Source: a virus | Length of the DNA: 23,509 nucleotides | Reading direction: 5' to 3' (one strand) | Virus genome (UHGV): UHGV-1357133 | Shown: positions 1-23,509 of the stretch, in pieces | Layout: each line of letters begins with the position of its first letter | How positions within the stretch are numbered: position 1 is the stretch's first letter | Made by a program: the position numbers and the translations under genes | The notes under the pieces: generated by a model | The model's input: the letters and a program-made list of their open reading frames with translations, nothing else | What the model was told of the DNA's origin: nothing | Databases searched by the model: none

Positions 1-54
1 AAGCAGATGACCGCCTGGCGGAAGAACTTACTTACTGGACGGACTAACCCATGA
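1..54 (+). CDS. 3' end of an upstream gene (partial, hypothetical)
   Basis: Frame 1 is open from the window edge to TGA at 52-54, which overlaps the ATG at 51-53 of the next gene (ATGA coupling). Too short to assign a product. Confidence 0.35.
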   Translation, partial: KQMTAWRKNLLTGRTNP

Positions 55-533
55 AAACTAACCACCCGGCGCACGGTCCTGTATCACTCGATCGCCTGCA
101 CCAGATACGCGAAATACTCAGCAAAGCAGCAGCACAAAGCGACGGAGGTAATCTCGGCTACGCAATGGCTGATGCTGTGAAGGTGATTGACGGGGTTCTG
201 GAGTCGATAGTCCGCGAACAAGTACGCCGTGAACATGCAGCATGGTCACTGGCTACTTTCGGCGATGTCGGTCCAGTTGGTCCGCTGAAGCACCTTTCCA
301 AAGAAGCGCTCGAGGCGGCAGCTGAACCAAGTGACCTTACCGAATGGGCTGACATGCAATTCCTGTTATGGGATGCGCAACGTCGTGCCGGTATCAGTGA
401 TGAGCAGATTACCCTGGCGATGGTAGAAAAGTTGGCGGTTAACAAACAGCGCGAATGGCCTGAGCCGAAAGATGGTGAGCCGCGTTTGCACATTAAATCT
501 GATCATCAGCCAGAGACAGAACGAAAAAAGTAG
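51..533 (+). CDS. DUF550-like phage protein (sometimes annotated dATP/dGTP pyrophosphohydrolase-like)
   Basis: 160-aa ORF with ATG start coupled to the upstream gene. The C-terminal half (EWADMQFLLWDAQRRAGISDEQI...) resembles DUF550 proteins of lambdoid prophage early regions, from memory. Confidence 0.65.
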   Translation: MKTNHPAHGPVSLDRLHQIREILSKAAAQSDGGNLGYAMADAVKVIDGVLESIVREQVRREHAAWSLATFGDVGPVGPLKHLSKEALEAAAEPSDLTEWADMQFLLWDAQRRAGISDEQITLAMVEKLAVNKQREWPEPKDGEPRLHIKSDHQPETERKK

Positions 534-614
534 AGCGCTGCGATACCTGTACTGAAGGCGCTCGCGGCGGATGTGGAACATGTATTTTTAACGGTAATTT
601 TTGATGAGGTGCTC

Positions 615-800
615 ATGACTACTACCGATTTTATGGAAGAACAGGAAGTATTTAACCTGCTTGGAAAAAAGAAAACCGCGGTATGGCGTTTACGTAAAGA
701 CCATGGTTTCCCTATGCCTGTTTTGACATATCCAACACGCTACAGTCGTAAGGCCGTAACGCGTTGGTTAGAAGATGGGGGAATTAATAAATCTAGCTAA
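615..800 (+). CDS. alpA: AlpA-family helix-turn-helix protein, putative excisionase / prophage regulator
   Basis: The track ORF begins at a GTG at 573, but the ATG at 615 has a GAGG Shine-Dalgarno 5 nt upstream. The product (EVFNLLGKKKTAVWRLRKDHGFPMPV...SRKAVTRWLEDGG) matches the AlpA/Vis/TorI pattern that accompanies P4-type integrases. Confidence 0.75.
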   Translation: MTTTDFMEEQEVFNLLGKKKTAVWRLRKDHGFPMPVLTYPTRYSRKAVTRWLEDGGINKSS

Positions 801-820
801 GTTAGTACAGTTCACATCAA

Positions 821-1336
821 CTAGGTGTTTTTTTGATCTTCAAGCATTTTTTGCAACTCTGGGTTGTCGTTCGCTTGAGTTGCTCTGTGTGAATTGTACT
901 CTTCAAGAGTTTCATTACGTTCTTTTAATTTTTGAGTGTAGGTATTGCTTATAATATCGTGGCGATCTTGTAACACCTGTTCAAGTTGCTTACAGAAATC
1001 GGCAATCTTCTCTTTAGAGATAATGTCTTTATACTTTTCAATATTTTTTCTAAGGAGTTTTTCTTTTCTTTTATTAATACTTAATAATTGTCTATTTACA
1101 CTGCCTAGTGACCATTTGAACCCAAGCGTTTTAATCCAATGAGACAAAAACATTGCCAAGCATGGGAGTGCAAGTAATATCCATGACTTAAGCGAGGATA
1201 AATCTGAATCTATAAACGATAAATGACCATCCCAAGATGCTACAACTAAAGTAACAGCCCCAGTCAAGCCACTAGCAACAGCATTCGAAATAAGAGGTAC
1301 TTTTTCGTAACTTTCAGGTGTTGATTTTTCAGTCAC
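821..1336 (-). CDS. hypothetical membrane protein (two predicted TM helices, charged coiled-coil C-terminus)
   Basis: The track ORF is 821..1366, but the GTG at 1334-1336 lies 5 nt after an AAAGGAGG Shine-Dalgarno and overlaps the stop of the upstream gene. Hydrophobic stretches VPLISNAVASGLTGAVTLVVASW and WILLALPCLAMFLSHWI are followed by a K/E-rich tail. Region is AT-rich. No family recognised. Confidence 0.6.
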   Translation of the reverse strand: MTEKSTPESYEKVPLISNAVASGLTGAVTLVVASWDGHLSFIDSDLSSLKSWILLALPCLAMFLSHWIKTLGFKWSLGSVNRQLLSINKRKEKLLRKNIEKYKDIISKEKIADFCKQLEQVLQDRHDIISNTYTQKLKERNETLEEYNSHRATQANDNPELQKMLEDQKNT

Positions 1337-1577
1337 CTGCACCTCCTTTGACTGCTTTTCCGTCACGGATTGCAGCCATAGCTACTTCATAGAACTCATC
1401 ATCAGTTGAAACATCAACAAACTGTTCATGGCTAACACCCTCATCATCAACGTATTCTAACAACAACCTATGCTGTGGAGTGCACATGTAGCGTATACGA
1501 TCAAAGAGAATCTTGAAGGCCCAGTATAGCACGGGGAGGACGCTGAAAAAGGCCAGCCAGAAAGCAAAAGCTGTCAT
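1329..1577 (-). CDS. hypothetical small membrane protein (N-terminal TM helix)
   Basis: 82-aa ORF with ATG at 1575-1577 preceded by AGGGGGGG 4 nt upstream. N-terminus FAFWLAFFSVLPVLYWAFKILF is hydrophobic. Sits 23 nt downstream of the 291-aa gene and overlaps the next gene. Confidence 0.6.
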   Translation of the reverse strand: MTAFAFWLAFFSVLPVLYWAFKILFDRIRYMCTPQHRLLLEYVDDEGVSHEQFVDVSTDDEFYEVAMAAIRDGKAVKGGAGD

Positions 1578-1600
1578 GATCCCCCCCTAATTTAACTTGG

Positions 1601-2476
1601 TTATAAAAGTTCGTTCACTCTATCAACTATGTAGGTTTTGTCCAGAGAATTCAAGTTTTCCCGAACAAGCAGGTCAACGTAGTAAACATCGCTAAAAATC
1701 CTTGATTCTCGGCCTGTACGAACCCGTTGCAAGAAGTCTTCATCTTCTATTGTAACTGTTACAGTTTCGTCTTCATAATTCGCGCGCCATCCGGTATTTT
1801 TGTCCTTGTGAATAGTAAGGAAGGTAATTGGTACATCGTCGAATTTTTGTTCAGAATATGACTGTTCCACAGGAACTCTGCGATATCTAAACGGCTCAGC
1901 TTCTTTTTCGTTAACTACCACAAAGTCCTTACCTTGAGAGTTAGAAATTTTGAATGTTTCATACCCCTCTTTTTGTAATGGGTTGTGTATTATTTTAGAT
2001 AACGCCTTCCGTATACTAGGTGATGACAGTAATGGCCTAAAGTACGACGGAGCGACAATCTCTTGCCCATCTTCAAGAATAATTTTGCAATCGCCATCTG
2101 CTGTTAAAGCAATTTTTTGAATTTGCCGCCCACTAATAGAACGGATTATTTCAATTAAAGTACTTCCGGCTGCGACTACACCAGTTCCTCCTATACCTAT
2201 GATACTTAAAATATCTAAATATTGTGTTGGATTTTGTATTACATCAATTAAATATTCAAATGACCCTTCGCGAAATGGCTCCACATCTACATTGAGATTC
2301 TCACTGGTACCATTGACAATTAAGTTTACTTCTTTAAGTAGATTATTTAATCCGTTGAGAGATTCAGTTAAAATATCAAGGTCTATTTTATGATTCTTTA
2401 GAGCTTCACCATCATATTTAACTACCAATTTATCAACTACTTCACCTTCATCCGTTACATTTCTTTTATTTTTCAT
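1601..2476 (-). CDS. hypothetical protein, 291 aa, predicted soluble, with a glycine-rich GIGGTG loop
   Basis: Long ORF, first gene of an AT-rich three-gene operon, ATG preceded by AGGAA. No TM segments seen. No family recognised from memory. Confidence 0.65.
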   Translation of the reverse strand: MKNKRNVTDEGEVVDKLVVKYDGEALKNHKIDLDILTESLNGLNNLLKEVNLIVNGTSENLNVDVEPFREGSFEYLIDVIQNPTQYLDILSIIGIGGTGVVAAGSTLIEIIRSISGRQIQKIALTADGDCKIILEDGQEIVAPSYFRPLLSSPSIRKALSKIIHNPLQKEGYETFKISNSQGKDFVVVNEKEAEPFRYRRVPVEQSYSEQKFDDVPITFLTIHKDKNTGWRANYEDETVTVTIEDEDFLQRVRTGRESRIFSDVYYVDLLVRENLNSLDKTYIVDRVNELL

Positions 2477-2567
2477 AATAACAATTCCTATTTAAGAAAT
2501 AAATATGACTTCTGTTGACTCTAAACATTTTCGTTCTAAAAATATACACTAACATACAGCTAAAAAA

Positions 2568-3737
2568 TTAACATATTTGCTTAATATGCCAGAAGATTTT
2601 GTCTGCATACAACTCATATGCCTCTTTCTGCTCCACCAGCCAATCGTGTTTGTTATAAACCGCCATCACCCCTCCCAGTTCATGCCCCAGCATCTTTTCG
2701 GTGACATGGGGCATAACCCCTTCTCCTGACAAATTGGTTACCAACGACCGCCTGAAGTCGTGCGTTCGCCATTCTGGTATATCAATTTTATCCCTTAACT
2801 TTTTCATGTAGAGATTTGCTGACGAACGATCTATGGCCTTGTCCAGTTCCTGCCCGGGGAAGAGAACATCGTTACCTGAATTAAGCAGCCTTTCCACGAA
2901 TGGCTTTACTTGGTCGAAAACAGGCCTGCGAATCACATTTCCCATCTTGGAGTGCTCTGATGGAGTTGTCCAAATCAAATCATCCATATTGAACTCGCTG
3001 GCGGTAGCAAGGCGAAGTTCCGACAACCTTGCCCCCCAAAGCAACAGAAGCTGATGAAGTACCTTGTTAGAGGTAACGATCTTGTTGTTTTCCAGCGCTA
3101 ACCATATTTTTGCCAACTCGGTATAGGTGAGAACCCGGCTACCAACATCAGGTTTCTTTCCTATGTTCTTAACACTGAGCTTCAAGACTTCGCATGAAGC
3201 GATCAACTGTCGGCTTATACACCAGTTCATTACAGATCGGAGCTGGAGAAGCAGCACTCTGGCCTTTTTTCCGTTTTTCTTTTCCTGCTTGTCGAAGAAC
3301 CTTACCCAGGCTGAAACAGGAATATTTACAACCGGTGCATCCGGGAATTCTGTGTACATGGTGTTGTACACAACAGACTTGTACAACGTTTGCGTATTTG
3401 GTTTCAGCGTTTCAACATACTTGCTCCACCACTGATCCAGACACTCTTTAAGTGTTAGCTCACCATCTTCTTTAGCAAAATAATTTTTAGGGTTTAGTCC
3501 CTTGAGGTACAATTCGCGCATCTCACCCACGATGACACGAGCATCTTTCAGAGACATTGCCGGATAGCGCCCTATAGTAAGGCGCACTGGCTTACCGTTC
3601 CAACGGTAGCGATGTTGAAACGTAATCGTTCCTGTCGGGGTTATGCGTACACTTAGACCGTCACCATCTGTCACTTCGGGTGCGCCGTTGTAGGGCTTAG
3701 CATTGATGCTGCGAAGTTTGGTATCACTGAGGGCCAC
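2568..3737 (-). CDS. int: tyrosine-type site-specific integrase, P4-like family
   Basis: N-terminus ALSDTKLRS...GLSVRITPTG...WNGKPVRLTIGRYPAMSLKDAR matches the arm-binding domain of P4-type integrases; the C-terminal region (HDFRRS...LGH...Y) fits a tyrosine recombinase catalytic domain. The track ORF starts at GTG 3758; GTG 3737 gives the family-typical MALSDTK N-terminus. Start is uncertain. Confidence 0.85.
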   Translation of the reverse strand: MALSDTKLRSINAKPYNGAPEVTDGDGLSVRITPTGTITFQHRYRWNGKPVRLTIGRYPAMSLKDARVIVGEMRELYLKGLNPKNYFAKEDGELTLKECLDQWWSKYVETLKPNTQTLYKSVVYNTMYTEFPDAPVVNIPVSAWVRFFDKQEKKNGKKARVLLLQLRSVMNWCISRQLIASCEVLKLSVKNIGKKPDVGSRVLTYTELAKIWLALENNKIVTSNKVLHQLLLLWGARLSELRLATASEFNMDDLIWTTPSEHSKMGNVIRRPVFDQVKPFVERLLNSGNDVLFPGQELDKAIDRSSANLYMKKLRDKIDIPEWRTHDFRRSLVTNLSGEGVMPHVTEKMLGHELGGVMAVYNKHDWLVEQKEAYELYADKIFWHIKQIC

Positions 3738-3741
3738 GGCT

Positions 3742-3794
3742 CTGTATCCTGTACACACTGAATTTCAGCATTCTGTACTCAATCTGTACGCAAT
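3742..3794. repeat. cluster of CTGTA(C/T) direct repeats, including tandem CTGTACTCAAT / CTGTACGCAAT
   Basis: Four CTGTA(C/T) copies read directly within 3742-3794, spanning the integrase start and its upstream region. Possible protein-binding sites; function unknown. Confidence 0.4.
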
Positions 3795-3946
3795 GGCAAG
3801 TGAACGAAGTGATTTTCTAAGCGGAAGAATGAGAAAGGATAGGAAATAAAAGGAATGAAATGCTTGATGATACGGGGAATGATAGGATAACATGCGACTC
3901 AAGCTGAATGCTTGAAAATCAGTTAGATATATGTCCCCTTAGTTAA

Positions 3947-4001
3947 ATGGATATAAATCAACATTTCACTAATAAATTGTTTTTATTGAATTTATATCCA
4001 T
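3947..4001. repeat. 12-bp perfect inverted repeat ATGGATATAAAT / ATTTATATCCAT with 31-nt AT-rich spacer
   Basis: Arms at 3947-3958 and 3990-4001 read directly from the sequence. Located in the AT-rich intergenic region between int and dinI. Function unknown. Confidence 0.5.
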
Positions 4002-4057
4002 AATTAATTTAAATAATGTACTCATTTATGTACACATAAATTCAACTTAACCCGTGC

Positions 4058-4105
4058 TTGACGTATGCTCCTGAAATAGCTTAAATACTGTATATCCAAA
4101 CAGTA
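4058..4105 (+). promoter_or_regulatory. dinI promoter with overlapping LexA (SOS) box
   Basis: -35 TTGACG (4058-4063), 17-nt spacer, -10 TTAAAT (4081-4086). TACTGTATATCCAAACAGTA (4086-4105) fits the CTGT-N8-ACAG LexA consensus and overlaps the -10. AGGAG Shine-Dalgarno at 4111-4115 precedes the ATG at 4123. Confidence 0.8.
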
Positions 4106-4122
4106 AAGTAAGGAGAAAAAAT

Positions 4123-4362
4123 ATGTTTGTTGAGCTGGTTTATGACAAGCGTAATGTTGAGGGATTGACGGGAGCCAGAGAGATCATCCTGGCTGAACTG
4201 ACGAAGCGTGTGCATCGGATTTTCCCGGATGCAGAAGTGAAGGTGAAGCCGATGCAGGCAAACGGCCTGAATAGCGACGCCAGCAAAAGCGATCGAGAAA
4301 AGCTAAACCGTATGCTTGAGGAAATGTTTGAAGAAGCCGACATGTGGCTGGTTTCAGAATAA
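4123..4362 (+). CDS. dinI: DinI-family DNA-damage-inducible protein (prophage homolog)
   Basis: 79-aa product with the DinI pattern (FPDAEV...acidic C-terminus EEMFEEADMWLVSE) and a LexA box immediately upstream. Strand is opposite to the neighbouring tail genes. Confidence 0.85.
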   Translation: MFVELVYDKRNVEGLTGAREIILAELTKRVHRIFPDAEVKVKPMQANGLNSDASKSDREKLNRMLEEMFEEADMWLVSE

Positions 4363-4521
4363 GAGCATTGTTTTGTCATATTGCATATGTAGAATCCGCA
4401 CCGGCTGGCAATCATTCAATACTCGCACTATCGAACGAACGCCAGCCTGCCGCCGCACGTTCTTGCATACGACGAGCGGCGACATCTATTAAAAGGGAAA
4501 AAGGACTAACTGCCCCTTCCT

Positions 4522-5718
4522 TTACTGCCCTTTCAGTTTGGCAATCTCAGCTTTTAACTCTTGCACTTGGCCCATTATCGCCAGGATTGCTTCATGGTGA
4601 AGTGCCGCCGCGATGCCGTAAGTATCCACTGATTCGACATTTTCAATTTTTTCCCCGTCAGGTAGTTCATAAGTCATGTTGTTGTTTTTTATCGCACCAG
4701 GAAAATATGTCCTGGCTTCACTAGCCACAAAGCCGAACCCTTGTGTTTGCGTGTTTTCATAAAACCAGGAATATCCACGCATGCTTTCCATCGCCACGAG
4801 TGGTTCAGGAATTGTCTCTAACAGGCTTTTTACCCTGATGTCTGATACAGGTTGCCAGTTACCAACCGCCCTGCCATCCGGGAAGAAGTTAAATGAGCTA
4901 CCAGATCCATCTGATCCGACATACAATTGCACAGCCCTGACATCGGTAGAATCACCACGAACAGGACCCAGAGTTAACCCACCATCAAACCATGTTGCCT
5001 GTAAATATCCAACGAACGCACCAGGGGAAATAGTTGCTGCATTGTTCCATATTTTTATGCCATTCACGTTTGCGGAGTTTTTTAAGCCTATATAACTTCC
5101 CGCAGTCGCATATATAGAACCATCAACAGTGCCGCCAGATTTATTGTTTATAGTCAGTAATCTGTTATCATCTCCAGCCGCTACAGTTCCAGCCACTGTT
5201 CCAATATTCTTTGTCGCGCTACTTCCCAGGCCTAAGTTTGTGCGAGCACCTTCTTCAGTGGTTGATCCAGTACCGCCCTGATTAACAGGCACAGCTCCAC
5301 CGGATTTAGTAGCCATGTTATCAGACAAGTATTTCCATGATGGTCCGCTGTATGTACTGCCGTCCGGCAACTTCACTGTTATGTTTCCAGATGCGCTGTA
5401 TACCTGCTGCCAGTTCTGCTTGTCGTAATTCAGTCCACGTAGCGCTTCTGCACTTTGTGCAACCAGCGCTGCAGTTACCATGTTGAGCGCCACGCGGGGA
5501 ACGGCAGACCACGCAGCTTCGGACTGTGTCGGCCCTGTGTATGCGCTGACCAGCGTCAGGCCCGTGTCACTCTCTACCGATTTAACCGGCAGAGTGTATG
5601 GTACACCTCCGACCATTACTACAACGAAATCTCCTGCAGCGAGTTCCGTTACAAATGAAGTACCGATACCCGTCACAATGTCAGAGTTATTGGTCAGGGT
5701 TAAAGTTCCTGCGGACAT
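4522..5718 (-). CDS. tail fibre protein with C-terminal intramolecular chaperone (peptidase S74-like) domain
   Basis: 398 aa, Gly/Ser/Thr/Asn-rich fibre-like sequence. C-terminal region contains SDIRVK followed by a coiled-coil tail (QVQELKAEIAKLKGQ), typical of self-cleaving chaperone domains. GAGGAAAT Shine-Dalgarno upstream. Confidence 0.75.
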   Translation of the reverse strand: MSAGTLTLTNNSDIVTGIGTSFVTELAAGDFVVVMVGGVPYTLPVKSVESDTGLTLVSAYTGPTQSEAAWSAVPRVALNMVTAALVAQSAEALRGLNYDKQNWQQVYSASGNITVKLPDGSTYSGPSWKYLSDNMATKSGGAVPVNQGGTGSTTEEGARTNLGLGSSATKNIGTVAGTVAAGDDNRLLTINNKSGGTVDGSIYATAGSYIGLKNSANVNGIKIWNNAATISPGAFVGYLQATWFDGGLTLGPVRGDSTDVRAVQLYVGSDGSGSSFNFFPDGRAVGNWQPVSDIRVKSLLETIPEPLVAMESMRGYSWFYENTQTQGFGFVASEARTYFPGAIKNNNMTYELPDGEKIENVESVDTYGIAAALHHEAILAIMGQVQELKAEIAKLKGQ

Positions 5719-5728
5719 GGTTATTTCC

Positions 5729-6688
5729 TCAGTACATGTTTGGAAGGATTAAAACGGGCATATTAATATTCTGGTTAAATGACATGTCGAATCCGTTGTC
5801 ATTATAATTACCGACTACCTGGTTATACGCTGACCTGACATTTCCTCCTGACATTACAACGCCTTTTTTTCTTACATTGAAGTATCCATCGACTCTCCTT
5901 GACTGCGCACCTGTAAATACTATCTGGCAATATTTATCACCTACATACTGATTACTGTCGGTCATGGTTAATTGCTGGTCAAATACAAATGGTCGCTTCA
6001 CTGTTGAAAATGTTACCTGTCCTGCTGAATTTGTCATGGTGATGCCATCACCGGCTACAGGAGCGGTATTATTGAAAATTACCAGGTCCATTGTTACAGA
6101 TGCGGAAACATCATCCCTTCCTGAATAACTGATGTCTCTTACAATAATATTTGTTCCGTCAAATCCTACAGATACATTATTGTTATTCCATTTCCCGAAC
6201 GGTATTCCTGATACGGGAAGATCCATCGAACCGTTGACTGTCACCGTGCCAACGTAAGCACATGTCATTAATTTAGCCTGATTTGAAATTGCCGTGAAAT
6301 CAGTAGAGTTGGAAACGAGAAGTCCTTCGTTGTAGGTAGTGGCAGGAAGAATTTCAAATACTGTTCCTGCCCAGTTTGGTATTCGCTGGTAGTTGCCCCT
6401 GTTTGTACCGTTAACAGTAACACCACTGTCTCCGTTTCTTGTCACTGATGTCATATATATCGGCAAAACAATCCATGTTTGATTGTCAGCAAATTCCTGT
6501 ATGTCAACAGGACGTGTCGGCAAAACAAAAACTGTAGAACCCGGAGTTAACGGAGTATCGACGCGAAATTGATTCGCTCCGGTTCCGTTCCCTGAAAAAC
6601 TGGCACAAAACGACGGGGCACGAAGCCCCGCGGTAATAGCCATCACAGGACGGCCATCGTTATAATCTATCAGTATTCCTTCCGGCAT
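5729..6688 (-). CDS. phage tail protein, putative receptor-binding/fibre-associated (family not recognised)
   Basis: 319-aa ORF immediately downstream of J with AAGGTGA Shine-Dalgarno. N/T/G/S-rich composition suggests a beta-rich fibre protein. Function assigned from position and composition only. Confidence 0.55.
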   Translation of the reverse strand: MPEGILIDYNDGRPVMAITAGLRAPSFCASFSGNGTGANQFRVDTPLTPGSTVFVLPTRPVDIQEFADNQTWIVLPIYMTSVTRNGDSGVTVNGTNRGNYQRIPNWAGTVFEILPATTYNEGLLVSNSTDFTAISNQAKLMTCAYVGTVTVNGSMDLPVSGIPFGKWNNNNVSVGFDGTNIIVRDISYSGRDDVSASVTMDLVIFNNTAPVAGDGITMTNSAGQVTFSTVKRPFVFDQQLTMTDSNQYVGDKYCQIVFTGAQSRRVDGYFNVRKKGVVMSGGNVRSAYNQVVGNYNDNGFDMSFNQNINMPVLILPNMY

Positions 6689-6696
6689 ATTTCACC

Positions 6697-9411
6697 TTAT
6701 GTCCAGCGACCGACCACTACACGACCGCCACCGGATAAATTTACAGTGACGCCATTACCATTCAAAACGACAGTATTATTCACGCCATTAAAAGCAAATT
6801 GACCGCTTGTGGCATAAAGTTTGCCGTGAAATTCACAATCTCCACTTTTATCAATATTCCAGCCACTTGATCCTGCTACAAAATTGTTTGACCTTATATA
6901 ATTGCCAATTTTGGCGTTAGTGATACTCCCGTCCTGAATCAGAGCATCCCTGATAAATACCTGGCCGTTATATACGAAGAAGGCAGCAGTATAGTTTCCA
7001 GGGTCGCTACCGGAATAAATGCCGAACTGATCGGCCGCAAAAACTACAGTTGATTTGTATGAGCTACCATCAGGCTCAATGGACATGCCGAAACCGGTAT
7101 TGTATTTCACTCCGTTCCTGACAATACCCATATTGAGCGTATAGGATGCCTTCGCTGTACCATCACTATTAACGACTGCGGTCATCTTTTGATTCACTGC
7201 TGATGTTAGCTCGCCCTCAGGGCCAATCTGCGCCTGAACATACGTGGACAGGTCAGCAAGTCCCTGCTCAGCAGTCGCTACCGTGGTTTTCACGACAAGG
7301 ATATCGGCACGTACCTCACCGTACTGTTGATACTGGTGCTCAACAGTGCCGTGGTTCGCCAGCGAATTTTCCATAATGCCTTCGAGGTTTACATCAACCC
7401 CTTCCTGCACATTTTTAAATGCATCAGAATTCTGAACGGCATCATCAATGAGGTCGATCAGGCCTCCGGTATCCATTGAGCACAGCGCAGGAACCTCAAC
7501 AAATGCTGATGCACCAAAGGCGTTAATCGTCCTGATGTACCAGTAATAGGTGTGACCTACCTGTAGCTGGTTGCTGGTCCATGTAGTGCCGATGCCCTCT
7601 CTAGTGGCGTTACCCTCAACGATTTCAGTCGTGGTTCCGGGAAGCTGAGTTTCGCCGGATGTCCAGAAGTCAAACTGAGTGGAAACGTTTGTTATCGCTG
7701 CAAGACGCGGGATCAGCGTGACGGCAAAGAAACCCTGCTCAATATCAACATGCGACGGAGGAGGCGGGGCCTCAATGCTGAATTCCAGATAGCCTTCAGG
7801 AGATTCCGCTCCCATCTGGTTAACGGCGATAACATGGGCGGTATAGGTATCCTTTGGCAATCCGGTCAGACGTGTAAATGAACCCGGAACCTGAACAGAA
7901 AGCACCATCTGGCCGTTACGACGAATGATGACTTTGTTATAGGTCACCTGCCCCACGTTTTCCCAGGAAAGAATGCCCTGTACCACCTGCCCGATTTCCT
8001 CAACGGTGTATCTGAGGCTTTGCGGCTGTGCCACGCCACCGGACGGTAACTGCGTGAATGGTGGCCGCTCTACAGGCTTACCTATTGCATCACCCCAGAC
8101 ATCAGCAGTTTCCTGTTTCAGCGTTAGCTGTACACCATTCTGCACGCCAAACTTCCAGTCGGTAACGCGCATCTCTACGTTGACGATGCCCAGTGACGGG
8201 AAATTCACCTTCACATACATTCCAGGACGATAACGGTACCCGCTCAGATTCAGCGTCACGTTCATCGTTCTGGCAATACGGGTGCGCTTTAACTTCACAT
8301 CGGCCAGACGCTGAGCCTGAAACTCACTCGTCACAAATCGCAGTTTCATATCCTGCGAAATTTCTACGCCGTCCTCCGTCACCCACTCACTTACGGATAC
8401 AGATGGAAAATCCGCTTCAGTAAACCCCTGCTCAGGATCGACGAATGTTCCCTTGATAGTGTTTACCCGCTCCGACTGGGAGACTTCCGGCATGATTTCG
8501 ATATCGCCGGCCAGCTGGCTTTCGGTGATCACTTCCGTTGCCGGGCCATAATAGGCACCAACAAGCAAGCCGTGCTTACCGGCTATATAGGTGACATCAC
8601 CCGCACAGGCCGCAAGCATCCCCTCAAGAATGCTCACCTTGTTTTCGCTGAGGTCAAACTCACCGTTGATCGTATACCGCTTTTCAACAGTATTACCGCC
8701 AGTGATTACCTCCTCATCGCAGATATTCGCCGCTTCCTGAAACTGGTCCCAGAGGATGTCTGAATCCGGGACTTTCAGATAGTTGCGGTAATAATCCAGA
8801 ATGACCAGCGCAGCATTGTTGCTATATGCCGTCTGCCCGGTTCGCGGGTCGTATATAGCGCGGCCCAGCTTTTCGACTTTAATGTTGGGGATACCAGACG
8901 GGAATTTTTCAGCATTAAATTTAAGGGATACGCGCAGCCAGGTGATCCCTCTCCCGATCATGTCTTCTTTCCATGACGGGCAGTTTTCCAGCATATAAGG
9001 GTCTGCCGCCTGGCGGCTGGTGTGCAGCTCGAAAAAGGCATGCTCAGGATAGCTACTGATCGGTTCATCACCCAGCCAGACCGTCTGAATACCGGATAGC
9101 GGATGTCCAGCCAGAGCAATGGCCAGATGCAACATTTCGCCATCATCCTGTTCGCCAGCCTGCTCTTCGGAAAAGAACAGAGTGCCCGCTGATGTGGAGC
9201 GACCATAAACAACGGTTTTGGCACTGGCTGCCGCACGCAGAACCTGTTTACGCTCTGCCGTATCGCGATAGGAATTCAGAGACGGCGTTTTGGTCAGCGC
9301 CTGAGTAGCGATCTGTGCGGCGACGGTGATCACCATCGCAATGGCATACATTTCATTTGCCGCCGCCACACCTGCGGCAATGCTGGCAACAATAGGAACA
9401 GCAGCAGGCAT
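6697..9411 (-). CDS. host specificity protein / central tail fibre (lambda J-like)
   Basis: 904 aa in the expected position after the NlpC/P60 gene. Central segment ...PPPPSHVDIEQGFFAVTLIP...FDFWTSGETQ...YYWYIRTINAFGASAFVE resembles the fibronectin-type region of J-family proteins. Confidence 0.8.
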   Translation of the reverse strand: MPAAVPIVASIAAGVAAANEMYAIAMVITVAAQIATQALTKTPSLNSYRDTAERKQVLRAAASAKTVVYGRSTSAGTLFFSEEQAGEQDDGEMLHLAIALAGHPLSGIQTVWLGDEPISSYPEHAFFELHTSRQAADPYMLENCPSWKEDMIGRGITWLRVSLKFNAEKFPSGIPNIKVEKLGRAIYDPRTGQTAYSNNAALVILDYYRNYLKVPDSDILWDQFQEAANICDEEVITGGNTVEKRYTINGEFDLSENKVSILEGMLAACAGDVTYIAGKHGLLVGAYYGPATEVITESQLAGDIEIMPEVSQSERVNTIKGTFVDPEQGFTEADFPSVSVSEWVTEDGVEISQDMKLRFVTSEFQAQRLADVKLKRTRIARTMNVTLNLSGYRYRPGMYVKVNFPSLGIVNVEMRVTDWKFGVQNGVQLTLKQETADVWGDAIGKPVERPPFTQLPSGGVAQPQSLRYTVEEIGQVVQGILSWENVGQVTYNKVIIRRNGQMVLSVQVPGSFTRLTGLPKDTYTAHVIAVNQMGAESPEGYLEFSIEAPPPPSHVDIEQGFFAVTLIPRLAAITNVSTQFDFWTSGETQLPGTTTEIVEGNATREGIGTTWTSNQLQVGHTYYWYIRTINAFGASAFVEVPALCSMDTGGLIDLIDDAVQNSDAFKNVQEGVDVNLEGIMENSLANHGTVEHQYQQYGEVRADILVVKTTVATAEQGLADLSTYVQAQIGPEGELTSAVNQKMTAVVNSDGTAKASYTLNMGIVRNGVKYNTGFGMSIEPDGSSYKSTVVFAADQFGIYSGSDPGNYTAAFFVYNGQVFIRDALIQDGSITNAKIGNYIRSNNFVAGSSGWNIDKSGDCEFHGKLYATSGQFAFNGVNNTVVLNGNGVTVNLSGGGRVVVGRWT

Positions 9412-9809
9412 TAACGTACCCTCCAGACACTCATCGGCTTAACCCGCAGGCTGACAAGACCATTTTCGCCAGGCACCCATACAACGCCGGAATACACCAC
9501 GCCAGCGCACTTCGTCCCGGCATTCTCGACGATGGCAATATCCCCACGCTGCGCCAGTTTCACCGGTACTTCGTCGAGAAATCGGGCAAGCACCTTTTCA
9601 AGTGAACCACCACCGCGAAGAATGGCCTTTTTAGCCCCTGGTTCGCTGTCATACGTCCCGCGCCATTCAGCGGCATAATCCTCACCGCACATGGCCTGTG
9701 CGCAGTCGGCCGCAAACAGACAACAGTCATGCTCGCCCCATGAAAAAGGCCGCTCAATGGCGGCCTTCATCACTACGTTTAATCTGTTTTGCCAGTCAGG
9801 GTGCTTCAT
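9411..9809 (-). CDS. phage tail NlpC/P60-family cell-wall peptidase (lambda K-like / GTA gp14-like)
   Basis: 132 aa with a Cys-containing motif WGEHDCCLFAADCAQAM. Sits directly upstream of the J-like gene and is start/stop coupled to it. Confidence 0.6.
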   Translation of the reverse strand: MKHPDWQNRLNVVMKAAIERPFSWGEHDCCLFAADCAQAMCGEDYAAEWRGTYDSEPGAKKAILRGGGSLEKVLARFLDEVPVKLAQRGDIAIVENAGTKCAGVVYSGVVWVPGENGLVSLRVKPMSVWRVR

Positions 9810-9815
9810 GCTTCC

Positions 9816-10400
9816 TCACTTATAGGTAAATCCGGGAGCGTCTTTTTTACTGCCCCAGTAAATCGAACGCTCTGCCATCTGAGCTACGTAACGAAATATG
9901 CGATCGCCTGGATAAGCGGCCTGCTGTGACTCATCGGTATAGCGGTCAGGGAACGGACGCTGCCAGTCTTCAAAAATATTGCTGATGGTGTACTGGAGCG
10001 CGTTAGTCTCGCCGACTGTCGCGCCGGTACTGGATACCCGGCCCTTAAACAGGAGATCGGCAACCTGAACCACACCGTTATCATCCATAGCAACAAGATA
10101 AATCTCGGCATTTTTTCCCACACAACGCTCATTCAGCGTCGTGGCAAAAAGCGACAGATCAAGACCAGAGAGCGTCATTTTGACCTGGGTCGGACTGGTG
10201 GTGTTGGTTTCGCTGGCATCATCGACAGAGCCCATTCGCCCCATGCCGTAATAAACATATCCGCCCAGCACGATTGTCCCGGTGCCGGAATGCACGTAAA
10301 CAGTGCCGGACTCAAACTGGATATTGGCAGCAATCACAGCCGTGACCCGGTCGCGGGAAAGCCAGTCGACCATCGAATCAGAAAAAGGGGAATACAACAT
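9816..10400 (-). CDS. phage minor tail protein (DUF2163 / lambda L-like, by position)
   Basis: 194-aa ORF with GGAGGAGG Shine-Dalgarno, between the distal-tail gene and the NlpC/P60 gene. Gene order matches HK97/GTA-type tail tips. Confidence 0.55.
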   Translation of the reverse strand: MLYSPFSDSMVDWLSRDRVTAVIAANIQFESGTVYVHSGTGTIVLGGYVYYGMGRMGSVDDASETNTTSPTQVKMTLSGLDLSLFATTLNERCVGKNAEIYLVAMDDNGVVQVADLLFKGRVSSTGATVGETNALQYTISNIFEDWQRPFPDRYTDESQQAAYPGDRIFRYVAQMAERSIYWGSKKDAPGFTYK

Positions 10401-10993
10401 TAAAACGCCTCCTCCAGTTCCAGCGTGTAACTGGTAAATACCCCAGGTACTCGATTACCCGCGCCCTGCTGGTTATCCTTCAGTTTGAAAATGCCGTATG
10501 GTTTCGCCACTTCGATAGCCGCGCCATCCGGTGGCGACCAGCGCAACATGGGCGCGAATGTCACAGTGGCTGTACCGGTTGATGTGCTCGTCACATCGGC
10601 GGTCACCATCTTCAGTTCGTCGTTAACGGTGATGTAGTCTCCACGCTCCAGAACTACGACACCGGGAGCCCATCCGCTCGTCTGTAATTCTGTGCCTGTC
10701 TGGTTTGCACCATTCACTACCGGAGAACCCGCGGGAGTGCGCCCGCCCCTTCCCCAGTCATGGATTTTTACCCTGCCATATTCGCCATCCAGCTCGGCAA
10801 TCAGCGAATCAAGACGCCGGGATTTATCATCCGACAGGTTGTTGAATGTCAGGGAGCATACCCAGCGGGTGCCGGGATAACGGACAGTCTGTGACGCACC
10901 ATTAAAAGGAGATCGAAATGTTTTGGTGTTACTTTCAGGTCGCCACGTTAATGACGCCGGACAGACGTCGTCCGGCCATTCAAGTGCAGCCAT
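10400..10993 (-). CDS. phage distal tail protein (DUF2460-like, by position)
   Basis: The track ORF starts at 11035, but the second ATG at 10993 has a CAGGAG Shine-Dalgarno 6 nt upstream while the first has none. First conserved-backbone gene after the tape measure side. Confidence 0.55.
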   Translation of the reverse strand: MAALEWPDDVCPASLTWRPESNTKTFRSPFNGASQTVRYPGTRWVCSLTFNNLSDDKSRRLDSLIAELDGEYGRVKIHDWGRGGRTPAGSPVVNGANQTGTELQTSGWAPGVVVLERGDYITVNDELKMVTADVTSTSTGTATVTFAPMLRWSPPDGAAIEVAKPYGIFKLKDNQQGAGNRVPGVFTSYTLELEEAF

Positions 10994-11155
10994 AAATACT
11001 CCTGGAGAAATACGCGCAACGGCGATACTGATCATTTGTCAGGGTGTTACAGGTCAATATCCCTGGTTAAAGTGTGTGGTTCAGCCCGTCAGTGGTTGGA
11101 CACTGGCGCACTCAGCGCAGAGGGATGGCTGATTACCTCTGATTAAGGAAATATC

Positions 11156-11449
11156 ATGTCTAATGAACAGCGTATCGAAAGCTTCGAAGCCCGTATTCGT
11201 AAGCTTGAAGAGGAAAACACTAAGCAGAAACAAAAGCTACTAACTCATGAAATTATGACGGGACTTATGTTGACAAATATTTTAAGAATGGTTGACTCAT
11301 TATCTCCTAGTGCAAACTTATCACAACGGTTGCTGGAATCCCTGCAAAAAGGCCAAGCAAAAATTGCTGATAGCGATGCGAGAAATGACCCTCATACAAA
11401 GGACGCATTTGAAATGGCAATTAAGACTGTGAATCGAGCGCTAAAATAA
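11156..11449 (+). CDS. hypothetical 97-aa protein (cargo gene inside tail module, opposite strand)
   Basis: ATG preceded by AAGGAAA 5 nt upstream. AT-rich relative to flanking tail genes. Predicted coiled-coil N-terminus (EQRIESFEARIRKLEEEN). Its 3' end overlaps the convergent 119-aa gene by 29 nt. Confidence 0.5.
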   Translation: MSNEQRIESFEARIRKLEEENTKQKQKLLTHEIMTGLMLTNILRMVDSLSPSANLSQRLLESLQKGQAKIADSDARNDPHTKDAFEMAIKTVNRALK

Positions 11450-11780
11450 CAGCGTTATCAAGAAGACGATCTCTTAGTTTATCGTAGTCCTTATCATTTT
11501 CCGCGGCCTGTTTTCGGGTCGCTTCAATAATCTTCGAGAGAACATTTTGAGCATGCTCTTTCGCTCTCTGGTTGTACTCTTCAAGCGTAAGCTCTGGCGT
11601 TAAGTCTTCGCTGTATTGGATAGTAGCTAAGGTTTCTTTGCTAATTTTCACAGACACATTACTGCCAATGCGTTGTGTCGATGACATGCGTAAATTTTCT
11701 CCGAAGGATATTCTTACTCCATTTTCTTCCGGAAACCCAACTTTAAATTCAAGAGCCTCAACTCGCTGTTCTAAAGTCAT
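11421..11780 (-). CDS. hypothetical 119-aa protein (cargo gene downstream of tape measure)
   Basis: ATG preceded by AGGAGA 5 nt upstream. AT-rich. N-terminus MTLEQRVEALEFKV resembles the N-terminus of the convergent 97-aa ORF. Confidence 0.55.
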   Translation of the reverse strand: MTLEQRVEALEFKVGFPEENGVRISFGENLRMSSTQRIGSNVSVKISKETLATIQYSEDLTPELTLEEYNQRAKEHAQNVLSKIIEATRKQAAENDKDYDKLRDRLLDNAVILALDSQS

Positions 11781-11825
11781 AATTATCTCCTGCCTTTCGG
11801 CTAATTAAATTAAGGATGCAGACCA

Positions 11826-14800
11826 TCACACGCCTAACAAACGACGTGCCTGGCCTCGATTGGAAAAGTCCTGCAGCAAATCCTGACGCGCCTGTTTAGC
11901 GCCATCATTCGCCCCCTGACGGGCTGCTTCCTGCATTGCCTGTTTCAGTGCTGCATCACCATTACCGGATATGGTGAAATGCTGGGTGATGTGCTGAGTT
12001 ATGCCATTTCCGGATGCTGGAGTCTGTGAACCAACCACACGCACTCCTAACGATCCATCAGCGGAGCGGGTTAACGGCATGATAGCTTCCGGCCCAGCTT
12101 CCCCCATCAAACCTGCGCCTTTGGCGAAGGCAAAATAGGTAGGCGAACTGACGATGCTGTTACTGTATGCGCTGAGGCTTGCAGAAGCATAGGCGCCTCC
12201 CTTTGCGTTGAGTTGAAGTTCTGATGCTGCTGAGTTGTAGGCGCCAGACGGCGTTGAGCCACCAGCCGACCCGCCAAACAGCCCACTGAGGAATCCACTA
12301 CCCCCCATAGATGACTGCAGAGAATTAACGATCATCGCATTGAGGATAATTTTCTGCATAGACTGAAGAACCGAACTGGCCCAGTCTTCCCAGTCAACCT
12401 TATTACCGGAAAGCGCATCAGAAATATTTCCCACCAGCCCGGTCATGGCATTGTTTACCAGATCTGCCGACTGTGAGGCATAATCGGAAGCAGTTTCAGC
12501 CCAGTTAGCGAATCCTTCACGCATACCAGCCGTCCAGTCGCTACGCTGTGCATCAGACGCAGCATAGAAACCTTGCTGATCGCGCAGGCGCTCATCAAGA
12601 TAACGTTTGTTTAAAGCCAAGGCTTCTTGGTAGAAAGCTTCGTCTATTTCACCAGTTTGTCGTTGCCGAAGCAGATCAGTATTCTTCTCTTCAAATTCCT
12701 TACGAATATTGAACTGTTCCTGAAGCCTTTCGCGAAACCGAGAACCCTGACCGTAACCGATTAGTTGAGCCTCGTTCGCTGCGCGGGAGCTTGCATTACT
12801 GTCTGCGAGATTCGCCTCGTAATTACGAAGTTGCTCACGTATTTTTTGCTGATCAATAAGCGCGGCATTCTGCAACAGGGTCTGTTTCTGGGACTCTGTC
12901 AGCGTCGCCAGTTCGCCCTGGCTAACCTGATATTTCAGTTTTGCCAGTTCGGTATTTTGACCAGCCAGAGCAATCTGCTCTTTCTGCTGCTTGATCAGCT
13001 TGTCATATGTATCAGATGTTTTTTCGGCCTCGGATTTTCCACCCTTATGGCGGCTTGAGTTACGAATTGCTTGTAATTGCCTGGCAGACTCAACTTCCAT
13101 GCTGACATATTTCTCACGCCAACCAGCTGGAAGGTTCAGATCAGATGCATCGAATTCTGCCTGCTTTCGAGCCTTATCCAAACCCTGAAGGCCAGATAGC
13201 TCAAGCTGTCGCTGTGCTTTCTCAATAGCTTGTTGTTGCTTATTATCAAGCGCAGGAAGTACAGGTCCTGCATATTTTGGTGGGGACACTGCTGTAGACT
13301 GTCTGGAAACCTTGTTCAGCCGGTCATACATCTCTGTAAGAGAACTTACGGCGCCAGCCATTTCTACTGTTTTATTTATAGCCTGATCAGTTATGTCGTT
13401 TATTAACTGTTGTGTTTGCTTTCTTTTATTGAGCATTTGCTCAAGTCGGCCTTCTTCAACCGCAAGTTCTGAAGCAAAGTCTGCGGCTTTCTCAACCGCA
13501 TCGTTATACAGCCATGTCCCCTCTGAAGCAGAATTGGCTGCTAATTTTGCGTTATAAAGTTGATTGGATAATTCAGCAACTTTCTGCTTCTGCTGTTCAA
13601 TCGCACTATTCTGAGCATCCAGTGAAATATTCGCCTGTCCAAGGTTGGCGGATATCTGCGTCTGAGACATTGATTTCAGATTATCTCGTACCTGCTCGAT
13701 TGTGTCCGCATATTGGATTGCAGATTCCCTGGCTTGTTCTTGGCGTTGATACATCGTGTACCACGCCCCAGCACCCAACATTAAAATTCCTGGCAAACCA
13801 CCAACTAACGACAAAAGAACCGTAGCGCCAGTTTTTACAAGCCCCAGCACTGATGTTGCAGAGTTAAGTGCCTGCTGAGAGGCTGCAACGGCTCTGTTTG
13901 ACTGTACCAGTGCCGCATTTGCTGTAATCATTTCCCGGCGCTTGGATATGGCATTTTGAGTGGCAGTAGCCTCAGCATTAGTATTCTTTGCCAGCACAAG
14001 TTCTGACTGAGCAAGCTGGTAAGCTCGCTCAGCAGCAATAGCATCGGCGGCGGCCTTGCGTTGTGATTGGGTAGCAGATTCAGCCCTTGCAGCTGCGAGC
14101 GCAATTTCGTTCTTTCTGGCATCTATTAATTGCGCCGTCTGGTTCCCAAGATCGCCAAACATCCCTCCAAGATAGCGAGCTCCACCTATCGCAGCCAAAG
14201 CTCCGGCAGCCGTAGCCACAGTGTCTATATTGTCAGAAACCGTATTCAATACGGCAACAAGAGTACTTGTCGCACCAGTGGCTTCATTAGCGCCACCTAC
14301 CCATGCCATGAAAGCATTTTCGACTTTCGTCGTGGCAGCAGAAACGGTCTGCGGCATTGCCTCAAATTCACCACGCATAGTGCCAAGTTGACTTATCAGG
14401 GCCGGGACAACTTTATCTGCGGTTAGCATCCCCTGATCGGCCATTGCCTTCAGATCTTTACGAGCTACACCCATCCCTGCGGCAAGAGCACGGATAACTC
14501 GATCACCGTTTTCGTTGACGGAGTTAAATTCCTCGCCTCGAAGAACACCCTGCGCCAGAGCCTGGCTGAACTGCGTGATTACCGAACTCGCTTCAGACGC
14601 GCTTGCGCCTGACAGCTTAAGCCCTGTTGATATAGCCTCGGTTACCTTCAGAACCTCTTCTGAACTGTAGCCATATTCACGCATAGAAGCGGCTGAACGC
14701 GCAAAAAGACTCGCATTATCAGAGAAGGCGGTTCCGGTTCGCTGGCTAATATCCATCAGCGCCCGCTGGGACTCCGTGAAATCATCTGACGACTGGGAAG

Positions 14801-15113
14801 CCTGCTTTAGCCTGGCATTAACAGAGCTCCATTCATCGGCCAGCGATATAAGATGACCAGTCGCAAATGCTCCAGCAAATGCACCAGCCATTCCCAGTGC
14901 TGAGGCCTTCGCGGTGTTTATTTGACTAGTTACCTCAGCCAAGGCACGCTGAGTTTCACGCGAAGCTGCGGCCGATTGGCGTCCTCCAGTCTGCATTACC
15001 CGGTAATAGTCATTCCCCATTCTTGAAGCACGAGAAATTTCAGACTGGAATGACTGAGAGTTTGCAGATATTTTGATGATCAGTTCGCGCAACGTAGCCA
15101 TATTTTCACCCAT
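11826..15113 (-). CDS. tail tape measure protein
   Basis: 1095-aa Ala/Gln-rich, largely helical protein in the canonical position after G/T. The first ATG (15111-15113) directly abuts a T-tract with no Shine-Dalgarno; the in-frame ATG at 15099-15101 (MATLREL...) is a more plausible start. Confidence 0.85.
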   Translation of the reverse strand: MGENMATLRELIIKISANSQSFQSEISRASRMGNDYYRVMQTGGRQSAAASRETQRALAEVTSQINTAKASALGMAGAFAGAFATGHLISLADEWSSVNARLKQASQSSDDFTESQRALMDISQRTGTAFSDNASLFARSAASMREYGYSSEEVLKVTEAISTGLKLSGASASEASSVITQFSQALAQGVLRGEEFNSVNENGDRVIRALAAGMGVARKDLKAMADQGMLTADKVVPALISQLGTMRGEFEAMPQTVSAATTKVENAFMAWVGGANEATGATSTLVAVLNTVSDNIDTVATAAGALAAIGGARYLGGMFGDLGNQTAQLIDARKNEIALAAARAESATQSQRKAAADAIAAERAYQLAQSELVLAKNTNAEATATQNAISKRREMITANAALVQSNRAVAASQQALNSATSVLGLVKTGATVLLSLVGGLPGILMLGAGAWYTMYQRQEQARESAIQYADTIEQVRDNLKSMSQTQISANLGQANISLDAQNSAIEQQKQKVAELSNQLYNAKLAANSASEGTWLYNDAVEKAADFASELAVEEGRLEQMLNKRKQTQQLINDITDQAINKTVEMAGAVSSLTEMYDRLNKVSRQSTAVSPPKYAGPVLPALDNKQQQAIEKAQRQLELSGLQGLDKARKQAEFDASDLNLPAGWREKYVSMEVESARQLQAIRNSSRHKGGKSEAEKTSDTYDKLIKQQKEQIALAGQNTELAKLKYQVSQGELATLTESQKQTLLQNAALIDQQKIREQLRNYEANLADSNASSRAANEAQLIGYGQGSRFRERLQEQFNIRKEFEEKNTDLLRQRQTGEIDEAFYQEALALNKRYLDERLRDQQGFYAASDAQRSDWTAGMREGFANWAETASDYASQSADLVNNAMTGLVGNISDALSGNKVDWEDWASSVLQSMQKIILNAMIVNSLQSSMGGSGFLSGLFGGSAGGSTPSGAYNSAASELQLNAKGGAYASASLSAYSNSIVSSPTYFAFAKGAGLMGEAGPEAIMPLTRSADGSLGVRVVGSQTPASGNGITQHITQHFTISGNGDAALKQAMQEAARQGANDGAKQARQDLLQDFSNRGQARRLLGV

Positions 15114-15138
15114 AAAAAAAACCCGCTTGATAGCGGGT
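15114..15138 (-). terminator. intrinsic terminator-like hairpin after the 62-aa cargo gene
   Basis: On the minus strand: stem ACCCGC / GCGGGT (15121-15126 and 15133-15138) with a 6-nt loop, followed by seven T (15114-15120), ending at the tape measure ATG. Confidence 0.6.
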
Positions 15139-15144
15139 CGTGAG

Positions 15145-15333
15145 TTATAAACTGTCTTTTCTTTGGTGAGCGACTTGTATTAATAAATCTATTTGCGCAT
15201 CTTGCTTTTTATTTATCTCTTTAAGGGCTTCAACTTGTTCATTTGCCCTTGTGCTAAACCGTAATAAATAAAAAATCACAATTAGATTTATCAGCCAGCC
15301 GAATATTCCAAACACTACTACCAGTGGTTCCAT
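15145..15333 (-). CDS. hypothetical 62-aa single-pass membrane protein (cargo gene between G-T and tape measure)
   Basis: Strongly AT-rich ORF with AGGAGG Shine-Dalgarno 4 nt upstream and a terminator downstream. N-terminal hydrophobic helix LVVVFGIFGWLINLIVIFYLL, then a charged helical tail. Confidence 0.6.
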   Translation of the reverse strand: MEPLVVVFGIFGWLINLIVIFYLLRFSTRANEQVEALKEINKKQDAQIDLLIQVAHQRKDSL

Positions 15334-15390
15334 AACGCCTCCTTTACTTAAGGAAAGAGCGTATCGCTACATTGAAGGCATGTGAAGCAA

Positions 15391-15669
15391 TTATTGTGTC
15401 GCAGCTGTAAGTGCCGCCTCAAGCCCTGCAAACGGGTCCTTCGGTTCTGATTGCTCATCACCACCCCAGCGCAGGATCGCATCGTCCAGCGGTACTTTTG
15501 CCCCCTGCGAGCCGTAGATGGCAGAGACAATCTGCGCTGCATGGATATCACCGCGAATATCGCCAACCGGACTTTGCCTGTCGTACTCAATCCACATCAG
15601 AAGCTCGCTTGCCGTCATATTCTGCCGAAGCTCTGAGAGCGTGCGCCCCATCCGGAGCGCAAGCGACAT
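15391..15669 (-). CDS. tail assembly protein T domain (likely made as a G-T fusion by -1 frameshift)
   Basis: Product MTASELLMWIEYDRQ... resembles the lambda gpT region. The frame is -1 relative to G and stays open upstream to about 15729, overlapping the 3' end of G. Confidence 0.6.
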   Translation of the reverse strand: MSLALRMGRTLSELRQNMTASELLMWIEYDRQSPVGDIRGDIHAAQIVSAIYGSQGAKVPLDDAILRWGGDEQSEPKDPFAGLEAALTAATQ

Positions 15670-15677
15670 CAGAAACT

Positions 15678-16061
15678 TTACGCCGGGGGTTGAGACTTTT
15701 CCCGCGCTTCGTCCGCGTTGTTGATCAGGTCAAGCGCCTGCTTGAGCAGGCGTGAATGGACGGGGCCGTAGATTTCACGCACCTGCTCTTCTTCGTCTAC
15801 GCTGAATACCGGTTGCTTATCGGTGTCGCACAGGACGTCAATGAAGAGCACCACGTCAGCGCAAAGATTACGGTGTGCCTTTTCCGATACCGACACATTT
15901 TCATCATCAGCACCCGCTTTCACCACTTCCTGCCAGCGCAGCCAGGCTTCACCTGATGGCTCACGGAGAACCACTTTGACGCCTTCCCACTCAGGAACGG
16001 CGACCGTCTTATGACGAAATCCCGACATCTTAGCCAGGGCGAGATTTTTAATATTCTTCAT
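15678..16061 (-). CDS. tail assembly chaperone (lambda G-like)
   Basis: 127-aa acidic protein directly upstream of the T frame and tape measure. Contains CGGGAAAAG near its 3' end, where the T frame opens. Confidence 0.55.
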   Translation of the reverse strand: MKNIKNLALAKMSGFRHKTVAVPEWEGVKVVLREPSGEAWLRWQEVVKAGADDENVSVSEKAHRNLCADVVLFIDVLCDTDKQPVFSVDEEEQVREIYGPVHSRLLKQALDLINNADEAREKSQPPA

Positions 16062-16069
16062 GCGACCTC

Positions 16070-16513
16070 TCAGGAGCCAGACTCGATGTTTTCAGGCTTA
16101 CCTTTCAGGCGCAGGGAGAACGTTGCCGCAACTACGCCGTTGGTACCGGAAGACCAGGTGTGCTGGCGGATTTCAGCCAGGAACTTAAAGCCCTTGCCGG
16201 ACGGGAAGATAACCTGGAAAGCGTAGGTCGTATCGTTGTCATACGCTTCACGCAAGGCGTCCTGCGCCGGGTTTTTGTAGAAGTTGCCGGACAGAGAGAT
16301 TTCTGACGGAGAAGGCAGGCCGTTGACGTTCTCCTGCTCGGTAGAGCAAAGCGTGGTTACGTTAATATCCTGCTTCTGGCCACCAGTGAACTGAATTTCT
16401 TTGATGGTGCAACTCAGATCGAGGAAGGTTGCGGTATCCATCGTTTCTTTGGTGGCTGGCAGGGAGGAAATAAGGATCTTCGTCAGCTGCGATTTTTCAT
16501 AAAGTGCAGACAT
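16070..16513 (-). CDS. major tail (tube) protein
   Basis: 147-aa ORF with AGGAGA Shine-Dalgarno, located between the tail completion gene and the G/T chaperones. Assigned by position and size. Confidence 0.6.
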   Translation of the reverse strand: MSALYEKSQLTKILISSLPATKETMDTATFLDLSCTIKEIQFTGGQKQDINVTTLCSTEQENVNGLPSPSEISLSGNFYKNPAQDALREAYDNDTTYAFQVIFPSGKGFKFLAEIRQHTWSSGTNGVVAATFSLRLKGKPENIESGS

Positions 16514-16520
16514 AGCTGTC

Positions 16521-16554
16521 TCCTGGAAAAAGAAAACCCGCCATCAGGCGGGTT
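16521..16554 (-). terminator. terminator-like stem-loop directly upstream of the major tail gene
   Basis: On the minus strand: 8-bp perfect stem AACCCGCC / GGCGGGTT (16535-16542 and 16547-16554), 4-nt loop, then TTTTCTTTTTCC (16521-16534) running into the major tail Shine-Dalgarno. Confidence 0.5.
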
Positions 16555-16572
16555 CGTTGGGTGAATTAATTG

Positions 16573-16920
16573 TCAGGGGGTAACTTTAAAATCCAGGGTG
16601 GCACGGTAGAGCCGATAATCTGGCTCGTACCCGGGGATTTTTACCACCTCTGTAGGGTTTAACTGCTTAAGCGATGCGAGCGCCAAATCTCTCAGGGATC
16701 GTGATTCAGTGATCGTTGTGGCATACACATCGACCTGAACGGAAACCCTGCTCTCTGCCTGGCCACACAGTACGTCAGCGGAAACATCATCGACGATGGA
16801 AAAGATAATCCAGGGTGGCGAGACAGACGGTTTTCCGTCACTACCTAATGGCGCAACGTAGGGATATACCCGCCCTTCTGCCAGGGGAGAAAGCAAAGCG
16901 TAGATATCATCTTCATTCAC
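16573..16920 (-). CDS. putative tail completion / tail terminator protein (DUF3168-like)
   Basis: 115-aa ORF with GTG start overlapping the stop of the gp10-like gene (GTGA). Position between gp10-like and major tail genes. Confidence 0.5.
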   Translation of the reverse strand: MNEDDIYALLSPLAEGRVYPYVAPLGSDGKPSVSPPWIIFSIVDDVSADVLCGQAESRVSVQVDVYATTITESRSLRDLALASLKQLNPTEVVKIPGYEPDYRLYRATLDFKVTP

Positions 16921-17376
16921 TTGCTCAACACCTCATCAATAGCCTGATTCATCCTAGCAATGGCGACGCTGGCGGCCTCTTCCTCGCGCGTATCGTAAGC
17001 GGGTCGCACAAAAGGATGCGCAGGCATGTTCGCAGTGCCAATCTCCACAAAGCGCCAGTAAAAGGCGTTTCTCGGGTTACTCGCCTTCATTGTGTTATCG
17101 CTGTTCCCGGTGCGCGGGTTAACACCACGAATATGGACGCCGGAANNNNNNNNNNNNNNNNNNNNNGCGGCGACGGCTTTTTTGGGTCACCACCACCACG
17201 TTTTTTTTCAGTTTCCCGGTACGCACGGGAGCGCGGGCGATCACTTCTTCCTTAAGCACTTCGGCTCCAGCGCGCGTTGCATCACGCAAAACCTTGTTGT
17301 TTTCGGCACGGCTCAGTAATTCCAGATCGCGGGATATCTCTTCAAGGCCAGAAAAATCAAGACTGATATCAATCAT
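16917..17376 (-). CDS. HK97 gp10-family protein, interrupted by an assembly gap
   Basis: N-terminal part MIDISLDFSGLEEISRDLELL... runs into the N run. My translation of the frame below the gap is open down to TGA at 16917-16919 (...FYWRFVEIGTANMPAHPFVRPAYDT...AIDEVLSK). True length depends on the real gap size. Confidence 0.6.
17146..17166. other. assembly gap (run of 21 N)
   Basis: Directly visible in the sequence. Confidence 0.99.
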
Positions 17377-17711
17377 TTTTCCGCTCCATTTTTACAGAGT
17401 ATTTCCAGCCTGGTGGCTTTACTGTCTGGTATGGGGGGGCCGATGATATTCAGTACCGCGCCTTTAAATGGTCCTGTGAGCACCTTTAATCTTGACGCAG
17501 CAGTCACATCACGCCGGAAACGGACCCACACCCGGATCGTTGCCTGCGCCGTTTCCGCACCCGATTGCAACTGCTCCCTGCCGCTGATACCCAATACTTC
17601 CGCCCATATGGTCTTTCCCTCCTGCCACTCTTCAACCGGCTGGCCTGTCGTATCACGAAAAGAAGTAAAGTTCAGGATAGTAACGCGATGGCGTAATCGA
17701 CCTGCCTGCAT
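17373..17711 (-). CDS. head-tail adaptor / head closure protein
   Basis: 112-aa ORF with AGGAGG Shine-Dalgarno and ATGA overlap with the next gene. Position after the connector gene in an HK97-type order. Confidence 0.65.
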   Translation of the reverse strand: MQAGRLRHRVTILNFTSFRDTTGQPVEEWQEGKTIWAEVLGISGREQLQSGAETAQATIRVWVRFRRDVTAASRLKVLTGPFKGAVLNIIGPPIPDSKATRLEILCKNGAEK

Positions 17712-17719
17712 AATACCTC

Positions 17720-18040
17720 CTACGTTCCCGGTCTTTTGCGGTGCTGTTTGAGAATCGCCTCAACACCGAATGGAATAGTATTGACGCTGTCGTGACTTAC
17801 TGGCTCTCTGTTCTCATACCAGTGCGATACCAGCAACATCAGGGCCAGCTTGACATCGTCATCAATTACCAGTCCATCCGGGTCATCTTCCGGAACAGCG
17901 TCATCATAAAGATGGCGATTAACAATTTTTTCGGCATGTTTCAGAGAGGCATTAAGGTACAGTTCCAGCATTACATCTTCGGCATCGTCATCACTGTCGA
18001 TGCGGCATTGGTAGCGAAGCTCTTGTATGGATGGCTTCAT
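17720..18040 (-). CDS. head-tail connector protein (gp6-like)
   Basis: 106-aa acidic protein downstream of the major capsid gene, start/stop coupled to neighbours. Assigned by position and size. Confidence 0.65.
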   Translation of the reverse strand: MKPSIQELRYQCRIDSDDDAEDVMLELYLNASLKHAEKIVNRHLYDDAVPEDDPDGLVIDDDVKLALMLLVSHWYENREPVSHDSVNTIPFGVEAILKQHRKRPGT

Positions 18041-18255
18041 TTTGTTTTCCCGCGTTTTGTTACCGCTGGCTCTGGCTCTGGCTCTGGCTCTGCAGGAACA
18101 TGATCATCGCCATCACCAAATTTGATAATACCGAGTTCGGTAGCAATTTCCTCAGCGCGGGCAGGTAGCTCACCGTCCGAATACACCCCAGCGGGAATGG
18201 ATTCGACAATACAACCATCTGGGGACCACTTAAGTTCACGCAATAATTCAGGCAT
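18037..18255 (-). CDS. hypothetical 72-aa protein with (Glu-Pro) repeat and basic C-terminus
   Basis: ATG preceded by GAGGTGA, located between major capsid and connector genes. Contains PAEPEPEPEPAV encoded by a hexanucleotide repeat. Confidence 0.55.
   Translation of the reverse strand: MPELLRELKWSPDGCIVESIPAGVYSDGELPARAEEIATELGIIKFGDGDDHVPAEPEPEPEPAVTKRGKTK
18065..18088. repeat. tandem hexanucleotide repeat (CTGGCT)x4, encoding EPEPEPEP on the minus strand
   Basis: Four perfect tandem copies read directly. In frame, so copy-number change would alter linker length without frameshifting. Confidence 0.9.
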
Positions 18256-18261
18256 AAATCA

Positions 18262-18287
18262 CCTCGAAAAATCGGGGCCGAAGCCCC
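18262..18287 (-). terminator. terminator-like hairpin downstream of the major capsid gene
   Basis: On the minus strand: stem GGGGC / GCCCC (18274-18278 and 18283-18287) with a 4-nt loop, followed by ATTTTTC, then the Shine-Dalgarno of the next gene. Confidence 0.45.
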
Positions 18288-18293
18288 AGAGAA

Positions 18294-19502
18294 TTAAGCG
18301 CCAGTGCCGATCTGCAGCAGTTTAATGGCCTGAGAATCCACCAGCATCCCCCCGGTTCGTTTGGTGGTGTAGAAACCAACAAATGGTTTTTTGGTGTAGG
18401 GGTCACGAAGAATACGGGTCCCGATGCGGTCAACAATGGTGTAACCACGCTTGAAATTGCCAAATGCTATTGCTTTAGCATCAGCAGCGATATCCGGCAT
18501 CTGTTCGTTCTCTGCCACACCGTACCCGGCCAGAGAGGAAGGCTGACCAAGTTCCAGACCAGGACGCCACAGGTAGTTGCCTTCTGAATCTTTCAGGATT
18601 CGGATAGCAAACAGACTGTTATTGTTCATCATGAACTTAGCGCCATTACGATGCACTTTACGCAGCGTGTAGACCAGTTTGATGATCGCATCAGCCGTTA
18701 CGCCTGCCGCAGCGCCAGAGAGAATGTGCTGGAGAGTACCAAATGCACGAGTCTTGTCCGGATCAAGCGTGGAAGCGTATGCCAGAAAACCTTTCGGCTT
18801 CTTCGTCCCGTTACCGCTGGTAAAGGCGATTTCTTCCTGCTCTGCAAACTCAATTGCCAGTTCGCTGTTGATCCAGTCTTCGACATTGAAAAAGGCATCA
18901 TCCAGCATGGTTTGAGTCGCCTGCGGGTTACCGTAAATTTCTCCCATGAACGGCTCAATCTGACCGAGTTTAGACGCATCGGTTTCCGGGCGGGCATCAG
19001 TTTCACCAACCCAGCCGGAAGCCGTACCGCCGAGGTTAACCAGTTTTTTATAGTTAGCACCGCCGACTGTGATGGTTGTCGCCTCCTGGCGCATCACCAC
19101 TTCATCTTTCAGAAGATTAAGGATCGTGCGATCCAGCTCTTCCGGCACGGCATAGCCACCATCTTCATCCACACCGACCTGCAGAGCTTTGCGTTCAAGT
19201 TCGCGCAGCCCGTCATCTTTACCCTTACGCATAAAGCCAATGAAAGCGGTTTTATGTTCGCTTGCGGCTTTGCTCTGAGGACCACCGGCTGGACGTTTAA
19301 CCTGCTTCAGTTCCTCTTCCAGCGCAGATTTAAGCTCATCCAGTTCAGACAACTTGCCGTTTAAGGTTTCAACCTCCCCCGCCAGCTTGCCCTTTTCCTG
19401 TTCAACTGCTTCCAGGCGCTTATCGTTCTTTTCTTTGAACGCATCAAACTTCGCCTGCAGTTCCTGCGCGACCTGCTCTACGTCTTTAACGTCAACTGAC
19501 AT
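18294..19502 (-). CDS. major capsid protein, HK97 family
   Basis: 402 aa with an N-terminal coiled-coil delta-domain-like region (...KLSELDELKSALEEELKQ...) followed by a capsid body. Position after the prohead protease. Confidence 0.9.
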   Translation of the reverse strand: MSVDVKDVEQVAQELQAKFDAFKEKNDKRLEAVEQEKGKLAGEVETLNGKLSELDELKSALEEELKQVKRPAGGPQSKAASEHKTAFIGFMRKGKDDGLRELERKALQVGVDEDGGYAVPEELDRTILNLLKDEVVMRQEATTITVGGANYKKLVNLGGTASGWVGETDARPETDASKLGQIEPFMGEIYGNPQATQTMLDDAFFNVEDWINSELAIEFAEQEEIAFTSGNGTKKPKGFLAYASTLDPDKTRAFGTLQHILSGAAAGVTADAIIKLVYTLRKVHRNGAKFMMNNNSLFAIRILKDSEGNYLWRPGLELGQPSSLAGYGVAENEQMPDIAADAKAIAFGNFKRGYTIVDRIGTRILRDPYTKKPFVGFYTTKRTGGMLVDSQAIKLLQIGTGA

Positions 19503-19515
19503 AATTAACTCCTGA

Positions 19516-20169
19516 TTAAAATTTGATGTTTTTCAGTGCATCCAGTGCGGTACTCACTTCATCAACATCACGCTGTGAAAGTGAGCCATAACCCCCGGCC
19601 ATGAATGCTTTAGCCTGGGTGCGTGAGAGCCCAACATCGCGCAGGACTCGTTCAATACTTTTTTGAGAAGGGATTTCTCCGCGGGAAAATGCGCTTTTGA
19701 CATCACTTACCCGCGCTTCATCGTTCGACGGAAACGTTACGAGACTGACTTCCCACAGGTCGATCTCTTTGAGAAGGAACACGCCCTTAACACGGTCGTA
19801 CTCCCAGTCTTTCAGCATGTAACCAATAGAAAGGCCGGTTAAAGAACCGGCCTTCATGTGGGCGTGTGCGCGTTTCGAAAGGGGATCGTCATCAATGAGT
19901 AACCGGCCTTTAACATAAAGGCCAACCTCATCTTCTTTCATCTCAGTGTAAATACCGATGGGTTCATCCATACGGTGCTGCCAGAGTAATGCAGGGAGAG
20001 CATTCTTTTCTTTCCATGCCTGAAGGGAGGCCGAAAAAGCGCCTGGCACAACAACATCATCGTAGCTGTCCTTTACGCCAAAAACAGAGCCATAGCCTTC
20101 AAACTCCCCGCTGTCGCTGACAGACTTTAGCTGTAGCGGAATATCCAGCCGCTGTTTAGTCATCGGCAT
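19516..20169 (-). CDS. prohead maturation protease, HK97 family
   Basis: 217 aa. N-terminal motif FEGYGSVFGVKDSYDDVVVPGAF is typical of HK97-type prohead proteases. Overlaps the portal gene 3' end. Confidence 0.9.
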   Translation of the reverse strand: MPMTKQRLDIPLQLKSVSDSGEFEGYGSVFGVKDSYDDVVVPGAFSASLQAWKEKNALPALLWQHRMDEPIGIYTEMKEDEVGLYVKGRLLIDDDPLSKRAHAHMKAGSLTGLSIGYMLKDWEYDRVKGVFLLKEIDLWEVSLVTFPSNDEARVSDVKSAFSRGEIPSQKSIERVLRDVGLSRTQAKAFMAGGYGSLSQRDVDEVSTALDALKNIKF

Positions 20170-21385
20170 TATGTTGTTCCTCGGTTGTTTTGTTCTTGCT
20201 GCTGTCTGACGGCTTCGTCGTCATGTTCATTGGCGTAAGGTAAATATCTCCTCCTGCGCGTGGGTTAAGTTCTTCAAGCTCCCGGCAGTCATTTGGTGAG
20301 TAAATCCCCCAGTTAATGCCTGTTGAATACGCCTCAAATCGCGACTTCATATCCCCGCGCAGCAATGCGCCGGCATTGAATTTTGCGTAGTACACACCCT
20401 GCTTTGATTCCTTCACCAGCCCGATGTTGATTCGCTGCTCAATGCGGGTCATGTACGGAACGAGTGAATAATTGATAAACCCCATGCCGAGGTTTTCAAT
20501 ATTGTTAAACGTCGAGCGGTCAGTGTTCTGCACCATATGCATCGGCACCCGGAACAGGCGGCATATTTCCTCCAGCTGGAATTTCCTGGTCTCAAGGAAC
20601 TGACTGTCTTCCGCATTGAGCGCCATCGACTTCCAGTCCAGTCCCATTTCTAGAATCATTGGTCGGTGCGCGTTGCTCAGCCCGAGGTGACGGTCCTCAA
20701 AATCCTTTTTCAGCCTTGCGTAAGCAGCATCAGTGAGCGTTTGCTCAGTGCGGAGTACGCCGGAGGTAACCGCGCCATTTGAGAACAACCGCGCCCCATG
20801 TTCCTCTGTTGCCATTCCCAGAGATATTGCTTCTCTTGCATAGGCTATAGGGTTCAGTCCCACCAGCCCGTCAAAGGTAAGCGTCCTGACATGCCAGATA
20901 TCATCCTGCCCAAGCACGTCTGTTGAGCCATCGGGGAATGTTACCTGGTAAACCGGTTGCCACTGGCTGTTAAGCTTTGGTTCAACACACCCTGGGTCAA
21001 TGGGAAGAAGCTCCACCACCTCGCCAAGCGCTTTAACTTTGTAGGCGTAAAAATTACCGCGAAGACAAAGACAGACAATGACCAGTTCCCAGAACTCCTG
21101 AGGGGTCATGTAATCATTTGGCTTCATCGTCAGTAATTTATGCAGCCTTTCGGAAGTCGCTTTTTGTTTACTGTTTCCGGTTATCTTGTACAGGTTACAG
21201 GGCAGCATACCCATCGACTCAGCAAGAACCCTGATACAACCGAAAACTGCTGTAAGCCGCATGGCTTTCTGGCTGCTTACCCTTTTCCCTGTATAGGTGT
21301 CGTAAGTCATTCCCACTGCTTCAGCGAGTTCTGCCGGAGTAGTGACAGGGGCGTCACTTTTTTTGAACATTCCGGGGAAAAACAT
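20156..21385 (-). CDS. portal protein, HK97 family
   Basis: 409-aa ORF between the terminase-side genes and the protease. Size and order fit an HK97-type portal. Confidence 0.85.
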   Translation of the reverse strand: MFFPGMFKKSDAPVTTPAELAEAVGMTYDTYTGKRVSSQKAMRLTAVFGCIRVLAESMGMLPCNLYKITGNSKQKATSERLHKLLTMKPNDYMTPQEFWELVIVCLCLRGNFYAYKVKALGEVVELLPIDPGCVEPKLNSQWQPVYQVTFPDGSTDVLGQDDIWHVRTLTFDGLVGLNPIAYAREAISLGMATEEHGARLFSNGAVTSGVLRTEQTLTDAAYARLKKDFEDRHLGLSNAHRPMILEMGLDWKSMALNAEDSQFLETRKFQLEEICRLFRVPMHMVQNTDRSTFNNIENLGMGFINYSLVPYMTRIEQRINIGLVKESKQGVYYAKFNAGALLRGDMKSRFEAYSTGINWGIYSPNDCRELEELNPRAGGDIYLTPMNMTTKPSDSSKNKTTEEQHNADD

Positions 21386-21570
21386 CAGTCAGTCCCTCCT
21401 CGCAATGTTTTCCCGGCCAGCGAAAGCGTGCGGGAAACCAGCCATGACCAGATAAGGCAAAGCATACCCGCACTGATTAAGCCTCCAGGCGGATAAATCA
21501 TCCATACACCAAACGAAAGCAAAATAGCGCCCATCACCCCGATCAGTGGGGCGAGAATCATCAGGATCAT
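21385..21570 (-). CDS. hypothetical small membrane protein (two predicted TM helices)
   Basis: 61-aa ORF with AAGAGG Shine-Dalgarno, coupled to the portal start (TGATG overlap). Hydrophobic throughout. Composition resembles the flanking genes. Confidence 0.5.
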   Translation of the reverse strand: MILMILAPLIGVMGAILLSFGVWMIYPPGGLISAGMLCLIWSWLVSRTLSLAGKTLRGGTD

Positions 21571-21580
21571 AACTGCCTCT

Positions 21581-23338
21581 TTATAATGAACGGACGCCGT
21601 AACTTTCCAGATGGTCAGAGAGGCTGTCCTGTTGTTCGCCGCCGTTTACAAGCATGCGGCTCATTGCGGTAAACAAGGCGGCAGGCCCGTCTATTTTCGC
21701 TTCTGGCGTGGATTTGTTCGGAAAGATATTGTCGTTTTTGTCAGGCTTGACGGTGACGTTAGACATCATCCAGTTCATAACCGGATGATTGCTGTGATGA
21801 AAACGCCCACCATAAACCAGAGACTCCACTTCTTTCATTGACTCAGAAAAGTTTCTGACCGTTTGCGGAACCTCTACCAGCGGCACACCCTCTTCTGCCA
21901 GAGCCAGGCTAAACTGCGTTGCGCTCCAGGGGTCAAACCCGGTTTCCTTCAGGTTTTCGCCGCTAATCCATTCCAGAAAATCAGCTTTAATCTGCGCATG
22001 ATCGATAACATCACCATCGGTCAGTTCCAGCTTTCCAAGCTCGGCCCATTTGCGATACATCTGCGCCATTTGAGCGGAACATTTTTCCAGCCGCCCTTCG
22101 GGTAACCAGAATTTAAAGTCTGCATGCGCGTGGCCGTTGTCTGCCCGCCAGAGTTTTACTGCTGCGCAAATATCAATCTTGTGGGCCAGATCCACGCCAG
22201 CCCACATCGGGTAGGTTTTCAGCTCATGACGGGGGGCTATAAACTCACAGTTTTCCCACTTAATCATGTCCATCCAGGCTGACTCTGCCGTCACCCAGAT
22301 ATTCATGTGTTTGGTAAAAAAGTTAACCCTGGCGGAAACCTGTTCTTTGGCCTTCTTAGCCAGGCGGCGAAGATCATCCCAGCGCTTACAGATACCAAGC
22401 CCAGGGTTAGCCTTTTGCCAGACCGTTTCATCAAACGGATCATCATCCTTATCCAGGGTGAAGATGATGGCGAAAAAGGTATCGTCTTTTACCGCGCCTT
22501 CCACTTCGCTGTTATAACCACGCAGCACCTTAATGGCATAATCGCGCAGCTCGTAACAAATACCTTCTTTGTTAAAACCCGCTGTCGTCATGCCAAACAG
22601 AAGGGACTGCAATCGTGCGCCGGTTGCAGTCTCCAGAACGTCCCAGACATCACGGGTTTTATGCGCATGAAGTTCGTCGACGATGCCACAATGGATATTG
22701 AGACCATCCAGATTGTTGGCATCAGAAGAAAGCGGTTCAAACTTGGATGCTGTCTGCTCCTGGTAGATCGCCAGTTTATTGAATTCAAACAGTCGCCCCA
22801 GTGTGGGTTTCGCTTTTTTAACCATGTTTTTCGCATCTTCAAAAACGATGCGAGCCTGATCCCGCGTTGTCGCTGCGGAATAAACCTCTGCCCCGCCCTC
22901 ACCATCGGCGCCAGCCATATAGAGACCAACGCCAGAGGATAATGTCGACTTGGCGTTTTTACGGGCTACCTCGTTATATGCCGTGCGAAACCTGCGGACC
23001 ATCACAGGACGGCCACTGCCATCATTACGCAACACAACTTCGCCTGTTTCTTCATTTACCAGGGGGATAACAAAACCGAAGATGTTGATAAGAATGAAAA
23101 CATGCCAGTCCATCAGCTCAATCGGCTGGCCTGCCAGTGCTCCTTTAACATGAGGCACGAATTTATAGAAGTTGAGGATGTGCTGTGCGCGGGGCTCGCT
23201 GAAATAGATACCACGTTCTTCACCGTACTTCAGATCATCAAGAAAACGCTGGCAGGCGAGACGGACAAATTCACAAGTGATAACTTCACCGGCAACGACG
23301 CGTTCGGCGTAACGTATCCCATCGGAAACTTTAGCCAT
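21581..23338 (-). CDS. terminase large subunit
   Basis: 585 aa with an N-terminal ATPase-like region and a C-terminal nuclease-like region (...DELHAHKTRDVWDVLETATGAR...). GAGGGA Shine-Dalgarno upstream. First large gene of the late operon. Confidence 0.9.
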   Translation of the reverse strand: MAKVSDGIRYAERVVAGEVITCEFVRLACQRFLDDLKYGEERGIYFSEPRAQHILNFYKFVPHVKGALAGQPIELMDWHVFILINIFGFVIPLVNEETGEVVLRNDGSGRPVMVRRFRTAYNEVARKNAKSTLSSGVGLYMAGADGEGGAEVYSAATTRDQARIVFEDAKNMVKKAKPTLGRLFEFNKLAIYQEQTASKFEPLSSDANNLDGLNIHCGIVDELHAHKTRDVWDVLETATGARLQSLLFGMTTAGFNKEGICYELRDYAIKVLRGYNSEVEGAVKDDTFFAIIFTLDKDDDPFDETVWQKANPGLGICKRWDDLRRLAKKAKEQVSARVNFFTKHMNIWVTAESAWMDMIKWENCEFIAPRHELKTYPMWAGVDLAHKIDICAAVKLWRADNGHAHADFKFWLPEGRLEKCSAQMAQMYRKWAELGKLELTDGDVIDHAQIKADFLEWISGENLKETGFDPWSATQFSLALAEEGVPLVEVPQTVRNFSESMKEVESLVYGGRFHHSNHPVMNWMMSNVTVKPDKNDNIFPNKSTPEAKIDGPAALFTAMSRMLVNGGEQQDSLSDHLESYGVRSL

Positions 23339-23509
23339 TAGTCCCTCGCTTTCATAAATTCAGCAATAAGATCAACTTCGCCCGGAGTTTTTGTACTTAC
23401 TTTCGATCGACTGGCAGGCGTCATTCCGAACTCACCAAGCATGGCTCGCAGCCTTTTCCAGGCGTCGGCTTTCATAATTGCTGCCGGATGTGCCTTTATC
23501 ATGACGTCA
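23338..23509 (-). CDS. terminase small subunit, C-terminal fragment (P27-like, truncated by window edge)
   Basis: Minus-strand frame open from the window edge to TAA at 23338-23340, which overlaps the large-subunit ATG (TAATG). My translation ends ...GEFGMTPASRSKVSTKTPGEVDLIAEFMKARD, resembling small-terminase C-termini. Confidence 0.5.
   Translation of the reverse strand, partial: DVMIKAHPAAIMKADAWKRLRAMLGEFGMTPASRSKVSTKTPGEVDLIAEFMKARD

Follow-up and report, generated by a model that had tools for sequence, protein, structure and literature searches.

In phage lambda the rex genes follow the repressor gene in the order cI-rexA-rexB, and in Kiwa kwaA, whose product has four transmembrane (TM) helices, precedes kwaB. 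Lactococcal P335 Sie-type genes and HK97 gp15 encode small membrane proteins and occupy moron positions. Defence families have also been proposed computationally: PDC-S42 is one of 145 PDC candidates predicted by 'guilt-by-embedding', nominated because its members are embedded in BREX, DISARM or type I RM loci (bioRxiv 10.1101/2024.01.29.577857). PADLOC defines PDC-S42 as a single-gene ('S' class) candidate, and we found no experimental paper on PDC-S42, on DUF7946 or on the LAPAL motif in the literature. Here we analyse a locus in which a PDC-S42 protein is encoded together with two predicted membrane proteins, in a stretch of 23,509 nucleotides of viral DNA (UHGV-1357133; the window, meaning the whole stretch).

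Three genes between int and xis

The features of the locus, in the order of the minus strand, are as follows.

2568..3758, minus strand: tyrosine integrase (Arm-DNA-bind_3 + Phage_integrase), the left edge of the cargo slot
2477..2567, minus strand: int-A spacer, 91 nt, very AT-rich
1601..2476, minus strand: gene A, 291 aa, ATG start
1329..1577, minus strand: gene B, 82 aa, ATG start
821..1336, minus strand: gene C, 171 aa from a GTG start at 1336
615..800, plus strand: excisionase-like 61-aa HTH protein (phrog_66), the right edge of the cargo slot

The preliminary description of this DNA had proposed three co-oriented open reading frames, AT-rich as judged by eye, with the last two overlapping. 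All three are present on the minus strand and occupy the int-xis interval, 821-2476. The computed GC content of this interval is 37.4%, against 49.3% in the remaining window, which places the cassette among the lowest ~1% of same-size windows. There are 23 nt between genes A and B, and genes B and C overlap by 8 nt. The same description had given every gene a strong Shine-Dalgarno sequence, which overstated the case: only that of C is strong (AGGAGG), that of B is fair (GGGGGGG) and that of A is moderate (AGGA, 10 nt upstream). The longest mechanical open reading frame for gene C spans 1366..821 (181 aa). Its start is nevertheless likely to be the GTG at 1336, 5 nt past AGGAGG, yielding 171 aa, since the homologue in E. 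coli EC31 is annotated with 171 aa in RefSeq, independent gene calls on other contigs give 291, 82 and 171 aa, and the position agrees with the start of phrog_15878. Comparison with the EC31 homologues gave dN/dS values of 0.05 for A, 0.29 for B and 0.12 for C. These ratios indicate, on sequence grounds, that A, B and C are real genes and that all three are under purifying selection.

A variable cargo slot in a temperate siphovirus

The integrase, ~389 aa long from the start annotated in relatives, has the Arm-DNA-bind_3 and Phage_integrase domains of the P4-type architecture, as had been anticipated for the gene beside the cassette. At the other edge, the 61-aa protein belongs to the phrog_66 excisionase family, with matches to HTH_17 and Cox that are sub-threshold only; its gene and the cassette are convergent. 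The AlpA-like partner proposed earlier is plausible on these grounds, but the protein has no formal Pfam AlpA match. GC content falls to 27% in windows around the int-A spacer, which presumably holds a putative promoter of the cassette. A promoter and terminator scan of 500-4200 returned nothing above chance, including upstream of A, and similarity to the Salmonella cassette reaches no more than ~0-30 nt upstream of the start codon of A. The cassette lies downstream of int in the window, so that its expression in the lysogen is an assumption.

An attachment-site core was also identified.

3933..3956, plus strand: attP core, 24 nt identical to the start of a tRNA-Arg gene

The matching tRNA-Arg gene flanks related E. 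coli prophages, and the window itself contains no complete tRNA. The match of the core to the tRNA-Arg start shows that the window is the excised form of the phage. An Rfam search of 1-5000 found no RNA family, and a repeat search found no repeats at the cassette borders.

In related tRNA-Arg prophages this int-xis interval encodes other proteins, namely PADLOC PDC-S31/DUF2971, a caspase-family protein, and unknown proteins of 437 aa and 286 aa. Similarity to E. coli strain 219 breaks off precisely where the int and xis genes end, and close relatives of the window phage lack the cassette. Alignment of related prophages thereby bears out the variable, integrase-proximal cargo slot suggested by the preliminary description, with the cassette not part of the core in close relatives. 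The best explanation is that the block is an accessory ('moron') cassette of a temperate HK97/lambda-like siphovirus, inserted in the int-xis slot.

Gene A belongs to a candidate defence family

Gene A matches the PADLOC PDC-S42 HMM PDLC05015 (E 2.8e-39, 133 bits) over nearly its full length, with residues 16-289 aligned to profile positions 5-288 of 302, and the same profile is matched by all of the diverse A relatives scanned (48/48). A also scores 195.1 bits against NCBIfam NF053583 (LAPAL_fam), for which the cut-off is 60, with residues 18-288 aligned to positions 2-288 of 292, and it is a member of phrog_3243. Genes B and C correspond to phrog_15510 and phrog_15878, respectively. The earlier view that none of the three proteins matches a family is thus contradicted, and 'undescribed' holds for the three-gene architecture only, A being a member of an already catalogued candidate family.

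The relationship to Pfam DUF7946 (PF25678) is less clear-cut: A reaches 23.2 bits (E 8.1e-5) over residues 18-79 only, below the 27-bit gathering threshold. DUF7946 is found at E<=0.01 in 30 of 72 relatives, and several close homologues bear the precomputed label PF25678. We regard A, from these profile matches, as a borderline relative of DUF7946.

A has the length of the family and shares its conserved positions (YDG, GSF, R156, PL, G171, WR and D..F). In the C-terminal barrel, W230/R231 and D245/F248 are conserved. Distant family members carry the LAPAL motif, which is not kept in A: the aligned residues 36-40 read LTESL, with only L36 and L40 conserved. The PDC-S42/LAPAL family comprises about 3,300 clusters at 50% identity, and its members are usually solitary prophage inserts. 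The DefensePredictor supplements contain neither the RefSeq accessions of the E. coli homologues nor the family names.

A membrane link predicted for all three proteins

The predicted structure of A consists of an alpha/beta N-terminal and middle region (residues ~13-190) and a C-terminal OB-like beta-barrel (residues ~205-290). The N-terminal part is predicted to be ferredoxin-like, a generic fold. Hydropathy reveals a borderline hydrophobic, Gly-rich segment at residues 89-111 (86-114 as a predicted part of the protein), which is conserved in relatives at a length of 23-29 residues. A search of the PDB with the A sequence profile gave no match, and Foldseek against BFVD returned uncharacterised proteins, OB-containing ligases and LEF-3. 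We found no enzyme-like fold and no invariant catalytic residues in A. Sensing of ssDNA by the OB-like domain is weakened as a proposal by the acidity of the domain (net charge -8).

Hydropathy of B indicates one N-terminal TM helix (residues 1-26, or ~3-24 depending on the prediction), followed by an acidic tail of ~55 aa (net charge -7) that is predicted to be cytoplasmic by the positive-inside rule. C has two predicted TM helices (residues 15-33 and 46-71, or ~15-35 and 51-71 depending on the prediction) and a Lys/Glu-rich helical tail of ~100 aa, likewise predicted to be cytoplasmic. B homologues at 33-84% identity follow A immediately in Salmonella, Proteus, Vibrio, Pantoea and Photobacterium, and C homologues at 20-89% identity retain the TM pattern unchanged. 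Neither B nor C matches PADLOC or Pfam. The locus had initially been seen as encoding one soluble and two membrane proteins; the TM helices of B and C agree with this, but A, with its hydrophobic segment, is not purely soluble.

Small hydrophobic proteins encoded by an overlapping gene pair would also be expected of a prophage-stabilising toxin-antitoxin or addiction module, in which a toxic small membrane peptide is held in check by its partner; the acidic tail of B could neutralise such a partner. We consider this very unlikely, as the proteins show no similarity to toxin-antitoxin families in Pfam, NCBIfam or PADLOC, A is the largest and most conserved component and stands alone in most lineages, and a C-truncated copy is tolerated in E. 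coli O157:H16. As for an O-antigen conversion cassette of the gtrABC type, no glycosyltransferase (GT2) or Gtr domain was found in A, B or C, which excludes a cassette of that kind.

Coupling and mobility of the trio

At loci encoding an A protein of >=43% identity, B and C lie directly downstream, with gene order and the B/C overlap kept, in 36 of 36 cases; at loci with a distant A, they do so in 0 of 14. A profile search of genome contigs with a narrower alignment recovered 2 loci only. Homologues of B and C extend from Enterobacteriaceae to Vibrio. Given this coupling, the homology of B and C across that range and the purifying selection on all three genes, comparative evidence indicates that the trio is one functional unit. 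Judged from gene order, the A-B-C coupling within one gammaproteobacterial clade is new, and the trio moves as a block between unrelated temperate phages. The layout of a larger protein with two small membrane proteins noted in the preliminary description is therefore real and conserved. The division into a sensor and a membrane effector that it attached to this layout is weakened, since most family members lack B and C; because these members function without them, the assignment of sensing to A and of the effector step to B and C may be wrong.

The trio is found in prophages of Escherichia, Klebsiella, Citrobacter, Salmonella, Proteus, Pantoea and Vibrio. In Proteus it stands directly after a cI-like S24 repressor, on the same strand, and is followed by a strong terminator. 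The Vibrio copy adjoins the integrase of a PM2-like, non-tailed Vinavirales prophage. The Salmonella copy lies among early genes on the opposite strand, in a prophage that has a DNA polymerase A of its own as well as tail genes resembling those of Pseudomonas E217, and in Pantoea the trio is co-oriented within the tail/baseplate module. These sites are typical spots for lysogen-expressed or independently transcribed genes of unrelated phages. Distant single-gene members occur in Mu-like prophages, as opposite-strand inserts between Mor/GemA and lysis genes, and in Lactobacillus phage A2, where ORF19 lies between the endolysin gene and int. Several family members are solitary chromosomal genes beside the housekeeping genes parC and glnS or an RND pump gene. 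Among ~12 wider contexts sampled there was no obvious defence island.

These contexts bear on two other explanations. NCBIfam names NF053583 'putative phage structural protein', and the position of the Pantoea copy between tail genes would suit a virion structural role for A. Genomic context argues against such a role, which we consider extremely unlikely: the cassette is shared by HK97-like siphoviruses, the Salmonella prophage with its E217-like tail and the non-tailed Vinavirales prophage, distant relatives reside in Mu-like prophages, most of the positions are on the other strand or within the lysogeny module, phages closely related to that of the window do without the cassette, and some family members are solitary chromosomal genes. 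The chromosomal members beside parC, glnS and the RND pump, together with the co-oriented Pantoea copy, are also what one might see if the cassette had a role other than against phages, and the defence label of the family is based on guilt by association only. This role could be lysogenic conversion, an effect on membrane physiology (stress tolerance, envelope modification or colonisation) or a factor of the phage's own, for example in lysis timing or in the control of replication or induction. We consider it unlikely, given that no domain typical of conversion (glycosyltransferase, acyltransferase, transporter or another) was detected, and a core phage function is at odds with a cassette whose position varies among unrelated phages, which is inserted on the opposite strand and which close relatives lack.

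A proposed role in lysogen protection

We favour the view, to which we give about an even chance, that A-B-C is a lysogen-expressed, membrane-associated module whose most likely role is protection of the lysogen from other phages. Its expression in the lysogen, the formation of a complex, the anti-phage activity and the membrane mechanism are what we infer. In this proposal A would be attached to the inner membrane from the cytoplasmic side, through its hydrophobic segment, through B and C, or through both. The OB-like barrel of A would sense an infection cue, for which a protein or other ligand is more likely than ssDNA. The A-B-C complex would then act at the membrane, which it may permeabilise or depolarise, as in Rex-like abortive infection; alternatively, the last step may be to block entry of the incoming genome, that is, superinfection exclusion.

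Exclusion at DNA entry can also be framed with the roles divided differently, as a sub-variant of the best explanation in which the role is unchanged and the mechanism differs: B and C in the inner membrane would stop genome translocation of incoming phages, in the manner of P22 SieA, T4 Imm or HK97 gp15, and A would be a cytoplasmic or peripheral accessory. Small inner-membrane proteins encoded near a prophage int or cI gene, with no toxic or enzymatic domain detected, accord with this version. It appears improbable, because most family members have no membrane partner, so that A alone must function, because there is no homology to known Sie or Imm proteins, and because a conserved 291-aa cytoplasmic protein is atypical of Sie systems.

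The protective reading can be taken further, and we put this extension forward tentatively, as possible rather than probable. A-B-C would be an unrecognised three-component, membrane-associated anti-phage system, in which the PDC-S42/LAPAL core is a widespread non-enzymatic sensor-effector and one clade has recruited two membrane partners. A ferredoxin-like region would then be joined in this core with a hydrophobic segment of glycine-zipper type and with the acidic OB-like barrel. The core would act by a membrane mechanism with no sequence or fold relationship to Rex, Kiwa or Zorya, and its range would span tailed as well as non-tailed viruses in their prophage form, extending from Proteobacteria to one Firmicute phage at least.

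Were the cassette to protect lysogens, PDC-S42 would pass from a bioinformatic candidate (~3,300 clusters) to a real defence family, and its single-gene definition would miss an obligate three-gene form. The mechanism, if protective, would probably be new at the molecular level, membrane-associated and based on an OB barrel, since neither an enzymatic nor a toxin domain can be recognised in A, B or C. The int-xis slot of the tRNA-Arg prophage family is a source of further candidate cargo genes, and prophage cargo of this kind bears on phage-therapy host range in Enterobacteriaceae.

Comparison with known systems

The small inner-membrane proteins P22 SieA, T4 Imm, HK97 gp15 and lactococcal Sie2009 resemble B and C in that their genes take moron positions in temperate phages, close to int or to the repressor gene. 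They differ in that no homology was detected and in that those systems have no conserved 290-aa partner.

Kiwa likewise combines a membrane protein (KwaA) with a cytoplasmic partner of ~300 aa (KwaB, DUF4868), in a gene order that is reversed relative to A-B-C. For one distant family member (P0036) UniRef gives the label 'DUF4868 domain-containing', which a direct Pfam scan did not reproduce. Neither A nor any of 72 relatives matches DUF4868 or Kiwa in Pfam or PADLOC, and the partners here have one and two TM helices.

The lambda pair RexA/RexB and the Rex-like pair gp30/gp31 of mycobacteriophage Sbash share with the cassette a prophage-encoded, non-membrane protein of ~280-290 aa that is followed by one or more small polytopic membrane proteins. 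Homology of the cassette to RexA and RexB was not found. The Proteus trio, behind its cI-like repressor and ending at a strong terminator, resembles the lambda layout.

Among catalogued families, A belongs to PDC-S42, which it matches in full-length alignment, in length and in conserved positions. The difference lies in its definition as a single gene, whereas A is here fixed with two membrane proteins that appear in no defence database.

A three-gene cassette in the integrase–excisionase interval

The window is a temperate siphovirus in excised form, encoding an HK97-type capsid, protease and portal, TerL, a lambda-like tape measure, a J-type tip protein and a DinI homologue. Its attP core matches 24 nt at the start of the tRNA-Arg gene flanking related E. 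coli prophages; no complete tRNA is present in the window. Three minus-strand genes, A, B and C, occupy the slot between the integrase gene (int) and an excisionase-like gene (xis).

Features of the int–xis region (window positions)
615..800, plus strand: xis, 61-aa HTH excisionase-like gene, convergent with the cassette
1336..821, minus strand: gene C, 171 aa, GTG start behind AGGAGG
1577..1329, minus strand: gene B, 82 aa
2476..1601, minus strand: gene A, 291 aa
3758..2568, minus strand: int, Arm-DNA-bind_3 and Phage_integrase
3933-3956: attP core

Independent gene callers also gave 291-, 82- and 171-aa products on other contigs. There is an 8-nt overlap between B and C, and the GC content of the block is 37.4% compared with 49.3% in the rest of the window, among the lowest ~1% of equal-sized windows. 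Hydropathy analysis detected one transmembrane (TM) helix in B, two in C and a borderline hydrophobic, glycine-rich stretch in A (residues 89-111). Against E. coli EC31 homologues, dN/dS was 0.05 for A, 0.29 for B and 0.12 for C, from which we conclude that all three are genuine protein-coding genes. The three-gene block of the preliminary description is borne out, with two corrections: the Shine-Dalgarno sequence, described as strong for each gene, is moderate for A, and A, with its hydrophobic stretch, is not plainly the soluble protein proposed. A promoter scan of positions 500-4200 identified no cassette promoter above chance.

Several other features were observed around the cassette. Two direct copies of AATGCTTGA just upstream of the attP core (3858-3871 and 3907-3921; region 3858-3921) form short inverted repeats with 834-849; they could be arm-type sites of the integrase or could have arisen by chance. 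A DUF550/dATP-dGTP pyrophosphohydrolase gene (51-533, plus strand, 142 bits) directly upstream of xis is kept in related E. coli prophages. Another AT-rich patch (GC 0.34-0.41), between attP and the genes for the tail fibre, contains the DinI-family gene (4123-4362, 84 bits), isolated there on the plus strand and a probable moron. Two more AT-rich dips (11001-11800 and 15001-15400; GC 0.38-0.43) lie within the tail and head-tail module; a 97-aa plus-strand ORF in the first (11156-11449), amid minus-strand genes, is possibly an additional moron.

The int–xis slot carries variable cargo

Related tRNA-Arg prophages have int and xis in common, with other genes between them.

Alternative cargo of the int–xis slot
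Strains 219, WP2-S18-ESBL-08 and p10A: 437-438-aa protein
Phage vB_EcoS-716R3: 286-aa protein
MB07152: caspase-family protein (PADLOC 'caspase', 4e-13)
W409: DUF2971 protein (PADLOC PDC-S31, 3.5e-36)

Homology to strain 219 ends at window position ~2581 and restarts at ~791, that is, at the ends of int and xis. Because cargo differs between related prophages and homology breaks at these ends, we conclude that the slot varies and that candidate defence genes are enriched in it. The 437-438-aa and 286-aa proteins (compared loci L003 4316-5629, L054 2128-3441, L055 2136-3452 and L050 2591-3451) had no Pfam or PADLOC match whatever and are candidates of the same kind as the A-B-C cassette.

Conservation and mobility of the trio

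B and C lie directly downstream of A, with gene order and B/C overlap kept, in all 36 loci where A shares 43% identity or more with the window protein; they occur in none of 14 loci with a distant A (≤28% identity). Across Escherichia, Salmonella, Pantoea, Proteus, Photobacterium and Vibrio, B is 33-84% and C 20-89% identical, and their TM pattern is kept. The trio fills the int–xis slot in the window, E. coli EC31 and O157:H16. In a Salmonella prophage encoding its own DNA polymerase A, it lies on the opposite strand, flanked on one side by an AlpA-SNF2 pair and on the other by early genes. Proteus mirabilis prophages carry it directly downstream of, and co-oriented with, a cI-like S24 repressor, and a strong intrinsic terminator closes it off. 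In Pantoea it sits within the tail/baseplate module, and in Vibrio cyclitrophicus it adjoins the integrase gene in a non-tailed, PM2-like (Vinavirales) prophage of 14.4 kb. Nucleotide homology between the window and Salmonella copies is limited to the coding block (window 2434..914). We conclude that the three genes form one conserved and mobile unit, present at differing sites in unrelated temperate elements.

Individual copies differ in detail. At synonymous sites, divergence from EC31 is saturated for A (dS ~2.7), but B (0.30) and C (0.47) have diverged little; protein identity to the O157:H16-type copy is 95-98% for C, 83% for A and 79% for B. This uneven divergence, of A versus B and C in the first comparison and of C versus A and B in the second, implies a mosaic cassette whose putative recombination breakpoints fall within the operon (821-2476 against loci L001, L002 and L028). 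In E. coli O157:H16 Res13-Lact-PEA12-26 (L002 6436-6717), gene C is cut down to 93 aa and the prophage is riddled with IS3 and IS66 insertions, so this copy is decaying. In Pantoea ananatis (locus L018, 5527-5889), a 120-aa protein with a signal-peptide-like N-terminus, which may be part of the cargo, precedes the trio, all four genes being inserted between tail and baseplate genes.

Gene A belongs to a catalogued candidate defence family

The preliminary description had recognised no family in the trio, which does not hold for A. The protein matched, over its full length, the PADLOC profile PDLC05015 of the single-gene phage defence candidate PDC-S42 (E = 2.8e-39), and also NCBIfam NF053583 ('LAPAL motif-containing putative phage structural protein'; 195 bits, cut-off 60) and phrog_3243 (E = 2.6e-88); Pfam DUF7946, at 23.2 bits, fell slightly under its 27-bit threshold. 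PDC-S42 is one of 145 candidates of Payne et al., picked via relatives embedded in BREX, DISARM or type I RM loci (bioRxiv 10.1101/2024.01.29.577857). B and C matched only the function-unknown phrog_15510 and phrog_15878, respectively, and nothing in Pfam, NCBIfam or PADLOC.

At E ≤ 1e-3, a profile search of 1.84 billion representatives returned 3,302 family clusters, of which 1,841 also passed E ≤ 1e-10. Virtually all members are 280-320 aa long, and all 48 diverse members tested matched both PDC-S42 and NF053583. Most of this wider family is a solitary gene, found as opposite-strand inserts between Mor/GemA and lysis genes in two different Mu-like prophages, as ORF19 of Lactobacillus phage A2 (flanked by endolysin and attP/int), once on an integrase island and several times on chromosomes. 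A distant member from Psychrobacter glaciei (P0036) is labelled 'DUF4868 domain-containing' (the KwaB domain) in UniRef; scanning this protein and 71 relatives directly against Pfam found no DUF4868, so the label is probably a propagated error.

Positions conserved throughout the family (Y21-D22-G23, L36/L40, G71-S72-F73, R156, P166-L167, G171, W230-R231 and D245/F248) bear no likeness to a catalytic constellation. The hydrophobic Gly-rich segment, ILSIIGIGGTGVVAAGSTLIEII in the window protein, keeps its character across the family. Since the OB-like domain of A is acidic (net -8), we do not propose nucleic-acid binding. B has an acidic tail and C a ~100-residue Lys/Glu-rich helical tail, both predicted by positive-inside reasoning to be cytoplasmic, in the same compartment as A.

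Judged by context, the structural role in the NCBIfam name is very unlikely for A: tailed and non-tailed viruses alike carry the cassette, it takes lysogeny-module or opposite-strand positions, and it is missing from close relatives of the same phage.

A possible anti-phage role at the inner membrane

The cassette would be accessory cargo that shields the lysogen from other phages by acting at the inner membrane, and its expression would most likely come from the prophage. The candidate-defence status of the A family, the moron-like behaviour of the cassette, its placement after cI in Proteus, which resembles that of rex, the strict linkage between A and two membrane proteins and the absence of an enzymatic or structural signature all favour this role; the lack of an identified promoter and the sampled contexts, which are prophage morons or solitary chromosomal sites and not defence islands, weigh against it. 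We hold a general role in defence or exclusion, including a membrane-associated A-B-C complex, with moderate confidence. A specifically Rex-like abortive mechanism is a doubtful refinement, and a Sie-type entry block is less likely still. A further point against this reading is that most relatives do without B and C, so that A probably does more than sense.

Membership of O-antigen conversion (gtrABC), Rex, Kiwa and TA systems each failed a direct test: searches turned up neither a glycosyltransferase nor a Gtr domain, no RexA or RexB homologue, no Kiwa or DUF4868 match, and nothing resembling a TA family in Pfam, NCBIfam or PADLOC. A literature search found no paper naming the A family or the accessions of its homologues. 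The obligate A-B-C operon is described neither in PADLOC nor in the searchable literature, and gene A adds a member to an already catalogued candidate family. With its function inferred, the cassette is a sound, testable lead whose key gene already stands in a public defence-candidate catalogue.

Follow-up and report, generated by a model that had tools for sequence, protein, structure and literature searches.

Positions 3750-4036 of a 23,509-nt viral DNA (the window, virus genome UHGV-1357133) are, with a probability that we put at about nine in ten, the intact attP (P-O-P′) of a lambdoid, HK97-like temperate phage whose integrase recombines into the 5′ part of argW, the gene for tRNA-Arg(CCU). 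The region is read as attP because the two arms that flank its core in the window appear separated at the two ends of prophages integrated in argW. A preliminary description of the same DNA had suggested either an attachment or recombination site or an int regulatory site. The first of these suggestions is borne out: the int half of the region occurs elsewhere as attR with a full tRNA-Arg, and the dinI half occurs as attL after yfdC.

Results

The core and its junctions in lysogens

The site lies in the interval 3738-4122, between leftward int and rightward dinI, and its central segment is shared with a host tRNA gene.

2568-3737, minus strand: int, with a GTG start at 3737 (M/V-ALSDTKLR...); tyrosine integrase of the P4/CP4 type with an N-terminal arm-binding domain
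3933-3956, plus strand: core, GTCCCCTTAGTTAAATGGATATAA, equal to nt 1-24 of tRNA-Arg(CCU), argW
4123-4362, plus strand: dinI coding sequence; Pfam PF06183 DinI, 8.4e-24

The window diverges from tRNA-Arg(CCU) at tRNA nt 25. When positions 3300-4500 were compared by megablast with E. coli genomes, 52 chromosomes matched from int up to window position 3956, and among the records listed this end of the match falls inside an annotated tRNA-Arg. The preliminary description had seen no tRNA-like sequence in the interval and had held that the target could not be named. Both statements were mistaken: positions 3933-3956 are nt 1-24 of tRNA-Arg(CCU), and this 24-nt fragment identifies argW as the target.

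The separation of the two arms is seen most directly in E. coli EC7, which carries a prophage of about 37 kb between yfdC and argW whose int region is 88% identical to the window. At the EC7 attR, int is followed by the P arm and then by complete argW; at its attL, yfdC is followed by the native argW promoter, GTCCTCTTAGTTAAATGGATAT, and then a P′ arm with a ATGTACTCATATATGTACACA pair. With the host parts of attL and attR joined, the 269 nt obtained match the uninterrupted yfdC-argW site in BW25113 and in other strains at 100% identity. The set compared for empty sites consisted of 5426 E. coli genomes, and attL by itself covers 80% of the query.

The window's own arms behave in the same way. 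Its exact Int protein is encoded in many public bacterial assemblies (45 index blocks), and upstream of int the eight loci examined agree with window positions 3738-3932 at 194-195 of 195 nt. In these eight loci the P arm is followed by a 75-nt tRNA-Arg, which ARAGORN, applied to two of them, identified as tRNA-Arg(CCT). On the other side, six of the eight loci shown encode the exact DinI protein immediately after fadL-yfdF-mlaA-yfdC, and their intergenic order is host argW promoter, tRNA nt 1-24, and P′ arm, that is, attL. The P′ arm is identical to that of the window in four of the six (L101-L103 and L107) and differs from it by single bases in the other two. The three loci compared agree with the window at 1593-1598 of 1600 nt counted from the dinI start codon, a stretch that takes in dinI and most of the tail-fibre gene. 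Further attL sites were found in L088-L090. Both in EC7 and for the window's own P and P′ arms, then, the core is duplicated at both prophage ends and the arms are separated, as expected of an attP. The preliminary description had proposed alignment to the host chromosome and to empty sites as the way to find the attL/attR core, and had held that boundaries mapping elsewhere would speak against a site here; the core was found at 3933-3956, and there the lysogen boundaries fall.

Comparison of the junctions narrows the point of exchange. At tRNA nt 5, the host T is present at E. coli attL sites and the phage C at attR sites; among the six DinI-side attL loci, five have an E. coli B arm and T at nt 5, and L101, whose B arm is different, has C. 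Identity between phage and tRNA stops after nt 22 in some relatives, the EC7 phage among them. Because attL and attR differ at nt 5 and identity ends after nt 22, these alignments imply that strand exchange must fall within tRNA nt 6-22, equivalent to window positions 3938-3954. Integration is not of the kind that uses the 3′ half of a tRNA gene: the core corresponds to tRNA nt 1-24, and at attR the 5′ end comes from the phage and the 3′ part of the tRNA, CCA end included, from the host.

A tRNA fragment in a phage could also be the remnant of a phage-encoded tRNA-Arg that was truncated by deletion or mosaic recombination and has no role in crossover. Two phage records annotate tRNA-Arg beside a homologous int, and ARAGORN sees no intact tRNA in the window (zero complete tRNA genes). 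The record that was inspected, ON470608.1, is a prophage excerpt that runs into host sucrose-utilisation genes, and therefore its tRNA-Arg is the host gene at attR. Moreover, independent phages in the attP state with unrelated P′ arms all leave the tRNA after nt 22-24, and a copy of this segment stands at each end of the prophage. With a match of only 24 nt and no intact gene, the window does not encode a tRNA, and we regard a decayed phage tRNA gene as a very improbable source of the segment.

State of the site

The genes on either side show which form of the site the window holds. The structural genes, from terminase through tail fibres, lie to the right of dinI on the minus strand (4522-23338); to the left of the site are int, three cargo ORFs, a small Xis-like ORF, and a homologue of dATP/dGTP pyrophosphohydrolase. 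Structural genes are followed by dinI, the site, int, and early genes, the Xis-like ORF among them, as in the vegetative map of lambdoid phages and not as at a prophage end. Judged by this order, the site in the window is therefore in the unrecombined P-O-P′ form, either the attP of a phage or the equivalent junction of tandem prophages. Consistently, int and the same site are found in mid-genome in the sequenced phages Stx2 phage 86 and Hafnia phage yong2. It follows from the unrecombined form that alignment of the window to the host chromosome would recover attB, and not attL or attR.

Direct searches for the window's own junction gave no match. The exact P-O-P′ junction is absent from all public contigs sampled (genome, viral, and metagenome contigs), the 23-mer ATCAACATTTCACTAATAAATTG from the window P′ arm has no exact match in the same three kinds of contig, and the whole window was not found in any E. 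coli complete genome or phage record, where only mosaic parts match. The window P′ arm was located instead through loci encoding the exact DinI protein. A 24-mer from a conserved P′ block gave four useful matches in IMG/VR. A match of this 24-mer in a Rheinheimera genome has no att context and was set aside as a chance AT-rich match.

These results bear on the second form of P-O-P′, a hybrid junction of two tandem prophages at argW, in which int and the P arm would belong to one element and the P′ arm, dinI, and tail genes to the other. Such a site would be chemically of the same kind and recombinogenic, but its flanks would not be those of one phage genome. The two flanks do differ in their closest relatives, in that the int side is closest to Klebsiella and E. 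coli prophages, at about 88% identity, and for the structural genes further right the nearest matches are E. coli HK97/mEp234-like prophages, at 92-97%. In addition, the exact junction occurs in no sampled contig, the sampled copies of Int are all at attR, and those of DinI are at attL or other sites. Mosaicism of this degree is, however, normal in single lambdoid genomes, and the order int, attP, SOS-related gene, tail fibre genes is also that of yong2, which derives from virions. A second set of early genes is something that a 23.5-kb window cannot reveal. Taken together, the evidence makes a tandem junction unlikely, and we retain the attP of a single phage as the preferred reading.

Repeats flanking the core

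Five copies of one motif, GTACNCA, lie on the two sides of the core, and all are in the same orientation.

3750-3757, plus strand: arm-type site P1, TGTACACA; lies 13-20 nt before the int start codon, within the 5′ UTR
3774-3781, plus strand: arm-type site P2, TGTACTCA; part of a tandem 11-mer
3785-3792, plus strand: arm-type site P3, TGTACGCA; part of a tandem 11-mer
4017-4024, plus strand: arm-type site P′1, TGTACTCA; dinI side
4029-4036, plus strand: arm-type site P′2, TGTACACA; dinI side

The preliminary description had pointed to four CTGTA(C/T) repeats, two of them in a tandem 11-mer. All four are present (at 3742, 3749, 3773, and 3784), as is the 11-mer (CATTCTGTACT and CAATCTGTACG, 3769-3790), but the two copies on the dinI side at 4017-4024 and 4029-4036 had been missed, and the full set is five. 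GTACNCA is the sharper description of these repeats: its five copies on the plus strand of 3738-4122 compare with 0.037 expected, and none of 2000 shuffles of this interval reached five. The pattern TGTACNCA has eight matches in the 23.5-kb window, all of them confined to 3351-4036.

The spacing of the motif is conserved to a degree that its surroundings are not. The copies stand at -181, -157, and -146 from the core in P and at +63 and +75 in P′. In ten of ten P′ arms (the window, EC7 attL, the IMG/VR loci L087, L061, and L064, the attL sites L088-L090, Stx2 phage 86, and yong2), the P′ pair lies downstream of tRNA nt 22 by 63 and 75 nt, to within 1 nt, and yet the 60 nt between the core and the pair are diverged and largely unalignable. 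Offsets were compared across the window, EC7, four IMG/VR attP sites, three attL sites, Stx2 phage 86, and yong2, and the three P-arm sites have the same three offsets in all P arms examined. P2 and P3 are invariant in Stx2 phage 86 and yong2 despite differing neighbouring sequence. From the number, placement, and conservation of the five repeats, we infer that they are arm-type sites that would be bound by Int. Arm sites were among the element types that had been anticipated for the CTGTAC repeats, and their membership in a five-copy set with offsets kept among relatives agrees with that assignment.

The integrase and a putative excisionase

The product of int has the domains expected of an enzyme that uses such sites. 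Both PF13356 Arm-DNA-bind_3 (5.7e-18) and PF00589 Phage_integrase (2.6e-17) score above the Pfam cut-offs, the N-terminal domain matches the solved arm-binding domains of CP4-like integrases (3JTZ and 3JU0), and the translation contains the motifs GARLSELR, HDFRRS, and LGH...VY. The start codon is the same one that RefSeq annotates in the E. coli EC7 homologue. Over its full length (residues 1-388), the protein is 85.8% identical in amino acid sequence to the Int of argW-inserting Stx2a phages. This similarity and the insertion point between yfdC and argW are those of the argW-specific, intW-type family, and by these two measures the window integrase is a member of the known family of argW-inserting Stx2a phages.

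A candidate partner is encoded at the far side of the cargo genes.

615-800, plus strand: putative excisionase (RDF), 61 aa, AlpA/Xis-like helix-turn-helix; convergent with int

Its Pfam matches, HTH_17 (1.8e-4) and Phage_Cox (3.8e-3), are both below the cut-offs. The protein is 85% identical to the helix-turn-helix protein at the same position in EC7 and 57% identical to orf37 of Stx2 phage 86, and several related Stx2a phage records annotate Xis or excisionase at the position of orf37, beside int. By homology and position, this AlpA/Xis-like protein is the likely excision factor.

Candidate promoters

Three promoter-like elements were noted in or next to the site, one for each neighbouring gene and one directed at the tRNA.

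3770-3799, minus strand: putative int promoter; -35 TTGCCA (3799-3794), 18-nt spacer, -10 CAGAAT (3775-3770)
3864-3893, plus strand: putative tRNA-directed promoter; TTGATG (3864-3869), 18-nt spacer, TAACAT (3888-3893)
4058-4362, plus strand: dinI unit with its promoter, TTGACG (4058-4063) and TTAAAT (4081-4086); right-hand neighbour, outside attP
4086-4105: LexA box TACTGTATATCCAAACAGTA, upstream of dinI

The LexA box and promoter hexamers of the dinI unit were read directly from the sequence. The putative int promoter comes from a consensus scan only, with 9 of 12 matches, and its hexamers are conserved in relatives; P2 and P3 lie inside its spacer. In KplE1, the promoter of the IntS gene overlaps an att arm (attL) and is negatively autoregulated by Int and the directionality factor (PMC2951348). 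Because two arm sites occupy the spacer of the putative promoter here, Int probably represses its own gene, by analogy with that system.

The same arrangement could be taken to mean that the region holds only the operators and promoter of int, with the att site elsewhere; the promoter-like element does overlap two of the repeats, and the KplE1 gene offers the precedent of an autoregulated integrase promoter overlapping attL (PMC2951348). Two of the five repeats are nonetheless 280 nt from the int start, past the core, and belong to the other prophage end in lysogens. On both sides, lysogens have the prophage boundary exactly at 3933-3956, and these attL and attR junctions contradict an att site elsewhere. 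A regulatory role is compatible with attP and is no alternative to it, and we consider a purely regulatory region very improbable.

At attP, the element directed at the core may have a different function. Across six attP sites whose P arms have otherwise diverged, CTTGAT (3863-3868) and TA..AT (3888-3893) stay unchanged as islands 18 nt apart, oriented towards the core, and the equivalent in Stx2 phage 86 is TTGATT-18-TATTAT. The window element agrees with the consensus at 8 of 12 positions, which is under the threshold of the scan tool and hence was not reported by it. Its conservation and direction suggest that TTGATG-18-TAACAT is a candidate phage-borne promoter that would replace the tRNA promoter after integration.

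A more far-reaching proposal is that lysogeny rewires the transcription of both argW and dinI, with a hairpin confined to one lineage tuning read-through; we regard this as speculative and rather improbable. Were it true, a rare-codon tRNA, tRNA-Arg(CCU), would be expressed from a phage promoter (3864-3893) embedded among sites for Int, Xis, and IHF. The displaced host tRNA promoter at attL would drive transcription through the 24-nt stub and the P′ arm into LexA-controlled dinI. Expression of dinI could then depend on integration and could damp RecA-mediated induction, and the hairpin at 3947-4001 would tune the read-through. In the window dinI follows the hairpin in sense orientation, whereas it is absent downstream of the hairpin in L087-L090.

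Other elements of the interval

The preliminary description had also listed an inverted repeat and a pair of GATAGGA(A/T)A sequences, and it had raised IHF sites and a crossover core as the kinds of element to be expected. The region is AT-rich (GC = 0.32 for 3901-4200).

3947-3958 and 3990-4001: 12-bp inverted repeat, ATGGATATAAAT and ATTTATATCCAT; perfect, 31 nt between arms
3838 and 3881: GATAGGA(A/T)A, nowhere else in the window
3970-3982, minus strand: candidate IHF site, AAACAATTTATTA, one mismatch to WATCAANNNNTTR; in the P′ arm
3854-3866 and 3956-3968, plus strand: further one-mismatch IHF matches

The inverted repeat is indeed perfect and at the place given, and it is rare by chance: among 500 dinucleotide shuffles of 3738-4122, one produced a perfect inverted repeat of at least 12 bp with a spacer of at most 60 nt. 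The repeat is neither the crossover core nor a universal feature of attP. Only its left arm overlaps the core, at the D-loop (right) end, while its right arm is P′-arm sequence. EC7, L061, L064, Stx2 phage 86, and yong2 lack the repeat, which is conserved, with a variable spacer, only in a sub-lineage comprising the window (with L101-L103 and L107) and L087-L090. A hairpin is predicted for the corresponding RNA (z = -3.1). In L087-L090 the repeat is followed by a T-run; the window has no such U-tract, and a terminator scan of 3600-4200 found none. A possible role of the repeat is that of a transcription barrier against the tRNA promoters, with the U-tract missing in the window.

Both GATAGGA(A/T)A copies are present as had been described. 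By a rough estimate, a second occurrence of a 9-mer that tolerates two bases at one position is, in a stretch of about 300 nt, not significant alone, and we therefore give the pair no independent weight. Close relatives retain it, L087 has a degraded version, and neither Stx2 phage 86 nor yong2 has it; together with the chance estimate, this distribution does not support a conserved binding site. The attP model leaves both the GATAGGA repeats and the 12-bp inverted repeat unexplained.

Matches to the IHF consensus are more frequent than expected, with three one-mismatch matches in about 385 nt against about 0.4 expected from the window-wide rate; the scan found no perfect match in these 385 nt. 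At the position aligned to 3970-3982, Stx2 phage 86 has CAATCCATTGATT, which by eye is a perfect IHF consensus.

Discussion

We propose that the interval functions as attP in the following manner. The N-terminal domain of Int would bind the five GTACNCA sites and its catalytic domains would bind the core, probably with the assistance of bending proteins (IHF), and strands would be exchanged within tRNA nt 6-22, that is, in the D-arm. Because insertion at the 5′ end separates argW from its native promoter, the phage would have to supply the first 6-22 nt of the tRNA together with a new promoter, for which 3864-3893 is the candidate. The host argW promoter and a 24-nt stub of the tRNA would remain at attL, aimed into the P′ arm and dinI. 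Binding of Int at P2 and P3 would repress int, and the protein encoded at 615-800 would direct excision.

For annotation, the value of the analysis is that the target (the argW 5′ end), the core, and five arm sites are given to the base and that the unrecombined form of the site is recognised. The biology is mostly established, in that argW is among the standard sites for Stx2a phages, and Klebsiella is known to have elements at the 5′ end of an arg tDNA. Less commonplace is that integration at the 5′ end obliges the phage to supply a tRNA promoter, for which a conserved candidate is visible. The site is ordinary and well populated in kind, and is unusual only in its use of the 5′ rather than the 3′ end of a tRNA gene.

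The closest known systems are the argW-inserting Stx2a phages, among them Stx2 phage 86, ArgO145, PA2/PA8/PA28, and Stx2a_F451; the integrase of the TW14359 prophage is named intW. Like the window, Stx2a phages have the core GTCC(T/C)CTTAGTTAAATGGATATAA and are inserted between yfdC and argW with int adjoining the tRNA, and published PCR primers for the junctions place the Stx2a prophage between yfdC and the argW anticodon, with int beside the tRNA (PMC3519850; PMC8309913). Stx2 phage 86 further shares with the window the three P and two P′ GTACNCA sites at the same offsets and a homologous small Xis-like protein, but is without the 12-bp inverted repeat. Stx2 phage 86 and phi296 are Sepvirinae of the genus Traversvirus. 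Unlike the Stx2a phages, the window has HK97/mEp234-like siphovirus structural genes, cargo genes between int and xis, and no stx within its limits, and the P and P′ sequence between the conserved islands has diverged.

In Klebsiella, elements that use the 5′ end of an arg tDNA are already on record. Passages searched in a preprint report integration at the 5′ end, over the 5′ acceptor half, D-stem, and D-loop, and, at arg2A of Klebsiella pneumoniae, prophages or islands at the 5′ end with one island per end in some strains (bioRxiv 10.1101/2020.11.02.365908). The arg2A site, as presented in these passages, resembles that of the window in being the 5′ end of an arg tDNA, and we do not equate it here with the CCU isoacceptor. 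The same passages mention neither arm sites nor promoter replacement (bioRxiv 10.1101/2020.11.02.365908), and in the literature on D-loop tRNA integration we found no dedicated description beyond this preprint. Klebsiella phage records carry an Int that is 95.9% identical to that of the window. Occupancy of both sides is seen for argW also: in L092-L099, the same argW tDNA bears an integrase-bearing element at its 3′ end. The gene is thus a two-sided hotspot with mobile elements at both ends, which is relevant to the accumulation of Stx phages and islands.

KplE1 uses the opposite (3′) end of argW. As in the window, the integrase of this KplE1/CPS-53 IntS-TorI system, also a user of argW, is tRNA-associated and transcribed away from the att site, its int promoter overlaps an att arm (an overlap that is putative in the window), and a separate small gene encodes the RDF (PMC2951348).

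With lambda attP, the window site shares a core with arm-type repeats on both sides, a span of about 290 bp, a position between the end of the tail/b-region and int in the vegetative map, and dependence on IHF and Xis, the last being likely in the window. The two differ in that int is transcribed away from attP in the window and towards it in lambda, in the arm motif, and in the N-terminal domain of Int, which in the window is of the P4/CP4 type (PF13356), unlike that of lambda. Finally, the target of the window phage is a tRNA gene, whereas that of lambda is the gal-bio intergenic site.

Occupancy of argW

Every bacterial locus examined that carries the exact Int of the window (L092-L099) also contains a second integrase gene on the opposite side of the tRNA-Arg gene, at approximately 8400-10000 of each locus. 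These second integrases are 385-445 aa in length, possess a PF13356 domain, and come from P4-like satellites, from P22-like phages or from other islands. In these loci, therefore, argW is occupied by elements at both of its ends.

Accessory genes of the recombination module

The region on the Xis-like (putative excisionase) side of int includes the following features:

51-533, + strand: homologue of dATP/dGTP pyrophosphohydrolase (PF04447, 7e-42)
821-2476, - strand: three cargo ORFs, flanked by int and the Xis-like gene

One of these ORFs, 1601-2476, encodes a 291-aa protein that matches PDC-S42, a PADLOC candidate defence family (2.8e-39). Because a DUF2971 gene occupies the equivalent slot in the related prophage of E. 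coli EC7, this place inside the recombination module looks like a variable position for cargo or defence genes. The pyrophosphohydrolase homologue adjoins the Xis-like ORF and lies at the window's left edge. Of the eight prophage loci shown with this Int, seven conserve it at the equivalent position.

Repeat in the P arm and a presumed chance match to the P' block

The exact 9-mer AATGCTTGA occurs twice in the P arm, at 3859-3867 and 3907-3915 (48 nt apart). The first copy includes the -35 element of the putative tRNA-directed promoter, and the second has diverged in relatives. The conserved P' block TGTTTTTATTGAATTTATATCCAT has an exact 24-nt match in an unrelated gammaproteobacterial genome, that of Rheinheimera sp. 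4Y26 (L086, 833-856). Neither a tRNA fragment nor a GTAC pair lies near this match, which was taken to be an AT-rich coincidence.

SOS-linked genes at the P' end

The P' arm is followed by:

4058-4362: dinI region, with a canonical LexA box, TACTGTATATCCAAACAGTA, at 4086-4105

The first base of this box is the final base of the -10 hexamer (4081-4086). A pair resembling that of the window's P' arm, ATGTACTCAATTTTGTACTTA, lies upstream of the gene for an identical DinI protein in another bacterial locus (L105, 5860-5960), where the chromosomal setting differs, the adjoining gene being PBP5-like and not yfdC. Possibly this is the P' arm used by a related integrase whose target is different. In Hafnia phage yong2 (L091, 2640-2740), the place of dinI beside the P' arm is taken by a recA-like gene with LexA-box-like sequences upstream of it. 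SOS-linked accessory genes seem to recur at the P' end of attP.

Follow-up and report, generated by a model that had tools for sequence, protein, structure and literature searches.

Known LexA-Controlled DinI-Family Genes

The association of a DinI-family gene with SOS control is an already known and common arrangement in phage genomes, and is annotated in the phi80-like phages, as well as in others. In the record of phage phi80 (Lula), for example, the dinL gene is accompanied by a "predicted LexA binding site", and is part of the order tail fiber (minus strand), dinI (plus strand), attP, and int. In the Klebsiella phage phiKO2 and the Serratia phage OS31, the DinI-family genes (gp22 and p60, respectively) are also located just past the tail genes, in the opposite orientation, with a LexA site annotated at the promoter, which gp22 shares with a divergent UmuD-like gene. 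The DinI gene of OS31 has been described in the same way, with phiKO2 being cited as LexA-regulated (PMC7556043).

[quoted passage not shown] These homologues are induced by mitomycin C, in a manner dependent on the LexA box (PMC3121763), and also by nalidixic acid (4.6- to 23-fold), with the box being located 19 nt from the ATG (PMC8072944). The real switch of induction in this case is the antirepressor gene that follows dinI, with the repressors being left uncleaved, that is, the Gifsy prophages depend on antirepressors, and not on the cleavage of CI (PMC3121763). A DinI-like domain is also present in the LexA-controlled Tum of phage 186, and in the split Tum of PSP3 and Fels-2; the Tum of phage 186 (approximately 146 aa) combines an N-terminal antirepressor half with a DinI-like half. 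[quoted passage not shown]

The window, i.e., the whole stretch of 23,509 nucleotides of the viral genome UHGV-1357133 that was analyzed here, would add one more case to this well-documented arrangement, in which a LexA-repressed DinI-family gene is found beside the tail genes of a temperate enterobacterial phage. To our knowledge, no biological role has ever been established for the DinI copies that are so common in phages.

Position of the Locus in the Phage Genome

The window belongs to a lambdoid, HK97-like temperate phage of the enterobacteria (Citrobacter, Salmonella, or Escherichia group). The tyrosine integrase gene, int (2568–3758, minus strand), which contains the Pfam domains Arm-DNA-bind_3 and Phage_integrase, is transcribed away from attP. 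The attP core (3932–3956), which is identical in sequence to the 5' portion of the tRNA-Arg gene (argW) of the host, is located between int and dinI. Positions 1–3956 of the window are 99.8% identical to an int-side prophage junction (L190), with the homology stopping at 3956, and the homology to two dinI-side junctions (L183 and L184) begins at 3932–3933. The match to the E. coli prophage stops 24 nt into the tRNA-Arg. The tRNA search found no complete tRNA in either the window or the prophage junction loci, and the phage portion of argW comprises only its 5' ~22–25 nt, that is, the attP core. The window is in the excised, or phage, configuration.

A previous, sequence-only reading of this DNA had placed the gene between the integrase and the tail fiber, on the other strand from the late operon. 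The orientation is correct, with dinI on the plus strand and the tail fiber gene on the minus strand, and the position applies to the window, but not to the lysogen, given that the location of the attP core between int and dinI would make dinI the terminal gene of the integrated prophage, at the end opposite int. In the lysogen, the host argW promoter, retained with no more than the initial ~22 nt of the tRNA gene, might read directly into dinI, which could provide a basal level of expression independent of LexA.

The tail fiber gene (4522–5718, minus strand), which was taken from the ORF list, encodes a putative S74-type C-terminal chaperone domain, with a match to Pfam Peptidase_S74 (E = 4.3e-4) that is just under the cut-off. 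This gene closes the late operon, and is convergent with dinI. A terminator-like hairpin followed by a T-run (4497–4520, minus strand) was recovered directly after this gene by the terminator scan. The synteny and the gene order are the same as in phi80, although phi80 carries, between dinL and attP, an invertase and pseudogenes that are absent from the window, as is the second LexA site predicted within the phi80 tail fiber gene. The phiKO2 prophage is a linear plasmid, and lacks both int and attP. Elsewhere in the window, the start codon of the ORF at 821–1366 (181 aa) has probably been miscalled; the neighboring ORF has 291 aa.

The DinI-Family Protein

The dinI gene (4123–4362, plus strand, including the stop codon) begins with an ATG, and encodes a protein of 79 aa. 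This protein matches the Pfam DinI family (PF06183) with E = 8.4e-24 and a score of 84.1 bits (cut-off 24.2), with residues 17–76 being aligned with positions 3–63 of the 63 in the profile, and the PDB entries 1GHH/7YWA in sequence (E = 7.6e-8). The membership of the DinI family is settled by these Pfam and PDB matches. The protein also matches PHROG 189, "RecA filament binding protein DinI" (E = 6e-22), although it covers only positions 71–150 of the 151 in this profile. A single-sequence AlphaFold model, which is of low confidence (pLDDT 63.8), has a strand-helix-strand-helix arrangement, and the best PDB match to this low-confidence model in Foldseek is 1GHH (E = 9.4e-3, TM-score 0.47).

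The closest described relative is the phi80 DinL, with 97.5% identity, while the phiKO2 gp22 and OS31 p60 proteins are approximately 60% identical. The exact 79-aa sequence is found in records of E. coli and Citrobacter sedlakii, where it is labeled "DinI family protein", and close relatives of the gene are present in at least 593 viral contigs.

The phage protein resembles the chromosomal DinI of E. coli in its Pfam family, its size, and its C-terminal acidic amphipathic helix, and would likewise be encoded by a LexA-regulated gene, although the two proteins have only around 33% identity, and the phage copy is horizontally mobile. The identification of the gene as a dinI homolog is appropriate at the level of the family, but does not extend to the chromosomal equivalog, represented by NCBIfam NF007893, for which the score of 43.9 bits does not reach the cut-off of 111. 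On these scores, the 79-aa protein is a DinI-family paralogue, rather than an orthologue or equivalog of the chromosomal DinI, and its activity on RecA could therefore differ. The contacts of the E. coli DinI with the RecA filament involve L13, L21, W71, W77, F78, E24, E69, and D76 (PMC9926225). When mapped through the PDB alignment, six of these eight residues are either identical (E24, E69, and W77) or conservatively changed (L21 to I, W71 to F, and F78 to L) in the phage protein. The D76 is replaced by Met, with the adjacent D75 being kept, and the L13 falls outside the aligned stretch, without a clear counterpart.

The LexA Box and the Promoter

The proposed promoter of dinI is formed by a -35 hexamer, TTGACG (4058–4063, plus strand), a 17-nt spacer, and a -10 hexamer, TTAAAT (4081–4086, plus strand), and is followed by the LexA (SOS) box, TACTGTATATCCAAACAGTA (4086–4105), and a predicted Shine-Dalgarno sequence, AAGGAG (4110–4115, plus strand), which lies 7 nt upstream of the ATG. 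The interval originally delimited for the locus, 4058–4362, extends from the -35 hexamer through the stop codon.

The description of the SOS box as near-consensus is well founded, given that 17 of its 20 positions match TACTG(TA)5CAGTA, and the mismatches (positions 11, 12, and 14) are all found in the variable central (TA)5, leaving the TACTG and CAGTA arms intact. When up to three mismatches are allowed, this is the only such site in the 23.5-kb window, and none of 100 shuffled sequences contained any match. The shorter pattern CTGT-N8-ACAG also occurs only once in the window, at the LexA box, with 0.25 occurrences being expected by chance. The box is located 17 nt from the ATG of dinI, and has the CTG-N10-CAG operator found at the promoter or start of the genes of the LexA regulon.

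The claim that the box overlaps the -10 hexamer is accurate for a single base, the final T of TTAAAT, which is the first base of the box; the box lies mainly on the predicted start of transcription. The -10 hexamer is weak and imperfect, and the promoter was not called by a generic sigma-70 scan because TTAAAT lacks the required A at position 2. The promoter was retained despite this because it is conserved in ten relatives with the same layout, in which a nearly invariant TTGAC(A/G) and an AAT-ended hexamer directly before ACTGT are kept, with the 17-nt spacer varying freely.

A broader comparison took in the regions upstream of related DinI ORFs (120 distinct sequences), with a box being defined as a CTG-N10-CAG that differs from the consensus at six positions or fewer, and lies no more than 90 nt from the start codon. 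A box of this type was found in 115 of these regions, against a background rate of approximately 0.012 per 90 nt at the same loci. The box may be located between the -35 and -10 hexamers, after the -10, or may be doubled, and these layouts cannot be aligned with one another, resulting in at least four unrelated promoter layouts with a LexA box. The phi80 gene, for example, has the box CACTGTATAAATAAACAGTA between TTGACA and TATAAA, at 38 nt from the ATG, with a longer leader than that of the window, whereas the distance in the Gifsy prophages (19 nt) is close to the 17 nt observed here. The retention of the box in almost all the upstream regions, and across unrelated layouts, provides strong comparative evidence for the direct control of dinI by LexA that the sequence-only reading had proposed, and the induction of the Gifsy relatives points in the same direction.

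A Possible Role in Prophage Induction

A repressor of the S24 type is encoded by a relative of the window phage, the L190 prophage, past the left end of the window rather than within it. This protein, of 236 aa, contains HTH_3 and Peptidase_S24 domains, together with the motifs SAGSG (which includes the Ala-Gly site), GDSM, and VKR, and thus has the HTH, the S24 domain, the Ala-Gly cleavage site, and the Ser/Lys dyad of a lambda-type CI repressor. The link between the window phage and this repressor could be broken by the mosaicism of phage genomes.

The locus is very probably an SOS-regulated "moron". This moron would be composed of a self-contained promoter, a LexA operator, and the DinI-family gene, inserted in a non-essential region between the last tail fiber gene and attP. 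In the undamaged lysogen, a LexA dimer would occupy positions 4086–4105, at the transcription start and beside the -10 hexamer, and would exclude the RNA polymerase. Damage to the DNA would lead to the formation of RecA filaments, the self-cleavage of LexA, and the opening of the dinI promoter. The 79-aa paralogue would then be produced, as suggested by the sequence, its comparative conservation, and the experiments on its relatives, and would bind, by homology, to the groove of the RecA filament.

LexA, UmuD, and the lambda-type CI repressors also bind in this groove. Additional DinI would most likely alter the efficiency of the filament in the cleavage of its slow substrates, such as the phage CI and UmuD, acting as either a brake or a stabilizer, and the threshold or timing of induction, as well as SOS mutagenesis, would be set by DinI. 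Given the presence of an autocleaving CI-type repressor in the lineage, the extra DinI could modulate RecA-dependent induction, and the role in the tuning of induction or of the SOS output that had been suggested for the gene is plausible. This combination of competition for the groove by DinI, LexA, UmuD, and CI with a cleavable CI-type repressor would make this phage a better system than Gifsy for testing whether DinI sets the threshold of induction.

It is somewhat unlikely that the gene is instead a cargo of benefit to the host (lysogenic conversion), which acts like MsgA, aiding the lysogen under DNA damage or host-imposed stress, and plays no role in the induction of the phage, although this possibility and the SOS-regulated moron are not mutually exclusive. 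The Salmonella MsgA is a DinI-family "macrophage survival" protein that also has 79 aa, and the closest relatives of the phage protein are called "virulence protein MsgA" in several phage records, but this name is an annotation label, rather than a test, and we know of no established mechanism for MsgA. The location at the extreme end of the prophage, beside the attachment-site DNA, is typical of morons. [quoted passage not shown] A statistical association has also been found between a prophage DinI-like gene and emerging quinolone resistance in E. coli (PMC10575684). The retention of the gene by very many functional phages, as indicated by the at least 593 viral contigs, nevertheless suggests that it benefits the phage as well.

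The Hairpin Element Downstream of dinI

A conserved element formed by two hairpins (4403–4481) is located just downstream of dinI. Stem-loop 1 (4403–4447, plus strand) has an outer stem, GGCTGGC/GCCAGCC, and an inner near-palindrome, TCATTCAATA-N7-TATCGAACGA, while stem-loop 2 (4451–4481, plus strand) has a 10-bp stem with one mismatch and the loop TCTTGCATACG, and is homologous to the terminator hairpin of dinI in the relatives. The T-run found behind stem-loop 2 in these relatives is absent from the window. In roughly two thirds of the instances of the element, a convergent ORF has its stop codon no more than approximately 30 nt from stem-loop 2. Most simply, the element is a terminator cassette, and the hairpins would represent the 3' end, or terminator, of the dinI unit at its meeting point with the convergent late operon.

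The similarity with the dinI-DinR transcript of K. pneumoniae raises the alternative that RNA is the key product of the locus, with the SOS-induced dinI mRNA giving rise, from its segment 4363–4481, to a DinR-like sRNA, or with this segment acting as a site of RNase III cleavage or retroregulation, like the lambda sib. This is distinctly unlikely, whereas the more limited proposal that the ~45-nt hairpin (4403–4447) is either a released regulatory RNA (a counterpart of DinR with another target) or an RNase III or sib-like site, which couples the convergent dinI and late transcripts, is tentative, and simply unlikely. The core of stem-loop 1 occurs unchanged in at least 93 viral contigs, and is found exactly 46 nt past the stop codon of four divergent types of DinI, a constancy that would favor a function in the RNA, although the conservation of the core in these 93 loci exists partly by construction, because the core was the search pattern. 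The flanks of the core show no more conservation than the coding sequence, in a region that is mosaic. The core is also found 3' of int genes, oriented in the same way, which is where sib/tI lies in lambda. The window and phi80 differ by approximately 3% in the 3' element (~97% identity), and by approximately 14% in the coding sequence, which also fits an RNA function. The general claim that the element is better conserved than the gene was rejected, given that it holds only for the core of stem-loop 1 and for the pair formed by the window and phi80.

The stems also covary, as would be expected of a functional RNA, with one pair of the outer stem of stem-loop 1 changing from A-U to G-C, and pairs being changed on both sides in stem-loop 2, which has many G-U pairs on the plus strand. 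The preferred strand is nevertheless ambiguous, with stem-loop 2 favoring the plus strand, but the interior of stem-loop 1 favoring the minus strand, on which the whole element also folds better. A search of positions 3600–4700 and 4340–4560 against Rfam recovered no family above the threshold. A sub-threshold match was obtained at stem-loop 2, to the CssrB 3' hairpin, on the minus strand (21.5 bits; cut-off 76), and a literature search on CssrB returned only unrelated papers. The DinR precedent is further weakened by the pairing with the E. coli ftsZ (-35 to +20), given that the best local duplex of the element (-19.3 kcal/mol) was equaled or exceeded by 24 of 100 shuffled sequences (-18.1 ± 2.4), that is, the element has no significant complementarity to ftsZ. 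This comparison was based on a windowed analysis, which replaced a whole-sequence RNAduplex run that produced meaningless long duplexes. The location of the element between convergent genes is also suited to a plain terminator or insulator.

The Interval between dinI and the Tail Fiber Gene

The stop codons of dinI and the convergent tail fiber gene are separated by only 159 nt, and no conserved ORF is found in this gap, on either strand, among the relatives of the element, which is consistent with a structured RNA. The plus-strand reading frame is wholly changed where the stems of the hairpins covary, and the minus-strand ORF contains a stop codon in most of the relatives. A search of PHROGs with two candidate small ORFs near dinI returned no match, and an antirepressor ORF of the Gifsy type downstream of dinI was rejected, given the lack of a conserved ORF.

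These observations bear on the possibility that the gene belongs to an antirepressor system, such as the 186 Tum or the Gifsy dinI-gfoA/gftA-irsA operon, with the SOS box being the induction switch of the phage. LexA-controlled operons in which a DinI homologue is accompanied by a small antirepressor have been described (PMC3121763), and the PHROG 189 profile spans proteins of the length of Tum, but the 79-aa protein consists of the DinI domain alone, and the short gap contains no antirepressor ORF, making this possibility highly improbable. The window also differs from Gifsy in the S24 repressor of its lineage, which cleaves itself, so that an antirepressor would not be needed. The LexA box can hardly be a palindrome that arose by chance, or a remnant that regulates nothing, despite the imperfect -10 hexamer and the failure of the generic scan to call the promoter, considering its absence from all 100 shuffles, its presence in 115 of the 120 related regions, in unrelated layouts, and the SOS induction observed experimentally in the Gifsy relatives.

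The DinI-family Gene and its Product

The open reading frame at 4123–4362 (+) starts with ATG, preceded 7 nt upstream by AAGGAG, and encodes a protein of 79 aa. This protein matches the Pfam DinI family at 84.1 bits (gathering score 24.2), PHROG 189 ("RecA filament binding protein DinI") and, in the PDB, Escherichia coli DinI (1GHH and 7YWA; E = 7.6e-8), which bears out the DinI-family assignment made in the sequence-only reading. The best PDB match of a low-confidence, single-sequence AlphaFold model (pLDDT 63.8) is also 1GHH, and an identical protein is already public as "DinI family protein" in E. coli and Citrobacter sedlakii. The score against the NCBIfam chromosomal-DinI equivalog is 43.9 bits, in comparison with a cut-off of 111, and by profile comparison the product is a paralogue within the DinI family.

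The cryo-EM structure of the RecA–DinI complex places the RecA contacts in a hydrophobic pocket (L13, L21, W71, W77, F78) and an acidic patch (E24, E69, D76), and the L2 loop and K232/R243/K245 patch of RecA that DinI contacts also serve LexA, UmuD, and lambda CI (PMC9926225). When the window protein is aligned with the PDB DinI, E24, E69, and W77 are identical, and L21, W71, and F78 have the conservative replacements I, F, and L, respectively, while D76 is replaced by Met, with the neighbouring D75 retained, and L13 falls outside the aligned stretch. Binding to RecA is likely, but not assured. Close relatives (L007–L086) mostly have 87–88 aa, with an additional conserved C-terminal FPTVRQVGL that is missing from the 79-aa form of the window and phage phi80. 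The downstream sequences also differ between the short and long forms.

The Predicted LexA Operator and Promoter

The region upstream of the gene (4058–4125) reads TTGACG TATGCTCCTGAAATAGC TTAAA, followed by the candidate LexA box TACTGTATATCCAAACAGTA (4086–4105), then by AAGTAAGGAGAAAAAAT and the ATG. This 20-mer agrees with the LexA consensus TACTG(TA)5CAGTA (PMC6590174) at 17 positions, the mismatches (positions 11, 12, and 14) all being in the central variable part, with both the TACTG and CAGTA arms perfect. No other site in the 23.5 kb scanned comes within three mismatches of the consensus, and none of 100 dinucleotide-preserving shuffles of the window contained such a site. The single occurrence of CTGT-N8-ACAG in the window is this same box.

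The promoter proposed for dinI was not reported by a generic sigma-70 scan, as the scan requires an A at position 2 and TTAAAT has a T there, but it is supported by an alignment of ten sequences of the same layout (two prophages encoding an identical protein, six viral contigs, the remnant at the right end of Gifsy-2, and the window). In this alignment, the −35 element, TTGAC(A/G), hardly varies, ACTGT is directly preceded by a hexamer with AAT at its end (TTAAAT, AAAAAT, CATAAT, or ATAAAT), and the box is invariant, while the 17 nt separating the hexamers vary freely, as would be expected if the promoter is real. The box had been described as overlapping the −10 hexamer; the overlap exists, but amounts to a single base, and the box covers mainly the predicted transcription start (~4093), a standard position for repression by LexA.

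Close relatives of the gene are encoded in at least 593 stretches of the viral contigs scanned. The upstream regions were compared in 120 distinct 90-nt sequences located 5' of DinI-family open reading frames, taken from the viral-contig loci and from loci retrieved by other routes, in search of CTG-N10-CAG with up to six mismatches to the LexA consensus. Such a box is present in 115 of the 120 regions, mostly with 2–4 mismatches, against a background of ~0.012 per 90 nt in the same loci. The boxes of these relatives occur in several mutually non-alignable promoter layouts, with the box placed between the −35 and −10 (as in TTGACTGTATGCATATACAGTAGTAT and TTGACACTGTATAAATAAACAGTATAAAT), immediately downstream of the −10, which is the layout of the window, or as two tandem boxes. 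As the operator is kept while the surrounding promoter is swapped, this distribution provides strong evidence of selection for the control of phage dinI genes by LexA.

Four of the five regions with no box (L008, L019, L060, and L077) retain the right half-box beside a break in the sequence, which looks like a recombination or prophage-boundary breakpoint within the operator, and would leave these genes unrepressed or without a promoter. The break follows a common sequence, GGGAAGACCCAT, in L019, L060, and L077. The fifth exception, L026, has no recognisable LexA box within 90 nt upstream.

Documented Counterparts

The arrangement found in the window is already documented in several phages. 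In the RefSeq record of phi80, the gene is annotated as dinL, with a product 97.5% identical to that of the window, and a "predicted LexA binding site" is marked in the corresponding place, with the tail fibre gene on one side and attP/int on the other. The phiKO2 annotation gives gene 22, just beyond the tail genes, as a homologue of DinI and marks a lexA binding site for it, and the same arrangement was described in the Serratia phage OS31 in 2020 (PMC7556043). The more distant Gifsy homologues have been shown experimentally to be induced by mitomycin C, with the LexA-box region being needed (PMC3121763), and in transcriptomic data their expression rose 4.6- to 23-fold under nalidixic acid, the boxes being located 19 nt from the ATG (PMC8072944). 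Direct LexA control, as proposed in the sequence-only reading, is therefore supported by the operators of the relatives across promoter layouts and by the SOS induction or LexA-site annotation of these counterparts, but it is a rediscovery. The observation is confirmed, the interpretation is supported at the level that sequence analysis allows, and the unit is an ordinary, already annotated kind of feature.

A truncated dinI-like remnant lies at the right end of Gifsy-2 (NC_010393; 238–504 of the retrieved locus), with the promoter and LexA box (TACTGTATATACAAACAGTT) intact in the window-type layout. It is located ~270 nt upstream of a 228-aa open reading frame, presumably the effector GtgE, in a region in which the record is unannotated.

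Attachment Site and Position in the Lysogen

No complete tRNA gene was found in the window, although positions 3760–3956 match E. coli prophage ends, extending up to 24 nt into the tRNA-Arg gene argW. A prophage junction on the int side (L190) is 99.8% identical to window positions 1–3956, where the homology ends and host argW-dsdC DNA begins, while two junctions on the dinI side (L183 and L184), which encode an identical DinI, match the window rightwards from 3932–3933, with host mlaA-yfdC DNA on the left. The attP core is the overlap of the two junction types, at 3932–3956, and corresponds to the 5' ~22–25 nt of argW; the 3' part of a tRNA is the more usual source of such cores. Given this overlap, the window represents the excised (phage) form, in which the order is int, attP, dinI, tail fibre. 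The placement of dinI between the integrase and the tail fibre thus holds for the window, but in the lysogen the junctions make it the terminal gene of the prophage, at the end away from int. By the same comparison, integration restores a full tRNA behind phage DNA on the int side, and leaves a truncated 5' stub on the dinI side. Many of the viral-contig relatives, among the matches listed, have dinI ~0.3–3 kb from the contig end, and other members (L187 and L188) have other integration sites. L183 has a host flank with ~82% identity to E. coli, which indicates a host of a related genus, with Citrobacter or Salmonella fitting.

In the lysogens, dinI lies ~165 nt downstream of the argW promoter of the host and the tRNA stub (~9800–10000 in L183 and L184), both of which point towards it. 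No terminator-like site was found on the + strand between the stub and the gene (window 3957–4057, in a scan that covered 3700–4700), and read-through from argW could give LexA-independent expression of dinI.

Repressor and Possible Function

The int-side junction runs past the left end of the window, and encodes RdgC (L190, 8305–9222, −), a 236-aa repressor (L190, 10385–11095, −) with HTH_3 and Peptidase_S24 domains, in which the Ala-Gly, GDSM, and VKR motifs are recognisable, and a divergent Cro-like gene. Given this repressor, the lineage appears to use RecA-stimulated repressor cleavage. No CTGT-N8-ACAG was found in this locus, which thus shows no sign of a second switch under LexA control. 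At stoichiometric levels, DinI stabilises RecA filaments, while high levels inhibit UmuD cleavage and recombinase activity (PMC6590174), and it occupies the RecA groove needed by CI (PMC9926225). A phage copy induced by the SOS response would thus be well placed to alter how fast CI and UmuD are cleaved. The one genetic test available for relatives, made in the Gifsy prophages, which use antirepressors, detected no effect (PMC3121763). As RdgC is also listed among the RecA modulators (PMC6590174), the lineage may carry two of them.

Genes of the UmuD-like or UmuC-like (IMS family) type adjoin dinI in phiKO2 (L181, 2040–2423), SaltyDalty (L004, 3634–3966), and L188 (8585–9853), and in phiKO2 the neighbour and dinI have a LexA site in common. 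This proximity fits the known effect of DinI on UmuD cleavage.

The 3' Two-hairpin Element

In the Gifsy prophages, dinI is followed by an antirepressor gene (PMC3121763), whereas the window has just 159 nt between the dinI stop and the convergent tail fibre stop. At every place where the hairpin stems covary, the sole open + strand frame in this gap is completely altered, the − strand frame is broken in most relatives, and neither candidate matched PHROGs, which argues against a Gifsy-type antirepressor here.

The ~120 nt after the dinI stop differ by ~3% between the window and phi80, in comparison with ~14% in the coding sequence. The element (4363–4481) contains stem-loop 1 (4403–4447), with an outer GGCTGGC/GCCAGCC stem and an inner near-palindrome, and stem-loop 2 (4451–4481), with the stem CGCCGCACGT/ACGAGCGGCG and the loop TCTTGCATACG. 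An exact search with the 26 specified bases of the stem-loop 1 core recovered at least 93 viral contigs, with the core located precisely 46 nt past the stop in three divergent DinI types of 79–80 aa, and ~25 nt past it in an 82-aa type. In HK446 and L123, it lies 3' of int genes, in the same orientation, without dinI. The folding energies and z-scores indicate better pairing of the inner part of stem-loop 1 on the − strand (−52.2 kcal/mol, z = −3.7) than on the + strand (−37.4 kcal/mol, z = −1.6), and the only Rfam match of the element, also on the − strand, was a sub-threshold one to the CssrB 3' hairpin.

Several pairs of stem-loop 2 are altered on both sides, with many G-U pairs on the + strand. 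The 88-aa relatives have a homologous hairpin followed by a T-run, which the window lacks, and this homologue looks like a dinI terminator. Near stem-loop 2, about two thirds of the instances have the end of a convergent open reading frame, at a distance of up to ~30 nt, and the identity of this frame varies. Beyond the core, conservation of the element does not exceed that of the gene, and the region has a mosaic make-up. Most simply, the element can be read as a 3'-end or terminator cassette that moves together with the moron and shields it from the convergent late operon. The DinR of Klebsiella pneumoniae, a small RNA cut from the dinI 3' end that represses ftsZ (PMC10907235), offers a precedent for the element being more than this, but the pairing of the window element with the E. 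coli ftsZ start region was no better than that of shuffled sequences. In phi80, a second predicted LexA site is annotated within the 3' end of the tail fibre gene (L001, 4410–4425), on the strand that reads towards the element, antisense to dinL; the window has no such site.

What the first reader, a model, noticed from the sequence alone, without database searches (positions are those of the whole stretch)
11156..11780. Convergent, overlapping pair of small AT-rich genes with similar N-termini between tape measure and distal tail genes
HK97/GTA-type tail modules normally run straight from the tape measure into the distal tail gene. Here about 620 bp of AT-rich DNA carries a 119-aa minus-strand gene and a 97-aa plus-strand gene whose 3' ends overlap by 29 nt. 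Both have good Shine-Dalgarno sequences. Their N-termini are alike (MSNEQRIESFEARIRKLEEEN versus MTLEQRVEALEFKVGFPEEN) although they are encoded on opposite strands, suggesting diverged paralogs. Convergent overlap implies mutual antisense transcription, so the pair could be a small regulatory, toxin-antitoxin-like or exclusion module.
Basis: partly seen in the sequence, partly recalled or inferred. Interest (0 to 1): 0.65.

Follow-up and report, generated by a model that had tools for sequence, protein, structure and literature searches.

The report
Mobile two-gene prophage moron cassette
The two small converging genes are real, but they are not tail parts: they are one copy of a widespread, swappable accessory cassette in gut-bacterial prophages, laid out like known small systems that block rival phages' tail assembly, though its function has not been tested.

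Summary
A 97-aa gene (A, 11156-11449 +) and a 119-aa gene (B, 11421-11780 -) converge, overlap by 29 nt and lie in AT-rich DNA between the tape measure and distal tail genes. Both evolve as coding sequence: A has dN/dS about 0.05 and B 0.2-0.5. They are not diverged paralogs, and no toxin-antitoxin domain was found.

They form one copy of a mobile moron cassette. In 75 related tail modules, 13 have an empty junction of 13-16 nt and 62 are occupied. The same cassette sits at other late-operon junctions in HK022 (gp22/gp23), ES18 (gp24/gp25), SPN3UB and HK633.

The cassette has four parts:
- a conserved promoter-like region and structured leader that precede at least 16 unrelated small ORFs, all antisense to the late operon;
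- a conserved hairpin inside B;
- a late-strand gene B with a fixed MTLEQRVE start and a variable middle;
- a B C-terminal tail that always matches the antisense gene.

The layout matches Pseudomonas phage JBD26 Tab/anti-Tab, but no sequence homology was found. My best reading is a prophage-expressed accessory gene, probably anti-phage, paired with a late-expressed partner. The function is inferred, not shown. Interest is moderate.

The parts
11826..15113 (-). Tape measure protein gene. This is the upstream late-operon neighbour and is not part of the cassette.
   Evidence: 1095-aa ORF. Annotated as tail tape measure protein in close relatives.
11781..11815 (-). Short conserved block just upstream of B (TTAATTAGCCGAAAGGCAGGAGA) that includes B's Shine-Dalgarno sequence. 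It marks the right boundary of the cassette.
   Evidence: It is conserved across different tail contexts. It is absent where B follows the preceding gene by about 15 nt, so there is no conserved promoter for B.
11421..11780 (-). Gene B (119 aa, phrog_11851), co-oriented with the tail operon. It has an N-terminal MTLEQRVEALE motif, a beta-sheet-plus-helix core and an allele-specific C-terminal tail.
   Evidence: Residues 1-93 are conserved. The last 25 or so residues change with the antisense partner.
11503..11522 (+). Conserved hairpin GCGGYC-loop-GRCCGC, 54 nt downstream of the A stop and inside the B ORF, where it encodes the invariant AAxxQAA. It is probably A's 3' terminator or stabiliser, and it is the recombination breakpoint between cassette modules.
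   Evidence: Conserved across loci. Folding energy -14 kcal/mol, z -2.5. B alleles diverge right after it. The T-run in the window is weak, and the terminator scan did not call it.
11421..11449 (.). The 29-nt overlap between the 3' ends of A and B.
   Evidence: Overlaps of 29/32/41/53 nt in 25 of 26 A-family loci. Overlaps of 4-62 nt in 47 of the 57 pairs scored.
11156..11449 (+). Gene A (97 aa, phrog_23209), antisense to the tail operon. It is predicted to be a three-helix protein, with invariant KQKLLTHE and NDPHT.D motifs.
11079..11155 (+). Conserved structured 5' leader of A. It contains a hairpin (11087-11094 paired with 11101-11108), an invariant TCAGCC (11081-11086) and GGCTGA (11127-11132), the core GGATGGCTGATTACCTCTG (11123-11141) and the SD AAGGA (11145-11149).
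   Evidence: Alignment A4. 238/238 cells are paired, 4 pairs covary, and 0/500 shuffles reach the observed score. The G.U wobbles fit only the + strand. The core 15-mer occurs in at least 120 viral contigs. The window has a single copy. Rfam gives no match.
11027..11073 (+). Inferred sigma-70-type promoter of A. It comprises a conserved upstream box (ACTG at 11027-11030, TCAGG at 11039-11043), a -35 GTTACA (11046-11051), a 16-nt variable spacer and a -10 TAAAGT (11068-11073).
   Evidence: T, A and the final T of the -10 hexamer are invariant in 17 diverse loci, while the spacer varies. It scores 8/12 to consensus, below the scan threshold. This is an inference; no start site has been mapped.
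10400..10993 (-). Distal tail protein gene (phrog_1302), the downstream late-operon neighbour. Its real start is probably Met15 at 10993, with a GGAG SD.
   Evidence: RefSeq starts the orthologue at the equivalent Met. Empty junctions place the TMP stop 13-16 nt from this ATG.

Best explanation
The pair is one copy of a mobile, modular moron cassette that sits at junctions inside the late (virion) operons of temperate siphophages of Enterobacteriaceae.

Shown:
- The cassette is absent from some close relatives and present, with different alleles, in most of them.
- A conserved promoter-like region and a structured 5' leader precede gene A.
- A is antisense to the tail operon and under strong purifying selection.
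- A conserved hairpin lies about 55-75 nt past A's stop, inside gene B.
- B lies on the late-operon strand with no conserved promoter of its own.
- B has a fixed N-terminus, an exchangeable middle and a C-terminal tail that always goes with the antisense gene. That tail is conserved at the protein level.

Inferred:
- A is made from the repressed prophage as an accessory factor. It is most likely an anti-phage factor of the virion-assembly-blocking type.
- B is made only when the late operon fires.
- Late transcription then runs head-on into A's transcription and generates antisense RNA to A. Protein B binds or neutralises A through its matched C-terminal tail, so the resident phage is spared.

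This is the logic demonstrated for Tab/anti-Tab (JBD26) and Tai/Ati (phi80).
For: Accessory status. 13 of 75 related tail modules have an empty TMP|Dit junction and 62 are occupied. GC is 0.40 against 0.55 in the flanks.

Mobility. The same A family, with a convergent partner, lies between gpI and gpJ, between M and L, after a head-tail gene, and after the lysis genes.

Expression platform. The -10 T/A/T positions are invariant, the leader hairpin covaries with G.U pairs that fit the + strand, and at least 16 unrelated cargo ORFs follow the same leader.

Coding status. A has dN/dS 0.04-0.08 and B 0.23-0.47.

B's dependence on late transcription. Only 15-45 nt separate B from the preceding gene, with no conserved upstream sequence.

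Linkage of tail and cargo. B's tail co-varies strictly with the antisense gene while B's core assorts freely. Substitutions in the RDRLLD stretch of the tail are synonymous in B's frame.

Precedents. JBD26 atab (+) and tab (-) converge with a 47-nt overlap between two late genes. Tab is 83 aa, constitutively expressed, targets the TMP C-terminus and is bound by the late-expressed anti-Tab. phi80 tai lies antisense within the Q operon.

Other support. Some B alleles resemble the TMP C-terminus or the C-terminal region of gpJ. One relative carries a DUF6602/PD-(D/E)xK nuclease in the antisense slot. The window contains an integrase, so the element is temperate.
Against: - There are no expression data. 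The promoter matches consensus at only 8/12 and was not called by the scan, and the window's hairpin lacks a good T-run.
- A and B show no detectable homology to Tab, anti-Tab, TaiEcA or AtiEcA.
- There are no PADLOC, Pfam or NCBIfam hits.
- There are no informative fold matches.
- The window's own B tail shows no mimicry of any tail protein (p=0.46).
- The tail-cargo linkage could be purely physical, since the two share DNA.
- Free assortment of B cores with A types argues against a specific A-to-B-core interaction.
Confidence: 0.55

Rival explanations
1. A and B are two unrelated morons that happen to be packed tail to tail. A is a lysogenic-conversion factor with a host-directed role rather than an anti-phage role. 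B is an independent late accessory protein. The overlap and the tail-cargo linkage are by-products of compaction and of recombination at the hairpin.
For: B cores and A types assort independently. The cargo families are very diverse and have no defence signatures. HK022 and ES18 annotators could only label them morons of unknown function.
Against: B's cargo-specific tail is conserved at the protein level beyond the overlap. The convergent arrangement is kept through many allele swaps and at several genomic positions. The same layout is functionally coupled in Tab/anti-Tab.
Confidence: 0.25
2. B is a minor tail or fibre-associated protein, or an assembly factor. It would be a miniature relative of the central tail fibre's C-terminal region. 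A would be its regulator or chaperone.
For: B is a late-operon gene placed among tail-tip genes. Several B alleles resemble gpJ residues about 840-1012 or the TMP C-terminus. B's N-terminus looks like a trimeric coiled-coil start.
Against: 13 close relatives lack the cassette altogether yet have the same tail genes. The cassette also lies outside tail modules in HK633. The window's own B has no tail-protein similarity. A is antisense to the late operon, which is unusual for a chaperone.
Confidence: 0.1
3. The pair is a toxin-antitoxin-like or purely antisense-RNA regulatory module. Mutual antisense transcription would be the main function, for example insulating the late operon in lysogens.
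For: The convergent 3' overlap guarantees complementary transcripts if both strands are read. Lambda-type copies end with a late-strand terminator just past the leader.
Against: A is under strong protein-level selection. There are no toxin or antitoxin domains. Neither protein is hydrophobic in the way type I toxins are. Rfam gives no match.
Confidence: 0.05

Closest known systems
Moron genes gp22/gp23 ('srb') of phage HK022, gp24/gp25 of ES18 and gp32/gp33 of SPN3UB
   Same: These are the same cassette. The leader DNA is shared at 75-80% identity over about 120 nt, including the core motif. A late-strand gene converges on an antisense small gene at a tail-gene junction. They are annotated 'moron gene product' or 'possible moron; function unknown', and ES18 has terminators annotated on both strands.
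   Different: The alleles differ. The antisense genes there belong to phrog_6806-like or other families with no detectable homology to the window's A. ES18 gp24 is DUF1327. The insertion sites are I|J or M|L rather than TMP|Dit.
Tab / anti-Tab of Pseudomonas phage JBD26 (PMC10884400)
   Same: A small (83 aa) gene antisense to the late operon converges on, and overlaps by 47 nt, a small late-operon gene between two essential late genes. It is described as a moron with constitutive defence expression, and the late-expressed partner binds the defence protein.
   Different: No significant sequence similarity was found: hhalign E=0.069, probability 0.8% for A against Tab, and nothing for B against anti-Tab. 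The host clade and phage type differ, the insertion site is between the terminase genes, and there is no shared leader. Function is untested here.
Tai / Ati of phage phi80 (PMC11364771)
   Same: The defence gene is antisense within the Q-dependent late operon, next to a small late-expressed antidote in a 'non-contiguous operon'. [quoted passage not shown]
   Different: tai (204 aa) and ati (76 aa) are divergent and overlap at their 5' ends. There is no homology to A or B.
HK97 gp15 moron (YebO-like superinfection exclusion protein; PMC3594210)
   Same: It is a small moron inserted next to the tape measure gene, and it protects the lysogen.
   Different: gp15 is an inner-membrane protein. A and B have no predicted membrane segments, and there is no paired antisense arrangement.

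Membership tests
Moron (as defined in PMC3594210, citing Juhala et al. 2000) | Extra DNA between two genes that are adjacent in related phages | tested here: met
   13 of 75 relatives have 13-16 nt between the TMP stop and the Dit start.
Moron (as defined in PMC3594210, citing Juhala et al. 2000) | Base composition differs from the surrounding genes | tested here: met
   GC is 0.40-0.42 against 0.52-0.59.
Moron (as defined in PMC3594210, citing Juhala et al. 2000) | Own promoter and terminator | tested here: inconclusive
   The -10 TAnnnT positions are invariant and there is a conserved 3' hairpin. However, the consensus scans call neither of them in the window.
Moron (as defined in PMC3594210, citing Juhala et al. 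2000) | Expressed from the repressed prophage | not testable with these tools
   No transcriptome is available for this element.
HK022 gp22-23 / ES18 gp24-25 cassette | Shared leader DNA upstream of the antisense gene | tested here: met
   blastn gives 75-80% identity over about 120 nt in HK022, ES18, SPN3UB, HK633, mEp213 and mEp043. Alignment A4.
HK022 gp22-23 / ES18 gp24-25 cassette | A late-strand gene converging on the antisense gene | tested here: met
Tab/anti-Tab | Sequence homology to Tab (defence) and anti-Tab | tested here: not met
   hhalign E=0.069, probability 0.8% for A against Tab, and E=0.52 for B against anti-Tab. No Tab profile could be built because the search returned only one hit.
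Tab/anti-Tab | Antisense small gene converging on and overlapping a late-operon partner between late genes | tested here: met
   29-nt overlap in the window against 47 nt in JBD26.
Tab/anti-Tab | Blocks tail assembly of invading phages through the TMP, with the partner binding the defence protein | not testable with these tools
   This needs phage challenge, electron microscopy and interaction assays.
Tai/Ati | Sequence homology to TaiEcA / AtiEcA | tested here: not met
   hhalign E=0.5-0.7.
Toxin-antitoxin (type I or II) | A recognisable toxin or antitoxin domain, or a small hydrophobic toxin with an antisense RNA | tested here: not met
   No Pfam, NCBIfam or PADLOC hits. Both proteins are predicted to be soluble. 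Rfam gives no match.
AgvB/AsxR prophage anti-sRNAs | 51-60-nt sRNA at the PR' moron site with a conserved 3' region | tested here: not met
   Those sRNAs lie downstream of PR', not in tail operons. Rfam gives nothing. The leader motifs are absent from that paper's supplementary files.

The most novel reading that the evidence does not exclude
The conserved promoter-leader, hairpin and MTLEQRVE frame would be a general plug-in platform. Through it, enterobacterial prophages would swap dozens of small Tab-like proteins that block virion assembly (the antisense cargo). Each cargo would travel with its own antidote peptide, the matched C-terminal tail of late-strand gene B. In some alleles that tail mimics the targeted tail protein, either the TMP C-terminus or the C-terminal region of gpJ. 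That would make the cassette a large, unrecognised reservoir of defence/counter-defence pairs with a decoy mechanism.
Probability: 0.3. Interest if true: 0.75.

Novelty: new member of a known kind. Interest (0 to 1): 0.5.

Why it matters
If A-type genes prove to be anti-phage factors, this cassette would be a cheap sequence handle for finding them. A roughly 120-nt leader and a hairpin could locate many small, unannotated defence genes together with their cognate antidotes inside prophage late operons. That region is usually ignored by defence-island searches and by domain-based finders. The cassette would also show how such pairs are exchanged by recombination at fixed breakpoints. Even without that function, it explains why the tape-measure/distal-tail junction is polymorphic in this phage lineage, and it warns annotators not to call these ORFs tail proteins.

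Tried and rejected
- **AgvB-like anti-sRNA.** The late strand of lambda-type copies carries CACAACAT, a hairpin and a terminator. I rejected the idea because AgvB lies at the PR' moron site, Rfam finds nothing, and the motifs are absent from that paper's supplementary files.
- **LexA box upstream of the -35.** The spacing is CTG-N9-CAG, not N10 (read).
- **Upstream ORF MADYL... in the leader.** Its length and frame are not conserved, whereas the nucleotides are invariant even at third codon positions.
- **Alternative leader helix AGAGG/CCUCU.** It has only one compensatory case and 79% of cells paired, so it remains unresolved against the TCAGCC/GGCTGA helix.
- **Inverted repeats as transposon ends.** The A and B 5' ends form a 20-nt, 75% complementary repeat. 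This is weak, and it is absent in A alleles with the other N-terminus.
- **Genome-representative scan for A.** It returned one locus only.
- **A Tab profile for remote homology.** The search returned one hit, so no profile could be built.
- **Papers with possible expression data.** The HK022 lysogen paper says nothing on gp22/gp23. The ES18 genome paper is not held.

Full report
**What is there.** The window is a temperate prophage. It has an integrase at 2568-3758, and its head and tail genes are on the minus strand. The closest protein matches are from Citrobacter. Between the tape measure gene (11826-15113) and the distal tail gene (10400-11035, phrog_1302) lie a 97-aa plus-strand ORF, A (11156-11449), and a 119-aa minus-strand ORF, B (11421-11780). 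They overlap by 29 nt, both have Shine-Dalgarno sequences, and the DNA has 40-42% GC against 52-59% in the flanks.

Both ORFs are real genes. A has 25 homologues at 99-51% identity. Its substitutions concentrate at third codon positions, and dN/dS is 0.04-0.08. B has 60 homologues with dN/dS 0.23-0.47.

**Not tail components and not paralogs.** I examined 75 viral contigs whose distal tail protein is at least 81% identical to the window's. Thirteen have only 13-16 nt between the tape measure stop and the distal tail start. Sixty-two carry an insert of about 480-860 bp. The insert is therefore accessory, although it is the majority state.

The predicted folds differ. A is three helices (pLDDT 84). 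B is a four-stranded sheet plus helices. The N-terminal resemblance is 8/21 identities with shuffle p=0.086. A's N-terminus is also an exchangeable module with two alternative forms.

**A mobile cassette.** Homologues of A occur in other late-operon contexts, always antisense to the operon and always facing a co-oriented partner:
- between gpI and gpJ in lambda-type tails;
- between the tape measure or M gene and L;
- after a head-tail gene;
- after the lysis genes in HK633. Its unannotated 111-aa ORF is 34% identical to B, and its gp65 is a remote homologue of A (hhalign 95%).

In 25 of 26 such loci the 3' ends overlap by 29-53 nt.

The same leader DNA is present in HK022, ES18, SPN3UB, mEp213, mEp043, HK633 and others. 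There the pairs are gp22/gp23 ('moron gene product'), gp24/gp25 ('possible moron; function unknown', with terminators annotated on both strands) and gp32/gp33.

**Anatomy.**

1. *Promoter-like region.* Upstream of A lie a conserved box, a variable 16-nt spacer and a hexamer. The hexamer's T, A and final T are invariant in 17 diverse loci. In the window this gives a -35 GTTACA at 11046-11051 and a -10 TAAAGT at 11068-11073. It scores 8/12 to consensus and was not called by the scan, so the promoter is inferred.

2. *Structured leader (about 11079-11155).* The hairpin 11087-11094/11101-11108 keeps all 8 pairs in all 17 sequences, 4 of the pairs covary, and no shuffle of 500 reaches the observed score. 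The G.U wobbles pair only on the plus strand, so the hairpin works in A's mRNA. A stem at the very 5' end would be expected to stabilise the mRNA; this last point is my inference from general knowledge of mRNA decay. Rfam has no match.

3. *Hairpin inside B.* A conserved hairpin (11503-11522, -14 kcal/mol, z -2.5) lies 54 nt past A's stop, within B, where it encodes B's invariant AAxxQAA. It is followed by a T-run in some loci but only weakly in the window.

4. *No conserved promoter for B.* B follows the preceding late gene by 15-45 nt.

5. *Late-strand terminator.* Lambda-type copies end with a late-strand Rho-independent terminator just beyond the leader. This terminator is missing in the window's tail type.

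**Modularity.** The leader's core 15-mer occurs in at least 120 viral contigs. It precedes at least 16 unrelated ORF families, nearly all of 63-99 aa.

At the tape-measure/distal-tail junction alone, at least 14 antisense families occur. One locus instead holds a DUF6602 PD-(D/E)xK nuclease that matches defence-associated profiles.

B has three parts:
- a fixed MTLEQRVE start, conserved as protein despite synonymous changes;
- an exchangeable core;
- a C-terminal tail of about 25 residues after the hairpin.

The tail always matches the antisense gene, whichever core it is attached to. In A-type partners, substitutions in the tail's RDRLLD stretch are synonymous in B's frame although this stretch lies beyond A's stop. 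The tail is therefore a selected peptide.

Some tails or cores resemble tail proteins. One tail matches the extreme C-terminus of the tape measure protein (p<0.005). Others match residues about 840-1012 of the central tail fibre. The window's own B shows no such match (p=0.46).

**Mechanism.** I found no domain, family or fold assignment for A or B. Function must therefore be argued from the architecture.

Two experimentally characterised systems use the same logic:
- *Tab/anti-Tab in JBD26.* Tab is an 83-aa constitutively expressed moron that blocks tail assembly through the tape measure C-terminus. The late-operon product anti-Tab binds and neutralises it (PMC10884400). The deposited annotation shows the two genes converging with a 47-nt 3' overlap between two late genes.
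- *Tai/Ati in phi80.* The tai gene lies antisense in the Q operon next to its late-expressed antidote, and Tai levels fall when Q is expressed (PMC11364771).

By analogy, I propose three steps. A is made in the lysogen. Induction then sends late transcription through B and against A. B's matched tail neutralises A. All three steps are inferred.

Homology to Tab, anti-Tab, TaiEcA and AtiEcA was tested and not found. This is therefore a resemblance in design, not membership of those families.

**Verdict.** It is a new allele pair of a cassette that has been labelled 'moron, function unknown' in the deposited HK022 and ES18 genome records. In what I could read, I found no description of its shared leader, its breakpoint hairpin or its cargo-matched partner tail. 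I could not read the original HK022 and ES18 genome papers.

Noticed in passing
window 10994-11035: The longest ORF of the distal tail gene starts at 11035. However, Met15 at 10993 has a good GGAG Shine-Dalgarno sequence, RefSeq uses the equivalent start, and empty junctions abut it. The 42 nt upstream (TACTGATCAT...) align with the conserved left edge of the cassette.
   Followed up: partly
L005-L010, L013-L016, L022-L023 (about 130-160 nt upstream of the A start); absent in window 11000-11040: In lambda-type contexts the cassette ends with a late-strand Rho-independent terminator (GCCACC-loop-GGTGGC followed by T7) just before the next tail gene. On that strand it is preceded by CACAACAT, a motif like a GcvB target, and a hairpin. 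This looks like a small RNA, but it is not AgvB and has no Rfam match. The terminator is missing in every copy at the tape-measure/distal-tail junction.
   Followed up: partly
L117 2057-2923 (strand antisense to the tail operon): At the same junction, one relative carries a 288-aa DUF6602 / PD-(D/E)xK nuclease instead of a small ORF. It hits PADLOC PD_DExK at 8e-28 and is NucC-like. Only the promoter-proximal part of the leader is retained upstream.
   Followed up: partly
L061 1322-2530: A 402-aa protein that by eye resembles an IS256-family transposase (not scanned against any profile library) is inserted into the cassette of an FSL SP-016-type allele. The insertion truncates B's tail.
   Followed up: no
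L060, L062, L064 and similar loci (B C-terminus) compared with window TMP residues 1070-1093: The B tail that partners the 'MKFYLSKVQLLH' antisense gene (GAEAAMKQIHQDFISRGPLRRLLD) resembles the extreme C-terminus of the tape measure protein (GAKQARQDLLQDFSNRGQARRLL). It could be a decoy, or a relic of an earlier insertion at the end of a tape measure gene.
   Followed up: partly
L038 (SPN3UB record 16532-16648 and 19608-19739); L041 (ES18 gp22, locus 3125-3523): SPN3UB has two copies of the leader. ES18 has a further antisense 'possible moron' between the tape measure and M genes. One phage can therefore carry several such cassettes.
   Followed up: no
window 5729-6688 (-): A 319-aa ORF between the tail-tip fibre gene and the tail fibre gene matches phrog_1265, which is categorised 'moron ... 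membrane protein' (1e-142). It may be a second accessory gene in the tail region.
   Followed up: no
L002 7657-7808 (E. coli MSB1_9D): A YebO-family gene, the family of the HK97 gp15 exclusion moron, lies immediately upstream of the tape measure gene in this close relative.
   Followed up: no
L242 1378-1834 (JBD26 record 13377-13833): In the deposited JBD26 annotation, anti-Tab (gp30, +) and Tab (gp31, -) converge and overlap by 47 nt. The passages of the paper that I read do not stress this arrangement.
   Followed up: yes

Follow-up and report, generated by a model that had tools for sequence, protein, structure and literature searches.

We found that the 277-nt segment at positions 15114-15390 of the window, by which we mean the whole 23,509-nt stretch of virus genome UHGV-1357133 that was analysed, is a copy of the gene 15 moron of phage HK97, an AT-rich, horizontally acquired superinfection exclusion cassette in the late tail operon. 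We assign this reading a probability of roughly 0.9. As the founding phage moron it has been described before, with a function in the literature since 2012; the word moron was first applied to the HK97 gene 15 element, which is located between the tail chaperone and tape measure genes (PMC3594210).

The cassette contains one open reading frame on the minus strand (15145..15333), running from the ATG at 15333 to the TAA at 15147-15145 and encoding a 62-aa product, MEPLVVVFGIFGWLINLIVIFYLLRFSTRANEQVEALKEINKKQDAQIDLLIQVAHQRKDSL. Its upstream neighbour in the late operon is the gene for the tail assembly chaperone G, a homologue of HK97 gp13 (15678..16061, minus strand; Pfam Phage_TAC_1, E = 2.9e-59), which shares about 96% nucleotide identity with the HK97-group phages. 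Between them lies the T segment of the G-T frameshift product, corresponding to the C-terminal part of HK97 gp14 (15391..15669, minus strand; Pfam Phage_tail_T, E = 1.5e-20). According to the ORF coordinates, T is in the -1 frame relative to G, and the HK97 record describes gp14 as 'translated due to a -1 frameshift'. A run of GGGAAAAG is located at 15696-15703, just 5' of the G stop, and the -1 shift into the T frame must fall there; read in the G frame (CGG GAA AAG), GGGAAAAG departs from the canonical X XXY YYZ heptamer. The stop codon of T (TAA, 15393-15391) marks the left edge of the insert. The downstream neighbour is the tail tape measure gene (11826..15101, minus strand). The position between T and the tape measure gene, as given in the preliminary description, was confirmed by the ORF map, the Pfam assignments of the neighbours and the HK97 annotation.

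The spacer between the T stop and the 62-aa ORF is 57 nt long and contains the Shine-Dalgarno sequence AGGAGG (15338..15343, minus strand), which we read from the sequence 4 nt 5' of the ATG. The ORF has a GC content of 0.333 and a GC3 of 0.286, compared with 0.573 and 0.591 for T, 0.50 and 0.443 for the tape measure gene, and a GC content of 0.485 for the window; the gene thus departs from the composition of its flanking genes, with GC 20 points lower. These data agree with the earlier claim of an AT-rich 62-aa ORF with a strong AGGAGG, to which we add the minus strand that had been omitted. Six nucleotides past the ORF stop, a terminator scan identified an intrinsic terminator (15114..15139, minus strand) with an 8-bp stem, a 4-nt loop and a T8 run. 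The hairpin, GACCCGCT-ATCA-AGCGGGTT, occupies 15139-15120 and is followed by the T run at 15121-15114. Its centroid and minimum free energy structures have energies of -13 and -14.7 kcal/mol, respectively (z = -3.7), and none of 200 shuffled sequences folded as well. The hairpin that had been proposed as the gene's own terminator is therefore real, and its T run comprises eight Ts, not seven. We also observed further hairpin terminators in the late operon, e.g. at 16555-16534. Thus, the terminator by itself is no proof of an autonomous unit.

The tape measure ORF has two in-frame ATGs, at 15113 and 15101. Counted from the first, the ORF is 1095 aa long; the second gives the N-terminus MATLRELI. 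The HK97 record and PGAP both place the start at the equivalent of ATG 15101, this ATG is preceded by GGGTGA, and the MATLRELI start is kept in phages AsXd-1, LAU1 and SW-37 and in the Klebsiella relatives. Taken together, these data indicate that ATG 15101, not ATG 15113, is most likely the start. The T8 run abuts only ATG 15113. The earlier statement that the terminator ends exactly at the tape measure ATG consequently holds for the first ATG and not for the likely start.

To identify the cassette, we searched phage records by megablast, and found matches of 97.7-97.9% identity in HK97, HK75, HK106, HK446, HK633, mEp234 and mEpX1, and of 93.7% in HK544. The HK97 record (AF069529) annotates the counterpart of this ORF as gene 15, 'Gp15, moron product', and shows a 'terminator, putative' at the same place. 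Only one nucleotide distinguishes the window from HK97 over the interval from the end of T through nucleotide 29 of the tape measure ORF. Gene 15 of HK97 is likewise flanked by G-T and the tape measure gene, and its Shine-Dalgarno sequence and terminator are identical to those of the window. The window protein and HK97 gp15 are identical at 61 of 62 residues without gaps, the one difference being L14 in the window and M14 in HK97. The window allele is the common one, since it is 100% identical in HK75, HK106, HK446, HK544, HK633, mEp234 and mEpX1. We also found the exact 277-nt segment in 6 of 5426 complete E. coli genomes, where the gene bears the PGAP name 'YebO family protein'. One of these carriers, the prophage of E. 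coli KCJ3K291, was considered as the same prophage and rejected, because it has a lambda-type tail tip unlike that of the window.

The 62-aa protein is predicted to have a single N-terminal transmembrane helix. Residues 3-24 form a hydrophobic segment in which 19-residue Kyte-Doolittle windows reach 2.5, and this segment is immediately followed by RFSTR. The 38-aa tail holds 7 K/R and 6 D/E residues, and a single-sequence AlphaFold model shows one unbroken helix over residues 2-61 (pLDDT 94). The proposal of a single-pass membrane protein with a charged helical tail was thus well founded. The window ORF and its homologue in K. spallanzanii differ at 12, 4 and 32 sites in the first, second and third codon positions, with a pN/pS of 0.17. 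On this pattern of substitution, the ORF is a real coding sequence under purifying selection.

Comparison with protein families assigned the product to YebO. The Pfam YebO profile (PF13974, gathering cut-off 27 bits) matched with 38.7 bits (E = 1.2e-9), aligning residues 14-59 with profile positions 8-53 of 80. E. coli K-12 YebO (b1825, 95 aa) shares the N-terminal transmembrane helix and the subsequent R-x-S-x-R-x-N-x-Q...L motif. In a MAFFT alignment with b1825 the window protein is 35% identical; in contrast to YebO, it is 33 aa shorter, has a diverged C-terminus and is phage-borne. The correspondence does not extend over the full length, since the C-terminal third of YebO has no counterpart in the 62-aa protein, indicating N-terminal, family-level homology rather than orthology. 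The protein also matches phrog_5031 (E = 4e-29), whose PHROGs entry reads 'unknown function', while PADLOC and NCBIfam gave no match for it. With no model in the latter two and this PHROGs label, exclusion genes of the gp15 kind are missed by defence-system finders. Most public records call the gene 'hypothetical protein' or 'YebO family protein', and this gives the present assignment its value for annotation.

The near-identity to HK97 gp15 is the basis on which we read the 62-aa protein as a probable superinfection exclusion protein. According to the commentary 'The moron comes of age' (PMC3594210), written by the authors of the experimental work, and a later citing paper (PMC10883804), gp15 is made from the prophage and inserted in the inner membrane; genome injection is the step at which it excludes HK97 and HK75, and receptors stay unblocked. 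The same sources state that exclusion is independent of the immunity group and depends on the tail of the incoming phage, and it is relieved by a swap of the HK022 tail region. These published genetic experiments place the tape measure gene in the tail region that sets gp15 sensitivity. A 2026 review that cites Cumby 2012 and 2015 describes gp15 as obstructing injection by way of the TMP-PtsG complex (PMC12939059). The preliminary description had offered a toxin, an exclusion factor or an envelope modifier as possible roles. Exclusion is the one published for gp15 (PMC3594210); the toxin and envelope modifier proposals found no support. The further suggestion of a self-contained cargo gene, laid out like an independently expressed lysogen gene, matches what the same commentary reports for HK97 gene 15. 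The description had missed, however, that the cassette is a known element.

Based on these similarities, we propose the following mechanism. In the lysogen, the cassette would be transcribed alone while the surrounding late genes are silent, as published for HK97, and transcription would end at the hairpin-T8 terminator. The 62-aa product would enter the inner membrane via its N-terminal helix, with the tail probably facing the cytoplasm, as the positive-inside rule predicts from the RFSTR cluster after the helix. There it would block genome injection by HK97-type siphophages after adsorption, and the tail tube/tape-measure region of the incoming phage would set sensitivity; the step affected may be that of the tape measure and PtsG, in line with the review cited above. 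During lytic growth, late transcription would have to read through the terminator into the tape measure gene, presumably by Q-antiterminated RNA polymerase as in other lambdoid phages; Q lies outside the window.

A standard promoter scan of 14000-17000 returned no promoter-like site. The best candidate sigma-70 promoter from a relaxed scan is a weak one, TTCACA-N17-TACGCT (15358..15386, minus strand), with 8 of 12 matches; this was the maximum found, and it is no better than what occurs elsewhere in the region. By eye, GTGACA-N17-TAGGAT can be read for the K. spallanzanii homologue, in a slightly shifted place. Since no promoter reached the consensus threshold, the independent transcription of the cassette rests on the HK97 literature, not on the window sequence.

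Other prophage-expressed envelope proteins likewise act after adsorption, namely Ltp of Streptococcus phage TP-J34 and Sie2009 from Lactococcus phage Tuc2009, which stop siphophages from injecting their DNA, and also SieA of podophage P22. For Ltp, and for gp15 through hybrid genetics, escape maps to the tape measure or tail region (PMC10883804). However, these three proteins are unrelated to gp15 in sequence and architecture and are encoded at other genomic positions. [quoted passage not shown]

We then considered whether the protein could instead keep the cellular function of the host YebO family, with exclusion not being its role in this prophage and host. Membership in Pfam YebO is compatible with this explanation. 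In addition, this prophage combines a hybrid tape measure with a different tail tip, its host probably belongs to another genus, and the relevant competitors may therefore differ. However, the protein is identical to that of HK75 and six other HK97-group phages and differs by one residue from the HK97 gp15 that was tested. The commentary (PMC3594210) also reports that gp15 is related to YebO in its N-terminus and diverged in its C-terminus, and that overexpression or deletion of E. coli YebO had no effect on HK97. Moreover, the adjacent tape measure is at least 99% identical to HK97 gp16 over residues 1 to about 720 (87% overall, with a diverged C-terminus), so self-exclusion remains plausible. 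We consider a retained YebO function improbable.

A small membrane toxin, either holin-like or resembling a type I toxin-antitoxin peptide, which kills the host or stabilises the prophage, is even less probable. The size and architecture of the product, with one transmembrane helix and a charged tail, do resemble those of small membrane toxins. However, we found no overlapping antisense RNA, and Rfam at the gathering threshold identified no RNA family in the whole window; the PADLOC search described above was also negative. The closest family is a chromosomal, housekeeping-type small protein, YebO. Furthermore, the 98% identical gp15 is constitutively expressed from the prophage and protects the lysogen from superinfection, according to PMC3594210, and a lethal toxin fits poorly with this observation.

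A moron in the sense of Juhala et al. 2000 is extra DNA that is absent from collinear relatives and has a deviant composition, its own terminator and its own promoter. The composition of the cassette is deviant, and a terminator follows the gene. To examine the insert in relatives, as the preliminary description had recommended, we compared the interval between T and the tape measure gene in related phages. The G/T DNA of AsXd-1 (an Aeromonas phage), SaltyDalty (an Escherichia phage) and LAU1 (an Enterobacter phage) is 96-97% identical to the window, and the similarity stops at about 15395, within the last T codons. The slot of AsXd-1 and SaltyDalty encodes a protein of about 97 aa whose N-terminus resembles a signal peptide and which contains several cysteines, and that of LAU1 a 121-aa protein with the lipobox LIAGC; both are unrelated to gp15. 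On the other side, the tape measure DNA of Salmonella phage SW-37 is 85% identical to the window from 15126 onward, and its slot encodes a 137-aa lipoprotein (LLAGC, phrog_890). In BP-4795 the gap between T and the tape measure gene is only 51 nt and the slot is empty. The insert is thus absent from five otherwise collinear related phages (BP-4795, AsXd-1, SaltyDalty, LAU1 and SW-37). The slot coordinates are 349-830 in SW-37, 3207-3620 in AsXd-1, 3257-3690 in LAU1 and 1598-4280 in Klebsiella phage ST147-VIM1phi7.2, where an IS21 element has also landed in the slot.

This distribution supports the interpretation of the 62-aa gene as exchangeable cargo. A conserved accessory or essential tail-assembly gene, acting for instance with G/G-T on the tape measure, would account for its place inside the tail-assembly block directly 5' of the tape measure gene and for its near-perfect identity in all nine HK97-group phages found, but this explanation is hardly tenable, because the slot in close relatives holds unrelated genes or nothing: phages with nearly identical G/T lack the gene, SW-37 has a lipoprotein gene beside a similar tape measure start and terminator, at most 40 of the 161 phage records with G/T homologues encode a gp15/YebO-like protein, the GC content is far below that of the flanks, and the encoded membrane protein belongs to a bacterial family.

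YebO-like cargo was also found outside the HK97 group. In the Klebsiella phages and the K. spallanzanii prophage, a YebO-like gene occupies the same slot beside quite different G/T genes. Specifically, in Klebsiella phage ST147-VIM1phi7.2 (QBP28426) and K. spallanzanii SB6411, the gene lies directly 5' of MATLRELI and has its own hairpin-T terminator. These proteins are 47% (QBP28426) and 77% (SB6411) identical to the window protein, and the Klebsiella phage form, at 77 aa, has a longer C-terminus. A contig scan with the 62-aa protein, a method that needs exact peptide words, returned one locus, that of K. spallanzanii.

A hairpin-T terminator follows every cargo, just before MATLRELI. In SW-37 the stem after the unrelated cargo is near-identical to that of the window (arms ACCCGC...GCGGGT), and both the T run and the leader of the tape measure gene match closely as well. 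The terminator may therefore be a feature of the slot, part of its conserved right edge, and not of each cargo. The cargoes themselves are varied envelope proteins, comprising YebO-like transmembrane proteins, two different lipoproteins and a secreted Cys-rich protein. One could speculate that the slot is a dedicated exchange site for exclusion cassettes, with its edges at the 3' end of T and at the terminator plus tape measure leader, that phages swap small envelope-targeted genes there, and that all these cargoes may target tape-measure-mediated DNA injection, like gp15 and the Ltp lipoprotein of TP-J34; we regard this idea as tentative and rather doubtful. If it were true, genetic linkage would join each exclusion gene to the gene that encodes its target. 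The different envelope-protein genes found in the same slot of closely related tails are candidates for injection-blocking activity.

The similarity of the window to HK97 at the DNA level extends over only about 21% of its length (roughly 12533-17604). By this measure and by its gene content, the window prophage is a mosaic and not HK97, and the mosaic differs from that of HK97: the head genes, the C-terminus of the tape measure and the tail tip of the window do not resemble those of HK97. The tail tip, made up of a distal tail protein, DUF6950, a 904-aa J-like protein and DUF6453, belongs to the SW-37/FSL SP-016 type rather than the lambda M-L-K-I-J type. The tape measure gene at 11826-15101 is a hybrid, and the tail tip genes at 4522-11035 resemble those of Salmonella phages SW-37 and FSL SP-016. 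Since the distal 6 kb matches E. coli genomes at only 81-88%, the host is probably another enterobacterium rather than E. coli.

Several further observations were made in the window. The major tail tube protein (16070-16513) is 147 aa long, as in AsXd-1, SaltyDalty and LAU1, whereas HK97 gp12 has 234 aa; the C-terminal extension of the tail tube protein present in HK97 and the K. spallanzanii locus is absent from the window. At 17146-17166, a run of 21 Ns splits a gene of the HK97-gp10 family into two ORFs (17376->17119 and 17090->16917). The run is masked or unresolved sequence, not biology. Two convergent small ORFs occupy the region 11036-11825, which is bounded by the tape measure stop (11826) on one side and by the gene for the distal tail protein (10400-11035) on the other. 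One (11780->11421, minus strand, 119 aa) matches phrog_11851 and has no Pfam match; the other (11156->11449, plus strand, 97 aa) is antisense to the late operon and has no Pfam or PADLOC match. Their GC content is 0.39-0.41, compared with 0.54 in the distal tail protein gene, and the region looks like a second cargo slot.

A DinI-like gene is located at 4123-4362 on the plus strand (Pfam DinI, E = 8e-24), and a tyrosine integrase gene with an Arm-DNA-bind_3 domain at 3758->2568. The prophage seems to end, and a neighbouring element to begin, within the interval 2568-4362. The E. coli counterparts of the integrase (83-88% identity) adjoin tRNA-Arg, yet ARAGORN found no tRNA in the window, and this suggests the remnant of an att site or an element integrated in tandem. 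When 3700-4600 was scanned against Rfam by E-value, the only match was a chance-level sRNA fragment.

In the prophage of E. coli KCJ3K291 (NZ_CP054407), which carries an identical gene 15, we found a second 'YebO family protein' at 26725-26949. It is 74 aa long and 41% identical to the window protein, and its gene is located between those for a K-like C40 peptidase and an I-like tail assembly protein. This prophage therefore holds two YebO-like cargoes in one tail operon, and it has an IS3 element at the end of its tape measure gene.
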